NCBI GenBank assembly: GCA_050942925.1
Contig: JBMNOF010000001.1
Coordinates: forward strand, 151,666 to 215,665
Reading direction: 5' to 3'
Length of the DNA: 64,000 bases
Origin: Candidatus Spyradocola sp.
GTDB lineage: Bacteria > Bacillota > Clostridia > Christensenellales > UBA1750
The translations under genes were made by a program, and so were the position numbers. The first letter of the stretch is position 1, and the number at the start of each line of letters is the position of its first letter. Below the pieces are notes generated by a model. The model made no database searches. It saw only the letters and a list, made by a program, of their open reading frames with translations, and was not told where the DNA came from. Positions 1 to 64,000 of this stretch are shown here, piece after piece.

Positions 1-1665
1 GATCTTCACAACGCGCTCCACGCCGTAGACGAAGATCTTGCCGTCGCCGATGTGGCCCGTGTAGAGGGTCTTCTTCGCAGTGTCGATGACCTTCTGCACC
101 GGAATCTTGCTCACGACGACTTCAACCTGCACCTTGGGCAGCAGGGTGGCGTCCATTTCGACGCCGCGGTACTTCTCGCCGGCGCCCTTCTGCAGGCCCA
201 TGCCCATGACCTGCGTCACGGTCATGCCGGTGACGCCGATGGCGTTGAGGGCCTCCTTGAGGTTCTCCAGCATGCCCAGCTTGATGATCATGACGACCTT
301 GTGCATGCCGGTGTGGAGATCGTTGGCCGTGGTGACCTTGACCGCAGCGTCGACCTGCGCCGGCGTCGCCTTTTCAATGTCGCTCTCGCCAAGGTCGGTG
401 TTCTCGTTCACGGAGAGGGCCGCGTAGGAAGCATCGCTGATGGCAAAGCCCGCGTACGCAGAGGCCAGGCCGTGCTCGTGGATGTCCAGACCATCAATTT
501 CCACCTGAGCGGGAACGCGCAGGCCGATGGTCTTGTCGATGATCTTGAAGACGACGAACATGACGACCGCAACGTATACGCCAACGCTCACCAGGCCGAG
601 CGCCTGCACGCCCAGTTTCGCAAAGCCGCCGCCGTAGAACAGGCCGCCTTCCGTCGCGAAGAGGCCGACCGCCAGGGTGCCCCAAGCGCCGTTGACGCAG
701 TGGACGGTGACCGCGCCGACCGGGTCATCGATCTTGGCGATCTTGTCGAAGAACTCAATGCTAAACACGCAGAGGATACCACTGATGATGCCGATGATGC
801 AGGCGCCAACCGGAGAAACCAGGTCGCAGCCCGCGGTGATGGCCACAAGGCCCGCCAGCGCCGCGTTGAAGGTGATGGAGACGTCCGGCTTCTTGTAGCG
901 AATCCAGGTGATGATCATCGCCACAACCGTCGCCATGGCCGCCGCCAGGTTCGTGTTGAAGAAGATCAGGCCCGCGCTGTTCATCGTGTCGTCGCCAGTC
1001 ATGGAGATGGTGGAGCCGCCGTTGAATCCGAACCAGCAGAACCAGAGGATGAAGACGCCCAGCGCCATGGCCGTCATGTTGTGGCCAAGGATCGCGTGCG
1101 GCTTGCCTTCCTTGTCGTACTTGCCGATGCGGGGCCCGAGCATGGCCGCGCCGACCAGTGCGGTGAGGCCGCCGACGAAGTGGACCGCCGTAGACCCAGC
1201 GAAATCATGGAAGCCCAGGCTGGACAGCCAGCCGCCGCCCCAGATCCAGTGGCCGCTGATCGGGTAAATGATCAGGCTGATGGCCGCGGAGTAGACGCAA
1301 TAGGCTTTGAAGTTCGTGCGCTCCGCCATGGAGCCGGAAACGATCGTCGCGGCCGTGGCGCAGAACACGGTCTGGAAGATGGCAAATACCCAGATCGGCA
1401 ACCCGTTCCCCAGGAAGGAATAGTCGCCGCGGATCAGCGGGTCAAAGCCGCCGATCAAGGGGCCGGTTCCATAGAACATGAGGCCAAAACCAATCAGCCA
1501 GAAGCACGGCGTCCCGATGCAGAAGTCCATCATGTTCTTCATCAGGATGTTGCCGGTATTCTTCGCACGCGTCAGACCGCTTTCACACAGGGCGAAGCCG
1601 GCCTGCATAAAGAACACCAGCGCTGTCGCAACGAGTGTCCATATCACGTCCGCTGAGTTGTACAT
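1..1665 (-). CDS. amt: Ammonium transporter (Amt family) fused in frame to a C-terminal P-II (GlnB/GlnK-like) domain; the 3' end runs off the left edge
   Basis: Absent from the ORF track because there is no stop in the window. I translated the minus strand from the ATG at 1663-1665, which has AGGAGGAGG 6 nt upstream. It gives MYNSADVIWTLVATALVFFMQAGFALCESGLTRAKNTGNILMKN..., which is Amt-like. It continues without a stop through a linker of about 45 aa into MHKVVMIIKLGMLENLKEALNAIGVTGMTVTQVMGMGLQKGAGEKYRGVE...GDGKIFVYGVERVVKI, a P-II fold with the T-loop Tyr. Confidence 0.85.
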   Translation of the reverse strand, partial: MYNSADVIWTLVATALVFFMQAGFALCESGLTRAKNTGNILMKNMMDFCIGTPCFWLIGFGLMFYGTGPLIGGFDPLIRGDYSFLGNGLPIWVFAIFQTVFCATAATIVSGSMAERTNFKAYCVYSAAISLIIYPISGHWIWGGGWLSSLGFHDFAGSTAVHFVGGLTALVGAAMLGPRIGKYDKEGKPHAILGHNMTAMALGVFILWFCWFGFNGGSTISMTGDDTMNSAGLIFFNTNLAAAMATVVAMIITWIRYKKPDVSITFNAALAGLVAITAGCDLVSPVGACIIGIISGILCVFSIEFFDKIAKIDDPVGAVTVHCVNGAWGTLAVGLFATEGGLFYGGGFAKLGVQALGLVSVGVYVAVVMFVVFKIIDKTIGLRVPAQVEIDGLDIHEHGLASAYAGFAISDASYAALSVNENTDLGESDIEKATPAQVDAAVKVTTANDLHTGMHKVVMIIKLGMLENLKEALNAIGVTGMTVTQVMGMGLQKGAGEKYRGVEMDATLLPKVQVEVVVSKIPVQKVIDTAKKTLYTGHIGDGKIFVYGVERVVKI

Positions 1666-1692
1666 AGAGATCCTCCTCCTGAATAAAATAAA

Positions 1693-1736
1693 AGAGAACA
1701 ATGGCATTTCTTTTCTAAGAAACGCCATTGTTCTCT
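1693..1736 (-). terminator. Strong intrinsic terminator or leader hairpin immediately upstream of the amt SD
   Basis: On the minus strand: AGAGAACAATGGCGTTTCTT-agaa-AAGAAATGCCATTGTTCTCT. This is a 20-bp stem (19 Watson-Crick pairs plus 1 G-U) followed by TTTATTTTATT. Confidence 0.65.
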
Positions 1737-1746
1737 TTCGGTCCCT

Positions 1747-1775
1747 ATTTTAGCATCGGCTTTTTCGTCTGTCAA
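1747..1775 (-). promoter_or_regulatory. Candidate sigma-A promoter upstream of the amt leader hairpin
   Basis: On the minus strand: TTGACA (1770-1775), a 17-nt spacer, then TAAAAT (1747-1752). Confidence 0.4.
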
Positions 1776-1790
1776 TAGCTTTTTCCATTT

Positions 1791-2339
1791 TTACCTAGTT
1801 TTTTCGCCGCGCCCGCTTTGGTAGCACCTGAGGTACACCCGCGTGCACTTCCGATAGCGCGCAAAGCAGCGCAGCGCCGCCTGCGGGTCCCCGTAGACCT
1901 TCCAGCAGCCGCAGAGGCGGTAGTTCTTGCCGCAGTTCTCGATAAAGCCCTGCACATCCTCCAGGGGATAGCCCAGAAACAGCCCGATCTCGTGCGGAAA
2001 GCAGGCGGAGCGCGCGATCCGCTTCAGGAGCCGCTCCACGTTCTCCCCCACCTCCGCGCCGGGGTCGTACCCGCGGCCGCGCAGGAACTCCGCCGCCCCC
2101 GGCTTTGCCCACTCGCGCCGCAGATGTCCTTCCCGGTAGAGGTAGAGCAGCGCGCTCCCGCTGTCCCAGCGCGCGGCGCGAACGCGCACGCCCCGCGCGC
2201 CCAGCGCCCGGGACCAGACCCGCTCCGCCTCCTCCAGCTCCGCCCGCGGCCCGGATAGGCGCACCAGGCTCGCGCACTTGAGCCCCGCCAGCGTCGGCGC
2301 GCAGTGCGTGAGCAGCACGCGCTCCATCGCCTCGCTCAT
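1791..2339 (-). CDS. DUF3793-like protein with a Cys-rich C-terminus
   Basis: This is the internal ATG of track ORF 1791..2534 (MSEAMERVLLTHCAPTLAGLKCASLV...CFPHEIGLFLGYPLEDVQGFIENCGKNYRLCGCWKVYGDP). It overlaps the upstream gene stop as ATGA. The family assignment is from memory of this motif. Confidence 0.7.
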   Translation of the reverse strand: MSEAMERVLLTHCAPTLAGLKCASLVRLSGPRAELEEAERVWSRALGARGVRVRAARWDSGSALLYLYREGHLRREWAKPGAAEFLRGRGYDPGAEVGENVERLLKRIARSACFPHEIGLFLGYPLEDVQGFIENCGKNYRLCGCWKVYGDPQAALRCFARYRKCTRVYLRCYQSGRGEKTR

Positions 2340-2623
2340 GCCCCGCACCCCTGTCTCTGCAGCAGGCCCTTCAGCGCCGAGGCGCTGCTGCTGTGGCACC
2401 GCGCAACCGAGGCGTTGCACCGCTTGGCCTCCCGCAGCGCCATCTCCACCATCTTGTGCGAGACGGTGCCCGTGAACAGAATCAGCAGGTCCGGGCTGCC
2501 CATCTTGCACCGGATTCCATCCCGCATCCGGCAAAATACCTTTGCCTCATGGCCGTATTCGCTGCAGATCTGCCGGTATCTGCACGCCATGCACTCATTC
2601 CCGCCGACAATCACAATGGACAT
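2336..2623 (-). CDS. DUF2325-like small protein
   Basis: Track ORF of 95 aa (MSIVIVGGNECMACRYRQICSEYGHEAKVF...LLILFTGTVSHKMV). The SD GAGGAGGAGG lies upstream. It is translationally coupled to the DUF3793-like gene. Confidence 0.7.
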   Translation of the reverse strand: MSIVIVGGNECMACRYRQICSEYGHEAKVFCRMRDGIRCKMGSPDLLILFTGTVSHKMVEMALREAKRCNASVARCHSSSASALKGLLQRQGCGA

Positions 2624-2642
2624 CTTCCGCCTCCTCCTCTTG

Positions 2643-2696
2643 GTTAGTTATAACTAACTACAGCGTCAGTATACCATAGGAAGGGAAGCGGGTCAA
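2643..2696 (-). promoter_or_regulatory. Promoter plus perfect 16-bp palindromic operator in front of the DUF2325/DUF3793 operon
   Basis: On the minus strand: TTGACC (2691-2696), 17 nt, TATACT (2668-2673), then the palindrome GTTAGTTATAACTAAC (2643-2658) just before the SD. Confidence 0.5.
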
Positions 2697-2698
2697 GG

Positions 2699-2736
2699 GC
2701 AAAAAAAGGCCGGCCGAAGAGAACTCTTCGGCCGGT
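2699..2736 (-). terminator. Intrinsic terminator of the feo operon
   Basis: Stem CCGGCCGAAGAG/CTCTTCGGCCGG (2710-2735), followed on the minus strand by a T7 run (plus-strand A-run 2701-2707). Confidence 0.8.
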
Positions 2737-2741
2737 GCGTA

Positions 2742-2879
2742 TTATTCTTGTTTGGATTTGCAGCCCTTGCAGGCGGCGCAGTTGCCGCAGCAGCAGCTCT
2801 TCTGGCGCCGCAGAAAGCGGAAGGCGCCCCAGATGGCGGCGGCTAGCAGCAGCAGAATCAGAACATCCCAAACACCCAT
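2742..2879 (-). CDS. FeoB-associated Cys-rich small membrane protein (45 aa)
   Basis: Too short for the ORF track. My translation is MGVWDVLILLLLAAAIWGAFRFLRRQKSCCCGNCAACKGCKSKQE. That is one TM helix plus a Cys cluster, starting 3 nt after the feoB stop. Confidence 0.8.
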   Translation of the reverse strand: MGVWDVLILLLLAAAIWGAFRFLRRQKSCCCGNCAACKGCKSKQE

Positions 2880-2882
2880 GGT

Positions 2883-4895
2883 TCACACCCCCAAAATCAG
2901 TCTGCCGATCTGGTAGACCAGGAAGGCCACGATCCAGGCCACGCAGCACTGGGCGAACATGGCCAGCGCCGCATAGCGGGTGCTGCCCAGCTCGCGCCGG
3001 ACCGCGGCGACGGCCGCAAAGCAGGGCATGTACAGCAGCGTGAACGTCAGGAACGAGACGGCGGACAGCGGCGTGAACAGCGAGCCGAGCACCGTGGTCA
3101 GCTGCGCGGTATCCGGCACATTGGTCAGCACCGCGAGGGTCGAGACCACCGCTTCCTTGGCGGAGAGGCCGGTGAGCAGCGCGGTGGAGCTGATCCAGTT
3201 GCCAAAGCCCAGCGGCGCAAAGATCGGGGCGATGAACCGCCCGATGCCCGCAAGCATGCTGTCGCTCTTGTCGCTGACCATCATCAGGCGCGTGTCAAAG
3301 CTCTGCAGGACCCAAATGACGATGGACGCCATAAAGATGATGGTAAAGGCCTTGACCAGGAAGTCCTTGGCCTTCTCCCACATGTGGATGACGACGGACT
3401 TTGCGCTGGGCAGGCGGTAGGCCGGCAGCTCCATGACGAAGGGAACGGGTTTGCCCTTGAAGATCGTGCCCTTGAGCAACAGGCCGTAGAGCACGCCCAC
3501 GACCATGCCCCCGACATACAGTCCGATCATCACCAGCGGCGCGATGTTGGGGAAGAAGGCCGCGGTAAAGGTCGCATAGATGGGCAGCTTGGCCGAGCAG
3601 GACATGAAGGGCGTCAGCAGGATGGTCATGCGGCGGTCGCGGTCGCTGGCCAGCGTGCGCGAGGCCATGATCGCGGGAACGGAGCAGCCAAAGCCGATCA
3701 GCATCGGGACGAACGAGCGCCCGGAGAGCCCGATCTTGCGCAGCAGCTTATCCATGACAAACGCGACGCGCGCCATGTAACCGCTGTCCTCCAGGATGGA
3801 GAGGAAGAAGAACAGCGTCACGATCGTGGGCAGGAACGACAGGACCGAGCCCACGCCCACGCACACGCCGTCGATCAGCAGCGAGTGCACGGCCTCGTTG
3901 ATCCCCAGGGTGGTCAGCCCCTGGTCCAGAAGGCCCGTCAGCGCGTCAATCCCCATGGAGAGCAGGTTGGACAACACCGCGCCGATGACGTTGAACGTCA
4001 GGAAGAACGTCAGCAGCATCACGCACAGGAAGATCGGAATGCCGAAGTACTTGTGCGTGAGCAGGCGGTCGATCTGGATCGAGCGCTGCAGTTCGCGGGA
4101 ATTCCCATTCTTCTTGACCGCGTCCTTGCAGGCGTTCGCGATGAAGTCATAGCGCATGTCCGCGAGCGCGGCCTCGCGGTCCGTGCCCAGGTTCGTCTCC
4201 ATCTCCTGGACGATGTTGTCGATGATCCCCTTTTCGCTCTCGGTCAAGTTCAGCTTGCTGAGCGTGATGGGATCGCCTTCGACCACCTTGGTCGCCGCGT
4301 AGCGGGAGGGGAGCCCCGCCTCCTTAACTTCCTTTTCGATGATGTGCGCGATGGAGTGCACCGCGCGGTGCACCTCGCCCTGGCACAGGTCCAATCCGCG
4401 CGGGCGGTCCTTCTGCTGCGCCGCCTGGATCGTCCTCTGCACGAGCTCCTCGCAGCCCTCGTTCTTCGCCGCGGAAATCGGCACGATGGGCAGGCCCAGG
4501 TTCTTGGAAAGGAGCGGCACATCGATGGAGTCCCCGTTTTGCCGGACCTCGTCCATCATGTTGAGCGCGACCACGACCGGCACCCCGACCTCCATCAGCT
4601 GCAGGGTCAGGTACAGGTTCCGCTCAATGTTCGTGGCGTCCACGATGTTGATGACCGCCTCCGGCTTGTCCACCAGGAGGAAGTCCCTCGTCACGACCTC
4701 CTCGGCCGTGTAGGGAGAAAGAGAATAGATGCCGGGCAGGTCCACCAGCGTCATGTTCTTCTGTCCGAGGATGGCTCCCTCTTTCTTTTCGACCGTCACG
4801 CCCGGAAAGTTGCCCACGTGCTGATTCGAACCCGTGAGCTGATTAAACAACGTGGTCTTTCCCGAGTTGGGGTTGCCAAGCAATGCAATAATCAT
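2883..4895 (-). CDS. feoB: Ferrous iron transporter FeoB
   Basis: 670 aa. The N-terminal G-domain reads MIIALLGNPNSGKTTLFNQLTG...DLPGIYSL, followed by a polytopic membrane domain. Confidence 0.95.
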   Translation of the reverse strand: MIIALLGNPNSGKTTLFNQLTGSNQHVGNFPGVTVEKKEGAILGQKNMTLVDLPGIYSLSPYTAEEVVTRDFLLVDKPEAVINIVDATNIERNLYLTLQLMEVGVPVVVALNMMDEVRQNGDSIDVPLLSKNLGLPIVPISAAKNEGCEELVQRTIQAAQQKDRPRGLDLCQGEVHRAVHSIAHIIEKEVKEAGLPSRYAATKVVEGDPITLSKLNLTESEKGIIDNIVQEMETNLGTDREAALADMRYDFIANACKDAVKKNGNSRELQRSIQIDRLLTHKYFGIPIFLCVMLLTFFLTFNVIGAVLSNLLSMGIDALTGLLDQGLTTLGINEAVHSLLIDGVCVGVGSVLSFLPTIVTLFFFLSILEDSGYMARVAFVMDKLLRKIGLSGRSFVPMLIGFGCSVPAIMASRTLASDRDRRMTILLTPFMSCSAKLPIYATFTAAFFPNIAPLVMIGLYVGGMVVGVLYGLLLKGTIFKGKPVPFVMELPAYRLPSAKSVVIHMWEKAKDFLVKAFTIIFMASIVIWVLQSFDTRLMMVSDKSDSMLAGIGRFIAPIFAPLGFGNWISSTALLTGLSAKEAVVSTLAVLTNVPDTAQLTTVLGSLFTPLSAVSFLTFTLLYMPCFAAVAAVRRELGSTRYAALAMFAQCCVAWIVAFLVYQIGRLILGV

Positions 4896-5122
4896 GCTTT
4901 TTCCTCCACAATCTCGATTTTCTGGGCGTCTTCCAGGCGAATCGTGAGCTCATATCCGCGCAGGAACAGCTCAATCGGGTCCCCCATGGGCGCCACCTTC
5001 CGCACCATCACGCGGGTGCGCGGCGTCAGTCCCATGTCCAGCAGGCGGCGGCGCAGGGCGCCCTCTCCTCCAACGGTCTGTATTACACCATATGCGCCGA
5101 CTTTCAATTTATCCAGGGTCAT
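4892..5122 (-). CDS. feoA: FeoA family protein
   Basis: 76 aa with the SH3-like FeoA motif (LRRRLLDMGLTPRTRVMVRKVAPMGDPIEL). It overlaps feoB as ATGA. Confidence 0.9.
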   Translation of the reverse strand: MTLDKLKVGAYGVIQTVGGEGALRRRLLDMGLTPRTRVMVRKVAPMGDPIELFLRGYELTIRLEDAQKIEIVEEKA

Positions 5123-5143
5123 GCTCCTCTTCTCCCCTCAAAT

Positions 5144-5159
5144 GTTAGCGCTTGCTAAC
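5144..5159. promoter_or_regulatory. Putative operator upstream of feoA
   Basis: Inverted repeat GTTAGC-gctt-GCTAAC lies 22 nt upstream of the feoA ATG. It has the same outer half-sites as the palindrome at 2643-2658. An extra half-site GTTAGC is at 5187-5192. Confidence 0.4.
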
Positions 5160-5276
5160 TTATTCTGCAAAAGAAATCGGCCAAAAGTTAGCCTCTGCTT
5201 ACAATATACGCATCCACCTGCGATTTGTCAATCCCCTCCCCTGTTAAGTTCTATTTTTTGCTCCACAAAAGAAGAA

Positions 5277-5304
5277 CCCGCCTGTTTCACGTGAAACAGG
5301 CGGG
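5277..5304 (-). terminator. Terminator of the soj-spo0J operon formed by a 28-bp perfect palindrome that contains parS
   Basis: CCCGCCTGTTTCACGTGAAACAGGCGGG, followed on the minus strand by TTCTTCTTTTG. It lies 12 nt after the spo0J stop. Confidence 0.7.
5283..5298. other. parS: parS centromere-like site
   Basis: TGTTTCACGTGAAACA is a perfect 16-bp palindrome matching the Firmicute parS consensus TGTTNCACGTGAAACA. Confidence 0.85.
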
Positions 5305-5315
5305 GAAAAAAGCGC

Positions 5316-6179
5316 TCAATCTTCCTGAATGCGGAGGAACTCGTAGATCCTCTCGAGGTCCTCGGCCGAACTGTAGTGCAGGACGACCTTTCCGTGCTTG
5401 GCGTTTCCGGTGACGGTCACCTTCGTTCCAAAGCGGCGGCGCGCCGCCTCCTCCACGAGCGCCAGCTCTGCGCAGCGCGGGCGCTCCGGCTTGGGCGCAG
5501 CCGATTCGCGCATGTACTTGACGAGGGATTCCGTCTGGCGAACGTTGAGCCCGCGCTGCACGACCTGGCGAGAGAGGTTGATGATATCCCTCTCGTTCTC
5601 CGCGCCGAGCAGGGCGCGCGCATGTCCTTCGGTGAGGTCTCCAGAGGCAACGTAGTCTGCGACCTCGGACGGGAGGCTGAGCAAGCGTAGGAGGTTGGCG
5701 ACGGCCGACCGGCTTTTGCCGAGACGCTGCGCCACCTGTTCCTGCGTGAGTCCGCACTGCTGCATGAGGGCGTGAATGGCCTGCGCCTCTTCCATGGGAT
5801 TGAGGTCCGTCCTCTGGATGTTCTCGATCAAGGACATCTCCATGCGGCGGATCTCCTCCACGTCGCGGACGATGGCGGGAACTTCGGTCAGCTCTGCCAA
5901 GCGGGCCGCGCGCCAGCGACGCTCGCCAGCGACGATGGTGTACCGCTTGCCGTTCGGGGCAAGGATAATGGGCTGAATGATGCCGACCGAGCGGATTGAC
6001 GCCGCGAGCTGATCCAGCGCTTCGGGCGCAAACTGTTTTCTCGGCTGGTTCTTGGTGGGATCAATGCTCCCAATGGGGATCATCTGCACGTTGTTTTCCT
6101 GGTTTTCCTCCTCGACTTCGGGGATGTCGCTGAAGAGCGCATTGATGCCCTTGCCCAGGCCGCCGCTCGCTTTCGCCAT
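5316..6179 (-). CDS. spo0J: Chromosome partitioning protein ParB/Spo0J
   Basis: MAKASGGLGKGINALF...GERRWRAA...HTH. I prefer the start at the ATG at 6177-6179, with the SD GGAGGAAAG. The track ORF extends to 6194. Confidence 0.9.
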   Translation of the reverse strand: MAKASGGLGKGINALFSDIPEVEEENQENNVQMIPIGSIDPTKNQPRKQFAPEALDQLAASIRSVGIIQPIILAPNGKRYTIVAGERRWRAARLAELTEVPAIVRDVEEIRRMEMSLIENIQRTDLNPMEEAQAIHALMQQCGLTQEQVAQRLGKSRSAVANLLRLLSLPSEVADYVASGDLTEGHARALLGAENERDIINLSRQVVQRGLNVRQTESLVKYMRESAAPKPERPRCAELALVEEAARRRFGTKVTVTGNAKHGKVVLHYSSAEDLERIYEFLRIQED

Positions 6180-6180
6180 G

Positions 6181-6951
6181 TCACTTTCCTCCATTCCACT
6201 TCAAAAAGTCCTCCGCCAGACTCTCATAGGCGAGGGCGCCGGCAGATCGGGGATCATAAAGGTTGATGGGCTGCCCAAAGCTGGGGGCTTCGCCCAAGCG
6301 CACGTTTCGCGGAATAATGGTGGCGTACACCTTTTGCGAGAAGAACTTCTTCACTTCATCCACCACCTGCAAACCCAGCTTTGTGCGCGCGTCCAACATG
6401 GTCAAGACGACGCCCTCAATCTCCAAATTCGGATTGAGGCGCTTCTTGACCAGGCGCACCGTGTTCATCAACTGGGTCAATCCCTCCAAGGCATAGTACT
6501 CGCATTGAATGGGAACGAGGACGGTATCCGAAGCCGTGAGCGCGTTCAGCGTCAACAAACCAAGCGAAGGCGGACAATCGATAAACACATAGTCGTATAA
6601 GGGCTTGACGACGTCCAGCTGGTGAGACAGAATGTGCTCTCGCGCCATGGCGGAAACCAACTCGATCTCCGCACCCGCCAACTGAATGTTGGAAGGGAGG
6701 ACGTAGAGATTCTTGATGCAGGTATTTTGAACCGCCTCCTGCACCGAGGTATCATTCATCAAGACGTCGTACACCGACGACTCCACGCGGTCATGATTCA
6801 CGCCCACGCCGCTCGTCGCGTTGCCCTGCGGGTCCAAATCGACCAACAGCACGCGATGTCCCTTTTCCGCAATGCAAGCGGACAAATTGACCGCTGTCGT
6901 CGTCTTTCCCACGCCGCCTTTTTGGTTTGCAATACAGACCACTTTAGACAA
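6181..6951 (-). CDS. soj: ParA/Soj ATPase
   Basis: [25 protein letters not shown], the deviant Walker A motif. Confidence 0.95.
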
Positions 6952-7166
6952 AAAAGACCCGCCTTCCTTCCGTTACACAAGCTCGTCCACAGAGGGCTGA
7001 ACTTATTATACCGGATTTCGACGGGAAAGAGAAGGGGGATGGCTCAATTCCGGATGAGGATTTTCAAAATCCTGCTCAAATCTGCCGGATCAGAAGAAGA
7101 TGACAAAAGGTCGTGTGGGGAGGACGATGTCCTATTATAGCATACCAGGTCAGAAAATGGAAGGAT

Positions 7167-8012
7167 TTATTTTGCGGGCAGATGCGGAATCCAGACGCGG
7201 ATCTCCAATCCGCCATCGTTTTCGCTGGAATCGAATTTGGGCGCGAGACCGGCATCGGACATCTGCCGGACGATCGTCTTGATGGAATTGACGAACAACC
7301 GGGTATCTCGCACAAAACCGCTGATTTTGTTGGTTTTTGTCGGTTCTTCTTCCTCAATTCCATACATGCGGGAGATCGTGCGCTCGACAAGGTCCTCCGT
7401 CGCCTTAACGTTCAAATTCTGTTGTACAATCAAATTTACGATCTTGATCTGCATCTCCTCGTCGTGCAGGCGAAGCAGGGCGCGCGCATGCCGCTCGGTC
7501 AAATTGTACTGCAGGAGCATGCGCTTCACCGTCAGCGGCAGCTTGAGAATGCGCATCTTGTTTGCGATGGTGGACTGGTTCTTGCCGAGCCGCCTGGCCA
7601 GCTCGTCCTGCGAGAGACCGTGGTCCCGTATGAGGTTCTGATAGCCCTCCGCTTCCTCCATGTAGTGCAGGTTTTCGCGCTGCAGGTTCTCCATCATGGC
7701 GATGACGGCGCTGTCCTGCTCGTACGCGGAGAACACAATCGCGTCGATCCACTTCAGCCCGGCCATCCGGCAGGCCCGCAGCCGCCTCTCCCCCGCGATG
7801 AGCTCATAGGTCTCATTCCCGGTCTTGCGCACGCTGATGGGCTGCAAGAGGCCATACTGCTTGATGGAAGCGCAAAGCTCCTCCAAGGCCTCCTGCGCAA
7901 AGACGCGGCGCGGCTGGTAGGGATTGGGACGAATCGCATCGATGGGGATTCGCGCAACCTCTCTTTCGCGCATTCGGAGGTTCCGTCGATTCATTGTGCT
8001 CTGTGCCTGCAT
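7167..8012 (-). CDS. noc: Nucleoid occlusion protein (ParB paralogue)
   Basis: A ParB-type core plus a Noc-like C-terminus (QNLNVKATEDLV...VRDTRLFVNSIKTIVRQM...LEIRVWIP). Its position between rsmG and soj matches B. subtilis. The start is uncertain (GTG 8021 or ATG 8012). Confidence 0.85.
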   Translation of the reverse strand: MQAQSTMNRRNLRMREREVARIPIDAIRPNPYQPRRVFAQEALEELCASIKQYGLLQPISVRKTGNETYELIAGERRLRACRMAGLKWIDAIVFSAYEQDSAVIAMMENLQRENLHYMEEAEGYQNLIRDHGLSQDELARRLGKNQSTIANKMRILKLPLTVKRMLLQYNLTERHARALLRLHDEEMQIKIVNLIVQQNLNVKATEDLVERTISRMYGIEEEEPTKTNKISGFVRDTRLFVNSIKTIVRQMSDAGLAPKFDSSENDGGLEIRVWIPHLPAK

Positions 8013-8043
8013 ACATTTCACTCCATTTCCTGCTGTTTCACGT

Positions 8044-8059
8044 GAAACAAGGCTCTCCG
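8044..8059. other. parS: Second parS site, in the noc 5' leader
   Basis: TGTTTCACGTGAAACA, an identical 16-mer to the one at 5283-5298. Confidence 0.85.
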
Positions 8060-8087
8060 CATCTGTTTTCTGCCTTCATTATACAGA

Positions 8088-8115
8088 AAAATCCCCCGAT
8101 GTAAATCGAAATCGT
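8088..8115 (-). promoter_or_regulatory. Candidate noc promoter
   Basis: On the minus strand: TTTACA (8110-8115), 16 nt, TATAAT (8088-8093). parS lies about 30 nt downstream of the -10. Confidence 0.45.
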
Positions 8116-8249
8116 ATGCGAGGAATCGACAACCTGAAAAGACTCTTTGTCGTATTTCAGGGTCAATTTCCTCGCATGATGCGATTTTCATCGGAGGATT
8201 GACACAGTTTGTCGGGAAATATGATGCGAAAGTTTCGGAAATTCCTCTT

Positions 8250-8960
8250 TTACAGCGGATCGCGCGTGGGGGTGCCCGCCTTGCGCGGGTAGGCCTTTGG
8301 CGTCGGCCGCTCCTTGTCCACGAGGAAGAGGTTGTGCCTCCAGTCCCGGTTAGGGATGTCGTAGGGAATGGGTTCGCGGGCCTTTCCCCCCAAGAGGAAG
8401 AGCGCACGGCGCGCGGCATGGGCTTCCTCCTCCACGCCCGGGCCCTTCCAACAGATGGCCACCCCGCCCCGGCGGACGCAGGGCAGCAAATACTCCATCA
8501 GCGGCGAGAGCGAGGCGAGGGCGCGCGCCATGGCCACATCGTATTGCTCGCGATGGGCGGCCTGGTGCGAGAACTCCTCCGCGCGCATGTGGACGATCTC
8601 CGCGGAAAGCCCCAATCGGTCCAGGACCTCGCGCAGGAACAGCAGGCGCTTGTTGAGCGAGTCCACAAGCGTCAGCTTCAGGTCCGGCCGGGCGATGAGC
8701 AGCGGGATGCCGGGAAAGCCCGCGCCCGTCCCGACGTCCACGGCGCGCGCCCCCTGCGGGAGCAGGCCCAGGGCCGCGGGGGCCAGGCTGTCGAGGAAGT
8801 GCCGGTCCACGGCCTCCTCGGGTTCGAGTACGGTGGTCAGGTTCATGCGCGCATTCCCCTCCACGAGGAGCGCATGATAGAGCTGGAAGCGCTCAGCGGC
8901 CTCCGGTGAAAGCGCAAGACCCATCTGCTGGGCGCCCTGCCGCACGCGGTCTGCGATCAC
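8250..8960 (-). CDS. rsmG: 16S rRNA m7G527 methyltransferase RsmG (GidB)
   Basis: 236 aa containing NLTTV...VDVGTGAGFPGIPL; synteny with mnmG. Confidence 0.9.
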   Translation of the reverse strand: MIADRVRQGAQQMGLALSPEAAERFQLYHALLVEGNARMNLTTVLEPEEAVDRHFLDSLAPAALGLLPQGARAVDVGTGAGFPGIPLLIARPDLKLTLVDSLNKRLLFLREVLDRLGLSAEIVHMRAEEFSHQAAHREQYDVAMARALASLSPLMEYLLPCVRRGGVAICWKGPGVEEEAHAARRALFLLGGKAREPIPYDIPNRDWRHNLFLVDKERPTPKAYPRKAGTPTRDPL

Positions 8961-10828
8961 GACTTTCTCTCCCTTCTCCTCTGTTCCAGTTTAATCATCA
9001 GAACGGCAATATCCCCTGGCGAGACGCCGGAGATCCTCTGCGCGGCGCCAAGCGTTTCCGGGCGAATGCGCTCCAGCTTTTGCTGCGCCTCGATGCGCAG
9101 GCCCTTGATGTCGGCATAGCACAGATCTTGGGGAATCTTGACGTTTTCTGTCCTTTGGAATGCCTCGACCTGGCGGCGCTGGCGCTCCAGATACCCCTCG
9201 TACCGGAGATGAATCTCCGCCTGCTCCGCGACGTTGTCCGGAACGTCCGGGATCGCCGGGTCCATCTGCCGGAGATCGGCGTAGCGCACGCCCGCGCGCC
9301 GGAGCAGATCCGCCGCGGAAATCCCGCTGGAAACGGTCCCCTCCCCCAGGACGCGATTGACCTCCTCTGCGCGCAGATGCGTCTTTGGCAAGAGTTTTAG
9401 GAGATCATATGTTCCCCTTTTCTTTTCCTCCATGCGGGCCAGGCGCTCGTCGGAGGCGAGTCCGGCCTTCCAGCCGATCTCCGTCAGGCGGAGGTCGGCG
9501 TTGTCCTGGCGCAGGAGCAGGCGGTACTCGGCGCGGCTGGTCATCATGCGGTAGGGCTCGTTGGTGCCCTTGCCGGTGAGGTCGTCGACGAGCACGCCGA
9601 TGTAGGCGTCCGCGCGGGAGAGCCGGAGCGGCGGCCGGCCGCTGAGCTTGAGCGCGGCGTTCATGCCGGCGTACAGCCCCTGCGCCGCGGCCTCCTCATA
9701 GCCGGAGGAACCGTTGATCTGCCCGGCAAAGAAGAGGTTCTCCACGCCCTTTGCCTCGAGGGTCGGGCGAAGGAGGGTGGGGTCGATGCAGTCGTATTCA
9801 ATCGCATAGGCCAGGCGCGTGAGCTGCACGTGCTCCAAGCCGGGGATGGAGCGGTAGACGGCCCACTGCACGTCCTCGGGCAGCGAGGAGGACATGCCCT
9901 GCACGTACCACTCGAGCGTGTCCAGCCCCTCGGGCTCCAGGAAGAGGGGGTGGCGCTCCCGGTCGGCAAAGCGGACGACCTTGTCCTCGATGGAGGGGCA
10001 GTACCGCGGCCCGACGCCATGGATGTCGCCGGAGAACAGAGGCGCCCGGTGGAGGTTTTCGCGGATGATGCGGTGGGTTTCCGGGGTGGTGTAGCCGAGG
10101 TAGCAGGAAATCTGCTCCTTTTCCAGGCGATCGTTCAGGAAGGAAAAGGGGACAATGTGCTCGTCGCCGGGCTGCTCCTCGAACTTGGAAAAGTCGACGG
10201 TGCGGCAGTCGATGCGCGCGGGGGTTCCGGTCTTAAAGCGGCGGAGCGGGAAGTCGAGCCGCTCCAGCGCGCCGGAGAGGGCCTTTGCATTGCCCAACCC
10301 GGAGGGGCCGGAGTCGGCGTGCGTCTCGCCCACGATGACGCGGCTCTTGAGGTAGACGCCGGTGGCGACGATGGCCGCCGCGCAAGGGTAGAGCGCGCCG
10401 GTGGTCGTGCGCACGCCGCTGACGCGGCCGCCGGTGGTTTCGATGGCCTCGACCTCGCCCTGGCGGAGGGTCAAGCGGTCCTGGTGCTGCAGGGCATGCA
10501 GCATGCGCCGCTGGTACTGCTTTTTATCGGCCTGGGCGCGCAGGGAGTGCACGGCCGGGCCTTTGCCCGTGTTGAGCATGCGGGACTGAAGAAACGTGTC
10601 GTCGATGGCGCGGCCCATCTCCCCGCCCAGGGCGTCGATCTCGCGGACGAGGTGGCCCTTTGCCGTGCCCCCGATGGAGGGATTGCAGGGCATGAGCGCG
10701 ACGCCGTCCATGTTGAGGGTGAGCAGGAGGGTCTTGTGCCCCATGCGGGCGCAGGCGAGCGCGGCCTCGCAGCCGGCGTGCCCTGCGCCCACCACGACGA
10801 CCTCATAGCTTTCCAAGGTAAACGACAT
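8957..10828 (-). CDS. mnmG: tRNA uridine-5-carboxymethylaminomethyl synthesis enzyme MnmG (GidA)
   Basis: MSFTLESYEVVVVGAGHAGCEAALACARMG... The start is taken at the ATG at 10826-10828, with the SD GTGAGGA. The track ORF starts 11 codons earlier, inside mnmE. Confidence 0.95.
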   Translation of the reverse strand: MSFTLESYEVVVVGAGHAGCEAALACARMGHKTLLLTLNMDGVALMPCNPSIGGTAKGHLVREIDALGGEMGRAIDDTFLQSRMLNTGKGPAVHSLRAQADKKQYQRRMLHALQHQDRLTLRQGEVEAIETTGGRVSGVRTTTGALYPCAAAIVATGVYLKSRVIVGETHADSGPSGLGNAKALSGALERLDFPLRRFKTGTPARIDCRTVDFSKFEEQPGDEHIVPFSFLNDRLEKEQISCYLGYTTPETHRIIRENLHRAPLFSGDIHGVGPRYCPSIEDKVVRFADRERHPLFLEPEGLDTLEWYVQGMSSSLPEDVQWAVYRSIPGLEHVQLTRLAYAIEYDCIDPTLLRPTLEAKGVENLFFAGQINGSSGYEEAAAQGLYAGMNAALKLSGRPPLRLSRADAYIGVLVDDLTGKGTNEPYRMMTSRAEYRLLLRQDNADLRLTEIGWKAGLASDERLARMEEKKRGTYDLLKLLPKTHLRAEEVNRVLGEGTVSSGISAADLLRRAGVRYADLRQMDPAIPDVPDNVAEQAEIHLRYEGYLERQRRQVEAFQRTENVKIPQDLCYADIKGLRIEAQQKLERIRPETLGAAQRISGVSPGDIAVLMIKLEQRRRERKS

Positions 10829-10835
10829 AGGGTCC

Positions 10836-12200
10836 TCACTTTCCAAGGCAGAACTTTTCAAAGATGCGGTCGATCACGTCTTCTGTGGCGGATTCGCCGG
10901 TGATCGCGCCCAGGGCCTCCCAGGCGGCGCGCAGGTCGAGCGCCGCGCAGTCCAGCGTCCGGTCCTGCAGGGCGGCAAGCGCGCTCTCCAGGGCGCGCAG
11001 GGCCTCCTTGGCGGCCTGCACGTGTCTTTCGTTGGTCAAATAGGCCTCCTCGGGAGAAGCGCCGCGCAGGGCAGCCTCGTAGAGGGCATGGCGGAGTTCC
11101 TCGATGCCCTCGCCCGTCCGGGCGGAGGTGAGCTGGATGGCAAAGGCCTGCGTGCCCTGCAGGGCGGCGCGCACGTCCTCGACGCCCGTGCGCATGTTGA
11201 GGTCGGTCTTGTTGAGCGCGACGACCAAGGGGATCTGCGTCTCGCGAAGGAGGGCGCGCTCCTCCGGCAGGAGCTCGCGGGCGCTGTCCAGCACGAGCAG
11301 GGCGACGTCCGCGCGGCGGAGTTCCTCGCGGGCGCGGTCGATGCCGGCGCGCTCGACGGCGTCCTCCGCGCTGCGCAGGCCAGCGGTATCGGAGATCTGC
11401 ACGGGCAGGCCAAAGAGGTCGAGGTCCTCGCGCAGGACGTCGCGGGTGGTGCCGGCGATGTCGGTGACGATGGCGCGCTGCTCGCGCAGAAGGCAGTTGA
11501 GCAGAGAGGACTTGCCCGTGTTCGGGCTGCCGGCCAGGACGATGCGCACACCGGCGCTGAGCATCTTCCCGGCCCGCGCGTTGCGGACGGCCTCCTCCAG
11601 CTCCCTGCGGACGGCTTCGGCCTCCTGCGAGGCGCGCTGCGCGGTCAGCGGCTCGATGTCCTCATCCGGGTAGTCGAGCGTTGCCTCGATGTAGGCGATG
11701 GTATCCAGCAGCTGGTTCTGCAATTCATGGATGCGGCGGGAGAGGTATCCGCCCATCTGCTGGAGGCTGGCATGCGCCGCGCGGAAGGTGCGGGCGGAGA
11801 TGAGGTCCATGACGCTTTCGGCCTGCGCAAGATCGATGCGCCCGCCCAGGAATGCGCGCTTAGTGAACTCGCCCGGCTCGGCCAGGCGCGCCCCCGCGCG
11901 GAGCACGGCGTCCAGGACCTCCTGCGCGGTGACGGCGCCGCCATGGCACTGGAGCTCCGCGACGTCCTCCGTTGTATAGGTGTGCGGCCCCTTCATGTAG
12001 ACGGCCATGCACTCGTCCACGCGCCGCTCCCCGTCATAGACGTCTCCATAGGTCAAGCGATGCGAGGGCATCGCACAATTTGTTCGATGTGGGCGAAAGA
12101 CGCGCGACAAAACGTCCTTTGCCTTGGGCCCCGACACGCGGATGATGGCGATTCCGCCCAAGCCCACGGCTGTAGCGATGGAAGCGATGGTATCCTCCAT
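10836..12200 (-). CDS. mnmE: tRNA modification GTPase MnmE (TrmE)
   Basis: 454 aa containing GSPNTGKSSLLN, DTAGLR and a C-terminal FCLGK. Confidence 0.95.
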   Translation of the reverse strand: MEDTIASIATAVGLGGIAIIRVSGPKAKDVLSRVFRPHRTNCAMPSHRLTYGDVYDGERRVDECMAVYMKGPHTYTTEDVAELQCHGGAVTAQEVLDAVLRAGARLAEPGEFTKRAFLGGRIDLAQAESVMDLISARTFRAAHASLQQMGGYLSRRIHELQNQLLDTIAYIEATLDYPDEDIEPLTAQRASQEAEAVRRELEEAVRNARAGKMLSAGVRIVLAGSPNTGKSSLLNCLLREQRAIVTDIAGTTRDVLREDLDLFGLPVQISDTAGLRSAEDAVERAGIDRAREELRRADVALLVLDSARELLPEERALLRETQIPLVVALNKTDLNMRTGVEDVRAALQGTQAFAIQLTSARTGEGIEELRHALYEAALRGASPEEAYLTNERHVQAAKEALRALESALAALQDRTLDCAALDLRAAWEALGAITGESATEDVIDRIFEKFCLGK

Positions 12201-12228
12201 TTTGTCCTTTCCTCTTTTCCTGCCGTTT

Positions 12229-12263
12229 CAAAAAAAGCGGCGCCGAAGTGCATCGGCCGCCGC
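12229..12263 (-). terminator. Intrinsic terminator after jag
   Basis: GC-rich hairpin GCGGCGGCCGatgcacttCGGCGCCGC, followed on the minus strand by T7. Confidence 0.7.
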
Positions 12264-12295
12264 TGCAAACTATGCGGTTTTCCCCTCTGCCGCCC

Positions 12296-12916
12296 TTATG
12301 CGCGCTTGGGCGCGATGACCACGCGGCGGTTGGGTTCCTCTCCTTCAGAGTGGGTGGTGACGTAGGGATTGTCCTGGAGCGTGGAGTGCAGGATTCTCCG
12401 CTCATAGGGGTTCATGGGCTCCAGCACCATGCGGCGCCCGCTGCGCTGCACCTTGGCGGCCATGCGGTTGGCCAGGTTGATGAGCGTCTGCTCGCGCTTG
12501 GCGCGGTAACCCTCGGTGTCGAGCGTGACGCGGCGGTAGTCCTTTCCGCCCTTGTTGACGAGGAGGGAGGTCAGGTACTGCAAGGCGTCGAGCGTCTCGC
12601 CGCGGTGTCCGATGAGGATGCCCTGGTTATCGCCCTGCATCTCGATGCGCAGAGCTTCCTCCTGGTCCTGGACGCTGAGAACGACGTCCAGCCCCATGAG
12701 CTCGGTCACGTTCTGAAGGAATTCCTCCGCGCGCAGGGCAGGCGTGTCCTTTTTCGTCAAGCGAAGGCGATAGGGCTTTGCGCCGATGCCGAGGAAGCCC
12801 TTGGATCCCTCCTCCAGCACTTCGACGTCGACCTTGTCGGACGGGAGGCCCATCTGGGCAAGGCCCGCCATCAACGCCTCTTCATAGGTCTTTCCGGTTG
12901 CCTCAAGTGTTTTCAT
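12296..12916 (-). CDS. jag: Jag/KhpB RNA-binding protein (Jag_N-KH-R3H)
   Basis: 206 aa ending in an R3H-type motif (LEPMNPYERRILHSTLQ); synteny after yidC. Confidence 0.9.
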   Translation of the reverse strand: MKTLEATGKTYEEALMAGLAQMGLPSDKVDVEVLEEGSKGFLGIGAKPYRLRLTKKDTPALRAEEFLQNVTELMGLDVVLSVQDQEEALRIEMQGDNQGILIGHRGETLDALQYLTSLLVNKGGKDYRRVTLDTEGYRAKREQTLINLANRMAAKVQRSGRRMVLEPMNPYERRILHSTLQDNPYVTTHSEGEEPNRRVVIAPKRA

Positions 12917-12958
12917 GGGGAAAAAGACCTCCTGTCTTGCAAAGCGAAGGGGAACGGG

Positions 12959-13840
12959 TTAATTTTCCTGCAGCTGCGCCTTTTTCTTGGCCTTGTAATC
13001 GGCGTAGAAGTTGAAGCCGACGTAGGTGATGATCATGTAGATGTTGCTCGTCACCCAGTACAGGGCGAACGCGCCGTTGTACTGCCAGCAGAAGAAGACG
13101 GAGATCAGCGGGAAGATGTAGTTCATCATCTTCTGGTTCTGCGCCTGGGGGTTATTGCGCTGCGCGGCCGTCTGCTTGCCGTTCATGAGCCAAGTGGTGA
13201 AGTACTGGGAGGCGCCGGCCAGGATGGGCAGGATGGCCCAGCCGTTGGAGACGCCGGTGTTGTACATTTCCATGACGGGCTTCATGACAATCTCATAGTT
13301 TGCGCGGACGACGTTGAGCACGTCGGTGTTGAGCAAATCGTTTCCGCTCACGGCGCTGAGGTTGACGGAGATCTCGCTCAAAGTGGGGATGACGTTGGCC
13401 ATGATGTTATCCGGCTGCCAGATGTTGCGAATCCACAGGAAGCTCTCCGGCTGAAAGGGGATTCCCTGGGTAACCTGCTGGACCATGAGGACAGCCTGCT
13501 CGCCGGCGATATGCCGCATGACGGCGAACATCGCGTACAGGATGGGGAGCTGAATCAGCATGGGGAGGCAGCCGCCCATGGGGTTGACCTTTTCCTTCTT
13601 GTAGAGCTCCATGGTCTTTGCGGAGCGCTTTTCGGGGTCTTTTTCGTACTTGCGGTTAATCTCCTCGATCTTGGGCTGGATATCCTGCATCTTGCGCATG
13701 GAATGGCGCTGCTTGATGTCCAACGGCAGCAGGACGAGCTTTACGGCGAGCGTAAAGAGGATGATGGCGACGCCGTAGGAGCCGACCCAGCTGTAGAGTA
13801 GGTCCACGACCCAGCGCAGCGGCGTGATGATAAAACTCAC
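12959..13840 (-). CDS. yidC: Membrane protein insertase YidC/SpoIIIJ family
   Basis: 293 aa. GTG start with the SD GGGAGGAG. Contains LPLDIKQRHSMRKMQDIQPKIEEINRKY...GGCLPMLIQLPI. Confidence 0.95.
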   Translation of the reverse strand: MSFIITPLRWVVDLLYSWVGSYGVAIILFTLAVKLVLLPLDIKQRHSMRKMQDIQPKIEEINRKYEKDPEKRSAKTMELYKKEKVNPMGGCLPMLIQLPILYAMFAVMRHIAGEQAVLMVQQVTQGIPFQPESFLWIRNIWQPDNIMANVIPTLSEISVNLSAVSGNDLLNTDVLNVVRANYEIVMKPVMEMYNTGVSNGWAILPILAGASQYFTTWLMNGKQTAAQRNNPQAQNQKMMNYIFPLISVFFCWQYNGAFALYWVTSNIYMIITYVGFNFYADYKAKKKAQLQEN

Positions 13841-13894
13841 TTTTTTGTACTCCTCCCATGCGAAACTATGCGAAAAAGGCTCCCCTCCTCTTCC

Positions 13895-14104
13895 CTAGGG
13901 AACAGGATCATAGCCCCCGTCGTGGAACGGGTGGCATTTGAGTATGCGCCGGAGCGCGAGCCATCCGCCCTTGCACGCGCCATACTTTCCGATGGCCTCC
14001 AGGGCATACGCCGAGCAGGTGGGATAGAACCTGCAGCAGGGCGGAAACAACGGAGAGATAAAGCGCCTGTAAAATCGAATTAGAAAAAGAAGAACCGTCT
14101 TCAT
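13895..14104 (-). CDS. yidD: Membrane protein insertion efficiency factor YidD
   Basis: 69 aa containing [28 protein letters not shown]. Confidence 0.9.
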
Positions 14105-14457
14105 GCTTTCCCTTTTTCGCCCGTCCCCTGCGTCTTGTAGAGGTGCTGGCGCGTCAAAAGGTTATCCACGCTTCGCTCCATGCGGTGAAAGTCCGCCTCC
14201 ACCGCGCCGGAGCGCGCGATCCATACATAATAGCCGCACTTGAGGTGCGGAATCTTCGGGCGGATGCTCTCGCGCAGCAAGCGCTTGATGTGGTTGCGCT
14301 GCACCGCGCCGCCCAACTTTTTGCTCACGGAAAAGCCGATGCGCAGCTTGCCCTGCCGCACAAACAGCAAAACCAGCTCGCGGTTTGCCTGGGATTTTCC
14401 ACGGCGATAGACGAACTGGAACGCGCTGTTTTCCTTGAGCGAGTACACTCGTTTCAC
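14101..14457 (-). CDS. rnpA: RNase P protein component
   Basis: [32 protein letters not shown]...[13 protein letters not shown] 14455-14457 is chosen because the track ORF (to 14619) would overlap rpmH. The alignment to B. subtilis RnpA begins here. Confidence 0.8.
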
Positions 14458-14491
14458 GAAACGTCTCTGCACCGGGGGCCGACCCACCGAT

Positions 14492-14520
14492 GCAAAAGCC
14501 TTTGCCGCCGGGGCAAAAGG
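14492..14520 (-). terminator. Weak terminator or attenuator between rpmH and rnpA
   Basis: On the minus strand: CCTTTTGCCccggcGGCAAAGG followed by CTTTTGC. Confidence 0.4.
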
Positions 14521-14575
14521 CGCGGCAGCACGCTGTCCGCGCCGGATACAACTTCCCCCGAGCGCTCCGCTCTCT

Positions 14576-14710
14576 TTAGGCGGAGAGAACCTTGCGGCCC
14601 TTGGCGCGGCGGCGGGCAAGCACCTTGCGACCGTTCTTGGTCTTCATGCGGGCACGGAAGCCGTGCACCTTGGCGCGCTGACGCTTCTTGGGCTGGAACG
14701 TCATCCACAT
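14576..14710 (-). CDS. rpmH: 50S ribosomal protein L34
   Basis: Too short for the track. My translation is [44 protein letters not shown] (44 aa). Confidence 0.9.
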
Positions 14711-15145
14711 CTGTCTTCACACCCCTTATCCATAAAATGAAAACACTGCTCTACCTACAAAACAGCGATTGTATTATAAGGCTTCTCTCTCTTTTCTGTC
14801 AAGCAAAGTCTGAACTTTTTACATCCTTTCGGGCAGTCTCCGGGCGGAATTCGTCAAATTGAATGAATTCCAAAGGCAATTCCGTGAAAAAGAATCAAAG
14901 TGTCGGATAAACCAAAAACTGTGGATAACTTTGTGAAAAAGCATTGCATCCAGGGGATTTTTTTGTTATGATGACTTGTGTGTCCCCATGGAGAGGATGC
15001 GATCACAGTTTCGTTATCCACAAACTGTGGATAACCTTGTGGATATTCTTTCAAAATACTGTGCATATCGACCTGGGATTTCCACATCCAACGGGTCGAG
15101 CGGAACGGTGTTTCCGTTTTGTGCCGCTTTTTAGGAGGAGAACCT
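14711..15145. other. oriC: oriC part 1: rpmH-dnaA intergenic DnaA-box cluster plus the dnaA promoter region
   Basis: Perfect boxes TGTGGATAA 14920-14928, TTATCCACA 15014-15022 and TGTGGATAA 15026-15034. One-mismatch box TGTGGATAT 15038-15046. AT-rich tract 14736-14790. The gene strand switches here. Confidence 0.75.
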
Positions 15146-16477
15146 GTGGACAACCCAAGCGCAAAGGAGATCTGGGACAAAGCCTCCCAGCTCATCAAGT
15201 CCGAGATCAACGGCATTTCGTATGACTCTTGGTTCAAGGACATCGTGCCTGTTTCCTTTGACGGCCAGGTCCTGACGTTGCTTGTGAACATCGAATTCAT
15301 CCGCAACATGCTGCGCAACAATTACGACCAGCTCATCCAGGCGGCGCTGATGCAGGCGGCCGGGGAGCCGATTCGCTACGTTGTGCGCATTCCCTCGGAG
15401 ATGAACGCGCCCAGGGGGGAGGCGCCCGCGCGCCCGAACGCCGTGGCCTCCATGCTCAATCCCAAGTACACCTTCTCCACCTACGTCATCGGCAAGTCCA
15501 ACAACTTTGCGCATGCGGCCGCCTATGCCGTCTCGCAAAGCCCGGGCGATACGTATAACCCCCTCTTCCTCTATTCCGGAGTGGGGCTTGGAAAGACGCA
15601 CCTCATGCACGCCATCGGCCACGCTATATTGGAAAAGAATCCGCAGGCGCGCATTCTCTACATCACTTCCGAAACGTTTACCAACGATTTGATCAACGCC
15701 ATCTCCTCCAACACCAACAGCGAGTTCCGCAACCGCTACCGCAACGTGGACGTGCTGATGGTGGACGATATCCAGTTCATCGCCGGCAAGGAACAGACGC
15801 AGGAAGAGTTCTTCCACACCTTCAACGCCCTCTACGAGGCGCGCAAGCAGATCGTCATTTCCTCCGATAAGCCGCCCAAGGACATTCCCACACTCGAGGA
15901 GCGCCTTCGCTCCCGGTTTGAGTGGGGCTTGATCGCGGACATCTCCAAGCCGGATTTGGAAACGCGCATCGCCATTTTGCGCAAAAAGGCGGAGCTGGAA
16001 AACCTGGACGTGCCGGACGAGGTCAACGCCTACATCGCCTCCAAGGTCGAGAGCAACATCCGAGAGCTCGAAGGATGCCTGACGCGCGTGCTGGCCTATG
16101 CCAAGGCCAACGGCGGCGGCGCGCCCGTGACCGAGGCCCTGGCCGCGGAAGCCCTGCGGGACATGCTGCCCGTCAAGGACCCCCGGCGCATCACCACCGA
16201 CCTCATCATGGCCATCGTCGCGGAATACTACTCGGTCTCTGTCGAGGACCTCAAGTCCAAGCGCCGGAACCGGGAGATCACCGTCCCCCGCCAGATCGCC
16301 ATGTACCTCACCCGCGAGCTCAACGGCGCGTCGCTTCCGCGCATCGGCCTGGAGTTTGGCGGCCGGGACCACACCACCGTCATCCACGCCTGCGACAAGG
16401 TCGCCGAGGACATCAAGCGCGACGCGGCGCTCAAGGGCACGATCGAAACGCTCAAGAAGCGCATTCAGGGCGCGTAA
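15146..16477 (+). CDS. dnaA: Chromosomal replication initiator DnaA
   Basis: GTG start with the SD TAGGAGGAG. Contains GVGLGKTHLMHAIG, the Walker A motif, and a C-terminal box-binding domain (RNREITVPRQIAMYLTRELNGASLPRIG). Confidence 0.95.
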   Translation: MDNPSAKEIWDKASQLIKSEINGISYDSWFKDIVPVSFDGQVLTLLVNIEFIRNMLRNNYDQLIQAALMQAAGEPIRYVVRIPSEMNAPRGEAPARPNAVASMLNPKYTFSTYVIGKSNNFAHAAAYAVSQSPGDTYNPLFLYSGVGLGKTHLMHAIGHAILEKNPQARILYITSETFTNDLINAISSNTNSEFRNRYRNVDVLMVDDIQFIAGKEQTQEEFFHTFNALYEARKQIVISSDKPPKDIPTLEERLRSRFEWGLIADISKPDLETRIAILRKKAELENLDVPDEVNAYIASKVESNIRELEGCLTRVLAYAKANGGGAPVTEALAAEALRDMLPVKDPRRITTDLIMAIVAEYYSVSVEDLKSKRRNREITVPRQIAMYLTRELNGASLPRIGLEFGGRDHTTVIHACDKVAEDIKRDAALKGTIETLKKRIQGA

Positions 16478-16527
16478 CGCGGAAAGAGAGAAAAGCGCCT
16501 GTTTCCTGAAACGGAGGGTTGGAAAAA

Positions 16528-17631
16528 ATGAAATTCATTTGTCAGAAAGAGGACCTGATGCAGGGCCTTTCCGTGGCCTCCAAGGCCAGCGCCACGCGTT
16601 CGCCGCAGGCCGTGCTGGAGTGCGTGTCCATCGCGGCGGATCTTTCCGGCGTGCGGCTGCAGTGCACGGACCTGCAAATGGGCATTGAAACGACGCTCCC
16701 GGCCATGGTCGCCGAGGAAGGGCGCGTGCTGCTCAACGCGCGCCTGCTCAACGAAATCGTGCGCAAGCTCCCCGACGGCGAGGTCACCCTCTCCGTCAGC
16801 GGCTCCAACCGCGCCACGATCAGCGCCGCAGGCTCCAAGACGACGCTGCAGGGCATGTCCGCGCAGGACTTCCCGCAGCTGCCCGCCGTGCCGGAGGACG
16901 ACCCCATCGAACTTCCCCAGGTCCTTCTGCGCGACATGATCCGCGAGACGGGCTTTGCCGTGGCCGCGGACGACGCGCGCCCGATCCTGATGGGCATCTA
17001 CCTGGAGGTAGAGGACGACGTTTTGACGCTCGTCGCGCTGGATGGCTTCCGACTTGCCCGCAGAAAGGGCAAGCTCCTCTCCCCCGCGGGCAAGGTTTCG
17101 GCCGTGGTCTCGGGGCATTACCTGATTGAGGCGGGCAAGATTTTGGGCGACGACGACGCGCCGGTGACGCTGGCGCTGTCCAAGACGCACCTGCTCCTTC
17201 GCACATCGGGCTTTACGGTCATCATCCGCCTGCTGGAGGGCGAGTACATTAAGTACCGCCAGCTCTTGCCGCCGAGCTACGCCATCTCCACCCGCGTCTC
17301 CCGCGGGGAGCTTGCGGATTGCATCGACCGCGCGTCCCTCATGGCGCGCGAGGGCAAGAACAACCTCCTTCGCTTCTCGATCCGCCAGGACAAGCTCTCT
17401 ATCACCTCGAATTCCGAGATGGGCGACGTCTACGAGGAAATGGAGGTCCAGACCACGGGCAACGACATCGACATCGCCTTCAACGTCCGCTACATCACGG
17501 ACGCGGTCAAGTCCATCGACGAGGAGCAGTTCCTCATCAAGCTCAACTCGAACATCTCGCCCTGCGTCCTGGTTCCCACCGAGGGCGAGGATTTCCTCTA
17601 CCTGGTGCTGCCGGTCCGCACGGCGGGCTAG
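16528..17631 (+). CDS. dnaN: DNA polymerase III beta sliding clamp
   Basis: MKFICQKEDLMQGLSV... 367 aa. Only 50 nt after the dnaA stop. Confidence 0.95.
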   Translation: MKFICQKEDLMQGLSVASKASATRSPQAVLECVSIAADLSGVRLQCTDLQMGIETTLPAMVAEEGRVLLNARLLNEIVRKLPDGEVTLSVSGSNRATISAAGSKTTLQGMSAQDFPQLPAVPEDDPIELPQVLLRDMIRETGFAVAADDARPILMGIYLEVEDDVLTLVALDGFRLARRKGKLLSPAGKVSAVVSGHYLIEAGKILGDDDAPVTLALSKTHLLLRTSGFTVIIRLLEGEYIKYRQLLPPSYAISTRVSRGELADCIDRASLMAREGKNNLLRFSIRQDKLSITSNSEMGDVYEEMEVQTTGNDIDIAFNVRYITDAVKSIDEEQFLIKLNSNISPCVLVPTEGEDFLYLVLPVRTAG

Positions 17632-17717
17632 CGACAGGGAATTCCGGGGGAAAGGCAGCCGGGCCGAAAGAAAGGCGGGCGAGCCTTTCCCCCTTTTGCT
17701 TTGCCGGGAGGAAAGAC

Positions 17718-18794
17718 ATGCGCATCACAAAGCTGACGCTGACGAATTTTCGGAATTACGCGTATTGCGAGTTTGCGCCGGAGGACGGGATCAACCTGAT
17801 CGTGGGCGAGAACGCGCAGGGAAAGACCAACCTTTTGGAGGCCGTGTTCTTCTGCTGCTTTGGGCGCTCGCACCGGACGAGCCGGGAAAAGGACCTCATC
17901 GCCTACGACGAGGAGATCGCGCGCATTCGCCTGGAAAGCGTGCGCACCGAGACCGCGCACGACTTGCGCGTGCGCCTCTCCCGCCAGGAGGGCCGGAAAA
18001 TCCACGTCGACGGTGCGCCCCTTTCCCGCATCGGGGAATTGATGGGCCTGCTCAACTGCGTGCTGTTCGCGCCGGAACACCTTTCCATCGTCAAGGACGG
18101 ACCCGCTGAGCGGCGCCGGTTCCTGGACATGGAGCTCTCCCAAACCTATCCCGCCTACTTCTTCCTCCTGCAGCAGTACATGCGCGCCCTCCGGCAGCGC
18201 AATACCCTGCTGCGCTCCCTCCGGGAGCAGCCCGAGCTCCGCGCGACGCTCCCGGTTTGGGACCAGCAGCTCGCCTCGCTCGGCAGCAAGATCACCCGCT
18301 ATCGAGAGAGCTTCTGCGCGCGCCTTTCCGGCCTTGCGTCCGAAAACCACCGGGACATCAGCGGCGGCCGCGAATCCCTGGTTGTATCCTACCGCCCGGA
18401 CTGTGAGGCGAACGACGAAACGTCTCTCCTGCGCGCCCTGGAAGCCGCACGCGCGGAGGACCTGCGCCGCTGCACCACAACGCGCGGCATCCACCGCGAC
18501 GAAATGGCCTTGACGCTCGACGGCCGCGAGATCCGCGCCTTTGGCTCGCAGGGCCAGCAGCGCACCGCCGCCCTCGCCCTCAAGCTCTCCGAGCTGGACC
18601 TCATTCGCCAGGAGACCGGCGAGTGGCCCATCCTCATGCTCGACGACGTGATGAGCGAATTGGACGACCGCCGCCAGCGCTACCTTTTGGAGCGCATCCT
18701 CCCCGTCCAAACCCTGGTCACCGCGACCGCACAGGACGTCTCCTGGCCCAGCGCCCGACGTTTCGTCGTGCGGCAGGGCCAAATTGTGGAATAG
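17718..18794 (+). CDS. recF: DNA replication and repair protein RecF
   Basis: MRITKLTLTNFRNYAYCEF...GENAQGKTNLLEA. ATG at 17718 with the SD GGGAGGAAAG. Confidence 0.95.
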   Translation: MRITKLTLTNFRNYAYCEFAPEDGINLIVGENAQGKTNLLEAVFFCCFGRSHRTSREKDLIAYDEEIARIRLESVRTETAHDLRVRLSRQEGRKIHVDGAPLSRIGELMGLLNCVLFAPEHLSIVKDGPAERRRFLDMELSQTYPAYFFLLQQYMRALRQRNTLLRSLREQPELRATLPVWDQQLASLGSKITRYRESFCARLSGLASENHRDISGGRESLVVSYRPDCEANDETSLLRALEAARAEDLRRCTTTRGIHRDEMALTLDGREIRAFGSQGQQRTAALALKLSELDLIRQETGEWPILMLDDVMSELDDRRQRYLLERILPVQTLVTATAQDVSWPSARRFVVRQGQIVE

Positions 18795-18804
18795 GAAAAG
18801 AAAA

Positions 18805-18838
18805 CACCCCGCCGGAATCCCGGCGGGGTGATGCTTTC
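18805..18838 (+). terminator. recF terminator
   Basis: CACCCCGCCGG-aatc-CCGGCGGGGTG followed by atgCTTTCT. Confidence 0.6.
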
Positions 18839-19198
18839 TACAGGTGAAGAAGTTCACCTGCCCAAAATAAGAGAGATATGCGAACTGCCGCAGACGCAGA
18901 ACCTTGACTCTAAGGAGGAGAAAATGAGACGTTGGGTTTTTACGAGCGCACAACCCGCTGATGAAGTGCGCCCGGCGCTGCGTGACAAGGAAAGATGTCA
19001 TCATCCGTGAAAGGCTTTTCTTTGCTTTTCACTCCTTTATCTTACACAATGAGACCCATTTTGACAATAGAGAAACCATCAAGAGACGGTTAAAGAAAAT
19101 CAAACAATCTATGAAGCGTTTTTGACGGACGGCGACGCCCCTTCCGGACGCCGTTTTGTGCGCGGCGAAACGGTAGGAAAGAAACAGCAGTTGTAGGG

Positions 19199-19640
19199 TA
19201 TAGAGAGTAGACGTAGTCGTAGTAGAGCGGTGGATTTTGTGGAAAACCTCGTTTTGTCCGATGTTCTCCGGTTTTTTGGGCTCGCGTTCGCTGTGGAAGT
19301 CCGGCTCGCCGATCCACATTTTGGCGCGTTTCTCCACAACCGGCCCTCCCCTGGGACCTCGGACGGCCACGCTTCTGTGGAGAAATTTTTTGCCGATGGG
19401 AAAACTTCCCATCTGGAAACGCAAATATTTACGGTTTTGTATAATTATGCAGCGTATGCACGACCATGCAGCAAAATTTTCCACAGAATGCAAGGGGTGT
19501 GGAAGAATTTCAACAGAAGTTATCCACAGGCGGAGGGAGGACCAAAAAGCTTCCGGTTCTGCCGTTGTTTTCCGGGCGGCGGCAAAAAAGATTGCACTTC
19601 TGTATGACTTATCCCCAAACTGTGCAGAGATTGTGGATAA
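19199..19640. other. Second DnaA-box cluster (candidate oriC part 2) with a DnaA-trio-like array
   Basis: Perfect boxes at 19520-19528 and 19632-19640. One-mismatch boxes at 19238, 19330, 19376, 19477 and 19609. Weaker boxes at 19229, 19292, 19310 and 19498. Trio-like array at 19205-19225. Confidence 0.6.
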
Positions 19641-19942
19641 CTCGTTTTGTGCGGAGAGACGGCGCGGCGCGCGCGCCTATGCAGGGAAGGTGCGGCGAAC
19701 GTTGTTCTGAATTGACGTGCCGGGACCGGGAGCGGGCTCTGGCGAGTGGAATGGCGGGGAAGCGAAAAAAGAAAGGGGTCCCTCCCTCTTTTCCAAACGG
19801 GGAAAGTGGTGTATAATGGCCTTGAGCAACGAACTTCCCCTTCTGCGCGGTTTTTTGCGCGCAGAACCGGCATTTCGGAGAGAAGGCCGCGGGAACCTTG
19901 CCGGCACATTGTGTCCGGTTGATGATAAAGGAGGAAGAGACC

Positions 19943-20962
19943 ATGACAAAGATCCTGACCGGCGGACCCTTGCCCAACATCCCCTGGGAGGAAAAGCCCG
20001 CCTCCGTCGTCAACGCTCCCGTCTGGCGCTTCAGCGGCAACCCCGTCATCGACCGCAATCCCGTAAAGGGCGTGGCGCGCATCTTCAACAGCGCGGTGGC
20101 GCCCTTTGGCGATGGATTTGTCGCGGTGCTGCGTGGAGAGCAGGTCAATGGCATCCCGCACATCTACATGGGCCGTTCGGACGACGGCATCCATTGGCAG
20201 ATCGATGCGGAAAAGATCCCCTTTGTGGATGAGGAAGGCAAGCCCTTCCTGCCGGGCTATGCCTACGACCCGCGCCTTGTCAAGGTGGAGGACACCTACT
20301 ACATCCTGTGGTGCACGGACTTCTACGGCGCGGCCATCGGCCTGGCGCGCACGAAGGACTTCAAGACCTTTGTGCGCATGGAAAACCCCTTCATTCCCTT
20401 TAACCGCAACGCGGTGCTCTTCCCGCGCAAGGTCAACGGAAAGTACCTACTGCTCTCGCGGCCGTCGGACAGCGGGCACACGCCCTTTGGCGACATCTTC
20501 CTCTCCGAATCGCCGGACATGATCTACTGGGGCCGGCACCGCCACGTCATGAGCCGCGGCTCGGAGTGGTGGCAGTCGCTGAAAGTGGGCGGCGGCGCGG
20601 CGCCGATCGAGACGGACGAGGGGTGGCTGCTGTTCTACCACGGCGTGTCCAGCACGTGCAACGGCTACGTCTACTCCGTGGGCGGGGCGATTCTGGACAT
20701 CGACCGGCCCTCCATCGTCAAGTACCGCTGCGAGAATTTCCTGCTCACGCCCGAGGCGCCCTATGAGGAGCGCGGGTTCGTGCCCAACGTCTGTTTCCCC
20801 TGCGCCACGCTGCAGGACACCGAAACCGGGCGCATCGCCATCTACTATGGCGCGGCGGACTCGGTGGTGGGCCTGGCGTTTACGCAGGTGGACGAGATCG
20901 TCTCCTACATCAAGGAGCACAGCAAACTCACGGAGACCGATACGGAAATCGGCATCCGTTAA
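19943..20962 (+). CDS. GH130 family beta-mannoside phosphorylase (shorter, about 340-aa type)
   Basis: MTKILTGGPLPNIPWEEKP...FNSAVAPFGDGFVAVLRGE...YDPRLVKVEDTYYILWC...GWLLFYHGV. SD AAAGGAGGAAG. Confidence 0.85.
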   Translation: MTKILTGGPLPNIPWEEKPASVVNAPVWRFSGNPVIDRNPVKGVARIFNSAVAPFGDGFVAVLRGEQVNGIPHIYMGRSDDGIHWQIDAEKIPFVDEEGKPFLPGYAYDPRLVKVEDTYYILWCTDFYGAAIGLARTKDFKTFVRMENPFIPFNRNAVLFPRKVNGKYLLLSRPSDSGHTPFGDIFLSESPDMIYWGRHRHVMSRGSEWWQSLKVGGGAAPIETDEGWLLFYHGVSSTCNGYVYSVGGAILDIDRPSIVKYRCENFLLTPEAPYEERGFVPNVCFPCATLQDTETGRIAIYYGAADSVVGLAFTQVDEIVSYIKEHSKLTETDTEIGIR

Positions 20963-20995
20963 GGTTTGATCCAATCATTTGGAGGGAAAAGAGAA

Positions 20996-22168
20996 ATGCT
21001 GCATCCCAACTATTACGTGGAAAAGGCGAAGGTGGACAAGCTGATCGCCCGCAAGAACGTCGTGTCCGACATCTACAACGGCATTTACGATCGCTACGAG
21101 TATCCCGTGCTCACGCGCGAATTTGCGCCCGTGCACTGGAGATACGACCTCAACCCGGAGACCAACCCCTTCTTCATGGAGCGCCTGGGGATCAATGCCG
21201 TGCTCAACAGCGGCGCGATCTACCTCAACGGCAAGTTCTACCTCGTCGTGCGCGTCGAGGGCGCGGACCGCAAGTCCTTCTTCGCCGTGGCCGAGTCCGA
21301 CACCGGCATCGACGGCTTCCACTTCTGGGACTACCCGATTCAGCTGCCCGATACCTGCCCGGAGGAGACCAACGTCTACGACATGCGCCTGACCCAGCAC
21401 GAGGACGGCTGGATCTACGGCGTGTTCTGCTCGGAGAGCAAGGACCCGAACGACCCCGACCTCTCGGCGGCGGTCGCGGCGGCGGGCATCGTGCGCACCA
21501 AGGACCTCAAGAACTGGGAGCGCCTGCCCAACCTCAAGACCTTGCGCTCGCCCCAGCAGCGCAACGTTGTCCTGCATCCGGAGTTTGTGGACGGCAAGTA
21601 CGCCTTCTACACGCGCCCCATGGATGGCTTCATTGAGACGGGCTCCGGCTCCGGCATCGGCTTCGGCCTGTGCGAGGACATCACCCATCCCGTCATCGAC
21701 GAGGAGAAGATGACCTCCATCCGCCGCTACCACACCATCACCGAGGCCAAGAACGGCGCGGGCTGCGTGCCGATCAAGACCGACCGCGGCTGGATTCACA
21801 TCGCCCACGGCGTGCGCAACTGCGCCTCCGGCCTGCGCTATGTGCTCTACGTTTTTGCCACGGATCTGAAGGACCCGAGCAAGGTCATCGCAGAGCCCTC
21901 CGGCGTGTTCCTCGTTCCCCGCAGGGAGGAGCGTGTGGGCGACGTCAGCAACGTGGTGTTTGCCTGCGGCGCGTGCGTCAAGGACGACGTGGTCTACATC
22001 TACTACGCCTCCTCGGATACGCGCATGCACGTGGCCACCACCACCATTGACCGCCTGGTGGACTACACCTTCAATACTCCGTCCGATCCCCTGCGCAGCC
22101 CGGATTGCGTCAAGCAGCGCTGCGCCCTCATCGACAAGAACCTGGAGTTCCTCAAGACCCAGGCGTAA
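20996..22168 (+). CDS. GH130 family phosphorylase (about 390-aa, 4-O-beta-mannosyl-glucose phosphorylase-like type)
   Basis: [54 protein letters not shown]...[23 protein letters not shown]. Confidence 0.85.
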
Positions 22169-22186
22169 AAAATTTTCCTACTCCAT

Positions 22187-22215
22187 TTGAAAAAAACAGA
22201 AAAACCTGATATAAT
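22187..22215 (+). promoter_or_regulatory. Near-consensus sigma-A promoter
   Basis: TTGAAA (22187-22192), 17 nt, TATAAT (22210-22215). Confidence 0.5.
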
Positions 22216-22226
22216 ACTTCTTGTAC

Positions 22227-22288
22227 AACGTGCAGTTTGCTTAGCGGAACGTAAGTCCTGTTGCAGCAAACTGCACGTTTTCTTTTCC
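22227..22288 (+). terminator. Long hairpin plus T-tract; GH130 operon terminator and/or promoter-proximal attenuator or small RNA
   Basis: AACGTGCAGTTTGC (22227-22240) pairs with GCAAACTGCACGTT (22266-22279), followed by TTCTTTTCC. Confidence 0.6.
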
Positions 22289-22349
22289 AAACAAAAAAGT
22301 CATGACAAAAGGTTCATACCAAACTTTGCCCGAAAGAAAGGAGAGGGAG

Positions 22350-22913
22350 ATGGAAGTCCACGAAATTGTCCGGTATGGAACACAAGGAATTTGCCGCATT
22401 CAAGAGATTTCAGAAAAGTCGTTTGGAGCCTCGCGCCGGCTTTATTATGTCTTAAAGCCGGTCTACCATGAAGAAGCAACGATTTTTGTCCCTGTTGATA
22501 ATCCGGAACTCACCGGGAGAATGCACCGCCTGCTCAGCGCGCAGGAGGTATTGGAGCTTCTAAGCGGCGTATCTGAAGATGACGGACTCTGGATTGCAGA
22601 AGAAGCAAAGCGCCGAGAGACCTATGAAAAAATTCTTCGCAGTGGGGACCGCGTGGGCATGACGCGCCTCATTCGCGCGTTGTCCCTGTATCAGTCCAGG
22701 CTGCAAACACAGCATAAGAAGCTACATGTCGCGGATGAGGCGCTTCTCAAGGAGGCAGAACGCGAACTCAACGAAGAAATCGCTTATGTGCTTGGGCTTG
22801 CACTGGAGGAAACGCCCACAGTTGTCCGAAAGCTCATTGAAAAGGAGAAAGAGGGGGAAATAAAAAATGAAGAGGATCTTGTCCGCGTGCCTAGAGCAGA
22901 CGCAGCGGTTTGA
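22350..22913 (+). CDS. CarD/CdnL-family RNA-polymerase-binding regulator
   Basis: MEVHEIVRYGTQGICRIQEISEKSFGASRRLYYVLKPVYHEEATIFVPVDN is the TRCF/CarD N-domain. It has a helical C-domain (RRETYEKILRSGDRVGMTRLIRALSLYQ). SD AAAGGAGAGGGAG. Confidence 0.8.
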   Translation: MEVHEIVRYGTQGICRIQEISEKSFGASRRLYYVLKPVYHEEATIFVPVDNPELTGRMHRLLSAQEVLELLSGVSEDDGLWIAEEAKRRETYEKILRSGDRVGMTRLIRALSLYQSRLQTQHKKLHVADEALLKEAERELNEEIAYVLGLALEETPTVVRKLIEKEKEGEIKNEEDLVRVPRADAAV

Positions 22914-23088
22914 GGACCATGAGGCTTTTGCCGCGTATTGCAGAATGCTCGATCGCAAACACATCCGGTATCAGGTACTGGAGAAAACAACAGACGCGAG
23001 CAGCCTTATTGTACACATGCGCCGGGCATATCTGCTCTATCCTACGGGTGAGTATCTGGAAGAAAAAGAGGAGGAAAAGAAAAAATGA
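22867..23088 (+). CDS. Small hypothetical protein (73 aa), paralogue of the next gene
   Basis: MKRILSACLEQTQRFEDHEAFAAYCRMLDRKHIRYQVLEK... SD GAGGGGGA. It overlaps the CarD-like 3' end by 47 nt. Confidence 0.55.
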   Translation: MKRILSACLEQTQRFEDHEAFAAYCRMLDRKHIRYQVLEKTTDASSLIVHMRRAYLLYPTGEYLEEKEEEKKK

Positions 23089-23327
23089 AGAGAATCGTAT
23101 CCGCATGTCTACACCAAACCATCCTGTTCTCTAGCAAAGAAGATCTGCCCAGAGAGTGGGCAGTCCGAGCGGTTCAGGAGGAATACGCAGCCTATAGGCG
23201 TCAGTTAGACGAAAGAAAGATTCCCTATCGAATTGTGGAAGAAACCGCGAGGGAGGATGGGTCCATCCTCGTGCGCGTTAAGCGGCAGAACAACCAGTAT
23301 GACGTTGGAACCTATTTGGACGATTAA
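23085..23327 (+). CDS. Small hypothetical protein (80 aa), paralogue of the previous gene
   Basis: MKRIVSACLHQTILFSSKED...EEYAAYRRQLDERKIPYRIVEET...ILVRVKRQNNQYDVGTYLDD. SD GAGGAGGAAAAG. ATGA overlap with the previous ORF. Confidence 0.6.
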   Translation: MKRIVSACLHQTILFSSKEDLPREWAVRAVQEEYAAYRRQLDERKIPYRIVEETAREDGSILVRVKRQNNQYDVGTYLDD

Positions 23328-23367
23328 AAAAGCGCTTCCCTCCTGCCGGAGGGAAACGCTTTTTTTG
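23326..23367. terminator. Bidirectional intrinsic terminator
   Basis: AAAAA-AGCGCTTCCCTCC-tgcc-GGAGGGAAACGCT-TTTTTT, between convergent genes. Confidence 0.8.
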
Positions 23368-23382
23368 TAAGGCGCGTTTGAT

Positions 23383-24786
23383 TTATGCCTTGCACAGCTC
23401 GTAGATGACCTGGGCGTACATCTCGATGGTGAGAAGCAGATGCTCCTTCATCGCGAACTCGTCCGGACCGTGCATGTTGTTGTTGACGCCGGGGAACGCC
23501 GCGCCGAAGGACACGCCGCCCTCCAGGCTGTGCACATAGGTGCCGCCGCCGATCGCGATGCAGTGTCCCTTCTCCCCGGTGTAGCGCTCGTAGACCGACA
23601 GCAGCGTCTGCACCAGCGGGGAATCCTCCGGCACGTAGTGCGGCGCAAACATCCGGTTGTCCGCCATGGTAAAGCCGATCTGCGCGTACTTGCGCCGCAG
23701 AACCTCGGTCAGGTTTTCGTCGTTTGCGCACAGGGCCGCGCGGCAGTCCGCCTGCAGCGCCGCGCTCGTCTCGTCCATCTTGAGCACGTCCAGGGAGATG
23801 GTGAGCTTGCCGGAGACCTCGTCCTCCTGCGCAACGCCCGCGGCCACGCCATAGTAGTCGCCGTGCGGGTAGAGATGCGTCAGGCCGCGAACCAGCTCCG
23901 CGCCCTTGCCCTTGAGCGGAAGAGCCGCCAGCAGCGTGCACAGCGCGGTCAAGGCGTTGATGCCCTCGTAGGGCGTGGAGGCATGCGCATTGACGCCCTG
24001 GCTGGTGATGACCACGCCGCCTTCTTCCTGCGCGCAGGAGAACTTCGCGCCGGTCTTTTCCTCAGCGCTGAGCAGGTACCGCTGCACGTCCTCTGCCGTC
24101 ATGCCCTTGATCAAGGCCTTGGAGGTCGCGGGAACGACGTTGAACTTGATGCCCGCGTCGATCCAGCCGATGCGCGGCAGCACGTCCTCCGCCGCCCAGT
24201 GGGCCTCCGCATCCGCGTGCAGGCCGCCCTTTTCGATGTTGATGACCGGGTAGTCCGCATCCGGCGAGAGGGTCTTGGGCGGAACCGGGTTGCTGGCAAA
24301 GTAGTGGCGGATGTCGCTGGAGCCGCACTCCTCATCCGCGCCCAGGATCAGCTTGCAGTTGCGCGCAAGGGGCAGATCCAGGTCGCGCACCGCGCGCATG
24401 GCGTAAAATGCCGCAAGGGCCGGGCCCTTGTCGTCCGCCGTGCCGCGCCCGTAGACCTTGTGCTCGTCTTGCCGCATCTCCAGCGGCGGGAAAGACCAGC
24501 CGTCCCCCGTGGGAACGATGTCCAGATGCGCCAGAATGCCGAGCTCCGTGTCCTTGTCATTGAGGTCCGTCGTCAAAACATAGTTGTCGTGGTTGACCGC
24601 GGAAAAGCCCGCCTTGCGCAGAATGCCCTCGGCCGTCTCCAAGACCTGCGCGCAGCCCTTGCCGTACGGCATCCCGGGCAGCGCCTCGCCCTTGGCCGAG
24701 TCGACCGCAACCAGCGCCGCAAGGTCTGCAAAGAATTCCTCCTCGTGCGCCTTGGCCCAGGAAATAATGCTCTGCTGTATGTCCAT
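23383..24786 (-). CDS. M20 family dipeptidase (PepV/Sapep-like)
   Basis: MDIQQSIISWAKAHEEEFF...HLDIVPTGDGW...GRGTADDKGP. ATG at 24784-24786 with the SD GGAAGGAAGG. Confidence 0.9.
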   Translation of the reverse strand: MDIQQSIISWAKAHEEEFFADLAALVAVDSAKGEALPGMPYGKGCAQVLETAEGILRKAGFSAVNHDNYVLTTDLNDKDTELGILAHLDIVPTGDGWSFPPLEMRQDEHKVYGRGTADDKGPALAAFYAMRAVRDLDLPLARNCKLILGADEECGSSDIRHYFASNPVPPKTLSPDADYPVINIEKGGLHADAEAHWAAEDVLPRIGWIDAGIKFNVVPATSKALIKGMTAEDVQRYLLSAEEKTGAKFSCAQEEGGVVITSQGVNAHASTPYEGINALTALCTLLAALPLKGKGAELVRGLTHLYPHGDYYGVAAGVAQEDEVSGKLTISLDVLKMDETSAALQADCRAALCANDENLTEVLRRKYAQIGFTMADNRMFAPHYVPEDSPLVQTLLSVYERYTGEKGHCIAIGGGTYVHSLEGGVSFGAAFPGVNNNMHGPDEFAMKEHLLLTIEMYAQVIYELCKA

Positions 24787-25075
24787 TTTCGTTTTCCTTC
24801 CTTCCGTGACGTGAACGTCCGATCCGCAAGCGCAGCCTGCGGAAAAACAGTGCATTCCAAGGATTACTATACCCATCGCGGCGGCGCGCTGTCAAGAGGA
24901 AGACGCGCCGAGCCGCCGCTTTTTTGCGGGCGACGTGCGCACAAGAAAAGACGGCGGGAAGTCCGCTCTTTTTCGTGCAATGGAGGAAGAAGCGTGTTAT
25001 AATCGTAGAGGGATCGCCCGAAAATCGGGAAGGCCCCAGCGCCAGGCGGGAAAAACAGACGGAGGAGGCCAAAAC

Positions 25076-25276
25076 ATGATCGAGCTTGCATTGGGCGATT
25101 TGATTCAGACGCGCAAGAAGCACCCCTGCGGCAGCGACCGCTGGGTCGTCATCCGCGTGGGGGCGGACATCAAGATCAAGTGCAAGGGCTGCGGCCGGAT
25201 CGTCATGTTGGAAAGGCCGGAGTTTGAAAAGCGGATGAAAAAGCACCTGGGGAAAGATGCGCCGGAGGAGGGCTGA
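25076..25276 (+). CDS. DUF951 family small protein
   Basis: MIELALGDLIQTRKKHPCGSDRWVVIRVGADIKIKCKGCGRIVMLERPEFEKRMKK. SD GGAGGAGG. Confidence 0.8.
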   Translation: MIELALGDLIQTRKKHPCGSDRWVVIRVGADIKIKCKGCGRIVMLERPEFEKRMKKHLGKDAPEEG

Positions 25277-25833
25277 TGCCCTCCCGCATGGAGCGGCGTC
25301 AGGAGCGAGCCCGTCGCCGCAGAAGGGAAGCGTGCGCCTGGACCGTCGAGATCTTGGTGGTCTTTGTGCTGGCGGTGTTGGTGCGCACGTTTGTGTTTTC
25401 CATGACCACCATCCAAGGGCCATCTATGCGGGAAACGCTGCATTCCGGCCAGATCGTGGCCGTGGATAAGCTCTACTTTGTCCTCCATGAATTTTCCCGC
25501 GGGCAGATCGTCATCTGCCGCTACCCCAACTCGGAAGAGTTCTACGTCAAGCGGATCGTGGGCCTTCCCGGCGAGACGATTGAGATCCGCCAGGGACAGA
25601 CCTATATCGACGGCGAGCCTCTGGACGAGGCGTATGTCCGCTATCCCCCGGAGGAGGACTTCGGCCCCGTGCAAATCGGCGAAGACGAGGTCTTTGTCAT
25701 GGGGGATAACCGCGCAAATTCCTACGACTCCCGCCAGGAGGGAACGCTCTCGCGGGAGATGATCGTCGGGCGCGTGATGGCCGTGTGCTATCCCATGGAC
25801 GAGGCGCGCTGGATCGAGGCGGAAACGGCTTGA
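25276..25833 (+). CDS. lepB: Signal peptidase I
   Basis: GPSMRETL...KRIVGLPGETIEI...VMGDNRANSYDSR. Confidence 0.9.
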   Translation: MPSRMERRQERARRRRREACAWTVEILVVFVLAVLVRTFVFSMTTIQGPSMRETLHSGQIVAVDKLYFVLHEFSRGQIVICRYPNSEEFYVKRIVGLPGETIEIRQGQTYIDGEPLDEAYVRYPPEEDFGPVQIGEDEVFVMGDNRANSYDSRQEGTLSREMIVGRVMAVCYPMDEARWIEAETA

Positions 25834-25862
25834 CGCAAACAAAATGGAAAGGAACCGCACTC

Positions 25863-26399
25863 ATGGCAAAAAACAACATCGCAAAGGAAATCCTGGAGTG
25901 GGCGCTGACCATCATCATTCCGGTGGTGGCGGCGCTGCTCATTCACCAGTACCTCTTTACGTTTGCCCGCGTGGACGGAACCAGCATGCTCGACACGCTC
26001 CATGAAAACAACATCATGGGCGTTTCCCGCCTGCACTACCGCCTGAACGAGCCGCAGCGCGGCGAAATCATTACCTGCAACTACCCGGGCGAGGGGAACA
26101 AGCTCTTTGTCAAGCGCATCATCGGTTTGCCGGGCGAGACGATCGAGATCCGCGAGGGCACGGTCTACATCGACGGCGAGCCCATCGCGGAGGACTATCT
26201 GACCCGCCGCGACGACCAGAGCATGGACCCCGTGACGCTCGAGGACGACGAGATCTTCGTCATGGGCGACAACCGGCCCGTCTCGCGGGACAGCCGGGCC
26301 GTCGGTCCGCTGACGCTGGACGAAATCTACGGCCGCGTGCTGTTTGTCGCCTTCCCCTTTAACGAGATCCGCAGCACCATGGCCCTGCCGGAATACTGA
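25863..26399 (+). CDS. lepB: Signal peptidase I (second tandem copy)
   Basis: MAKNNIAKEILEW...GTSMLDTL...KRIIGLPGETIEI...VMGDNRPVSRDSR. Confidence 0.9.
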   Translation: MAKNNIAKEILEWALTIIIPVVAALLIHQYLFTFARVDGTSMLDTLHENNIMGVSRLHYRLNEPQRGEIITCNYPGEGNKLFVKRIIGLPGETIEIREGTVYIDGEPIAEDYLTRRDDQSMDPVTLEDDEIFVMGDNRPVSRDSRAVGPLTLDEIYGRVLFVAFPFNEIRSTMALPEY

Positions 26400-26418
26400 G
26401 CCCAAGGAGAGAAAGAGG

Positions 26419-28011
26419 ATGTTTCTTTACGATACGACGCTGCGCGACGGCGCACAGGGGCAGTCTGTGACCTTTTCCCTGCAGGACAAGGAGCAGATCC
26501 TCCAGCGCCTGGACGAGGTCGGCATGCACTTTATCGAGGCGGGAAACCCGGCCAGCAATCCCCGGGACGCCGAGCTCTATGAGCGCCTGCGCACGTGGAA
26601 GCCCAAGCACGCGCGCCTTGTGGCCTTCGGCTCGACCCATCGGGTCGGCGTGCGCGCCCACGAGGACGCGGGGCTCAACGTGCTGGCGGGGGTCGGCTGC
26701 GAATGCACGGCGATCTTTGGAAAGTCTTGGGACTTCCACGTCACGGACGTCCTGCGCACGACGCTCCAGGACAACCTCAACATGATTTACGACTCCGTGC
26801 AGTTCCTCGTGCGCGCGGGCAAGACCGTTTTCTTTGACGCGGAACACTTCTTCGACGGCTATGCGGCCAATCCCCGCTACGCCATGGATACGCTCGAGGC
26901 CGCGCGCTCGGCCGGCGCGGAGTTCCTCGTGCTGTGCGATACCAACGGCGGCACGCTCCCCGAGGACATCCGCAATACCGTCGCCGCGGTCTGCGAGCGC
27001 TATGCCGGACACGTGGGCATTCACTGCCACAACGACAGCGGCGTTGCCGTGGCCGGGTCGCTTACGGCGGTGCGCATGGGCGCCACCATGGTGCAGGGCA
27101 CGATCAACGGCTTGGGGGAGCGGTGCGGCAACGCGGATCTGTGCTCGGTCATCCCGAACCTCGTCTTGAAGATGAAGGTGGACTGCTTCCCCGCCCTGCA
27201 CGAGATCACGGGGCTCTCGCACTTTGTAAGCTCCGTGGCCAACCTCTCCCACGACGGGCGGATGCCCTACGTCGGCCAGTCGGCGTTCACCCATAAGGGC
27301 GGCATGCACATCGACGGCGTGCTCAAGAATCCCCGCACCTTTGAGCACATCCGCCCGGAGGACGTGGGCAACTCCCGCTCCTTTGTCATCTCGGACCTGG
27401 CGGGAAGAAACAGCCTCATCAACCGCATCCACGAGGTGGACCCCACCGTGGAAAAGGATTCGCCCATCGTCCAGCACATCTTCCACAAGCTAAAGCAGAT
27501 GGAGTTCGAGGGCTATCACTTTGAAGACGCGGACGACTCCTTCCTGCTCATGGTGCGCAAGCAGCTCGGCCTCTATAAGCGGTTCTACGAGGTCCTGGAC
27601 TTCCAGGTCTTCTGCCAGCGGCCGGAGGACGTGACCTATACCATCGCCACCATCAAGGTGCGCGTGGACAACCAGATCGAGGTCACCGCCGCCGAGGGCG
27701 ACGGCCCGGTCAACGCGCTGGACTGCGCCCTGCGCAAGGTCCTGACCATCTTCTACCCCCAGCTGGAAAGGCTGCGCCTTACGGACTTCAAGGTCCGCGT
27801 CGTCTCCGACGGGGGCACGGCCTCCCGCGTGCGCGTCTTCATCCGCTCCACCGATGGGGAGCACAACTTCGGCACCGTCGGCGTCTCGACCTCCATTTTG
27901 CAGGCGGCCTGGACCGCGCTCGTGGACTCCATCGACGCCATGCTGCTGTGCTGCCCGCCCGAGCGCACCGAGAATTTGCAAAGCCCGGAAGAGAGAGAAC
28001 AGAAAAAATAG
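26419..28011 (+). CDS. cimA: Citramalate synthase (IPMS/homocitrate synthase superfamily)
   Basis: MFLYDTTLRDGAQGQSVTFSLQDKEQILQRLDEVGMHFIEAGNPASNPRD...HCHNDSGVAVA, with a C-terminal LeuA-dimer-like domain. Confidence 0.8.
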   Translation: MFLYDTTLRDGAQGQSVTFSLQDKEQILQRLDEVGMHFIEAGNPASNPRDAELYERLRTWKPKHARLVAFGSTHRVGVRAHEDAGLNVLAGVGCECTAIFGKSWDFHVTDVLRTTLQDNLNMIYDSVQFLVRAGKTVFFDAEHFFDGYAANPRYAMDTLEAARSAGAEFLVLCDTNGGTLPEDIRNTVAAVCERYAGHVGIHCHNDSGVAVAGSLTAVRMGATMVQGTINGLGERCGNADLCSVIPNLVLKMKVDCFPALHEITGLSHFVSSVANLSHDGRMPYVGQSAFTHKGGMHIDGVLKNPRTFEHIRPEDVGNSRSFVISDLAGRNSLINRIHEVDPTVEKDSPIVQHIFHKLKQMEFEGYHFEDADDSFLLMVRKQLGLYKRFYEVLDFQVFCQRPEDVTYTIATIKVRVDNQIEVTAAEGDGPVNALDCALRKVLTIFYPQLERLRLTDFKVRVVSDGGTASRVRVFIRSTDGEHNFGTVGVSTSILQAAWTALVDSIDAMLLCCPPERTENLQSPEEREQKK

Positions 28012-28035
28012 AAAAAGAACGTTGGAGGGTTTCAC

Positions 28036-28995
28036 ATGAACAAGAGAGTCTGCGTGGTGGGCTGCGACCTGGGTCCCGGCCCCATGGCCTACCTGCGGGA
28101 GCAGTTCCCGGAGTTTGAATTTCTCGCCTATCCCCGGGGCGCCAAGGTGCCGGACGAGGTCCTCGAGCGCGCCGAGGTGCTCATGAACTACGGCGACAAG
28201 TCGCAGATCGCCCCGGCCAAGAACGTGCGCTATATCCACACCATCTCCGCCGGCATCGACGGCTACATCGACGAGGTGGACCGCTGCCACGGCAGCGCCC
28301 TGCCCGTGACCAACGGCGCCGGCGTCTACAGCGACGCGGTCGGCGAGCACGTCATCGCCCTTTTGATGGCCGTCCTGCACGGCATTGTCCCCGCCGTGCG
28401 GAACATGGAGGAGAAACAGTGGCCCTCCATCCCCATGCTCGGCAACGTCAACGGCAAGACCGTCGCGGTCCTGGGCACGGGCGACATCGGCAACAACGCC
28501 GGGCGCATCTGCGCGGCCATGGGCGCGCGCGTGCTGGGATTTAAGCTCCACGCCTGCGAGCCCTTCCCGCCCTATTCGGAGATCTATACCGGCGACGACG
28601 GCTTGGACGAAATCCTGCAAAAGGCCGACATCGTGCTCGTCTGCCTGCCCGGCTCGCCCTTTACCAAGGACATGCTGGACACCCGGCGCATCCGCCTCAT
28701 GAAGGCGGGCAGCGTGCTGGTCAACATCGGCAGAGGCTCCATCGTCAATACCGAGGCCCTGATGGAGGCCCTGCGCTCCGGCCACATCGCCGCCGCCGGC
28801 CTGGACGTCACCGATCCCGAGCCCTTGCCGCCGGACCATCCCCTGTGGACCTGTCCGAACGTCCTCATCACCCCGCACATCTCCGGTTTGGGCGCGTCCA
28901 AGCAGAAGCACGCCGAGTGGTTCGCCGAAAACCTTCGCGCCTACTTGGAGGGGCGCCCCCAGCCAGGCGCGGTCAACCGCGAGATGAAATACTAA
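28036..28995 (+). CDS. D-isomer-specific 2-hydroxyacid dehydrogenase family protein
   Basis: The NAD-binding motif is GKTVAVLGTGDIGNNAG. The catalytic region is NIGRGSIV...ITPHISG. Confidence 0.85.
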   Translation: MNKRVCVVGCDLGPGPMAYLREQFPEFEFLAYPRGAKVPDEVLERAEVLMNYGDKSQIAPAKNVRYIHTISAGIDGYIDEVDRCHGSALPVTNGAGVYSDAVGEHVIALLMAVLHGIVPAVRNMEEKQWPSIPMLGNVNGKTVAVLGTGDIGNNAGRICAAMGARVLGFKLHACEPFPPYSEIYTGDDGLDEILQKADIVLVCLPGSPFTKDMLDTRRIRLMKAGSVLVNIGRGSIVNTEALMEALRSGHIAAAGLDVTDPEPLPPDHPLWTCPNVLITPHISGLGASKQKHAEWFAENLRAYLEGRPQPGAVNREMKY

Positions 28996-29035
28996 AAAAA
29001 CATGGCAGATTTGCAGAATCTGCCATGTTTTTTTC
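28996..29035 (+). terminator. Intrinsic terminator
   Basis: CATGGCAGAT-ttgcaga-ATCTGCCATG followed by T7. Confidence 0.85.
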
Positions 29036-29140
29036 TCTTGTCGGGTTTTCCGGACAAGATGTAGGGCCAACCCGGTAGACGAAAGGAACCGCTTTGCCGT
29101 ATACTCCTTGCAGAAAGAATGCTAAAGCGAGGAAACAGCC

Positions 29141-29887
29141 ATGACATTTTCCGAAAACCTCATAAGAGAGCGCAAGGCGCGCAACCTCTCCCAGGAGAGA
29201 CTCGCAGAGCTGGTGGGCGTCTCCCGGCAGACCGTCTCCCAGTGGGAGAATGGATACACCGAGCCGGATCTGACGCGGCTGCGCCGCCTTGCGGAGCTGT
29301 TTGACCTGTCCCTGGATGAACTGGTCGAAGGGCCGCGCCCGAAAGCGGAGCCCGCGCAGGAGGAGCCGGCCGCCGCCTGGAGGGTGACGCGCCGCGGCAG
29401 CGTGTACACAATCCAGTGGGAGTACAAAAGCCGGCACACGCTCTTTGGCCTGCCGCTGGTGCACATCCGCTTCGGACGCGGCGTCGCCACCGGCATCCTC
29501 GCCATCGGCAACGTCGCCCGCGGCGTGGTGGCCATCGGGGCCATCTCGGCCGGGCTTCTGTCCTTTGGCGGCGTCTCGGTCGGGCTCCTCCTCTCCCTGG
29601 GCGGCCTTTCCGTGGGCAGCGTGGCCGTGGGCGGCCTCTCGGTGGGCGGACTTGCGCTGGGGGGATTAGCCGTCGGGATCTACGCATTGGGCGGTTTTGC
29701 GGTGGGCGCGCGCGTCGCCGCCGGAGGAGCGGCCATGGGCGCCATCGCCATCGGCGACCAGCCCATGGGCGAAACGGTCTTTGACATCAAGAACGCCTAC
29801 CCGGAGGGCGCCGTGCGCGCAGCCATCCTTTCCCGCTTCCCCGGAACGCCCGACTTCCTGGTCCGCCTCTTTGAGGCGCTGCTCTGA
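29141..29887 (+). CDS. XRE-family HTH protein fused to a glycine-zipper-like repeat membrane domain
   Basis: The N-terminus is LSQERLAELVGVSRQTVSQWENG. The C-terminal half consists of repeats such as GGVSVG, GGLSVG and GGLALG. Confidence 0.8.
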   Translation: MTFSENLIRERKARNLSQERLAELVGVSRQTVSQWENGYTEPDLTRLRRLAELFDLSLDELVEGPRPKAEPAQEEPAAAWRVTRRGSVYTIQWEYKSRHTLFGLPLVHIRFGRGVATGILAIGNVARGVVAIGAISAGLLSFGGVSVGLLLSLGGLSVGSVAVGGLSVGGLALGGLAVGIYALGGFAVGARVAAGGAAMGAIAIGDQPMGETVFDIKNAYPEGAVRAAILSRFPGTPDFLVRLFEALL

Positions 29888-29957
29888 TCTGGAAGGATTG
29901 CAAAAGCGGCCTGCACCGTGTATCATGGAGAAAAAGAAAAAATAGGGGGATTGGCAA

Positions 29958-30905
29958 ATGGGAGTCTACGTTGGGCTCGACATCGGCGGAACCAAGTGCG
30001 CCGCCGTGATCGGCGCGCTGGAGGGAGAGGACATTCACATCCTTGCGCGGGAGGCGTTCGCAACGCCCCGCGCACAGGAGGAGGCCATGGAGCGCCTCTG
30101 CGGATTGGCCGGAAAGCTATCCGCGGGGCAGGAGATCTTGGGCGTGGGCATCAGCTCCGGCGGCCCGATGGACGCGGAAACCGGGGTTCTGTGCAACCCA
30201 CCGAACCTGCCCGGGTGGAGCGGGCTGTCGCTCACGGACTTTGTCTCCGCGCGCCTGCACGCGCCGGCTGTCCTGGAAAACGACGCCAATGCCTGCGCCC
30301 TTGCCGAGTGGCGCTTTGGCGCGGGCAAGGGGAGCCGCCTCCTGCTGTTTTTGACGTTCGGCACGGGCCTTGGCGCGGGAATCGTGCACGAGGGCCGGAT
30401 TCTGCGCGGGGCGAACGGCAACGCCGGGGAGCTCGGGCACTGGCGCATGGCGGACTGCGGCCCGGCCGGGTACGGCAAGCTCGGCTCGTTTGAAGGGTTT
30501 TGCTCCGGCGGCGGCATCGCCCAGCTCGCCCGCGCATACGGCGCGGCCTGCGCCCAGCGCGGAACCCCCGTCCCCTGGATGGAGGGCGAGATCACGGCAA
30601 AGTCCGTTGCCGCCGCCGCCCACGCCGGGGATGCGGCCGCACGCGAGGTCTTTCGCGAGAGCGCGCGCGTCCTGGGACAGGGGCTGGCGCTGGCCGTGGA
30701 CCTGCTCAATCCCGACTGCATCGTCATCGGCTCCGTATATGCCCGGAGCGAGGACCTCTTTGCGCAGGAGATGCGCCGCGTCCTGGAGCGCGAAGCCCTG
30801 CCGCAATCCCTCGCGGTCTGCCGCATCTCTCCCGCGCAGCTCGGGGACCGCATCGGCGACTATGCGGCGCTCTCCCTTGCGGTGGAGGCCGGCACGCAGA
30901 AATAA
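29958..30905 (+). CDS. ROK family sugar kinase
   Basis: MGVYVGLDIGGTKCAAV...ENDANACALAEW...GELGH. Confidence 0.85.
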   Translation: MGVYVGLDIGGTKCAAVIGALEGEDIHILAREAFATPRAQEEAMERLCGLAGKLSAGQEILGVGISSGGPMDAETGVLCNPPNLPGWSGLSLTDFVSARLHAPAVLENDANACALAEWRFGAGKGSRLLLFLTFGTGLGAGIVHEGRILRGANGNAGELGHWRMADCGPAGYGKLGSFEGFCSGGGIAQLARAYGAACAQRGTPVPWMEGEITAKSVAAAAHAGDAAAREVFRESARVLGQGLALAVDLLNPDCIVIGSVYARSEDLFAQEMRRVLEREALPQSLAVCRISPAQLGDRIGDYAALSLAVEAGTQK

Positions 30906-30936
30906 AAATGGCGTGCGGATGTTCTCCGCACGCCAT
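30905..30936 (-). terminator. Terminator of the repeat lipoprotein gene
   Basis: ATGGCGTGCGGA/TCCGCACGCCAT hairpin (30908-30936), followed on the minus strand by TTTTATTT. Confidence 0.7.
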
Positions 30937-30968
30937 CCTAAGAAACCACGGCAGTGGTCCCTTGCCGA

Positions 30969-31280
30969 TTAGGCCGCAGCTTCCTCAGAAGCGGTGGGCG
31001 CCTCAGAAGCAGCGGGTGCCTCAGAAGCCGTGGGCTCCTCGGAAGCAGCAGGCTCCTCAGAAGCAGCAGGCTCCTCAGAAGCAGCAGGCTCCTCGGAAAC
31101 CGTGGGCTCCTCGGACGCCGTGGGCTCCTCGGAAACCGTGGGTTCCTCAGACGCCGTGGGCTCGACAGTGGCCTCTACCGTGGGAGAAGGCTCTTCCGTA
31201 GCCTCCGGTTCCTCTGCGGTGCAGCCCGCAAAGATCCCAAGCATGGCGACACACAGCAGCAAAGAAAGAATCTTTTTCAT
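30969..31280 (-). CDS. Small lipoprotein made almost entirely of acidic hexapeptide repeats
   Basis: MKKILSLLLCVAMLGIFAGC (lipobox), followed by (E/A)EP(T/A)(V/A)S repeats. Confidence 0.7.
   Translation of the reverse strand: MKKILSLLLCVAMLGIFAGCTAEEPEATEEPSPTVEATVEPTASEEPTVSEEPTASEEPTVSEEPAASEEPAASEEPAASEEPTASEAPAASEAPTASEEAAA
30983..31162. repeat. Ten tandem copies of an 18-nt coding repeat
   Basis: The unit is CCTC(A/G)GAAGCNGNGGGNN read on the plus strand. Units 5 and 6 are identical. Confidence 0.85.
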
Positions 31281-31465
31281 ATACGTTCGCCTCCTATAGG
31301 ATGGTGAAAATCCATTCCCCCCTTTGGGGAAATGTTCATATCACAGACGCGATTCCCCCAGGGGAAGTTGCAGAGAATCTGTAAACAAAATTTATCTTTT
31401 TTGTGTACAAAAACGATGTTAAGGTTGTGTGAACAACTTAATACAACGAAATAGAGGTGAAAGAT

Positions 31466-32764
31466 ATGAATTTATTGTACTTGCACACGCACGACATGGG
31501 TCGCTACAACTCCATCTATGGGTTCGGAATTCCCACGCCAAATCTGCTCCGGGCGGCGCAGAGCTGCGCGGTTTTCCGCAACGCGCATTGCGCCGGACCG
31601 ACCTGTTCGCCCAGCCGGGCGGCGATGCTCACCGGGCAGCTTCCGCACAACAACGGCATGCTGGGCCTGGCGCACAGGGGCTTTGGGCTGTGGCACCCGG
31701 AGCAGCACCTGGCGCAGTTCCTGGGCCGCAACGGGATGGAAACGGCGCTGTGCGGCGTGCAGCACGAGGCGGCGGAGGTTTCCACGCTGGGCTATCAAAA
31801 GGTCCTCGCCCAGGGCGTGCACAGCGACGAGGAGCGCGCGGACGAGGCGGTGCGCTTCCTCTCCAGCCGCACGGCGGACAGCGCTCCCTTCTTCCTTTCC
31901 GTGGGATTTTCGGAGTCCCATCGGCCCTATGCGCAGCACACGGACATCAACCCGGACTTTGTCCAGGTGCCGGCGTGCCTGCCGGATACCGCGCAGACGC
32001 GCGCGGACATGGCCGATTACATGACAAGTGTGCGCGAGGTGGACCGCTGCATGGGCCGTGTCTTGGATGCGCTGAAAGACGCCGGGCTTTGGGACGACAC
32101 CATCCTGCTGCTGACGACGGACCACGGAATCGCCTTCCCGCACATGAAGTGCAACCTCTATGACACGGGCACGGGCGTGACGCTCTGCATCAAGCCCGCG
32201 GGAGACTGGTGCACGCCGCGCGCGCTGGATTCCCTCGTCTCCCAGTTGGACGTCTACCCCACGATCTGCGATCTTCTGCACCTGGAAAAGCCGGAGTGGC
32301 TGCAGGGAACCTCCCTCCTTCCCCTTCTGCTGGGAGAAAAGGAAGAGGTCCGCGGCGAGCTGGTGACGGAGGTCACCTACCACGCGGCCTACGAGCCCCT
32401 GCGCGCGCTGCGCACCAAGCGCTATAAGTACATCCGCCGCTTTGACGTGGAGTTCTGCCGTCCGGTCCTGCCGAACGTGGACGCCAGCCCCTCCAAGGAC
32501 GTGGTCGTTGCGGCGGGCTTTGGCGAGAAGAACCGCCCGGCCGAGGAGCTGTACGACCTGCTGCTCGACCCGGCCGAGCGCGATAACCTCGTCGGCCGCG
32601 CCGAGGCCGAGCCCATCCGCCGGGAGATGGCCGAAAGGCTGCGCGTGGCCATGGAGGCCTCGCAGGACCCCCTGTGCACCGCGCCGCGCGGCCGCGTCGC
32701 CGTGCCCGGCGCCCGCAGCAACCTGCGCAGCGACCTGGAGCCGAACGAGACGGTCTTTGAGTGA
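31466..32764 (+). CDS. Cys-type sulfatase with no signal peptide
   Basis: MNLLYLHTHDMG...CAGPTCSPSRAAMLTG, which contains the C-x-P-x-R formylglycine motif. Confidence 0.85.
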   Translation: MNLLYLHTHDMGRYNSIYGFGIPTPNLLRAAQSCAVFRNAHCAGPTCSPSRAAMLTGQLPHNNGMLGLAHRGFGLWHPEQHLAQFLGRNGMETALCGVQHEAAEVSTLGYQKVLAQGVHSDEERADEAVRFLSSRTADSAPFFLSVGFSESHRPYAQHTDINPDFVQVPACLPDTAQTRADMADYMTSVREVDRCMGRVLDALKDAGLWDDTILLLTTDHGIAFPHMKCNLYDTGTGVTLCIKPAGDWCTPRALDSLVSQLDVYPTICDLLHLEKPEWLQGTSLLPLLLGEKEEVRGELVTEVTYHAAYEPLRALRTKRYKYIRRFDVEFCRPVLPNVDASPSKDVVVAAGFGEKNRPAEELYDLLLDPAERDNLVGRAEAEPIRREMAERLRVAMEASQDPLCTAPRGRVAVPGARSNLRSDLEPNETVFE

Positions 32765-32854
32765 GGCGCTTCCCCCGCGCGGGGCCTTTACAAGTGGGCG
32801 CAGGCGGGTGTATACTCAGTTCGTATGCGCGCGTTTGGGGGAGGAAAAGAGACG

Positions 32855-34141
32855 ATGCACAATTTCATCTGGTTCCTGCAGAAGCGGAGAATCTTTTTTG
32901 GCTGGGTCATGGTGGCCTGCGGCATTTTGGTCATGTCCGTCACGCACGGCGTGGTGCAGAACTGCTTTAGCCTCTACATTAAACCCGTAACCGAGGCCTT
33001 GGGCTTCACGCGGCAGGGCTTCAGCGTCTGCCAGACGCTGACCAACGTCCTGTACATGATTATCGCCCTGTTTTCCGGAAAGATCTTTGAGCGGTTTAAG
33101 GTGCTGGGCCTGATGCGCATCGCCTGCATTGTGCTGCCGGCCGCCTATTTCTGCTATTCCTTCTGCACGCAGCTGTGGATGTTTTACGCGGTGTCGGTCG
33201 TTGTGGGCATTGCGACCTCGTTTTTGACCTTCCTGCCATTTACGCTTATCATCTCCAACTGGTTTGAGGACCGCCGCGGCTTGGCCATCGGCATCTGCTT
33301 TATGGGCAGTGGCCTGGGCGGCATGCTCTTCAATGCCCTGGCCGGCGGCTGGATCGCGGCCTTCGGTTGGACCTCGGTGTTCCGCATCCTCGCCGTCATC
33401 CAGGCGGTCGTCATGATCCCCATCCTCTATTTCGTCCTTCGCACTTCGCCGCAGGAGGTGGGGCTCCAGCCCCTGGGCAGCGGCCCGGTCGCGGCCAGCA
33501 GCCAGGGTGGCAGCGCCCCGGCCTACGGCCTTACCCTGGGCCAGGCCGTGCGCTCCTTCCGCTTCTGGGCGCTGATCCTCACGGCGCTCATCGTGGGGTT
33601 GACCTCCACCATGCTCTCCAACACCATCGTGCCCCACCTGAGCGACATCGGCTACGCCGCCACCTATGCCTCCGGCGTCATGTCCTGCTACATGGGTCTG
33701 CTCGCCGTTTGCAAAATCCTCCTGGGCGGCATGTACGACCGCCTCGGCATGCGCAAGAGCACGTTCATCTCCGTGGCCGCCATCCTGGTCGGCCTCCTGG
33801 GCCTGTACTTCGGCGGCTTCCAGCCCATGCACATCTTGGTCGTCGCGGGCGCTGCGCTGGGCTGCGCGGTGGGCACCGTGGCCTACCCCATCCTCACCCA
33901 GTCGGCCTTTGGCACTCGAGCCTATGCCACCATCTACGGCATCATTACCGCGGCCAACTCCCTCGCCTGCTCGGTCTGTCCCATCTTTACCAACTCGGTC
34001 TACGACGGGACGGGCTCCTATAAAATGGCGCTCTTGACCAGCATCGTCTTGACGGCCGCCGTGCTCGGCCTGCTCTTCACCATCCGGCCCCTGCGCCCGG
34101 AAGAGATGAATTGTAAACCCAATATGGACAATGTGGCCTGA
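32855..34141 (+). CDS. MFS transporter
   Basis: 428 aa with about 12 predicted TM helices. SD GGGGGAGGAAAAG. Confidence 0.85.
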   Translation: MHNFIWFLQKRRIFFGWVMVACGILVMSVTHGVVQNCFSLYIKPVTEALGFTRQGFSVCQTLTNVLYMIIALFSGKIFERFKVLGLMRIACIVLPAAYFCYSFCTQLWMFYAVSVVVGIATSFLTFLPFTLIISNWFEDRRGLAIGICFMGSGLGGMLFNALAGGWIAAFGWTSVFRILAVIQAVVMIPILYFVLRTSPQEVGLQPLGSGPVAASSQGGSAPAYGLTLGQAVRSFRFWALILTALIVGLTSTMLSNTIVPHLSDIGYAATYASGVMSCYMGLLAVCKILLGGMYDRLGMRKSTFISVAAILVGLLGLYFGGFQPMHILVVAGAALGCAVGTVAYPILTQSAFGTRAYATIYGIITAANSLACSVCPIFTNSVYDGTGSYKMALLTSIVLTAAVLGLLFTIRPLRPEEMNCKPNMDNVA

Positions 34142-34159
34142 TTGTCAACCACACTTCTT

Positions 34160-34187
34160 AACCCGCTCTTCACAGAGCGGGTTTTTT
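34160..34187 (+). terminator. Intrinsic terminator
   Basis: AACCCGCTCT-tcac-AGAGCGGGTT followed by TTTT. Confidence 0.85.
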
Positions 34188-34272
34188 GCAAGTCCGAACG
34201 CGGAAAAAATGCAAAATTCGCCTTCTGAAGCGACAAATATATCAAAAACCGCATAATTCCTGCTTTTTTTTC

Positions 34273-34340
34273 TTGACTTTGCGGTGATAAAGTTATAAAC
34301 TAATCAATAATAAATTATTACCGCTGATAATAATTTATTA
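34273..34340 (+). promoter_or_regulatory. Promoter plus AT-rich inverted-repeat operator ahead of the YheO-like regulator
   Basis: TTGACT at 34273-34278 with a -10 around 34294-34301. The inverted repeat is TAATAAATTATTA (34308-34320), 7 nt, TAATAATTTATTA (34328-34340). Confidence 0.45.
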
Positions 34341-34368
34341 ACTGCTTTCTCAAGAAAAGGAGACGCGC

Positions 34369-35022
34369 ATGAACCCAAGGCTGCAGGGGTATGTCCCACT
34401 GGTGAATTTTATTGCGGAGGTGGTCGGCCCAAGTTGTGAAGTGGTGCTGCACGACCTGAGCGATCTGGAGCATTCCGTCGTGGCCATCAGCGACAACCGG
34501 CTGACGGACCGGCAGATCGGCAGCAGCATCACGGACTTTGCCCTGCGGGTTTTGCAAAATGGGTGCGACCGGGAACAGGATTACGTCACCAACTACGCGG
34601 GAAAGCCGCAGGATCGGGATCGCACCTTCCGGTCCTCGACGCTGTTTGTCAAGGACGACGAGGGAAACACCATCGGCATGCTGTGCGTGAACGTGGACAT
34701 CACGGACCTGCGCGCGGCGCGCGAGGCGATGGATAAGTTCCTGCTTCTGGACAAGATGTTCGCCCTGGACGAGCGGCAGAAAGCGCACGAAACCTACGCC
34801 GAGAGCGTGGGCGATCTCTTGGAGAATTTGATCCGCGAAACGCGCGCGCAGTTTTCCGCCTCGCCGGAGAGCTTGGGCGTCGCGGAGAAGCGCCGGTTCA
34901 TCGCCGTCCTCTCGCAGAAGGGCGGGTTCCTGCTCAAGGGCGCGGTCAACCGCGCGGCCTCGGTCCTCGGGGTATCGGAGCAGACGGTGTACCGGTACCT
35001 AAAGGACATTTCGTGCGCCTGA
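34369..35022 (+). CDS. YheO-like (PAS-like sensor plus C-terminal HTH) transcriptional regulator
   Basis: [20 protein letters not shown]...GMLCVNVDI...[24 protein letters not shown]. Confidence 0.8.
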
Positions 35023-35074
35023 CACCATGCCAATCACAGTTTTTTCAATTTATATGGAAAGAGGGAAAATCACA

Positions 35075-35457
35075 ATGAAACAGCGCATCCACACGGATAA
35101 GGCCCCCGCGGCCATCGGCCCCTACTCCCAGGCGGTTCTGGCTGGGAACTTCCTCTATGTCTCCGGTCAGCTTCCGCTGGACCCGGTCTCCGGCGCGATG
35201 GTCGGCGAAACGGCCGCTGAGCAGGCGGAGCAGTCCCTGAAAACCTGTCCGCCATCCTGGCGGGCGCCGGCATGACGATGGACAACGTCGTCAAGACCAC
35301 GGTGCTCCTGCACGACATCGCGGACTTTGGCTCCGTCAACGAGGTCTATGCCAAGTATTTCACCGGCGACGTGCTCCCGGCCCGCGCGGCGTTCGCGGTG
35401 CGCGACCTGCCCAAGGGCGCCAAGGTAGAAATTGAACTGGTCGCCTACAAGGATTGA
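35075..35457 (+). pseudogene. ridA: RidA/YjgF family deaminase split by a -1 frameshift in an A-run
   Basis: Track ORFs 35027..35275 and 35272..35457 are the N- and C-halves. The reading ...AEQSLK then changes frame at AAAA (35240-35243). One extra A would restore [22 protein letters not shown]. Confidence 0.75.
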
Positions 35458-35474
35458 GCGGGAGGGACAAGAGC

Positions 35475-36704
35475 ATGATGACGGTAAAAGAGCAGTACAA
35501 GCTGCACGATGAAATCCTTAAGGAACGCCTGGAAACCCTCATGCCCAAGCTCCTGAAGGAGTGCGGGGTGGAGATGTGGGTGGTCCTCTCCAAGGAATAC
35601 AACGAGGACCCGGTCTTTAAGACCCTGGTTCCGGCGCTGGTCAAGAACGCCAGTCGCGTGACCTGCCTGGTCTTCTGCCTGAATAAGGACGGCTCCTACG
35701 AGGCGCTCAACGTCTCCCGCCCGAACCCGCGCTTTGACGGCTACTACAAGCAGGCCATGAACCGCAAGGACGACGTCTTTGAGGCGCTGAACCATCTGAT
35801 CGCCAAGAAGAAGCCCTCCAAGGTGCACGTGGACATCTCCAACGAGTGCGCCATCGCCGACGGCCTGAGCAAGAACGTCTACGACCGCCTGCAGACCGCG
35901 CTCTGCGGCAGCGTGCCGCTGGTCAGCGCCGAGGAGATCGTCATCCGCTGGATCGAGACCCGTACGCCGCGCGAGATGGAGCTCTACCCCATGATCTATA
36001 AGCTCTCCATGGACGTCGTGGACGAGGTGTTCTCCGAGGACTTCATCAAGCCCGGCGTCACCACCACCACGGACGTGGAATGGGGCATCATGCAGCGCAT
36101 CAACGACTACGGCCTGCCCTTCTGGTTTGCGCCGGACATCGACCTGCAGCGCAAGGGCAGCGACGACTTCCGCATGAGCGGCGTGGTCATCGAGGAGGGC
36201 GATATCGTCCACTGCGACATGGGCCTGGAGTGCCTCGGCCTGCACACGGATACCCAGCGCAATGTCTACATCGGCAAGAAGGGCGAAACGGAGATCCCCG
36301 CGGGAATTCTGGCGGCCTTTAAGACCGGCAACCGCTTCCAGGACATCGTCCGCAACTCCTTTGCCGTTGGCAAGACCGGCAACGAGATCTTCTTTGAGGC
36401 CATTGAAAAGGCGAAGGCCGAGGGCATTCAGGCCATGAGCTACTGCCATCCCATCGGAACCTTCGGCCACAGCGCCGGCCCCTCGGTGGGCATGTACGAC
36501 AACCAGGGCTTTGTTCCCGGCCACGGCGAGCTCATCATGCACGACAACACCTGCTACGCGCTGGAGCTCAACATCACGCAGAACGTGCCCGAGTGGGACA
36601 ATCAGCCCGTGTGCATGATGCTGGAGGAGACGATCGGCTTCTCCGGCGGCAAGACCTTCTTCCTGGACGACAAGCGCGAGATCATCCGCTTTGTCCGCAG
36701 CTGA
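35475..36704 (+). CDS. M24 family metallopeptidase (Xaa-Pro peptidase-like)
   Basis: MMTVKEQYKLHDEILKERLE...HCDMG...HPIGTFGHSAGP...LELN. Confidence 0.8.
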   Translation: MMTVKEQYKLHDEILKERLETLMPKLLKECGVEMWVVLSKEYNEDPVFKTLVPALVKNASRVTCLVFCLNKDGSYEALNVSRPNPRFDGYYKQAMNRKDDVFEALNHLIAKKKPSKVHVDISNECAIADGLSKNVYDRLQTALCGSVPLVSAEEIVIRWIETRTPREMELYPMIYKLSMDVVDEVFSEDFIKPGVTTTTDVEWGIMQRINDYGLPFWFAPDIDLQRKGSDDFRMSGVVIEEGDIVHCDMGLECLGLHTDTQRNVYIGKKGETEIPAGILAAFKTGNRFQDIVRNSFAVGKTGNEIFFEAIEKAKAEGIQAMSYCHPIGTFGHSAGPSVGMYDNQGFVPGHGELIMHDNTCYALELNITQNVPEWDNQPVCMMLEETIGFSGGKTFFLDDKREIIRFVRS

Positions 36705-36719
36705 GCGAGGAAGGCGTAT

Positions 36720-37946
36720 ATGGACATACGTGAAAAGATGCGCGAGGGCTTCCGGGACCTGGAAGGCGGCCTGTTCAGCAAGGTGGAAAAGGCGGATGTC
36801 GGCGACGCGGCGGAAAAGGTCGCGCGCGCCGGCGGCGATATGCTCGGCTGGGCCGACCCCTTCATGCCGGACGACTGCATGCCGGAAGAGATCAAGGCTT
36901 TGGCGATCCAACGCATCCAGGAGGGCTTGAGCGCGCACTACACCCACCCCGTGGGAGATCCCGAGCTCAAGCGGGCCATCGCCCGCAAGCTCCAGCGCCA
37001 AAATTGCCTGACCGTCGACCCGGAGCGCAATATCCTGGTCACGCCGGGCTCCGACTCCGGCCTGCTGTTTGCGATGATCCCCTTCATCGGACCGGGAGAC
37101 GAGGTGCTCGTTCCGGACCCCAGCTACCCCAGCAATTTTCTCAACCCCAAGCTCCTGGGCGGCAAGGCCGTGTCCGTGCCGCTGGACGAGGAAAACGGCT
37201 TCCGCCTCACGCGCGAGGCGCTGGAGCGCGCCCTCTCCCCCCGCTCGAAGATGGTGCTGCTGACCAACCCCAACAACCCCACCTCCACGGTCTTTTCCCG
37301 CGAGGAGCTGACGATGCTCGCGGAGTTCATCTGCGAGCACGACCTGGTGGCGGTGGTGGATCAGGCGTTTGAGGACTTTGTCTTTGACGGGCGCGAGATG
37401 ATCACCCTCGCCTCCCTGCCCGGCATGTGGGAAAGAACCATCACGGTTTGCTCCGTGTCCAAGGGCATGGCCATGAGCGGCGTGCGCGTGGGCTACCTCA
37501 CGGCGGACGACTACATCATGGACGTCCTCTACGGCTGCGCGGTCAACATCATCGGCGCGACGAACTCGACCTTCCAGACGGCCGTGGCCTATGCGCTGGA
37601 CCATCCCGAGCTCATGATGGGCGGCTACTACGAGGTCTTTGAGGAGCGGCGCCGGAAGGTGCACGAGCTGCTCACCGGCATCCCGGGCGTTCGGACCCAG
37701 CTCCCGCAGAGCGCGTTCCTTACGTGGGTGGACGTGTCCGACCTGGGCACGGCGGAGGAGGTCTCCTCCTACCTCATGCGGGAAGCGAAGGTCTGCGTCA
37801 ACGCCGGAACCGCCTACGGAAAGCAGGGCGCCGGGCACATCCGCATCGTGCATGGATGCTTCCAGGACTCGCAGCGCATCTACCGCGCCGTTGGGCGCGT
37901 GCGCGAAGCCCTTTTGAAATTGGGAAGAGAAAAAGGACTTGCATAA
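36720..37946 (+). CDS. Class I/II PLP-dependent aminotransferase
   Basis: NPNNPT...SVSKGMAMSGVRVGY, containing the PLP lysine. Confidence 0.9.
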   Translation: MDIREKMREGFRDLEGGLFSKVEKADVGDAAEKVARAGGDMLGWADPFMPDDCMPEEIKALAIQRIQEGLSAHYTHPVGDPELKRAIARKLQRQNCLTVDPERNILVTPGSDSGLLFAMIPFIGPGDEVLVPDPSYPSNFLNPKLLGGKAVSVPLDEENGFRLTREALERALSPRSKMVLLTNPNNPTSTVFSREELTMLAEFICEHDLVAVVDQAFEDFVFDGREMITLASLPGMWERTITVCSVSKGMAMSGVRVGYLTADDYIMDVLYGCAVNIIGATNSTFQTAVAYALDHPELMMGGYYEVFEERRRKVHELLTGIPGVRTQLPQSAFLTWVDVSDLGTAEEVSSYLMREAKVCVNAGTAYGKQGAGHIRIVHGCFQDSQRIYRAVGRVREALLKLGREKGLA

Positions 37947-37963
37947 AGGAGGTTTGCAGAAGT

Positions 37964-39076
37964 ATGGACGCAAGAGTGCAGAAACTGGCACACAACCTCA
38001 TCACCTATTCGCTGAAGTTGCAGCCGGGCGAGAAGGTCCTCATCGAGACGAGAGGCCTGAACGTGCCGCTGGTGCAGGCGCTGGTTCAGGAAGCCTACGC
38101 CGCGGGCGGCCTGCCCTTCGTCAACATCAAGAACCCGCGCGTGGACCGCGCCCTCATCGAGGGCTGCTCCGAGGAACAGCTCAAGATGATGTACAAGTGG
38201 GAAGAAGAGCGGATGCTCGCCATGGACTGCTATGTCGGCATCCGCCTGCCGGAGAACGCCTACGAGGAAACGGGCGTGAACTTCGAGAAGATGGAGCTGT
38301 ACAACGCCCTCTATGACCGCAAGCTGCTCATGGAGGTGCGCTGCCCCACGACCCGCTGGGTCGTGCTCCGCTATCCCACCCCGGCCATGGCCCAGGCCGC
38401 GCAGATGGGCACGGACGAGTTTGAGGACTTCTACTTCAACGTCTGCTGCCTGGACTACGCCAAGATGTCCCGCGCGATGGACCCGCTCAAGGCCCTCATG
38501 GACCGGACGGACGAGGTGCGCATCACCGGCAAGGACACGGACCTGCGCTTCTCCATCAAGGGCATCGGCGGAGTCAAGTGCGACGGCGACTGCAACATCC
38601 CGGACGGCGAGGTCTACTCCGCGCCGGTGCGGAATTCGGTCAACGGCTACATCACCTACAACACGCCCTCCATGGTGGACGGCTTCCTCTTCCAGAACAT
38701 CCGCCTGGAGTTTGAAAACGGCAAGATCGTCAAGGCCACGGCCAACGACACCGAGCGCCTCAACGCGATCCTGGATACGGACGAGGGCGCGCGCTACGTC
38801 GGCGAGTTTGCCATCGGCGTCAACCCGTACGTCACTCGCGTGATGAACGAGACGCTCTTTGACGAGAAGATCATGGGCAGCTTCCACTTCACGCCCGGCA
38901 ACTGCGTCATGGGCTGCAACAACGGCAACGTCTCGCAGGTGCACTGGGACCTGGTCATGATCCAGCGGCCGGAATACGGCGGGGGCGAGATCCTCTTTGA
39001 CGGCGAGGTCATCCGCAAGGACGGGCTCTTCGTTCGGGAGGACCTGAAAGGACTGAATCCCGAGAATTTGAAATAA
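37964..39076 (+). CDS. M29 family aminopeptidase (AmpS/PepS-like)
   Basis: MDARVQKLAHNLITYSLKLQPGEKVLI...NIPDGEVYSAP...EFAIGVNP...HWDLV. Confidence 0.9.
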   Translation: MDARVQKLAHNLITYSLKLQPGEKVLIETRGLNVPLVQALVQEAYAAGGLPFVNIKNPRVDRALIEGCSEEQLKMMYKWEEERMLAMDCYVGIRLPENAYEETGVNFEKMELYNALYDRKLLMEVRCPTTRWVVLRYPTPAMAQAAQMGTDEFEDFYFNVCCLDYAKMSRAMDPLKALMDRTDEVRITGKDTDLRFSIKGIGGVKCDGDCNIPDGEVYSAPVRNSVNGYITYNTPSMVDGFLFQNIRLEFENGKIVKATANDTERLNAILDTDEGARYVGEFAIGVNPYVTRVMNETLFDEKIMGSFHFTPGNCVMGCNNGNVSQVHWDLVMIQRPEYGGGEILFDGEVIRKDGLFVREDLKGLNPENLK

Positions 39077-39109
39077 GGAGCTTACACGCAAAGGGGAGAG
39101 AAGATTACC

Positions 39110-40027
39110 GTGGTCAAATACGTCATCAAGCGTCTGCTGATCGCCATACTGACGCTGTGGATCATCCTGACGGCAACGTTCATCCTGATGAAGTCCATAC
39201 CGGGCGATCCGTTTGCCAACGAAAAGATGATTCTGCCGGAGATCCGCGCAAACATGGAGGCCAAGTACGGCCTGGACAAGCCGGAGATCGAGCAGTACTT
39301 CATCTACATGAACAACCTGCTGCACGGGGACTTCGGCGTCTCCTTCAAGTACAAGAACCGCTCGGTCAACGAGGTCATTGCGACGGGCTTCCCGGTCTCG
39401 TGCACGCTGGGCCTTACGGCCTGCGCCATCGGTCTTTTGCTGGGCGTCACGTTCGGCATACTGGCCGGCGTAAAGCGCGGCAAGTGGCCGGACTACTTGG
39501 TGATCTTTATCTCCATCCTCGGCGTGTCGGTGCCTGCATTCGTGTTCGCAAGCTTGTTCCAATACTTCTTTGCGGCCAAACTCATGTGGTTCCCCGTCAC
39601 CGGCTGGGGAACGCTGGCCACGATGGTCCTGCCGTCGCTGGCGCTGGGCTTCCGCATGGTCGCCTATATCGCGCGCATGATGCGCACCTCCATGCTGGAC
39701 GTGCTCTCGCAGGACTACATCAAGACCGCTAAGGCCAAGGGCCTGTCCCAGACCGAGATCATCTGGAAGCACGGCGTGCGCAACGCCATCATGCCCGTCG
39801 TCACGGTCTCCGGCTCCATGATCGCCTCGACCATGGTCGGCTCCTTCATCGTGGAGAACATCTTCAACATCCCGGGCATGGGCAAATACCTGGTCGATGC
39901 CGTCAAGAACAGCGACTACACCATGATCATGGGCATGACCGCGTTCTACGCAATCGTCATGATCCTGATGATGTTCCTCGTGGACATCCTCTACATGATC
40001 ATCGACCCCAGAGTGAAAATGGACTAA
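39110..40027 (+). CDS. Peptide ABC transporter permease (Opp/Dpp B type)
   Basis: GTG start; MVKYVIKRLLIAILTLW...YIKTAKAKGLSQ. Confidence 0.9.
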   Translation: MVKYVIKRLLIAILTLWIILTATFILMKSIPGDPFANEKMILPEIRANMEAKYGLDKPEIEQYFIYMNNLLHGDFGVSFKYKNRSVNEVIATGFPVSCTLGLTACAIGLLLGVTFGILAGVKRGKWPDYLVIFISILGVSVPAFVFASLFQYFFAAKLMWFPVTGWGTLATMVLPSLALGFRMVAYIARMMRTSMLDVLSQDYIKTAKAKGLSQTEIIWKHGVRNAIMPVVTVSGSMIASTMVGSFIVENIFNIPGMGKYLVDAVKNSDYTMIMGMTAFYAIVMILMMFLVDILYMIIDPRVKMD

Positions 40028-40043
40028 AGGAGGTGCGCCCGAA

Positions 40044-40967
40044 ATGCATGCGAATCCCTTGACCCGAGACCAGTTTGAGCGCACCCTGCAGTCGGCTGCC
40101 GCGCTCAACGAGATCAAGCGCCCCGCAACCACCTATTGGAAGGACGCCTGGCGCCGTCTGCGGTCCAACCCGGTGGCCATGGTTTCCATGGGCATCCTGA
40201 TCCTGATCGTGCTCCTGGCCATCCTGATCCCCTTCTTCTCCCCCTACAACTACGACCAGCAGGACTACACGTCCATCAACCAGGGACCGAGCGCCCAGCA
40301 CTGGTTCGGCACGGACTCCCTCGGACGTGACATCTTCGTCCGCTGCTGGGCCGGCGCGCGCGTGTCGCTGCTGATCGCCCTGGTCGCCACCTGCATCAAC
40401 GTCATCATCGGCGTGCTCTACGGCGGCATCTCCGGGTACTTCGGCGGCCGCGTGGACATGATCATGATGCGCGGCGTCGAGATCATCTACACCATCCCTG
40501 ACCTGCTGTGGGTCATCATGCTCATGGTCGTCATGGGCTCGGGCCTGAACACGATCATCATCGCCATCGCCATCACCGGCTGGGGCTCCATGGCGCGCCT
40601 GGTTCGCGGCCAGGTGCTGCAGCTCAAGCAGAGCGAGTACGTCATGGCCTCCAAGACCTTGGGCGCGGGCTTTGGCCGGATCATCTTTAAGCACCTGATT
40701 CCCAACTGCATGGGCCCCATCATCATCGACCTGACCTTCTCCATCCCGAGCGCGATCTTCACCGAGGCGTCCCTTTCCTACCTGGGCATGGGCATCCCGG
40801 TGCCGCTGGCGAGCTGGGGCACCTTGGCCAACGACGGCGCGAACATGCTGCTGCTCTATCCCTACCAGCTGTTCTTCCCGGCGCTGCTCATCTCGTTGAC
40901 GATGCTCGGCTTTAACCTCCTGGGCGACGGCCTGCGCGATGCGCTTGACCCGCGCCTGCGCAGATAA
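40044..40967 (+). CDS. Peptide ABC transporter permease (Opp/Dpp C type)
   Basis: 307 aa containing HWFGTDSLGRDIF...EYVMASKTLGAG. Confidence 0.9.
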   Translation: MHANPLTRDQFERTLQSAAALNEIKRPATTYWKDAWRRLRSNPVAMVSMGILILIVLLAILIPFFSPYNYDQQDYTSINQGPSAQHWFGTDSLGRDIFVRCWAGARVSLLIALVATCINVIIGVLYGGISGYFGGRVDMIMMRGVEIIYTIPDLLWVIMLMVVMGSGLNTIIIAIAITGWGSMARLVRGQVLQLKQSEYVMASKTLGAGFGRIIFKHLIPNCMGPIIIDLTFSIPSAIFTEASLSYLGMGIPVPLASWGTLANDGANMLLLYPYQLFFPALLISLTMLGFNLLGDGLRDALDPRLRR

Positions 40968-40988
40968 GAGAGGAAAGGAGAAACGCAC

Positions 40989-42017
40989 ATGAGCGAAAGC
41001 AAAGAAAAGCAGCCTCTGCTGAAGATTGAAGACCTGCATGTCTCCTTTCAGACCTATGCCGGAAAGGTGCAGGCTGTGCGCGGCGTGAGCCTTTCCATGG
41101 AGGAGGGCGAGATCCTCGCCATCGTCGGCGAGTCCGGCTGCGGCAAGTCCGTCACAGCCCAGACCATCCTGCAGCTCAACCCCGCCCCGCCCGCCGTGAT
41201 CGAGGGCGGCACCATCGAGTTGGAGGGCCAGGATCTGCTCAAGTTCGACGACGCGCAGATGCGCAAGATCCGCGGCCGCGAGATCAGCATGATCTTCCAG
41301 GACCCGATGACCAGCCTCAACCCCACCATGCGCATCGGCAAGCAGATCATCGAGGCCATCCGCAAGCACCAGAACGTCTCGAACAAGGAGGCCTATGACC
41401 GCGCGGTGGAGATGCTCCACTTGGTCGGCCTGTCCAACCCCGAGCACCGCATGAAGCAGTACCCCTTTGAGTTCTCCGGCGGCATGCGCCAGCGCGCCAT
41501 GATCGCCATGGCGCTGGTCTGCCGGCCCAAGATCCTGATCGCGGACGAGCCCACCACGGCCTTGGACGTCACCATCCAGAGCCAGATCGTGGACCTGATG
41601 CTGGAGCTGCGGCAGAAGCTCAAGACCGCCATCCTCATCATCACCCACGACATGGGCGTCGTGGCCGACATCGCGGACCGCGTGGCCGTGATGTACGCCG
41701 GCATCATCGTGGAAAAGGGAAGCGTCCAGGAGATCTTCTTCCACCCCAAGCACCCCTACACCTGGGGCCTGCTGGACTCCATTCCCCGGCCGGATACCCA
41801 TGGCGAGCGCCTGGTCCCCATCGAGGGCGCGCCCCCGGACCTCATCGCGCCGCCCAAGGGCTGCCCGTTTGCCGCGCGCTGCCAATACGCCATGAAGATC
41901 TGCCACGAGCAGATTCCCGAAATCACCAAGGAGGGCGAGCACGAGGTGCGCTGCTGGCTCTGCCACGAGTATGCACCCAAGGTCGTCAACCGCTATACCG
42001 AGGGAAAGGAGGACTGA
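40989..42017 (+). CDS. Peptide ABC transporter ATP-binding protein (OppD type)
   Basis: GESGCGKSV...FSGGMRQR...[11 protein letters not shown]. Confidence 0.9.
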
Positions 42018-42021
42018 AGCC

Positions 42022-42984
42022 ATGCTGCTGGAGATCAAAAACCTGAAGAAATACTTCACCGTGGGCCACAAGAAGACGCTCCGCGCCGTGGACGACGTCA
42101 CCCTCTCCATTGAAAAGGGCGAGACGCTCGGCCTGGTTGGCGAGTCCGGCTGCGGCAAGTCCACGCTGGGCCGCACGATCATCGGCCTGTACGAGCCCAC
42201 GGACGGCCAGATCCTCTTCGAGGGCAAGGACGTCACCCACCTCAAGGGCAAGGAGCGCAAGGAGTTCTCCAAGAACATGCAGATGATCTTCCAGGACCCC
42301 TATGCTTCCCTCAACCCCCGCATGACCGTCTCCGACATCATCGGGGAGGGCCTGGACATCCATAAGATCTACAAGGGCGAGGCGCGCCAGAAGCGCATCT
42401 TTGAGCTGCTGCACCTGGTCGGCCTCTCCCAGGAGCACGCCAGCCGCTTCCCGCACGAGTTCTCCGGCGGCCAGCGCCAGCGCATCGGCATCGCCCGCGC
42501 CCTGGCCATCGAGCCCAAGCTCATCATCTGCGACGAGCCCATCTCGGCCCTGGACGTCTCGATTCAGGCGCAGGTGGTCAACCTCCTGGAGGACCTGCAG
42601 AAGGAGCTGGGCCTGACCTACCTCTTCATCGCGCACGACCTGGCCATGGTCGAGCACATCTCCGACCGCATCGCGGTGATGTACCTCGGGGCGCTGGTGG
42701 AGATGGCGCCGGCCGAGGAGCTCATGCGCAATCCCCTGCACCCCTATACGCAGGCACTGCTCTCCGCCGTGCCCTTTGCGGACCCCGTCGCTTCCCGCGC
42801 GCGGCACCGCATCAAACTCGAGGGCGAGGTTCCCAGCCCCATCTCCATCCAGGGGGGCTGCAAGTTCCAGACCCGCTGTACCCACTGCACCGAGGCCTGC
42901 AAGACCCAGAGCCCGGTCCTCAAGGAGGTCCGGCCCGGACACTTTGTCGCATGCCTGAACGACGAGGCCATCGGCGTTAGGTAA
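42022..42984 (+). CDS. Peptide ABC transporter ATP-binding protein (OppF type)
   Basis: [12 protein letters not shown]...GESGCGKST...FSGGQRQR...[10 protein letters not shown]. Confidence 0.9.
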
Positions 42985-43003
42985 ACGAAAAAGGAGCATC
43001 AAC

Positions 43004-44251
43004 ATGGACGCAAAGGTTTTTGTCGCGCATCGCGCCGCGCTGGAGGAACAGCTTCCGGACAATTCGCTGCTCTTCCTCTTTGCCGGCGAGCCCAAGCAGA
43101 AGACGCTGGACATGGACTACCCCTTCCGCGTGGACAACAACTATTACTACATGACCGGCTTTGACCGCGCAAATTGGTTCCTGATGCTGACAAAGCTCCA
43201 GGGCCAGGTCAAGGAGTGGCTCTTCATCGAGCGGCCGGACCCGTATCTGGAGCGCTACTTCGGCAAGATGCCGGACCTCTCGGACGCTTCGGAGCAGAGC
43301 GGCGTCCAGAACGTCTATTACCTCGACCGCTTCGATTGGGAGATCGGCCGGCTGCTTTCCCGCAATACGTTTGAGACCCTGCTGTTTGACTTCCACAAGC
43401 GCGAGCTCAACTCCGTCTCCTACCCGGAGAACGAGATGTGCCACCGCATCAAGGACGCGCATCCCTACCTGACGGTGCGCAACATCGGCCCGGTCATCAA
43501 CAACCTGCGCCGCGTCAAGGCGCCGCAGGAGATCGAGTGCATCCGCACCGCCATCGACATCACCGAAAAGGGCATCCGCGCGATCCTGGACCACCTGCGC
43601 CCCGGCGTCAACGAGGCGGAGCTCCAGGCGCACTTCGACTTTGCGCTGACCATGAACGGCGCAAAGGACAACGCCTTCGATCCCATCATCGCCGGCGGAA
43701 AGAACTCCAACGTCCTCCACTATTCCAAGAACGACCAGGACGTGCACGAGGGTGATGTGCTGCTCGTGGACCTGGGCGCGGAATACGGATACTACTCCGC
43801 GGACATCAGCCGTACCTTCCCGGTTTCGGGCAAGTTCACCGAGGAGCAGAAGATCTACTACAACGCCGTGCTCTACGGCCAGCAGAAGGTGCTGGAGTAC
43901 CTTGCCCCCGGCAAGCCCGTGGAGGACACGCTGCGCATCGCGCGCGAGGCCATCGGCGAAAAGCTGCTGGAGGCCGGAAAGATCCGCGATCTGAGCGAAA
44001 TGACCCGCCTGCTGCCCCACGGCGTGAGCCACTACGTCGGCCTGGATTGCCACGACGTCGGCGACCGCGAACTGCTGCAGCCCGGCATGATCGTGACCAT
44101 GGAGCCCGGCGCCTACATGCCGGAGCTGGGATTTGGCATCCGCATTGAGGACGACGCCCTCATCACCGAGGACGGCGCGGTGCTCCTCTCCCCCAACATC
44201 CCCAAGACCGTGGAGGAAATCGAGTCCTACATGGCAAACCGCAAGTCCTGA
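43004..44251 (+). CDS. Xaa-Pro aminopeptidase (M24B)
   Basis: N-terminal AMP_N-like FRVDNNYYYMTGF. The catalytic region is DLGAEYGYYSADISRTF...HGVSHYVGLDCHD...TMEPG. Confidence 0.85.
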   Translation: MDAKVFVAHRAALEEQLPDNSLLFLFAGEPKQKTLDMDYPFRVDNNYYYMTGFDRANWFLMLTKLQGQVKEWLFIERPDPYLERYFGKMPDLSDASEQSGVQNVYYLDRFDWEIGRLLSRNTFETLLFDFHKRELNSVSYPENEMCHRIKDAHPYLTVRNIGPVINNLRRVKAPQEIECIRTAIDITEKGIRAILDHLRPGVNEAELQAHFDFALTMNGAKDNAFDPIIAGGKNSNVLHYSKNDQDVHEGDVLLVDLGAEYGYYSADISRTFPVSGKFTEEQKIYYNAVLYGQQKVLEYLAPGKPVEDTLRIAREAIGEKLLEAGKIRDLSEMTRLLPHGVSHYVGLDCHDVGDRELLQPGMIVTMEPGAYMPELGFGIRIEDDALITEDGAVLLSPNIPKTVEEIESYMANRKS

Positions 44252-44314
44252 TGGCATCCGCGCCCGCTGCGCGGTTGACCATAGATTCCCATTCCAAAGA
44301 AAGGAAGAGACCCA

Positions 44315-46060
44315 ATGAAAAGACTGACTGCATTGGTGTTGGCGCTGCTGATGATGGCGTTTGCGCTGACCGCTTGCACCAGCGAGCAGGCCCCCGAGGC
44401 CACGGAAGCCCCCGCCGAGACCGCGGGTGAGCAGCCCACCGCCAGCGATGACGCCGCCGCGACCGGCGACGAGTCCGCTGCTGGCGAGACCATCAACGGC
44501 GAGACCCTTGCCGACGACCAGACGCTGCGCGTCTCCATCGGCGTGGATCTGACGGACCTGAGCCCCCTGACCGAGTCCACCACCGAGGGCCATGAGATGC
44601 TCCTGACCGTCATGGATACGCTTGTCCGTCAGGGCGAGAACGGCACCATCGAGCAGGGCAGCGGCCTGGCCGAGAGCTGGGACGTCAGCGAGGACGGCAA
44701 GACCTACACCTTCCACCTGCGCGACGCGGTCTTCAGCAACGGCGACCCCATCCGTGCGCAGGACTTTGAGTACACCTGGAAGAAGGTCCTGGCTCCCGAG
44801 ACCGCTTCCGAGTACGCCTACATGCTCTACACCATCGAGGGCGCTGAGGCGTACAACACCGGTTCCGGCTCTGTCGACGACGTGGCCATCCACGCCCTGG
44901 ACGACAAGACCCTGGAAGTGACCCTGGTCAACCCCATTGACTACTTTGTCAGCACCCTGGTCATCTCGCAGTTCTCCGCTGTTCCGGAGGGCTATGTCGA
45001 GGAGTGCGGCGACAAGTTCTTCACGGACGTGGAGCACATGGTCTTCTCCGGCCCCTTTGTCATGACCGAGTGGACCCCCACCCAGCGCATCGTTGTGGAG
45101 AAGAACCCCAACTACTGGGATGCGGAAAACGTCAAGCTCGACAAGATCGTCTTTGAGATGGCCACCGAGACCAACACGATCGTCAACATGTACAACACCG
45201 ACCAGATTGACGTCATGAAGGTCCAGGCCGACTTCCTGGATACCTACCGCAATGAGCCTGGCTTCATCTCCGTGACCGAGCCTGTCACCGAGTACGTCAA
45301 GTTCAACTGCAAGAACGAGTTCTTCGCCAACGCGAACATCCGCAAGGCCTTCTCCATGGCGCTGGACCGCGTGACCTACATGAACGACGTCATGCGCACT
45401 GGCTCTACCCCGGCCTACGGCTTCGTTCCCCCGTCCATCAAGGGCACGAACGGCAAGGACTTCCGTGAGAACAACGGCGACCTGTACACCGACCTTGGCA
45501 ACGGCGCGACCGTCGAAGAGGCGAATGCGCTGCTCGATCAGGGCCTGGCCGAGATCGGCAAGACCCGTGAGGACCTGAACCAGGGCCTGTCCCTTGTCAT
45601 TGGCGAGGGCGACGACAACCTCAAGACCGCGCAGGTCTTCCAGCAGTACTGGAAGAACAACCTGGGCGTGGACGTGGAGATCAAGTCCCTGGCTTACGCG
45701 CTGCGTCAGGCCGAGTACCAGAGCGAGATGTACACCATCGGTAAGGAAGGCTGGGGCGCCGACTACAACGACGCCATGAGCTTCCTGGAGCTCTTCATCA
45801 CCGACAGCCCCTACAACGACGTGTACTACAGCAACCCCGAGTATGACGCGCTGCTGGAGGAGGCCAACACCCTCAGCGGCGACGAGCGCCTGGCCAAGAT
45901 GGAAGAGGCCGAGAAGATCCTGGTTCAGCAGGATGGCGTCATCGCGCCGACCTTCTTCCAGACCCGTTCTTGGGTGGCGAAGTCTGACGTTCGCGGCATC
46001 CTCCGCAACGGCTGCGGCCTGCGCGTGGATTACAAGAACGCCTACATCGTCGTGGAGTAA
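44315..46060 (+). CDS. Peptide ABC transporter substrate-binding lipoprotein (family 5)
   Basis: MKRLTALVLALLMMAFALTAC is the lipobox. The mature domain is about 560 aa. Confidence 0.9.
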   Translation: MKRLTALVLALLMMAFALTACTSEQAPEATEAPAETAGEQPTASDDAAATGDESAAGETINGETLADDQTLRVSIGVDLTDLSPLTESTTEGHEMLLTVMDTLVRQGENGTIEQGSGLAESWDVSEDGKTYTFHLRDAVFSNGDPIRAQDFEYTWKKVLAPETASEYAYMLYTIEGAEAYNTGSGSVDDVAIHALDDKTLEVTLVNPIDYFVSTLVISQFSAVPEGYVEECGDKFFTDVEHMVFSGPFVMTEWTPTQRIVVEKNPNYWDAENVKLDKIVFEMATETNTIVNMYNTDQIDVMKVQADFLDTYRNEPGFISVTEPVTEYVKFNCKNEFFANANIRKAFSMALDRVTYMNDVMRTGSTPAYGFVPPSIKGTNGKDFRENNGDLYTDLGNGATVEEANALLDQGLAEIGKTREDLNQGLSLVIGEGDDNLKTAQVFQQYWKNNLGVDVEIKSLAYALRQAEYQSEMYTIGKEGWGADYNDAMSFLELFITDSPYNDVYYSNPEYDALLEEANTLSGDERLAKMEEAEKILVQQDGVIAPTFFQTRSWVAKSDVRGILRNGCGLRVDYKNAYIVVE

Positions 46061-46071
46061 TCCCCATCCAT

Positions 46072-46109
46072 AAAAAAACCGTCCCCTCTGCCGAGGGGGC
46101 GGTTTTTTT
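46072..46109. terminator. Bidirectional intrinsic terminator
   Basis: A7-CCGTCCCCTC-tgcc-GAGGGGGCGG-T7, between convergent genes. Confidence 0.85.
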
Positions 46110-46113
46110 GCGC

Positions 46114-46863
46114 TCAAGCGCGCGGATCGCAGCGGGAGGTCATCTTCGTCAGAAGCCGCCCCAGTTGGATTGGAAACCCGTAGCAAATCTGCGTCTGCAC
46201 CCGCTGTAGGGCGCTGTGGCATTGCACAAAGCCGCGGGCGCTCAGCCGTTTCGCCAGCCCGCGCCCCACAACCTCCGGGTCCGCCATGTACGCGGGCGGC
46301 ACCGGCAGAAACGCCGAGGACCGCGTCCGCGTCAGCGGCGGGTGAAGAAGATGAAAGGTGACGCCCGTTTCCGCGCATTCCAGGTTGCAGCACTTGGCCA
46401 GCGCCTCCAGCGCCGCCTTGGACGAGGCGTACGCCGCAAGCCCCGCAAATCCCGTGATCCCCACCCCCGAGCAGGTGAAGTAGATCCGCCCGCTGCCCCG
46501 CCGACGCATGTGCGGTAGCACGCTTTGCGTCAGATGCAGCGCACCAAAGTAGTTCACCTCAAAGACCGCGCGGTGGGAGGCCGTATCCCGCGCCTCCTGG
46601 TGTTCCGGACATAGGCACGCGTTGTGGATGGCGACGTCAATGTGCCCAAACTGCGCCGCGGTCGCCTCTACCGCCCGCTGCACCGCCGCGCTGTCCCGCA
46701 CATCCGCGCAGTGGCAGAGAAGCCGGCCCGGATGCGCCTGCGCCAACCCCGAAAGCCGGTTGGTCTCCACATCCAGCACGGAAACCGAGCTCCCATCCTC
46801 CAATGCCTGCGCGACGAGAAAGTAGCCAATGCCCTGGTTCGCTCCCGTTATGACAAGGTTCAT
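46114..46863 (-). CDS. SDR family oxidoreductase
   Basis: MNLVITGANQGIGYF...YASSKAAL. Confidence 0.85.
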   Translation of the reverse strand: MNLVITGANQGIGYFLVAQALEDGSSVSVLDVETNRLSGLAQAHPGRLLCHCADVRDSAAVQRAVEATAAQFGHIDVAIHNACLCPEHQEARDTASHRAVFEVNYFGALHLTQSVLPHMRRRGSGRIYFTCSGVGITGFAGLAAYASSKAALEALAKCCNLECAETGVTFHLLHPPLTRTRSSAFLPVPPAYMADPEVVGRGLAKRLSARGFVQCHSALQRVQTQICYGFPIQLGRLLTKMTSRCDPRA

Positions 46864-47477
46864 CCCCGCTGCCCCCCGATCTCTTCAAAGAATTGCCGAA
46901 TGTGCTCCCGTGCCTCTGCGCGGAAGCGCTCCCGGTTTTCCGGCGTGAGCGCACCGCCGAACAGCCACCTCTGCGCGAGCAAAAGGAGGGGCGCGTAAAA
47001 CCGCAGCGCTAGGCGCGCGCCGTCCGCGCCGGAAACCGCCTGCAGCGCCAGCAGCTGCGCAAAGACCCGCTCCTGAAACGCCAGCGGCGCCTGAAACATC
47101 CAGCGGTCGTAAAGCTCGCGCGCCCTCGCGCTCCGGAATCGCTCGATCGATAGAAACCGCAGCACACGGTTGCAGAAGCCGTCCAGAAAATAGGATTCCA
47201 AAAGCGCGTCGCATGCGGCGCAGGGAAACCCTTCGCCGGGCGCGCGGTCCAGTTCCCCCAGCGCAGCCTCCAACGGCGCCATCAATTCCTCGGCCCGCTG
47301 CGCAAATTCGCGGAACAGCTCCTCTGCAATGGCTTGTTTGTTGGAAAAGTGGTAGTAGATGGTTCCCTCGCGAACCTGTACCCTTGCACAGATGTCCCGA
47401 ATGGAGACCGCCGCATACCCGCTCTGCGAAAAGAGATCCAGCGCGGCGTCCAGAATCCGCTGGCGCGTGTCCTGCAT
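46860..47477 (-). CDS. TetR/AcrR family regulator
   Basis: MQDTRQRILDAALDLFSQSGYAAVSIRDICARVQVREGTIYYHF. ATG at 47475-47477 with the SD GGAGGA. Confidence 0.85.
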   Translation of the reverse strand: MQDTRQRILDAALDLFSQSGYAAVSIRDICARVQVREGTIYYHFSNKQAIAEELFREFAQRAEELMAPLEAALGELDRAPGEGFPCAACDALLESYFLDGFCNRVLRFLSIERFRSARARELYDRWMFQAPLAFQERVFAQLLALQAVSGADGARLALRFYAPLLLLAQRWLFGGALTPENRERFRAEAREHIRQFFEEIGGQRG

Positions 47478-47493
47478 AAGAAGAATCCTCCGT

Positions 47494-47532
47494 TCTAACA
47501 ATCGTTAGATTTAGTATATCGAACGATCGTTC
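47494..47532. promoter_or_regulatory. Two palindromes upstream of the TetR gene (candidate operators)
   Basis: TCTAAC-aatc-GTTAGA (47494-47509) and the perfect palindrome GAACGATCGTTC (47521-47532). Confidence 0.4.
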
Positions 47533-47544
47533 CATTTGCAAGGG

Positions 47545-47576
47545 AAAAAAGAACAGCCCTGCCGTTGCAGGGCTGT
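47545..47576 (-). terminator. yitT terminator
   Basis: ACAGCCCTGC-aacg-GCAGGGCTGT on the minus strand, followed by TCTTTTTT. Confidence 0.7.
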
Positions 47577-47585
47577 CCGGGGGAG

Positions 47586-48434
47586 TCAGAGCGTCTGGCG
47601 GAACCCCTTGCCGATGATCTCGCTCGTGTTGGTGATGACGACGAAGGCCTGCGGGTCCACCTCGTGCAGGAAGGTGCGCAGGCGCACGGCCTGGCCGCGC
47701 TTGAGCACCGTCAGGAGCACCTTGCGCCCCTCCTGCGTGTAGGCGCCCTCGCCCGTGAGCACCGTGGCCGAGCGGTTCAGCTCCTCGTTGATGAAGCGCG
47801 TGATGATCTCCGGCTTTGTGGTCACGATGGTGAAATACTTGGACAGGTGGATGTTCTCGATGACCGAGTCCACAACCAGCGCCTTGGCCAGCAGGCCGAG
47901 CAGGGAGAACAGCCCCGTCTCAATCCCGAAGACCACGCCCGCGAGCGTGGCGATCACAAAGTCCGTGCAGAACAGCGCCTTGCCGATGTCCAGGTCCGTG
48001 TACTTGCGGAAGATCATCGCGACGATGTCCGTTCCCCCCGTGCTGCCCTTGAGGTTGAACAGGATCGCGCTGCCCACAGCCGGCAGCAGAACGGAGAACA
48101 CGAGCTCCAGCATGGGCTGCGTCGTCAGCGGCGCCTCCATGGGGTAAACGCGCTCCAGCGCATAGATGCTCAGGGACATCAGCATCGAGCAGTACACCGT
48201 CTTGACCCCAAAGGACCGCCCAAAGACCGCAAACCCCACCAGGAGCAGCGCAACGTTGATGATGAGCACGAGCGTGCCGGTGGAGATGTTCGGCAAGAGC
48301 GCGCCCAGAATCACCGAGATGCCGCTCACGCCGCCCGTGGAGAAATTGTTGGGGAATTTGAAGAAGTACACGCCCGCAGAAACCAGCAAAGTTCCCGCCG
48401 TCAGGAGAAGAAATTCTGTAATCCGTTTTTTCAT
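47586..48434 (-). CDS. YitT family membrane protein (DUF2179 C-domain)
   Basis: This is the last 282 aa of track ORF 47586..50411 (MKKRITEFLLLTAGTLLVSAGVYFFKFPNNFSTGGVSG...). ATG at 48432-48434. Confidence 0.85.
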   Translation of the reverse strand: MKKRITEFLLLTAGTLLVSAGVYFFKFPNNFSTGGVSGISVILGALLPNISTGTLVLIINVALLLVGFAVFGRSFGVKTVYCSMLMSLSIYALERVYPMEAPLTTQPMLELVFSVLLPAVGSAILFNLKGSTGGTDIVAMIFRKYTDLDIGKALFCTDFVIATLAGVVFGIETGLFSLLGLLAKALVVDSVIENIHLSKYFTIVTTKPEIITRFINEELNRSATVLTGEGAYTQEGRKVLLTVLKRGQAVRLRTFLHEVDPQAFVVITNTSEIIGKGFRQTL

Positions 48435-48508
48435 TGCGAAAACCGCCCTTGTCAATGTGCCGTTTGGCCAAGAAAAGTATAGCATGCGGCGGCCCAAAAG
48501 TCGAATGC

Positions 48509-51500
48509 CTAGGGGTAGAGCACGTAGTCGAGCATGACGCGGGCAAAGCCCGCGCGCTCCAGAGCCTGCGCCGCCTCCGTCGGATAGGTGCGGATGCAAA
48601 GCCGGTCCAAACCGGGGAAGATGCGGTGCGACGCAAAGTCGCGCGCCAAAGCGGCCAGCGCCTTGTCCGCGGCCTCCGGCTCCGGCAGGCGCAGAACCTC
48701 GCCCTGGCGCTCCAAAATGGCGGCCACGCGCCCCTCCAGCAGGCAGACCGCCGTGCCGGGCACGCGCGCAAACTCCCGCCCCGGCGCGTGCGCGAGCGCG
48801 CGCCCGTAGGCTTGGCCCGGGTCCGCGGCGGGAACCCAAAGCGCCGCCGGGGAAGGATGGTCCAAGGCCCGTCGCACGCGGGCATAGTCCTGCGCGCGGA
48901 CGAACTGCATGCCCGAAAGCCCCTGCACAAAGTACCCCCGGCGTGCTTGGCCCGTGTACTCCCACTGGCGAAGCGGTTCCGCCGCCTCCGCCCAGGAAAG
49001 ACCGCTCAGCGTCTCCCGGCAGAGCACCGGGCACGCGGAAAAGGCGCGGTCCAGCCGCTCCTCCACGGAGAGCGCCCGCTCCGGTCGCGCCAGCTCCCAG
49101 CGCCCGGCGGAGAGGGCGTCCGCGCGCACCCGCGCCAGGCGCTTCCCCGCAAGCCGCCCCGCCTGCGTTGCCGGCAGCGCGCGCACCGGCGCAAAGCTGT
49201 CCGCGCGCACGAGCCCCGCCTGAAGGAGGCGCAGCAGGGGCTCCCATGCGGATTGACCGCCAAGAACCGCCGAGAGCGCGCTGGAGAAGCTCGCCCCGCG
49301 ACGGCGCAGCGCGTCCAGCAGCCGCGCCTCCGCCTCTGAGGGAACAAAGCCCTCCTCCGCCTCTGGCTCGGCATCCCAGTCCACGTCCTGCGCCCGGAAA
49401 AAGGCCAGGGAGTCCCCGCGCATCGTCCAGCTGAATTCCCCGGCGCCCAGCAGCGCATCCAGCAGCGCCGGCCGGTAGTTCGGCACGCGCGCGGGCAGAA
49501 GCATCCCCTCCCAGGCGGACGCGGGGTGGAACTGGCCCAGCAACTCCTCCAGCGCCGCACGAAGCTGCGCCGGCTGGGCGCCGGCCGGGCGGAGAGACGC
49601 GGCGAGCAGGGCCGCAAAGCGCTCCGGCGGGACGGTCGACACGGCCTCCCGGCGCGCGCGCAGCGTCTCCTTCTGCGCGCGGGTGAACACGTCCCGGTGC
49701 ACGAATTCTCCCCCGTGCGCAACGGCCACGCCCTGTGCCGCCAGCGCCTCCAGCGCGCGCTGCGCCGCGGCCTCGGAAACGCCGTAGCGCTGGGCGAGCC
49801 GCGCCGCGTCCTGCCCGCCCCGGTAGCGCAGACTGCGCCGCGCCGCAAGGCGGAGCGGCCCTTCGTCTCCGCCCCGAAGGGCCGCGTAGAGCGCCTCGGA
49901 CTCCGCCGCAATCCAGAGCCCCGGCTCGATGTACCGCGCGCGCCCCTGATCGGACAGGCGGTAAAACCACGCCTGCGGCACCTCCAGTTCTCCCGGCGCG
50001 AGGTCGCCCTCGATCAGGAGCCGCTCGTGGAGCTGGTCCGGGTTTTCCGGCGGGCGCAGCGCGTATTGGGCAGCAAGGGCCGCCTCCTCCGGCTCGATGC
50101 CCGCCTGCGCATCGAGCGCCTGCGCCGCCTGTTCCGCGGCGCGCACGGCGGACGAGGGCACGTTGTCCGTTTCGTACAGGAGCTTGTTCTCCGCCGCACG
50201 GCGCATGGGCAGCGCCATGGGAGAGGGCGCGGACAGGTGCATCTCCCGCACCTCGATCTCCCCGCAGGCCACGCCCGCCAGCACCTCCTGCAGAGCGGCA
50301 AGGTCCAGATTGTCCTGCTCGCACGCCCGCAGCGCCTCGCGGATCAGGGGATGCTCCGCCTCTTGCACAAGGGCGGAGAGCTGTTCCTCCCCGCGCAGGC
50401 GCTGTACCCACAGCGGCTGCCGGTGCCCGCCCCGCACGCCCATCATCAGCGCGCAGGCGCAGGCGTAGCGGAAGTTCAGGGAAAGCAGCGGGCTGCCCGG
50501 CAGAAGCGCGCGCACGCGCTGGCCAGACGTTTCCGGGTCCAACCCCTGCAATAGCCCCTCCGGCAGCTCGGTGCCGCCCAGGGCGTACAGAAGGAACCCG
50601 TCGTCGTCCTCAAAGGCCAGAACGTCCTGACCGGTCTGCTGTTCCGCCGCCCGGCGGCAGAGCAGGGAGAGCGCGTAGTTTACGCGGCGGCCAAAGATCG
50701 AGTGCACCATGAGCTGGTGCTTGTTCGTCTCGTCCAGGAAGTGCTCGCAGACGATGCGGCGGTGCGTCGGCAGACAGCCCGTGGCGTCCAGCTGCGCGCG
50801 CACGTGGCGGGCGGCGTTGGCGGCCGCATCCCCGTCCATGCAGAGCGCGGCAAGGGCCGGACCGATCTCCCCCGATTGCGCCGCGCGCTCGACCCTCTCC
50901 AGACAGGCGCCAAAGCGTTGGGCCACCGGATAGGCGCGGCCCGTGCCGTCGCCCCGCCAGAATGGGGGCTGCGCGCCCTCGGGGGAGGTCTTGGTCACCA
51001 CCACGCGGTCCCGGCCGATCTCGGCGATCTTCCAGGCAAACGCCCCGAGCAGGAACTTGTCCCCGATGCGCGCCTCGTAAACGAATTCCTCGTCCAGTTC
51101 GCCCAGGCGCGTGCCGTCCGGCAGAACCGCCGCGTACCAGCCCCGGTCCGGGATCGTCCCCGAGGCGCTGTAGGCCAGCATTTTCGTGTATTCGTCGCCG
51201 CGAACGCACCCGTGGATGCGGTCGTACAGAACGCGCGCCCGCACCGGGCGGTCCTGCGCATGCTCGTGGTCGCCGGCGAGCATGGATAGGCAGGCGCAGA
51301 CGTCCTCCCGCGTCGTGTTGCGGAAGGTCCAGCACCCGTGGACGATGCGCAGGGCGTCGTCCACGCTGTATTCGTCCTCCACGGCCATGGAAACCAGGTG
51401 CTGCGCGAGCACGTCCAAGCAGTTTTCCGGCGGCTCCGCCGGCTCGATCTCCCCCTCCTGCGCGGCGCGCGCGGTCAGCCCGCAGGCCAGGGCGTCGGCC

Positions 51501-52594
51501 GCCGTCTTGGCAAAGACGCGCATCACGCTCACCGCGCCGGGACGGTGACCCGCCCGGCCCATGCGCTGCAGGGCGCCCGAGACCGTGCGCGGACAGCCGA
51601 TCTGCACGACCAGGTCCACCTGCCCCACGTCGATCCCCAGCTCCATGGACGAGGTCGCGCAAAGCAGGCGCAGCTTTCCCTCGCGCAGCTGCTGTTCCGC
51701 CTCCAGGCGCTGTTCCCGGGAGACGCAGCCGTGGTGCGTGCGCGCAAATCCCGGCCCGGCCAGCTGGTTGACGCCGTGGGCCAGGCGCTCGGCCTGCTGC
51801 CGGCCCTCCACAAAGGCGAGCACCGTGCGCGCCCCTTGGCAAAGCTCGTATACGCGCTGGCACAGGTCCGGCCAAACCGTGCCCTGCACCAGCCGCAGGT
51901 CCGGCAGCGGGGAGGTCACCCGGATGTCCGTGTCCTTGGTAAGCGCGGGCGCGACGATGGCGCACGGCGACGGATGCGCCAGGTACCGCGCCGCGCGCTC
52001 CAGCGGCCGGATCGTGGCCGACAGCCCGATGCGCTGCACGCGCCGGCCGCAGAGCTCGTCCAGCCGCGCCAGCGAGAGCAGCAGGTGCGCCCCGCGCTTG
52101 GAGCCGATCAGCGCGTGCAGTTCGTCCACGATCACGGCCTGAACCGTGCGCAGCATGGCCCGGCTGCGCGGCGCGGTCAGCAGCAGGTAGAGCGACTCCG
52201 GCGTGGTCAGAAGGATGTGCGGGGGCTTGCGCAGCATTTTGGCGCGGTCCGCGGGCGTCGTGTCGCCCGTGCGCAGGCCCGTGCGCAGCACCGGCCCGGG
52301 GATGCCCTCGTTGGGCCGCTGCAGGTTCTCGCGGATGTCCCCGGCCAGGGACTTGAGCGGCGAGACGTAGAGCACGCGCACCTCGTCCGCGAGCTTCCCC
52401 TGCGCCGCCTCCGCCTTGAGCCGGTCCAGAAAGAGCAGGAAGGCCGTCAGCGTCTTGCCCGTGCCCGTCGGCGCGCTGATGAGCACGTTCTCCCCCGCCG
52501 CGATGTGCGGCCAGCCCTCCCGCTGCACGGCCGTCGGCTCCCCGACGCGCGCGCGGAACCAATCCCGTGCCGATGCGGAAAACAGCTCCGTCAT
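48509..52594 (-). CDS. lhr: Lhr-family large DEAD/DEAH-box helicase
   Basis: 1361 aa. Contains FRARVGEPTAVQREGWPHIAAGENVLISAPTGTGKTL, DELH and CATSSMELGIDVG. Confidence 0.9.
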   Translation of the reverse strand: MTELFSASARDWFRARVGEPTAVQREGWPHIAAGENVLISAPTGTGKTLTAFLLFLDRLKAEAAQGKLADEVRVLYVSPLKSLAGDIRENLQRPNEGIPGPVLRTGLRTGDTTPADRAKMLRKPPHILLTTPESLYLLLTAPRSRAMLRTVQAVIVDELHALIGSKRGAHLLLSLARLDELCGRRVQRIGLSATIRPLERAARYLAHPSPCAIVAPALTKDTDIRVTSPLPDLRLVQGTVWPDLCQRVYELCQGARTVLAFVEGRQQAERLAHGVNQLAGPGFARTHHGCVSREQRLEAEQQLREGKLRLLCATSSMELGIDVGQVDLVVQIGCPRTVSGALQRMGRAGHRPGAVSVMRVFAKTAADALACGLTARAAQEGEIEPAEPPENCLDVLAQHLVSMAVEDEYSVDDALRIVHGCWTFRNTTREDVCACLSMLAGDHEHAQDRPVRARVLYDRIHGCVRGDEYTKMLAYSASGTIPDRGWYAAVLPDGTRLGELDEEFVYEARIGDKFLLGAFAWKIAEIGRDRVVVTKTSPEGAQPPFWRGDGTGRAYPVAQRFGACLERVERAAQSGEIGPALAALCMDGDAAANAARHVRAQLDATGCLPTHRRIVCEHFLDETNKHQLMVHSIFGRRVNYALSLLCRRAAEQQTGQDVLAFEDDDGFLLYALGGTELPEGLLQGLDPETSGQRVRALLPGSPLLSLNFRYACACALMMGVRGGHRQPLWVQRLRGEEQLSALVQEAEHPLIREALRACEQDNLDLAALQEVLAGVACGEIEVREMHLSAPSPMALPMRRAAENKLLYETDNVPSSAVRAAEQAAQALDAQAGIEPEEAALAAQYALRPPENPDQLHERLLIEGDLAPGELEVPQAWFYRLSDQGRARYIEPGLWIAAESEALYAALRGGDEGPLRLAARRSLRYRGGQDAARLAQRYGVSEAAAQRALEALAAQGVAVAHGGEFVHRDVFTRAQKETLRARREAVSTVPPERFAALLAASLRPAGAQPAQLRAALEELLGQFHPASAWEGMLLPARVPNYRPALLDALLGAGEFSWTMRGDSLAFFRAQDVDWDAEPEAEEGFVPSEAEARLLDALRRRGASFSSALSAVLGGQSAWEPLLRLLQAGLVRADSFAPVRALPATQAGRLAGKRLARVRADALSAGRWELARPERALSVEERLDRAFSACPVLCRETLSGLSWAEAAEPLRQWEYTGQARRGYFVQGLSGMQFVRAQDYARVRRALDHPSPAALWVPAADPGQAYGRALAHAPGREFARVPGTAVCLLEGRVAAILERQGEVLRLPEPEAADKALAALARDFASHRIFPGLDRLCIRTYPTEAAQALERAGFARVMLDYVLYP

Positions 52595-52701
52595 CCCCTC
52601 GCCCCCTTTTTTTCGATAGACTGTTATTTCGACGAAGGAAACGCGCGCCCCTGCACCGGTCGGGCGCAGGGGCGCGCAAATTGCGGGCGGCCGGGCGGCG
52701 C

Positions 52702-53697
52702 TCAGCCGCCGTACAGGGCCTCACCCGTTTCTTGGAACTCGTTCAATATGCCCTGGAGCTCGTCCCGTAGGTCGCTGGGGATCTCCATCAGTGTGTTCTC
52801 CAGGCCGAAGAAGCCGCTCTCCAACAGCCCGTGCAACACGCGCCCATCCTTGAGCAGGATGCGGCATTCCCCGAGGATGCTCACCTTCTCCAGGCCGGGC
52901 TCCACGAGCCCCGCCTCACAGATGCGCAGCACCAGGTCCGCCTGTTCCTCGCGCAGCACGATGGGCTCGCTCTCCAGGTACCAATGGTTTACATACTCGA
53001 TGCGCTCCACCTCCTCGCGCGCAAAGGCGGGCAGGTCCGACCGCTCCGTCAGCCGCGCCACCAGGGCGCGCAGCTCCTCGCTCTCCAGAAAGTAGACCGA
53101 GGAGCCGGAGCTTGTCTGCAGCTCGCTCTGCGAGCGGACCTCGCAGCGCACGCCCTCGCGACCGTCCATTTCGTCCAGCGCCAGGTCGAGGAGGAGCACA
53201 TCCCCCTTTTCAGACACCCAGCACAGGTTCAGGCTCGGGTAGACCGCCGTGAGGCCGCAGGGCGTCGCCGGCGCGCGCTCCAGCGCCGCGACGACCGCCG
53301 CCTGATCCTCCGCCGCGACGTCGATCAGGTATGGGTAGCAGCCCTCGCCCTCCCAGGCCGTGGAGTAGAGCCGCCCCTGCGGCAGGCGCAGGCCGGAAAA
53401 TTGCAGCAGCCGCTCGTCCCGCCCCGCCGTCTCTGCCGACGCGAAATCGGCGTTTTCCCCCTGCTGCAGGAGCACCACTTCCTCCGCATAGCCTCTGCGG
53501 TGCTCGCCCGGGTAGGGCGTGGCCGGCGGCGCCGGCTCGGGGGTGGGCTCCGGAGTTGCGGCGGGCGTCGGCTCCGGGGTCGCTGTCGCTGGGGCCGGGC
53601 TCTCCAGAACGGCCGCCGGGACATCCGGCGCGGACGTACAGCTGGGCAGGAGCAGCAGGGCCAGCAGGAGCAAGGCGGCGCGCAAGGCGTTTTTCAT
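52702..53697 (-). CDS. Hypothetical lipoprotein with a Pro/Thr/Ala-rich linker
   Basis: MKNALRAALLLLALLLLPSC is the lipobox. I do not recognise any family. Confidence 0.65.
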   Translation of the reverse strand: MKNALRAALLLLALLLLPSCTSAPDVPAAVLESPAPATATPEPTPAATPEPTPEPAPPATPYPGEHRRGYAEEVVLLQQGENADFASAETAGRDERLLQFSGLRLPQGRLYSTAWEGEGCYPYLIDVAAEDQAAVVAALERAPATPCGLTAVYPSLNLCWVSEKGDVLLLDLALDEMDGREGVRCEVRSQSELQTSSGSSVYFLESEELRALVARLTERSDLPAFAREEVERIEYVNHWYLESEPIVLREEQADLVLRICEAGLVEPGLEKVSILGECRILLKDGRVLHGLLESGFFGLENTLMEIPSDLRDELQGILNEFQETGEALYGG

Positions 53698-53760
53698 GCG
53701 GAAACACTCCTTTTTCAGTATGAAAGAAACTCCCCGGGCGAGCCGGGGAGGGAAGAATCC

Positions 53761-55272
53761 TTAGATTTCCAAAAGTGGGATATCGTAGTGCGCGCCGTCC
53801 TCCATGCAGAAACGGGCGACGGGGATGTAAAGATCGGAATCTTCATCCAGGACGTAGAGCACTTCAAAGTGTTCCAACGTTTGCGCTTCCGCCGTGATGT
53901 CTGTCATCGGTTCGTTGCTGCTCTGCGCCGCATACATTTTTTGCTTGACAAGTTCCATGCGGAACTTTTTCAGGACTTCGTCCACGTCGACAGCAGTCGT
54001 GACACTTTCGCCCTGCGCAGGCTGCACGTTCACCCACTTGCCCATGCTGAAGGGGATTCCTTCATCGTCCACGGCGACGGAGAAGACACTACCTTCGATT
54101 GGAATGCCATTATAGGCGTTCTGCATACGGACGATATAGGCGACGGTCTCCTCCACTTCACTGGCGGCAGAACCGGTCAGGTTGACCTCCGCCTTGACGA
54201 TGGGAGCAACCTCTACGACTGCATTTGCCAGGTCCGCCTGGGTAAGTCCGCTGTAGTCGCTCAGGATGTGCGTCAGCGCTGTCTGCTGCGCGCTACTTTC
54301 CGTCAATGTGACGGGCGAATCCTTGATCTCATCGTTGACGATGGAGACAACGCCATCCTTCTGCACGAGCGAGTCATACTCCACCGCCGTAAGCGATATA
54401 GTTTCCGCCTGCAGCGGGATGACCTCATCGGGGAGAGCTGCACCAAACGCCGCGAGCTGTTCCGCCGTCGTGGTGCCCTGCAGGTTCATGTTGCGCAGCT
54501 CCTGGTCGTTGCCGTCCTGGTAGGCGCGGGAAAAGCGGACGATGGTGGAAGAAGAGGTCGGGCGCGCGTAGGTGTTGCCCGGGAAGCCGGGGAAGCGGGA
54601 ATATTGACTGTTGTTATCATGCGTCAGCACAATATAGTTCCGGCAGTTCCAAACATCGTACTCGTCTCCGAGATTGTTGTATACATATTCATTGGCGAGC
54701 ATCCAGGAGGACTTGACGGATTCACCAGTCTCAGCATAATCCATGAAGGCGTCCACAACCGCCTCATCGGCAGCGGAAGGAGCGCTTTCGTGATAGCCGC
54801 AGATGGCGCGGATGGCGCCGGGGCCGATCATGGCGTTGGCCAGCAGCCGCCGCGGATTGGAACCATCGCCATTAATCAGGTTGCAGGCCGCAAGGAAGAC
54901 GAACTCCAGGTCGCTAGAGGAATCCCCACCCCAGATGTCTTCTAGGTCCAAGTCAAAGAGATTAAAGCTAACGGAACTGTTACCCGTTCCCCATACTTCG
55001 CCAGACGCATTTCCCTCGCTGGACCAATACTTGATGTTGTGTGTGTTGGCCTCGAAGTGGTATTGCGTTACATCGTCTGGGTCACGGGAAACAGCGCCGG
55101 AATAGTTTGAGGATTGTTCCTTCAAACGATCAATGAACGTATCGCAGTCTGATGAATCCGAATTTAGGCTATACGCATAGGCCGCGTAACCGGCGGCAGA
55201 AGCGGGAGAAAGCGCTGCAACGAGAAGAAGCGTGAAAACCAGGGAGAAAGATACGAGAGCTCTTCGTTTCAT
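53761..55272 (-). CDS. Hypothetical secreted protein (503 aa), low-GC gene
   Basis: The signal peptide is MKRRALVSFSLVFTLLLVAALSPASA. The SD is ACGGAGG. GC is visibly lower than the flanks. I do not recognise any family. Confidence 0.7.
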   Translation of the reverse strand: MKRRALVSFSLVFTLLLVAALSPASAAGYAAYAYSLNSDSSDCDTFIDRLKEQSSNYSGAVSRDPDDVTQYHFEANTHNIKYWSSEGNASGEVWGTGNSSVSFNLFDLDLEDIWGGDSSSDLEFVFLAACNLINGDGSNPRRLLANAMIGPGAIRAICGYHESAPSAADEAVVDAFMDYAETGESVKSSWMLANEYVYNNLGDEYDVWNCRNYIVLTHDNNSQYSRFPGFPGNTYARPTSSSTIVRFSRAYQDGNDQELRNMNLQGTTTAEQLAAFGAALPDEVIPLQAETISLTAVEYDSLVQKDGVVSIVNDEIKDSPVTLTESSAQQTALTHILSDYSGLTQADLANAVVEVAPIVKAEVNLTGSAASEVEETVAYIVRMQNAYNGIPIEGSVFSVAVDDEGIPFSMGKWVNVQPAQGESVTTAVDVDEVLKKFRMELVKQKMYAAQSSNEPMTDITAEAQTLEHFEVLYVLDEDSDLYIPVARFCMEDGAHYDIPLLEI

Positions 55273-55372
55273 TGTGATGCCTCCGTTTTCTTTGTCGACC
55301 GGAAAAGAAAGAATACGGGGAAACTTTTATTATTTCATAATTATTCCTCCTTTTGCAATTTTTCTGAATAAA

Positions 55373-55402
55373 ATAATATCAGGAATGAAGATAAAATGTC
55401 AA
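55373..55402 (-). promoter_or_regulatory. Candidate promoter of the secreted-protein/lipoprotein operon
   Basis: On the minus strand: TTGACA (55397-55402), 18 nt, TATTAT (55373-55378). Confidence 0.45.
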
Positions 55403-55450
55403 TATAAAAAATGGAATTTTGGAAATAGATTTCTGCGTTTTTCAATGGGC

Positions 55451-55502
55451 TTGCCAAGGAAGGCCGGCCTGCGGTATAATGGGGCCGGAGTAAGCGCTTA
55501 CA
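55451..55502 (+). promoter_or_regulatory. Promoter plus LacI/CcpA-type palindromic operator
   Basis: TTGCCA (55451-55456), 18 nt, TATAAT (55475-55480), then the perfect palindrome GTAAGCGCTTAC (55490-55501). Confidence 0.55.
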
Positions 55503-55527
55503 TGACGGAAAAAAGGGGGCGGAAGGG

Positions 55528-56550
55528 CTGAACATCTACGACATCTCGAAGCTGGCGGGCGTGTCGATCGCCACGGTCTCCCGCGTGATCAACGGCAGCG
55601 ACCGCGTCAGCCCGCGCACGCGGCAGAAGGTGCTGCGCGTCATCGAGGAAAACGGCTATACGCCCAACGCCTTTGCGCGGGGCCTGGGGCTGAACACCAT
55701 GCACACCATCGGCCTGCTCTGCGCGGACGCCGCGGACCCCTACCTCGCCCAGGCCGTCAACGACCTGGAGCGCCGCCTGCGCCAGAGCGGCTACGACAGC
55801 CTCCTGTGCTGCACGGGCTATGCGCAGGAGGCGAAGGAAAAGTACCTTTCGCTCCTCTTGTCCAAGCGCGTGGACGGCCTGGTGCTCGTGGGCTCCCACT
55901 TTGTGGAGCGCGAGGAGGACGGAAACGCCTATATCCGCCGCGCGGGGCAGGAGGTCCCGGTGATGCTCCTGGGCGGCATGCTGGAGGGGGAAAACCTCTT
56001 TGCCGTGCGCTGCGACGAGCGCGCGGCCATGCGCAGCGCTGTCCGGCGCCTGCTGGAAAGCGGCCGGAACGACGTGCTCTACCTCTACAATTCGATGTCC
56101 TTTTCCGGCCAGAACAAGCTGGCCGGCTATCGGGAAGGCTATGCGGACCTGGGCCGGCGCGCGCCGGAGAACCTGGCGCTCATGCTGGACGCCTATCGGT
56201 TCGACGTGCAGCAGGTGCGCGAGCTGCTCGCCAAGCGGTGGGACGAGGGCGCCCGCTTTGACGCGGTGCTCGCCGCCGACGACCGCCTGGCCGTGGGCGC
56301 GGTGAAGTTCGCCAAGGCGCGCGGGCTGCGCATTCCGCAGGACCTTTCCATCATCGGCTGCAACAACAGCCCCATCGCCCGCTACTGCGACCCGGAGCTC
56401 ACCAGCATCGACAACCGGCTCGGCGCGCTGTGCGCGCTGTGCGTGGACGAACTCATGGCGGTGCTGGAGGAAAAGCCTTGCCCTGCGTGCACGGTGCTTC
56501 CGGCCGCGCTCGTGGAGCGGGAATCTACCGACCTGACAAAGGAGGAATAA
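55528..56550 (+). CDS. LacI family regulator; likely a non-canonical CTG start
   Basis: The track ORF starts at GTG 55561 (VSIATVSRVING), which would remove helix 1 of the HTH. The in-frame upstream sequence reads L-NIYDISKLAG, with an SD-like AAGGGGG 7 nt (GCGGAAGGG spacer) before CTG 55528. No in-frame ATG, GTG or TTG is available. Confidence 0.7.
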   Translation: MNIYDISKLAGVSIATVSRVINGSDRVSPRTRQKVLRVIEENGYTPNAFARGLGLNTMHTIGLLCADAADPYLAQAVNDLERRLRQSGYDSLLCCTGYAQEAKEKYLSLLLSKRVDGLVLVGSHFVEREEDGNAYIRRAGQEVPVMLLGGMLEGENLFAVRCDERAAMRSAVRRLLESGRNDVLYLYNSMSFSGQNKLAGYREGYADLGRRAPENLALMLDAYRFDVQQVRELLAKRWDEGARFDAVLAADDRLAVGAVKFAKARGLRIPQDLSIIGCNNSPIARYCDPELTSIDNRLGALCALCVDELMAVLEEKPCPACTVLPAALVERESTDLTKEE

Positions 56551-56553
56551 ACG

Positions 56554-57957
56554 ATGGCCTTTTTGGACGAGGACTTCTTGCTCAAAACCCCTGCGGCGCG
56601 CATTCTCTATCACGATTACGCCGCGGATATGCCCATTTTGGACTACCATTGCCACTTGAGCCCCCAGGAGATCTACGAGAACCGCAGCTTCTCCAACATC
56701 GCGCAGGTTTGGCTGGGCGGCGACCACTACAAGTGGCGCCTCCTGCGCGCGGGCGGCGTGGAGGAAGCCTACATCACCGGCAACGCCTCGGACCGCGAGA
56801 AATTCCAGAAGTATGCGGAGGTGCTCTCGCGCTCCATCGGCAACCCGCTCTACCACTGGAGCCACCTGGAGCTCAAGCGCTACTTCGGCTTTGACGGGGT
56901 GCTCGGGCCGGACACCGCGCAGGAGGTCTGGGACCTGTGCGAGGAAAAGCTCCAGGGCGAGGACATGCGCGCCCGCGCCCTGATCGAGAAATCCAACGTC
57001 AAGCTCGTCTGCACCACGGACGACCCGGCGGACGACCTGAAGTTCCACCGCCTGCTCGCGGACGACGCGAGCTTCTCCGTGCGCGTGCTGCCCGCTTGGC
57101 GTCCGGACAAGGCCGTCGCCATCGAAAAGCCCGACTTCGCCGCCTATATCGCGCGCCTGGGCCAGGCCGCGGGCCGCGAAATCTCTTCCTTTGCGGACCT
57201 TATGGATGCGCTGCGGGCGCGAATGGACTTCTTCCACGAAAACGGCTGCCGCCTCTCGGACCACGGCCTGCTGCGCATGGTCTACCATCCCTTGCCGGAA
57301 GCGGAGGTCGAGGCCGCCTTTGCCGCGCGTCTGCGCGGCGAAACGCTCTCCCCCACGCAGGAGGACGGCTATAAGACCGCGCTGCTCCTCTTCCTTGGGC
57401 GCGAGTACGCCCGCCGCGATTGGGCCATGCAGCTCCACTACGGCGTCAAGCGCGACAACAACCGTGCCATGTACGAGGCCATTGGCCCGGATACGGGCTT
57501 TGACGCCATCGAGAATGTCACGCCCTCGGCGGCGCTGGCGGACTTCCTGGACGCCCTGGAGCGCACGGATGAGCTGCCCCGCACCCTCGTCTACAGCCTC
57601 AACCCCAGCGACGACGACGCCATCGACGCGATCCTCGGGTGCTTCCAGAAGGGACCGACCGTCTCCAAGATGCAGCACGGCTCCGCCTGGTGGTTCAACG
57701 ACCAGAAGCAGGGCATGGAAAAGCAGCTGACATCCCTGGCGAACAAGGGATACCTCGCCGGGTTTGTGGGCATGCTCACCGACAGCCGCTCCTTCCTCTC
57801 CTACCCCCGGCACGAGTACTTCCGCCGCGTGCTGTGCAACCTCCTCGGCTCCTGGATCGAGGAGGGCGAGTACCCCGCGGACTTGGCGCTCTGGGGCAGC
57901 GTCGTGCAGGACATCTCCTACAACAACGCCGCCGCCTACTTCCACTTCCCCGCGTAA
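56554..57957 (+). CDS. uxaC: Glucuronate isomerase
   Basis: MAFLDEDFLLKTPAARILYHDYAADMPILDYHCHLSPQEI... Confidence 0.95.
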   Translation: MAFLDEDFLLKTPAARILYHDYAADMPILDYHCHLSPQEIYENRSFSNIAQVWLGGDHYKWRLLRAGGVEEAYITGNASDREKFQKYAEVLSRSIGNPLYHWSHLELKRYFGFDGVLGPDTAQEVWDLCEEKLQGEDMRARALIEKSNVKLVCTTDDPADDLKFHRLLADDASFSVRVLPAWRPDKAVAIEKPDFAAYIARLGQAAGREISSFADLMDALRARMDFFHENGCRLSDHGLLRMVYHPLPEAEVEAAFAARLRGETLSPTQEDGYKTALLLFLGREYARRDWAMQLHYGVKRDNNRAMYEAIGPDTGFDAIENVTPSAALADFLDALERTDELPRTLVYSLNPSDDDAIDAILGCFQKGPTVSKMQHGSAWWFNDQKQGMEKQLTSLANKGYLAGFVGMLTDSRSFLSYPRHEYFRRVLCNLLGSWIEEGEYPADLALWGSVVQDISYNNAAAYFHFPA

Positions 57958-57966
57958 GGCGCGCGC

Positions 57967-58008
57967 CCGCGCTTCCCTTCGCTTCGCGCGGAAGGAAGCG
58001 CGGTTTTT
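57967..58008 (+). terminator. Intrinsic terminator
   Basis: CCGCGCTTCCcTTC...GAAGGAAGCGCGG followed by TTTTT. Confidence 0.75.
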
Positions 58009-58085
58009 AACCAATCCTTCATATGTTTTGGGCGTAGATCGGGTATAATAGAGGCGAATGATACCACCTGGAGGAGGGGCATGTC

Positions 58086-59942
58086 ATGTATTGCGTCAAA
58101 AATATCAAAGACGATATTTTTTGGGTAGGCGGCAACGACCGCCGGCTCGCGCTGTTTGAGAGCGTTTTTCCCATTCCGCGCGGCGTTTCCTACAACTCGT
58201 ACGTCGTTCTGGACGAGAAGACCGTGCTGCTGGATACGGTGGACAAGGCCGTAAGCGGCGTGTTCTTTGAGAACCTGGACCACGTTCTTGCCGGCCGCAA
58301 GCTGGACTATGTGATCGTCAACCACATGGAGCCGGACCACGCCGCAACGCTGGGCGAGCTGGTTCTGCGCCATCCCGAGGTGCAGGTGGTCTGCAACGCC
58401 AAGATCCAGGTGATGATCCGTCAGTTCTTTGACTTTGACATCGACGCCCGCGCGGTCGTCGTCAAGGAAGGGGATACGCTCTCCACGGGGCGGCACACCT
58501 TCACCTTTGTCATGGCTCCCATGGTCCATTGGCCGGAGGTCATGGTCACCTACGACGTGACGGACAAAATCCTCTTCTCCGCGGACGCCTTCGGCACCTT
58601 CGGCGCGCTCTCGGGCGGGATCTTTGCCGACGAGTACGACTTTGAGAACGAGTGGCTGCCCGACGCCCGCCGCTATTACACCAACATCGTGGGCAAGTAC
58701 GGCACGCAGGTGCAGGCCCTGCTCAAAAAGGCCTCCGGCATCGACATCGAGATGATCTGCCCCCTGCACGGCCCCGTCTGGCGCAAGAACATCAACTGGT
58801 TCCTCGACAAGTACATCCACTGGGCGAACTACATGCCCGAGGACAAGGCCGTCCTGATCGCCTACGCCTCGGTCTATGGCAACACGGAGAACGCCGCCGA
58901 GATCCTCGCCGCCCGCCTGAGCGACAGGGGCGTCAAGAACATCGCGCTCTACGACGTCTCCGTCACGCACCCTTCCGTCATCGTCGCGGAGGCCTTCCGG
59001 TGCAGCCACCTGGTCTTTGCCTCCACCACCTATAACGCCGGCATCTTCATCAACATGGAGACCGCCCTGCAGGACATCGTCGCCCACAACCTGCAGAACC
59101 GCACCGTCGCCCTGATCGAGAACGGCTCCTGGGCGCCGACCGCCGGCGGGCTCATGCGCGACCTGCTGGGCAAGCTCAAGAACATCACCTTCCTGGACGG
59201 CGACGTCACCGTCCGCTCTTCCGTCAAGGAGGCGCAGCGCGAGGCGCTGGACAAGCTCGCGGACGAGATCGCCTGCTCGGTCCTGCCCGAGGGCGCCTGC
59301 CCCAAGGCGGAGGTCGTCGAGCACAAGGTCGACCCCACGGCCCTGTTCAAGCTCTCCTACGGCCTGTTTGTGCTGACCGCCAAGGACGGTGGCCGCGACA
59401 ACGGCTGCATCATCAACACCGTGATGCAGATCACCGATACCCCCAAGCGCATCTCCATCGCGGTCAACAAGGCCAATCTCACCCACGACATGATCAAGAA
59501 GACCGGCGTGTTCAACATCTCGGTCCTTTCGCAGGACGCGCCGTTTAAGGTCTTCCAGCACTACGGCTTCCAGAGCGGCAAGAACGTGGACAAGTTCGAG
59601 GGCCACGCCGACTCCATGCCCCGCACGCAGAACGGCCTGATCTACCTTCCGGCCAGCTGCAACGCCGTGCTCTCCGGCAAGGTCGTGGCGACCCAGGAGT
59701 ATGAGACGCACACCGTCTTCTTTGCGGACGTGACCGAGGCGGCCGTGCTCTCCGACGTCCCGTCCATGACCTACGACTACTACTTCAGCCACGTCAAGCC
59801 CAAGCCGCAGCCCACTGCCGAAAAGAAGAAGGGCTGGGTCTGCAAGATCTGCGGCTACGTCTACGAGGGCGAGGTCCTGCCCCCCGACTTCATTTGCCCG
59901 CTGTGCAAACACGGCGCAGAGGACTTTGAGCCCCTGAGCTGA
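58086..59942 (+). CDS. Four-domain flavodiiron protein: metallo-beta-lactamase-like diiron, flavodoxin, flavin-reductase-like and rubredoxin domains
   Basis: The diiron motif is VNHMEPDH. The flavodoxin-like segment is VLIAYASVYGNTE. The flavin-reductase-like segment is LSYGLFVLTAKDGGRDNGCIINTV. The C-terminal rubredoxin is WVCKICGYVYEG...FICPLCKHG. Confidence 0.9.
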   Translation: MYCVKNIKDDIFWVGGNDRRLALFESVFPIPRGVSYNSYVVLDEKTVLLDTVDKAVSGVFFENLDHVLAGRKLDYVIVNHMEPDHAATLGELVLRHPEVQVVCNAKIQVMIRQFFDFDIDARAVVVKEGDTLSTGRHTFTFVMAPMVHWPEVMVTYDVTDKILFSADAFGTFGALSGGIFADEYDFENEWLPDARRYYTNIVGKYGTQVQALLKKASGIDIEMICPLHGPVWRKNINWFLDKYIHWANYMPEDKAVLIAYASVYGNTENAAEILAARLSDRGVKNIALYDVSVTHPSVIVAEAFRCSHLVFASTTYNAGIFINMETALQDIVAHNLQNRTVALIENGSWAPTAGGLMRDLLGKLKNITFLDGDVTVRSSVKEAQREALDKLADEIACSVLPEGACPKAEVVEHKVDPTALFKLSYGLFVLTAKDGGRDNGCIINTVMQITDTPKRISIAVNKANLTHDMIKKTGVFNISVLSQDAPFKVFQHYGFQSGKNVDKFEGHADSMPRTQNGLIYLPASCNAVLSGKVVATQEYETHTVFFADVTEAAVLSDVPSMTYDYYFSHVKPKPQPTAEKKKGWVCKICGYVYEGEVLPPDFICPLCKHGAEDFEPLS

Positions 59943-59959
59943 TCCACAGCCGTTCCCCC

Positions 59960-59999
59960 GCGGGGAGGGCGCGATTTTCGCGCCTTCCCCGCTTTTTTT
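59960..59999 (+). terminator. Intrinsic terminator
   Basis: GCGGGGAGGGCGCG-atttt-CGCGCCTTCCCCGC followed by T7. Confidence 0.85.
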
Positions 60000-60015
60000 G
60001 AAAGGAGGAGAAAAC

Positions 60016-60522
60016 ATGGAACCCTTTGCCCTGCGCGTCGGGAACTTTTCCTGGATCAACGGCGAGGCCGACGACCCCGAGGACGGCTGCCTGCACGGCC
60101 ACGCCGCCGCGCGCATTGCCGGCGAAACCGTGGAGTACGACTGCACGGTCAGCGCGGCCGCGCTCTACTTGCTCAAGTCCCTGACCGAGGACCACGTTCT
60201 GGGCGAGGGCGAACAGTTCTTTCCCTGCTGCGGCTTCTTCCTCGTGGCGGATGCGGCGGGGGAAAACGTGTCCATCATCGGCTGCGACAACGGCGCGGAC
60301 TGGACGGTTCGCCACGAGGGGGAGCGCGTCCGCCTGATCCTTCCGGACGGAAAGGAACAGATCGTGCCCCTGGAGGCCTACCGCGCCGAGGTCTTCGCCT
60401 TTGCGGACGCGGTCGAGGCCCAGTATCGGGCCTGCGCGCCCAAGATCCTGCCGGAGGACGAGTTCGACCGCCGCGGCTATGAGACGTTTTGGAAGGAGTG
60501 GCGCCGCCGCCGCGGAAAATGA
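60016..60522 (+). CDS. Hypothetical cytoplasmic protein (168 aa)
   Basis: MEPFALRVGNFSWINGEADDPEDGCLHGHAAARIAG...FFPCCGFFLV... SD GAAAGGAGGAG. I do not recognise any family. Confidence 0.6.
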   Translation: MEPFALRVGNFSWINGEADDPEDGCLHGHAAARIAGETVEYDCTVSAAALYLLKSLTEDHVLGEGEQFFPCCGFFLVADAAGENVSIIGCDNGADWTVRHEGERVRLILPDGKEQIVPLEAYRAEVFAFADAVEAQYRACAPKILPEDEFDRRGYETFWKEWRRRRGK

Positions 60523-60638
60523 GCGCGGACGCGCAGAAGGAGTGCGCGCGGACAAGGTCGAATTGAAAGAGAAAGAGGAGCGGCAGGGGCTTGGGCCCCG
60601 CAGAAAAAGTCCGCCGCTCGGACAAGGAGAGAAACGCT

Positions 60639-62639
60639 ATGGCCCTGTTCCGCAATGACAACGGCGTGCTCAAGTGCCGCTTCCTCGGGGAGAACCTCTG
60701 GCTCTTGCCCTGGGGACAGAATGCGCTGCGCGTCGTCTCCCGCCCCATGTGCGAGCCCGAGCTGCCGCTTTGGGCTCTGCTCGAGCCGAAGAACGGCCCC
60801 GTCTCCATCCGCATCGCGGAGCGCGAGGCGGCCATCACCGTCGGCTCCCTCACCGCAACCGTGCGCCGCATGGATTGGCCCGACCGCCTGGAGATCACCT
60901 ACACCAACGCCCGCGGCGAGGTGCTGCTGGCCGAGCGCCCCGGAACCGGCGCCCTCAACATCCAGCCCCGGTTCTTCAAGCCCATCGTCGCCGGGGACTT
61001 TAAGCTCACCGTGGGCTTTGCTGCGGACGACGACGAAAAGCTCTACGGCATGGGCCAGTACCAGCAGGACGTGCTCAACGTCAAGTATTCGACGTTCGAG
61101 CTCGCCCACCGCAACTCCCAGGCGAGCGTGCCCTTCGTGCTCTCCAGCAAGGGCTACGGCTTCCTCTGGCACAACCCCGCCATTGGCCGGGCGAGCTTCG
61201 GCCGCAACCTCATGGAGTGGTCCGCTGACAGCACCAAGCAGATGGACTACTGGATCTGCGCGGGCGATACCCCCCGCGACATCGAGCGCCAGTACGCCGA
61301 TGCCGTCGGCCACGCGCCCGAAATGCCCGAGTATGGCCTGGGCTTCTGGCAGTGCAAGCTCCGCTATTGGAACCAGGAGCAGCTGCTCAACGTCGCCCGG
61401 GAGTACCATCGCCGCGGCATCCCCGTGGATGTGATCGTCGTGGATTTCTTCCATTGGCCGCACATGGGCGACTTCCGCTTTGATGAGGAGTTCTGGCCCG
61501 ATCCCAAGGCCATGGTTGCGGAGCTCAAGAGCATGGGCATGGAGCTGATGGTCTCCGTTTGGCCGCAGATCTCCCTCAAGAGCGAGAACTTCCGCGAGAT
61601 GGACGAGGAGGGGTTCATCGCCCGCTGCGACAAGGGCATGAACTGCCAGATGCGCTTTGTGGACGAGGACGTCATGTTCTTTGACGCCACCAACCCCGAC
61701 GCCCGCGCCTACCTCTGGGGCAAGATCAAGAAGAACTACTACGACAACGGCGTGCGCGTCTTTTGGCTGGATGAGGCCGAGCCGGAATACGGCACCTATG
61801 ACTTTGACAACTACCGCTATTACTCCGGCACCGTCGCCCAGACCGGCAACCTCTACCCCCAGCTCTATGCCCGCACCTTCTACGACGGCATGAAGGGCGA
61901 GGGCCAGGAGAAGGTCGTCAACCTCCTGCGCTGCGCCTGGGCCGGCAGCGCCCGCTATGGCGCGCTGGTCTGGTCCGGAGACATCCACTCCGACTTTGCC
62001 ACCCTGCGCAAGCAGGTCTGCGCCGGCCTCAACATGGGCATCGCCGGCATTCCCTGGTGGACCACGGACATCGGCGGCTTCGCCGGCGGCGACCCCAAGG
62101 ACGAGGGCTTCCGCGAGCTGATCGTGCGCTGGTTCCAGTGGGGCGCGTTCTGCCCGGTCATGCGCCTGCACGGCAACCGCGTGCCCGATGAGCACATCTT
62201 CCGCAAGACCGGCGAGGAAGTGCTCCCCAGCGGCGCGGACAACGAGATCTGGTCCTTTGGCGACAAGGCCTACGGCATCCTCAAGAACCTCATCGACTTC
62301 CGCGAGGTCATGCGCCCCTACGTGCGCACCCTCATGCAGGCCGCGCACGAGGACGGCGCCCCCGTCATGCGCACCATGTTCTATGAGTTCCCCGAGGATG
62401 AGGCGACCTGGGAGCTGCGCGACCAGTACATGTTCGGGCCGGACGTGCTCGTGGCGCCCGTTCTCGACGCAGGCGCGGTGCAGCGCAAGGTCTACCTGCC
62501 CGCAGGCGCGCAGTGGACCGACCTGCACACCGGCAGCACCTATGCAGGCGGTGCGGAGATCCTGTGCGACGCGCCCCTGGAGCGCATCCCCGTCTTCCTC
62601 CGCGACGGCGCCCACAAGGACTGGATCGGCAAGATCTAA
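60639..62639 (+). CDS. GH31 family alpha-glycosidase (alpha-xylosidase/alpha-glucosidase-like)
   Basis: VFWLDEAEPE (nucleophile region), WSGDIHS and WWTTDIGGF. Confidence 0.9.
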   Translation: MALFRNDNGVLKCRFLGENLWLLPWGQNALRVVSRPMCEPELPLWALLEPKNGPVSIRIAEREAAITVGSLTATVRRMDWPDRLEITYTNARGEVLLAERPGTGALNIQPRFFKPIVAGDFKLTVGFAADDDEKLYGMGQYQQDVLNVKYSTFELAHRNSQASVPFVLSSKGYGFLWHNPAIGRASFGRNLMEWSADSTKQMDYWICAGDTPRDIERQYADAVGHAPEMPEYGLGFWQCKLRYWNQEQLLNVAREYHRRGIPVDVIVVDFFHWPHMGDFRFDEEFWPDPKAMVAELKSMGMELMVSVWPQISLKSENFREMDEEGFIARCDKGMNCQMRFVDEDVMFFDATNPDARAYLWGKIKKNYYDNGVRVFWLDEAEPEYGTYDFDNYRYYSGTVAQTGNLYPQLYARTFYDGMKGEGQEKVVNLLRCAWAGSARYGALVWSGDIHSDFATLRKQVCAGLNMGIAGIPWWTTDIGGFAGGDPKDEGFRELIVRWFQWGAFCPVMRLHGNRVPDEHIFRKTGEEVLPSGADNEIWSFGDKAYGILKNLIDFREVMRPYVRTLMQAAHEDGAPVMRTMFYEFPEDEATWELRDQYMFGPDVLVAPVLDAGAVQRKVYLPAGAQWTDLHTGSTYAGGAEILCDAPLERIPVFLRDGAHKDWIGKI

Positions 62640-62658
62640 TCCTCCCCTTTTCGCAAAG

Positions 62659-62700
62659 CAAGAGCCCGCAGAAGCGCAGTCTTCTGCGGGCTCTTGTTTT
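62659..62700. terminator. Terminator between convergent GH31 and AraC genes
   Basis: A 16-bp stem CAAGAGCCCGCAGAAG/CTTCTGCGGGCTCTTG followed by TTTT. Confidence 0.85.
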
Positions 62701-62714
62701 GCCTGGCCTGCCAC

Positions 62715-63611
62715 TCAGGAGGCCAGCACCTTGTCCCGGTACTCCAAGGGCGTCATGCCCGTGTGCTTTTTGAACGTGGAGGAAAAGTACATGGGGTTCT
62801 GATAGCCCACCTTCAACGCGATCTCGCTCACGCGCAGCGTCGTGTTCCGCAGAAGATCCTTCGCCCGCTCGATGCGCAGCTTCGTCTGATAGGCCAAGGG
62901 CGAGTACCCCACCTGCGCCTTGAACGTGCGGATGAAGTGCGAGGCGCTCATCTGCAGGCTTCGCGCCATCGCCTCCACGTCCAAGGAGGTCGTCAGATCG
63001 CTCTGGATGGCGTGCACCGCATAGGCGAGCGCCGCGGCCCCGCGTTCCGGCCGGTCGGAGGCCGCCTCGTCCGGCTCCGTGCTCGCGGGGCGAATTTCCC
63101 GCCAAGCGGCCGGCGCAAGGCGCGGCACAGACGCGGCCAGGAGCTGCATGAACAGCCCCAGGCTGTTGAGCGAGCGGTGCATGGCGTCCAGTTGCGAGGG
63201 CAGAGATTGGCGCAGGATGCCATCGAACAGGTGCAGCAGGTCCGCGCCCTCCCGGATTTGCAGGCAGAGCTGCCCCGAAAGCCCCATGTTCTCCAGCAGA
63301 CGGTCGCACCCGTATCCCCCAAAGGAGATCCAATAGGCGGTGCTCTGTCCGCCTTGCACAAAGTGCAGGTGGTATTCCTCCTCCGGCGGCAGGAGCAGGA
63401 GGCTTTCCCCCACGTACATGGCCTCGACCCGGTTGCGCACCAGGTACAGGCTGCCCTCCCGAATGTAGAGGAGCCGGTACTCCGCCTGCGCGGTCAGGGT
63501 CTGCGCATAGGCTTCCTCCCGAAGCTGAAGGAAGGAGATGTTGCTCAGGCGCAGATAGTCCCCCCAAGCGCCAGACGTGTCGGCCAGGCGGTGTTGAACG
63601 AGCAGTTTCAC
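62715..63611 (-). CDS. AraC family regulator (cupin sensor plus C-terminal HTH)
   Basis: The C-terminus reads SHFIRTFKAQVGYSPLAYQTKLRIERAKDLL...GYQNPMYFSSTFKKHTGMTPLEYR. I prefer GTG 63609-63611 with the SD GGGGAGGTGA. The track ORF runs to 63719. Confidence 0.8.
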   Translation of the reverse strand: MKLLVQHRLADTSGAWGDYLRLSNISFLQLREEAYAQTLTAQAEYRLLYIREGSLYLVRNRVEAMYVGESLLLLPPEEEYHLHFVQGGQSTAYWISFGGYGCDRLLENMGLSGQLCLQIREGADLLHLFDGILRQSLPSQLDAMHRSLNSLGLFMQLLAASVPRLAPAAWREIRPASTEPDEAASDRPERGAAALAYAVHAIQSDLTTSLDVEAMARSLQMSASHFIRTFKAQVGYSPLAYQTKLRIERAKDLLRNTTLRVSEIALKVGYQNPMYFSSTFKKHTGMTPLEYRDKVLAS

Positions 63612-64000
63612 GCTGGATTCACCTCCCCAGTTGTGTCCCTTACCTGTGTATATGTCCCCGAAACGGAAAATAGCACGCGAAAGATCAATTTTGTTAAGGG
63701 GGTTGGAGGGATGGTCCATACACAGAACGTCGAAAGAGCGTCTTTATCACTTCATGGATTATACACAATGTTATCACAGAATATTTACATTTTCAAGGGA
63801 TTTGCGGTTGATAAATTTACATAAATTCCCAATGTTAAGAAATGCGCACGCTTTGGCCGGGAAAGAAATGGCGGAACCGGAGGAAAAATGCAGAGAAAAG
63901 GATAGATGGTTTTGGGAGAGAATTTGCAGAAAAAGTGAGGAAACATTGCATTATATAGAAAAAGATATTTGAATTATTTGCATCAATTTCCTTGATAAAA

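Follow-up and report, generated by a model that had tools for sequence, protein, structure and literature searches.

A conserved DnaA-box and DnaA-trio module downstream of recF is a candidate relocated origin element in Candidatus Spyradocola

The window analyzed here, a 64-kb stretch of Candidatus Spyradocola DNA, contains dnaA, dnaN and recF on the plus strand together with two groups of DnaA boxes, one in the rpmH-dnaA spacer and one in the gap between recF and the GH130 genes (18795–19942). The features referred to below are:

14710–15145: rpmH-dnaA spacer with the left DnaA-box cluster; boxes at 14726 (+), 14920 (−), 15014 (+), 15026 (−), 15038 (−) and 15145 (−)
14802–14773, minus strand: rpmH promoter, TTGACA-18-TATAAT, divergent from the dnaA promoter
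14944–14972: dnaA promoter, TTGCAT-17-TATGAT
15146–16477, plus strand: dnaA, GTG start (Pfam Bac_DnaA, Bac_DnaA_C, DnaA_N)
16478–16527: dnaA-dnaN spacer, 50 nt, boxless; the usual Firmicutes site of the unwinding half
16528–17631, plus strand: dnaN, three Pfam DNA_pol3_beta domains
17718–18794, plus strand: recF (Pfam SMC_N and AAA_23; homologues named RecF)
18805–18830, plus strand: intrinsic-terminator-like hairpin of recF
19016–19115, no strand: AT-rich stretch, the candidate unwinding region of the sequence-only reading
19205–19225, minus strand: DnaA-trio-like array, CTA CTA CGA CTA CGT CTA CTC; plus strand, the candidate DnaA-bound strand, GAG TAG ACG TAG TCG TAG TAG
19226–19228, minus strand: GC-type spacer GCT, separating the box pair from the trios
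19229–19237, minus strand: trio-proximal degenerate DnaA box AAATCCACC, three mismatches
19238–19246, minus strand: upstream DnaA box TTTTCCACA, one mismatch, ending 12 nt before the first trio
19292–19384: conserved box-like sites TGTGGAAGT 19292–19300 (−), CGATCCACA 19310–19318 (+), TTCTCCACA 19330–19338 (+) and TGTGGAGAA 19376–19384 (−)
19423–19452: least stable 30-bp window of the gap, within the box cluster, overlapping a TATAAT-like hexamer and the first TATGCA motif
19477–19640: right part of the cluster, with TTTTCCACA 19477 (+), TGTGGAAGA 19498 (−), perfect TTATCCACA 19520 (+), TTATCCCCA 19609 (+), TGTGCAGAG 19621 (−) and perfect TGTGGATAA 19632 (−)
19790–19817, plus strand: promoter-like TTTCCA-16-TATAAT of the GH130 genes, the right boundary, outside the module

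The Firmicutes origin is usually described as conserved, with oriC1 in the rpmH-dnaA spacer and oriC2, which holds the unwinding site, between dnaA and dnaN. A reading of this DNA made from sequence only had described the second of these spacers as 50 nt long and devoid of boxes, and a box scan of 16478–16527 agreed. It had also noted that gyrB-gyrA are absent from the window; tblastn with GyrB and GyrA returned zero matches there. The box-and-trio module downstream of recF lies 2.7 kb from the dnaA stop codon and adjoins the switch in gene orientation between rpmH and dnaA. Local GC skew is inverted and follows the coding strand; because coding-strand bias dominates the skew, skew does not locate the origin with 4-kb precision.

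Boxes with at most one mismatch numbered 24 in the 64-kb window, a count reached in none of 100 dinucleotide-preserving shuffles of the window (expectation 4.13 ± 1.88, maximum 9), with clusters in the rpmH-dnaA spacer and downstream of recF at 19238–19640. The recF-downstream cluster holds seven such boxes in 403 bp, where about 0.03 are expected; as previously proposed, two are perfect (19520–19528, plus strand; 19632–19640, minus strand) and five carry one mismatch (starting at 19238, 19330, 19376, 19477 and 19609). The three perfect boxes attributed to the rpmH-dnaA spacer (14920, 15014 and 15026) are also present. The locus has two separate DnaA-box clusters, 14726–15153 and 19229–19640, as a bipartite oriC requires.

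The basal unwinding system (BUS) of Bacillus subtilis comprises a DnaA-box pair, a GC spacer, DnaA-trios and an AT-rich DUE (PMC8287927, PMC6669920), and we took the rules for its box, spacer and trios from published work (PMC8287927). Reading the minus strand from 19246 gives exactly the order reported earlier, TTTTCCACA-AAATCCACC-GCT-CTA-CTA-CGA-CTA-CGT-CTA-CTC. The rules place a box with at most two mismatches to TTATCCACA within 16 bp of the trios; here TTTTCCACA at 19246–19238 has one mismatch and a 12-nt spacer, which consists of the degenerate box plus the GC triplet and is followed by CTA-type trios. The optional second tandem box, with up to four mismatches and lying between the first box and the trios, corresponds to AAATCCACC with three. 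The rules also specify 3'-GAT-5' as the box-proximal trio, and that trio reads CTA/TAG both in the window and in all six relatives aligned. The 12-nt distance falls inside the reported spacing peak of 10–13 bp (PMC8287927). In the Clostridia and Bacilli loci examined, it is also the commonest spacing of tandem-box matches within canonical dnaA-dnaN gaps.

A strict BUS scan, which asked for a box with no more than two mismatches, a spacer of 16 or less and three or more consecutive NTN triplets including at least two CTA/TTA, gave zero matches in the whole 64-kb window: the array has two consecutive central-A triplets followed by CGA, and five of seven overall, failing the strict (NAN) x 3 rule. 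The relative L085 fails this rule too, and relatives L088, L097, L091 and L094 conform to it. In place of the strict scan we used a graded box-plus-trio score, by which the 19246 site was the sole best candidate among the 129 boxes with at most two mismatches in the window. Four of its seven triplets are CTA/TTA, compared with two at the runner-up, and four were reached in 0 of 30 block shuffles. The B. subtilis-type layout claimed by the sequence-only reading stood as to its box-box-GC-trio geometry, which is that of canonical dnaA-dnaN modules; the published run of at least three consecutive NAN triplets is lacking in the window array.

Comparison with other genomes drew on close relatives, which were contigs found separately as encoding homologues, and on canonical comparators, which were among the matches listed in a RecF-alignment scan of genome contigs (at most 52% identity). 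The species itself occurs in many gut metagenomes: RecF cluster P0001 comprises 164 member sequences, indexed across 128 blocks of the assembly collection, on contigs as long as 200–290 kb. Conservation of the boxes and trios downstream of recF had been named in advance as a check on the proposal, and it was clearly passed. Relatives whose RecF is 93, 80, 76 and 72% identical all retain the module, and at least five species-level lineages have it at the same place after recF. When six sequences were aligned, invariant columns made up 51% of those in boxes and trios as opposed to 3% of those between them (Fisher p = 6e-31, with boxes 19292, 19310, 19498 and 19621, recognized partly from the alignment itself, included in the count). 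The best-conserved block is the box pair with the 3-nt-periodic array: seven of nine columns of the upstream box TTTTCCACA (19238–19246) are invariant, as are 8 of 21 columns of the array in six species-level relatives, in which trios 1 and 4 are always TAG. Between the elements, the diverged spacers retain about 57% column identity and contain indels. Synteny with relatives stops near 19700, where the right flank is a rearrangement hotspot, and the gene downstream of the module changes from GH130 to GH25/LysM to DUF951. Because this gene differs between relatives, the cluster does not belong to the promoter of any one gene. Every clade relative lacks a box in its dnaA-dnaN gap; where that gap is long, in L088 and L097, an origin relic was considered but rejected, since repeat-element insertions fill it.

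In a more distant pair of Christensenellaceae MAGs (L091/L094), the dnaA-dnaN gap is 56 nt long and boxless, and the recF-gyrB gap contains box-box-GCA-CTA-CTC-CTT-CGA-CTA-CTG in the orientation opposite to that of the window module. Layouts of three kinds were seen: a module following recF on the plus strand, one following recF on the minus strand, and an absence of consensus boxes near dnaA. The box-box-GC-trio form also occurs in Alkalibacillus (L062) and in most Clostridia loci examined, with the GCT position filled by GCCC, GCAC or GCA in comparators, and the TAG-TAG-ACG-TAG-TCG form of the window recurs in the canonical dnaA-dnaN gap of L101. As an independent test, we turned the module into a degenerate 32-nt pattern and searched metagenome contigs with it. 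The pattern matched nine contigs: four belong to the window's clade and have the match downstream of recF; four matches lay in canonical dnaA-dnaN or dnaN-upstream gaps of unrelated taxa; and one lay in a dense box cluster of unassigned context.

The GC content of the gap is lower, as had been remarked (0.52 at 19001–20000 and about 0.62 elsewhere), and the view that it lacks a convincing ORF held, since a Pfam search of six ORFs inside it gave nothing above noise. A 28-codon ORF with a strong SD (18925–19009) was rejected as coding, its frame changing in a 93% relative. Rfam gave no match, either in E-value mode on 13.5–20.5 kb or in gathering mode on the whole window. A structured RNA was also rejected: RNAalifold on five relatives paired only inverted DnaA boxes with each other, with an unfavorable covariation term of +1.08. 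A structured RNA or gene that would explain the region, which the sequence-only reading had named as grounds for abandoning its proposal, was thus not found by Rfam, covariation or Pfam. The AT-rich stretch that it had placed at 19020–19115 exists, 19016–19115 ranking sixth in the 64 kb among the least stable 100-bp windows, but its candidacy as the unwinding region is weakened, because it is not conserved. It lies 90–190 bp from the trios and is kept in the 93% relatives and missing in the 80% relatives (L085 lineage), in which only some 140 bp separate the recF stop codon from the trios. On the recF side, the trios are directly adjoined by a short ATA-rich patch that is conserved.

The left cluster is conserved as well. 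Its boxes and promoter hexamers are retained in six relatives, with the three tightly packed perfect boxes invariant in six of six, and it wraps the dnaA promoter, with one box just upstream and three downstream. Because it flanks this promoter, the left cluster could serve autoregulation alone, leaving the recF-downstream cluster as a continuous origin; it would at least autoregulate dnaA and may in addition be the distal half of a split origin. The rpmH-dnaA spacer contains the seventh least stable 100-bp window, ranking next to the sixth of the recF-downstream stretch, and has more perfect boxes; given these properties, unwinding may occur there. Across the clade, neither the rpmH-dnaA spacer nor the dnaA-dnaN gap yielded a box-plus-trio candidate in any member.

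The candidate unwinding module is relocated: instead of occupying the dnaA-dnaN spacer, it follows recF in inverted orientation, its trios and unwinding end facing recF. It resembles incC/BUS of B. subtilis oriC in having two tandem boxes that point toward a 3'-GAT-5' array of 3-nt periodicity (PMC8287927, PMC6669920), in the GC triplet between them, in the 12 nt from upstream box to first trio and in the further boxes on the far side. Unlike incC, it follows recF instead of lying between dnaA and dnaN, and it is inverted relative to dnaA, with the unwinding end facing the dnaA-side cluster. Its trios 3 and 5 are NCG, and no long AT-rich block directly adjoins the trios, which also sets it apart from the B. 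subtilis BUS. The bipartite origin of Clostridioides difficile and other clostridia consists of oriC1 (rpmH-dnaA) together with oriC2 (in dnaA-dnaN, unwinding), an organization reported to be conserved through the clostridia examined (PMC7561715). The window shares with C. difficile two box clusters in the rnpA-rpmH-dnaA-dnaN neighborhood, the trio-bearing one away from rpmH, but its oriC2 site is vacant, the module being found two genes beyond.

Split origins with a gene spacer are also known from Helicobacter pylori (oriC1-dnaA-oriC2) and from engineered bipartite and bilateral origins of Escherichia coli (PMC4285127, PMC13643167). Looping allows DnaA clusters to cooperate, and helicase loading can still be supported by clusters that have been relocated (PMC13643167). 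Known natural spacers are essentially the dnaA gene, in origins of up to about 2 kb (PMC4285127, PMC13643167), whereas the spacer in the window comprises three genes, dnaA-dnaN-recF, over 3.65 kb and so is not of the dnaA-only type (B. subtilis, C. difficile, H. pylori). As in a bilateral origin, inversion puts the unwinding end between the two clusters; a single-inversion scenario that would produce the inverted position could not be derived. We found no precedent for an origin downstream of recF in the literature searched, DoriC records being outside that search. The arrangement is a positional variant of the Firmicute two-part origin, unusual but recognizable.

These observations suggest that 19205–19640 is probably the DnaA-dependent unwinding module of the chromosomal origin, functionally equivalent to incC of B. 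subtilis and oriC2 of C. difficile. From the elements, their geometry, their conservation and their distribution in the clade, both DnaA binding and unwinding would be expected, and we only infer that the module cooperates with the rpmH-dnaA cluster. DnaA-ATP would fill the roughly 12 conserved boxes, and the tandem pair at 19229–19246 would guide a DnaA filament onto the TAG-rich plus strand of the trio array at 19205–19225. The duplex would then open at the array and the adjacent AT patch, with helicase loading to follow. The rpmH-dnaA cluster, 3.65 kb away, may supply the distal half of a split origin, with dnaA-dnaN-recF looped out between the two.

That the recF-downstream module is instead a complete, continuous oriC, with the rpmH-dnaA boxes serving only dnaA/rpmH autoregulation, seems to us rather doubtful. 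Such an origin would be relocated, not bipartite. The module does have its own approximately 12 conserved boxes, box pair, trios and AT patches, and the arrangement of the left cluster around the conserved TTGCAT-17-TATGAT promoter of dnaA is a classical autoregulation layout, but in B. subtilis-type origins and C. difficile the dnaA-upstream cluster contributes to origin function (PMC7561715, PMC4285127). Invariance of the three perfect left-cluster boxes in all six relatives fits either role and does not discriminate. A continuous oriC is a sub-case of the unwinding-module interpretation and does not contradict it.

Clusters of DnaA boxes also occur outside origins, as in the DBCs of B. subtilis and datA/DARS of E. 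coli. The recF-downstream cluster resembles these and oriCII of Pseudomonas aeruginosa (PMC13438810) in being a conserved box cluster near, but not at, the classical origin position, and it could accordingly be a titration or regulatory locus, with initiation in the rpmH-dnaA spacer or elsewhere. Conserved clusters outside the active origin are known, some of them regulating neighboring promoters (PMC13438810); moreover, the trio array fails the strict rule, and the rpmH-dnaA spacer exceeds the cluster in perfect boxes and has an AT-rich window about as unstable. We nevertheless regard a non-origin role as unlikely. A box pair and trio array with canonical spacing form the best-conserved part of the module, a geometry that is not described for DBCs, datA/DARS or oriCII and that a titration site would not need. 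A cluster controlling DnaA availability or a neighboring promoter would lack an unwinding module, whereas here one is present and the downstream gene is unconserved. The absence of any box-plus-trio candidate in the two other spacers across the clade, and the origin-type contexts in which the 32-nt pattern recurs outside it, also argue against this role. A decaying ancestral origin half or a DnaA-box region of a mobile element, present by chance or as a relic without current function, would suit the rearrangement hotspot on the right flank and the degeneracy of some boxes, but it is strongly disfavored and very improbable: conservation is site-specific across lineages with diverged spacers, the post-recF position is fixed in those at least five lineages, and box count and box-plus-trio score lie far above shuffles.

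If initiation at the recF-downstream module is confirmed, split origins would be known to vary more widely in nature in spacer length and orientation, a freedom recently probed only with engineered E. coli origins (PMC13643167). Arrays with alternating NCG trios could then test how strict DnaA-trio recognition is, and the position would provide an origin-annotation rule for uncultured high-GC gut Clostridia, in which coding bias dominates GC skew. It would also mean that about 4 kb, dnaA-dnaN-recF, is transcribed head-on to the leftward fork. We tentatively suggest, as a possibility short of a probable one, that in this Christensenellales branch the halves of a bipartite origin work across a three-gene spacer of about 3.7 kb, with the unwinding half in either orientation (gyrB-facing in L091/L094, recF-facing in the window clade); the unwinding site would then lie between clusters 4 kb apart, with the initiator operon looped out. 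If this split reading is true, the clade would be a natural experiment, in which origin halves have far more positional and orientational freedom than the known dnaA-only spacers imply.

The window carries the classical origin gene set, with mnmG, mnmE, jag, yidC, yidD, rnpA and rpmH on the minus strand, followed by three plus-strand genes:

15146-16477, plus strand, dnaA
16528-17631, plus strand, dnaN
17718-18794, plus strand, recF

Two GH130 genes come after recF, past a 1.15-kb gap. Scanning the 64-kb window for DnaA boxes with at most one mismatch to TTATCCACA identified 24, where dinucleotide-preserving shuffles predicted 4.1 +/- 1.9 and none of 100 shuffles reached 24. Nine boxes lie at 14162-15153, of which six occupy the rpmH-dnaA spacer and the others fall within rnpA, within rpmH and over the start of dnaA; a further seven are at 19238-19640 and the remaining eight are dispersed. 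This rescan reproduced all coordinates of the sequence-only reading exactly. As that reading had described, the dnaA-dnaN spacer is boxless (50 nt, 0 DnaA boxes), the recF-GH130 gap is GC-poor (0.52 versus ~0.62), and gyrB-gyrA are missing; tblastn with GyrB and GyrA gave no match in the window. ORFs in the gap match no Pfam family, and an Rfam search of the gap returned no match.

Within this gap, the minus strand at 19246-19205 reads TTTTCCACA-AAATCCACC-GCT-CTA-CTA-CGA-CTA-CGT-CTA-CTC, in which CTA corresponds to TAG on the plus strand that DnaA would bind. When all boxes of two mismatches or fewer were scored by the CTA or TTA triplets within 16 nt, this array was the single top scorer in the window (4 of 7 triplets; runner-up, 2), and none of 30 block shuffles reached a score of 4. 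Published criteria for locating a basal unwinding system combine a box carrying no more than two mismatches, optionally a second one with up to four, and, within 16 bp, a run of three or more NAN trios (PMC8287927). The window's array has both boxes and lacks the run of three NAN trios because its third trio is CGA. The 12 nt from upstream box to first trio fall inside the published 10-13 bp peak (PMC8287927).

For comparison, we placed DnaA, DnaN, RecF and GyrB by tblastn in 80 loci of species-representative genomes, each centred on a RecF homologue, among the matches listed. In those with linked dnaA, dnaN and recF, which include Lachnospiraceae, Clostridium, Alkaliphilus, Alkalibacillus and others, the dnaA-dnaN gap spans 177-546 nt and, in nearly all, contains DnaA boxes; 0-3 boxes lie downstream of recF. 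In most of them the locus's top box-plus-trio candidate is in the dnaA-dnaN gap on the dnaA-sense strand, as in TTATCCACA-AATTCACAGCCC-CTA-TTA-CTA. The most frequent spacer among tandem-box matches in these canonical gaps is 12 nt, and CTA-CTA-CGA-like variants also occur there (L049, L063 and L065).

A 32-nt degenerate pattern built from the box and trio module at 19205-19640, CGTAGNNGNANTAGNNCNGTGNANNNTGTGGA, matched nine contigs in a metagenome collection. Four belong to the window's clade, with the match downstream of recF. Four are from unrelated taxa (GC 0.36-0.63), with the match in canonical orientation, either in the dnaA-dnaN interval or immediately before dnaN; one canonical-position match (contig L101) reads TAG-TAG-ACG-TAG-TCG, an alternating form identical to the window's. 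The last lies inside a dense box cluster of unassigned context. L102 (100-430), an unrelated metagenome contig, has 10 DnaA boxes (five perfect) within 300 bp and ends in a clean trio array, TAG-TAG-AAG-TAG-TCG-TAG; dnaA, dnaN and recF are all absent from the vicinity, and the flanking ORFs are without identity.

The window's organism is placed near Candidatus Spyradocola merdavium (Christensenellales). Relatives were contigs encoding RecF, picked at several identity levels, and the gene downstream of the module differs among them:

RecF 93%, L081-84: GH130
RecF 80%, L085-87: GH25/LysM
RecF 76%, L092: GH130
RecF 72%, L088, L089 and L097: DUF951

Locus L093, with fragmented gene calls and a DnaA identity of 97%, has the layout of the 93% loci. 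In all these relatives the dnaA-dnaN gap is boxless and the top box-plus-trio candidate lies downstream of recF on the minus strand, with 6-7 one-mismatch boxes there in each except L097, which has four. The sequence-only reading had proposed conservation after recF as a check, and both boxes and trios are indeed kept at RecF identities of 72-93%. Alignments show a footprint pattern in which the 9-mers and trio block are retained and intervening spacers diverge and differ in length. In a six-sequence alignment, 51% of box/trio columns were invariant versus 3% of those between elements (Fisher p = 6e-31; 4 of 14 elements were identified partly from the alignment itself). TAG occupies trios 1 and 4 in every aligned sequence, and L088 (TAG-TAA-AAG-TAG) and L097 (TAG-CAG-TAC-TAG-CAG) have the consecutive NAN trios of the strict rule.

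L088 and L097 have long dnaA-dnaN gaps. A MITE-like element (L088:4432-4794), whose two ends carry three to four direct copies of GTGAAAT and four of ATTTCAC, respectively, fills the 415-nt gap of L088 and recurs in L097 in the dnaN-recF interval and at one further intergenic site (5786-5986 and 10291-10503). The boxless L097 gap (4321-4680) holds two tandem ~100-nt copies of a GC-rich unit, with (GAAAACT)x4 just before dnaN. Because repeats fill both gaps, they are insertions, and we rejected them as origin relics.

The AT-rich stretch noted in the sequence-only reading is real (19016-19115 is the sixth least stable 100-bp window) but is probably not the essential unwinding element: L085 and its kin have no such block, their recF terminator being just ~140 bp away from the trios. 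Relatives keep instead a short ATA-rich patch adjoining the trios. Within the stretch, a promoter-like TTGTCA-17-TAAGAT (19067-19039, minus strand) is directed back into recF, antisense and toward the trios' flank. TATGCA occurs three times in the gap (19446-19451, 19455-19460 and 19678-19683) among 11 copies on both strands of the 64 kb, and ATGCAG-type repeats are kept in four relatives; these motifs could bind a further origin protein or belong to a promoter within the gap. Just past the recF terminator, a 28-codon ORF with a strong Shine-Dalgarno-like AAGGAGGAG ahead of it (18912-19009 in all) is probably non-coding, because its frame is lost in a 93% relative. In the GH130 leader, a hairpin, CTGCGCG-GTTTTTTG-CGCGCAG (19843-19864), lies between a TATAAT-like promoter (19790-19817) and the start codon; the 93% relative does not conserve it. 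A structured RNA in the gap was rejected, as RNAalifold paired inverted boxes only, with an unfavourable covariation term.

The rpmH-dnaA box cluster, also kept in relatives, encloses divergent promoters (rpmH, TTGACA-18-TATAAT; dnaA, TTGCAT-17-TATGAT). Relative to the dnaA promoter, a single box lies immediately upstream and three lie downstream. This arrangement certainly fits dnaA autoregulation, and the cluster may also contribute to a split origin as its distal half. Local GC skew tracks the coding strand, so the two candidate sites are not separable by skew. Across 1-64000 the skew runs opposite to what is usual in Firmicutes; because the coding strands are rich in C (GC3 ~0.85-0.9), cumulative skew peaks near 14 kb, drops across plus-strand genes and is a poor origin locator in the window. 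A 1361-aa Lhr-type helicase gene (48509-52594, minus strand; DEAD, Helicase_C, DEAD_assoc and WH_Lhr domains) is situated in a block of 71-75% GC versus ~62% for the window.

Two Christensenellaceae MAG contigs, L091 and L094 (RecF identity 54-56%), have a short, boxless dnaA-dnaN gap and retain gyrB-gyrA after recF; mnmE has been relocated to downstream of gyrA. The plus strand of their 420-nt recF-gyrB gap reads TTTTCCACT-CTTTTCACA-GCA-CTA-CTC-CTT-CGA-CTA-CTG, and the box-box-trio block is kept between both contigs:

L091:6990-7045, plus strand, box-box-trio module
L094:3077-3125, plus strand, box-box-trio module

Counting the window's clade, at least two lineages thus carry a predicted unwinding-type module after recF, and they carry it in opposite orientations. 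Christensenellales with recF unlinked from dnaA have no box cluster beside recF. In L090 (900-1360) and L096 (whole locus), with RecF identities of 59-61%, no consensus boxes were found in any of the three regions, namely the rpmH-dnaA spacer, the dnaA-dnaN gap and the sequence after recF; these relatives may have their origin at another site or rely on a divergent box.

We consider it likely that the recF-downstream segment is oriC's DnaA-dependent unwinding module and has been displaced out of the dnaA-dnaN spacer. DnaA would occupy the boxes, a filament would be nucleated by the tandem pair (19229-19246) on the plus-strand trios at 19205-19225, and duplex opening would start at those trios. 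The main alternative is a non-origin DnaA-box cluster serving titration or regulation, as exemplified by P. aeruginosa oriCII (PMC13438810). We regard this as unlikely, given that the trio geometry is conserved, that the downstream gene is not conserved, and that there is no alternative box-plus-trio site near dnaA.

As a displaced unwinding module, the segment would depart from known layouts. Bipartite origins are defined as two clusters with the dnaA gene between them, totalling at most ~2 kb (PMC4285127, PMC13643167), whereas the spacer here would be three genes and 3.65 kb. The oriC1/oriC2 layout (rpmH-dnaA and dnaA-dnaN halves) was conserved through the clostridia examined in a C. difficile study (PMC7561715); in the window's clade, by contrast, the oriC2 position is empty and the module is inverted, which would place its unwinding end in the interval separating the clusters. 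Literature searches, their scope being separate from DoriC predictions, returned no origin described downstream of recF; an Ori-Finder-type scan would probably flag the gap. Placement downstream of recF would thus be a variant on the known Firmicute origin design.
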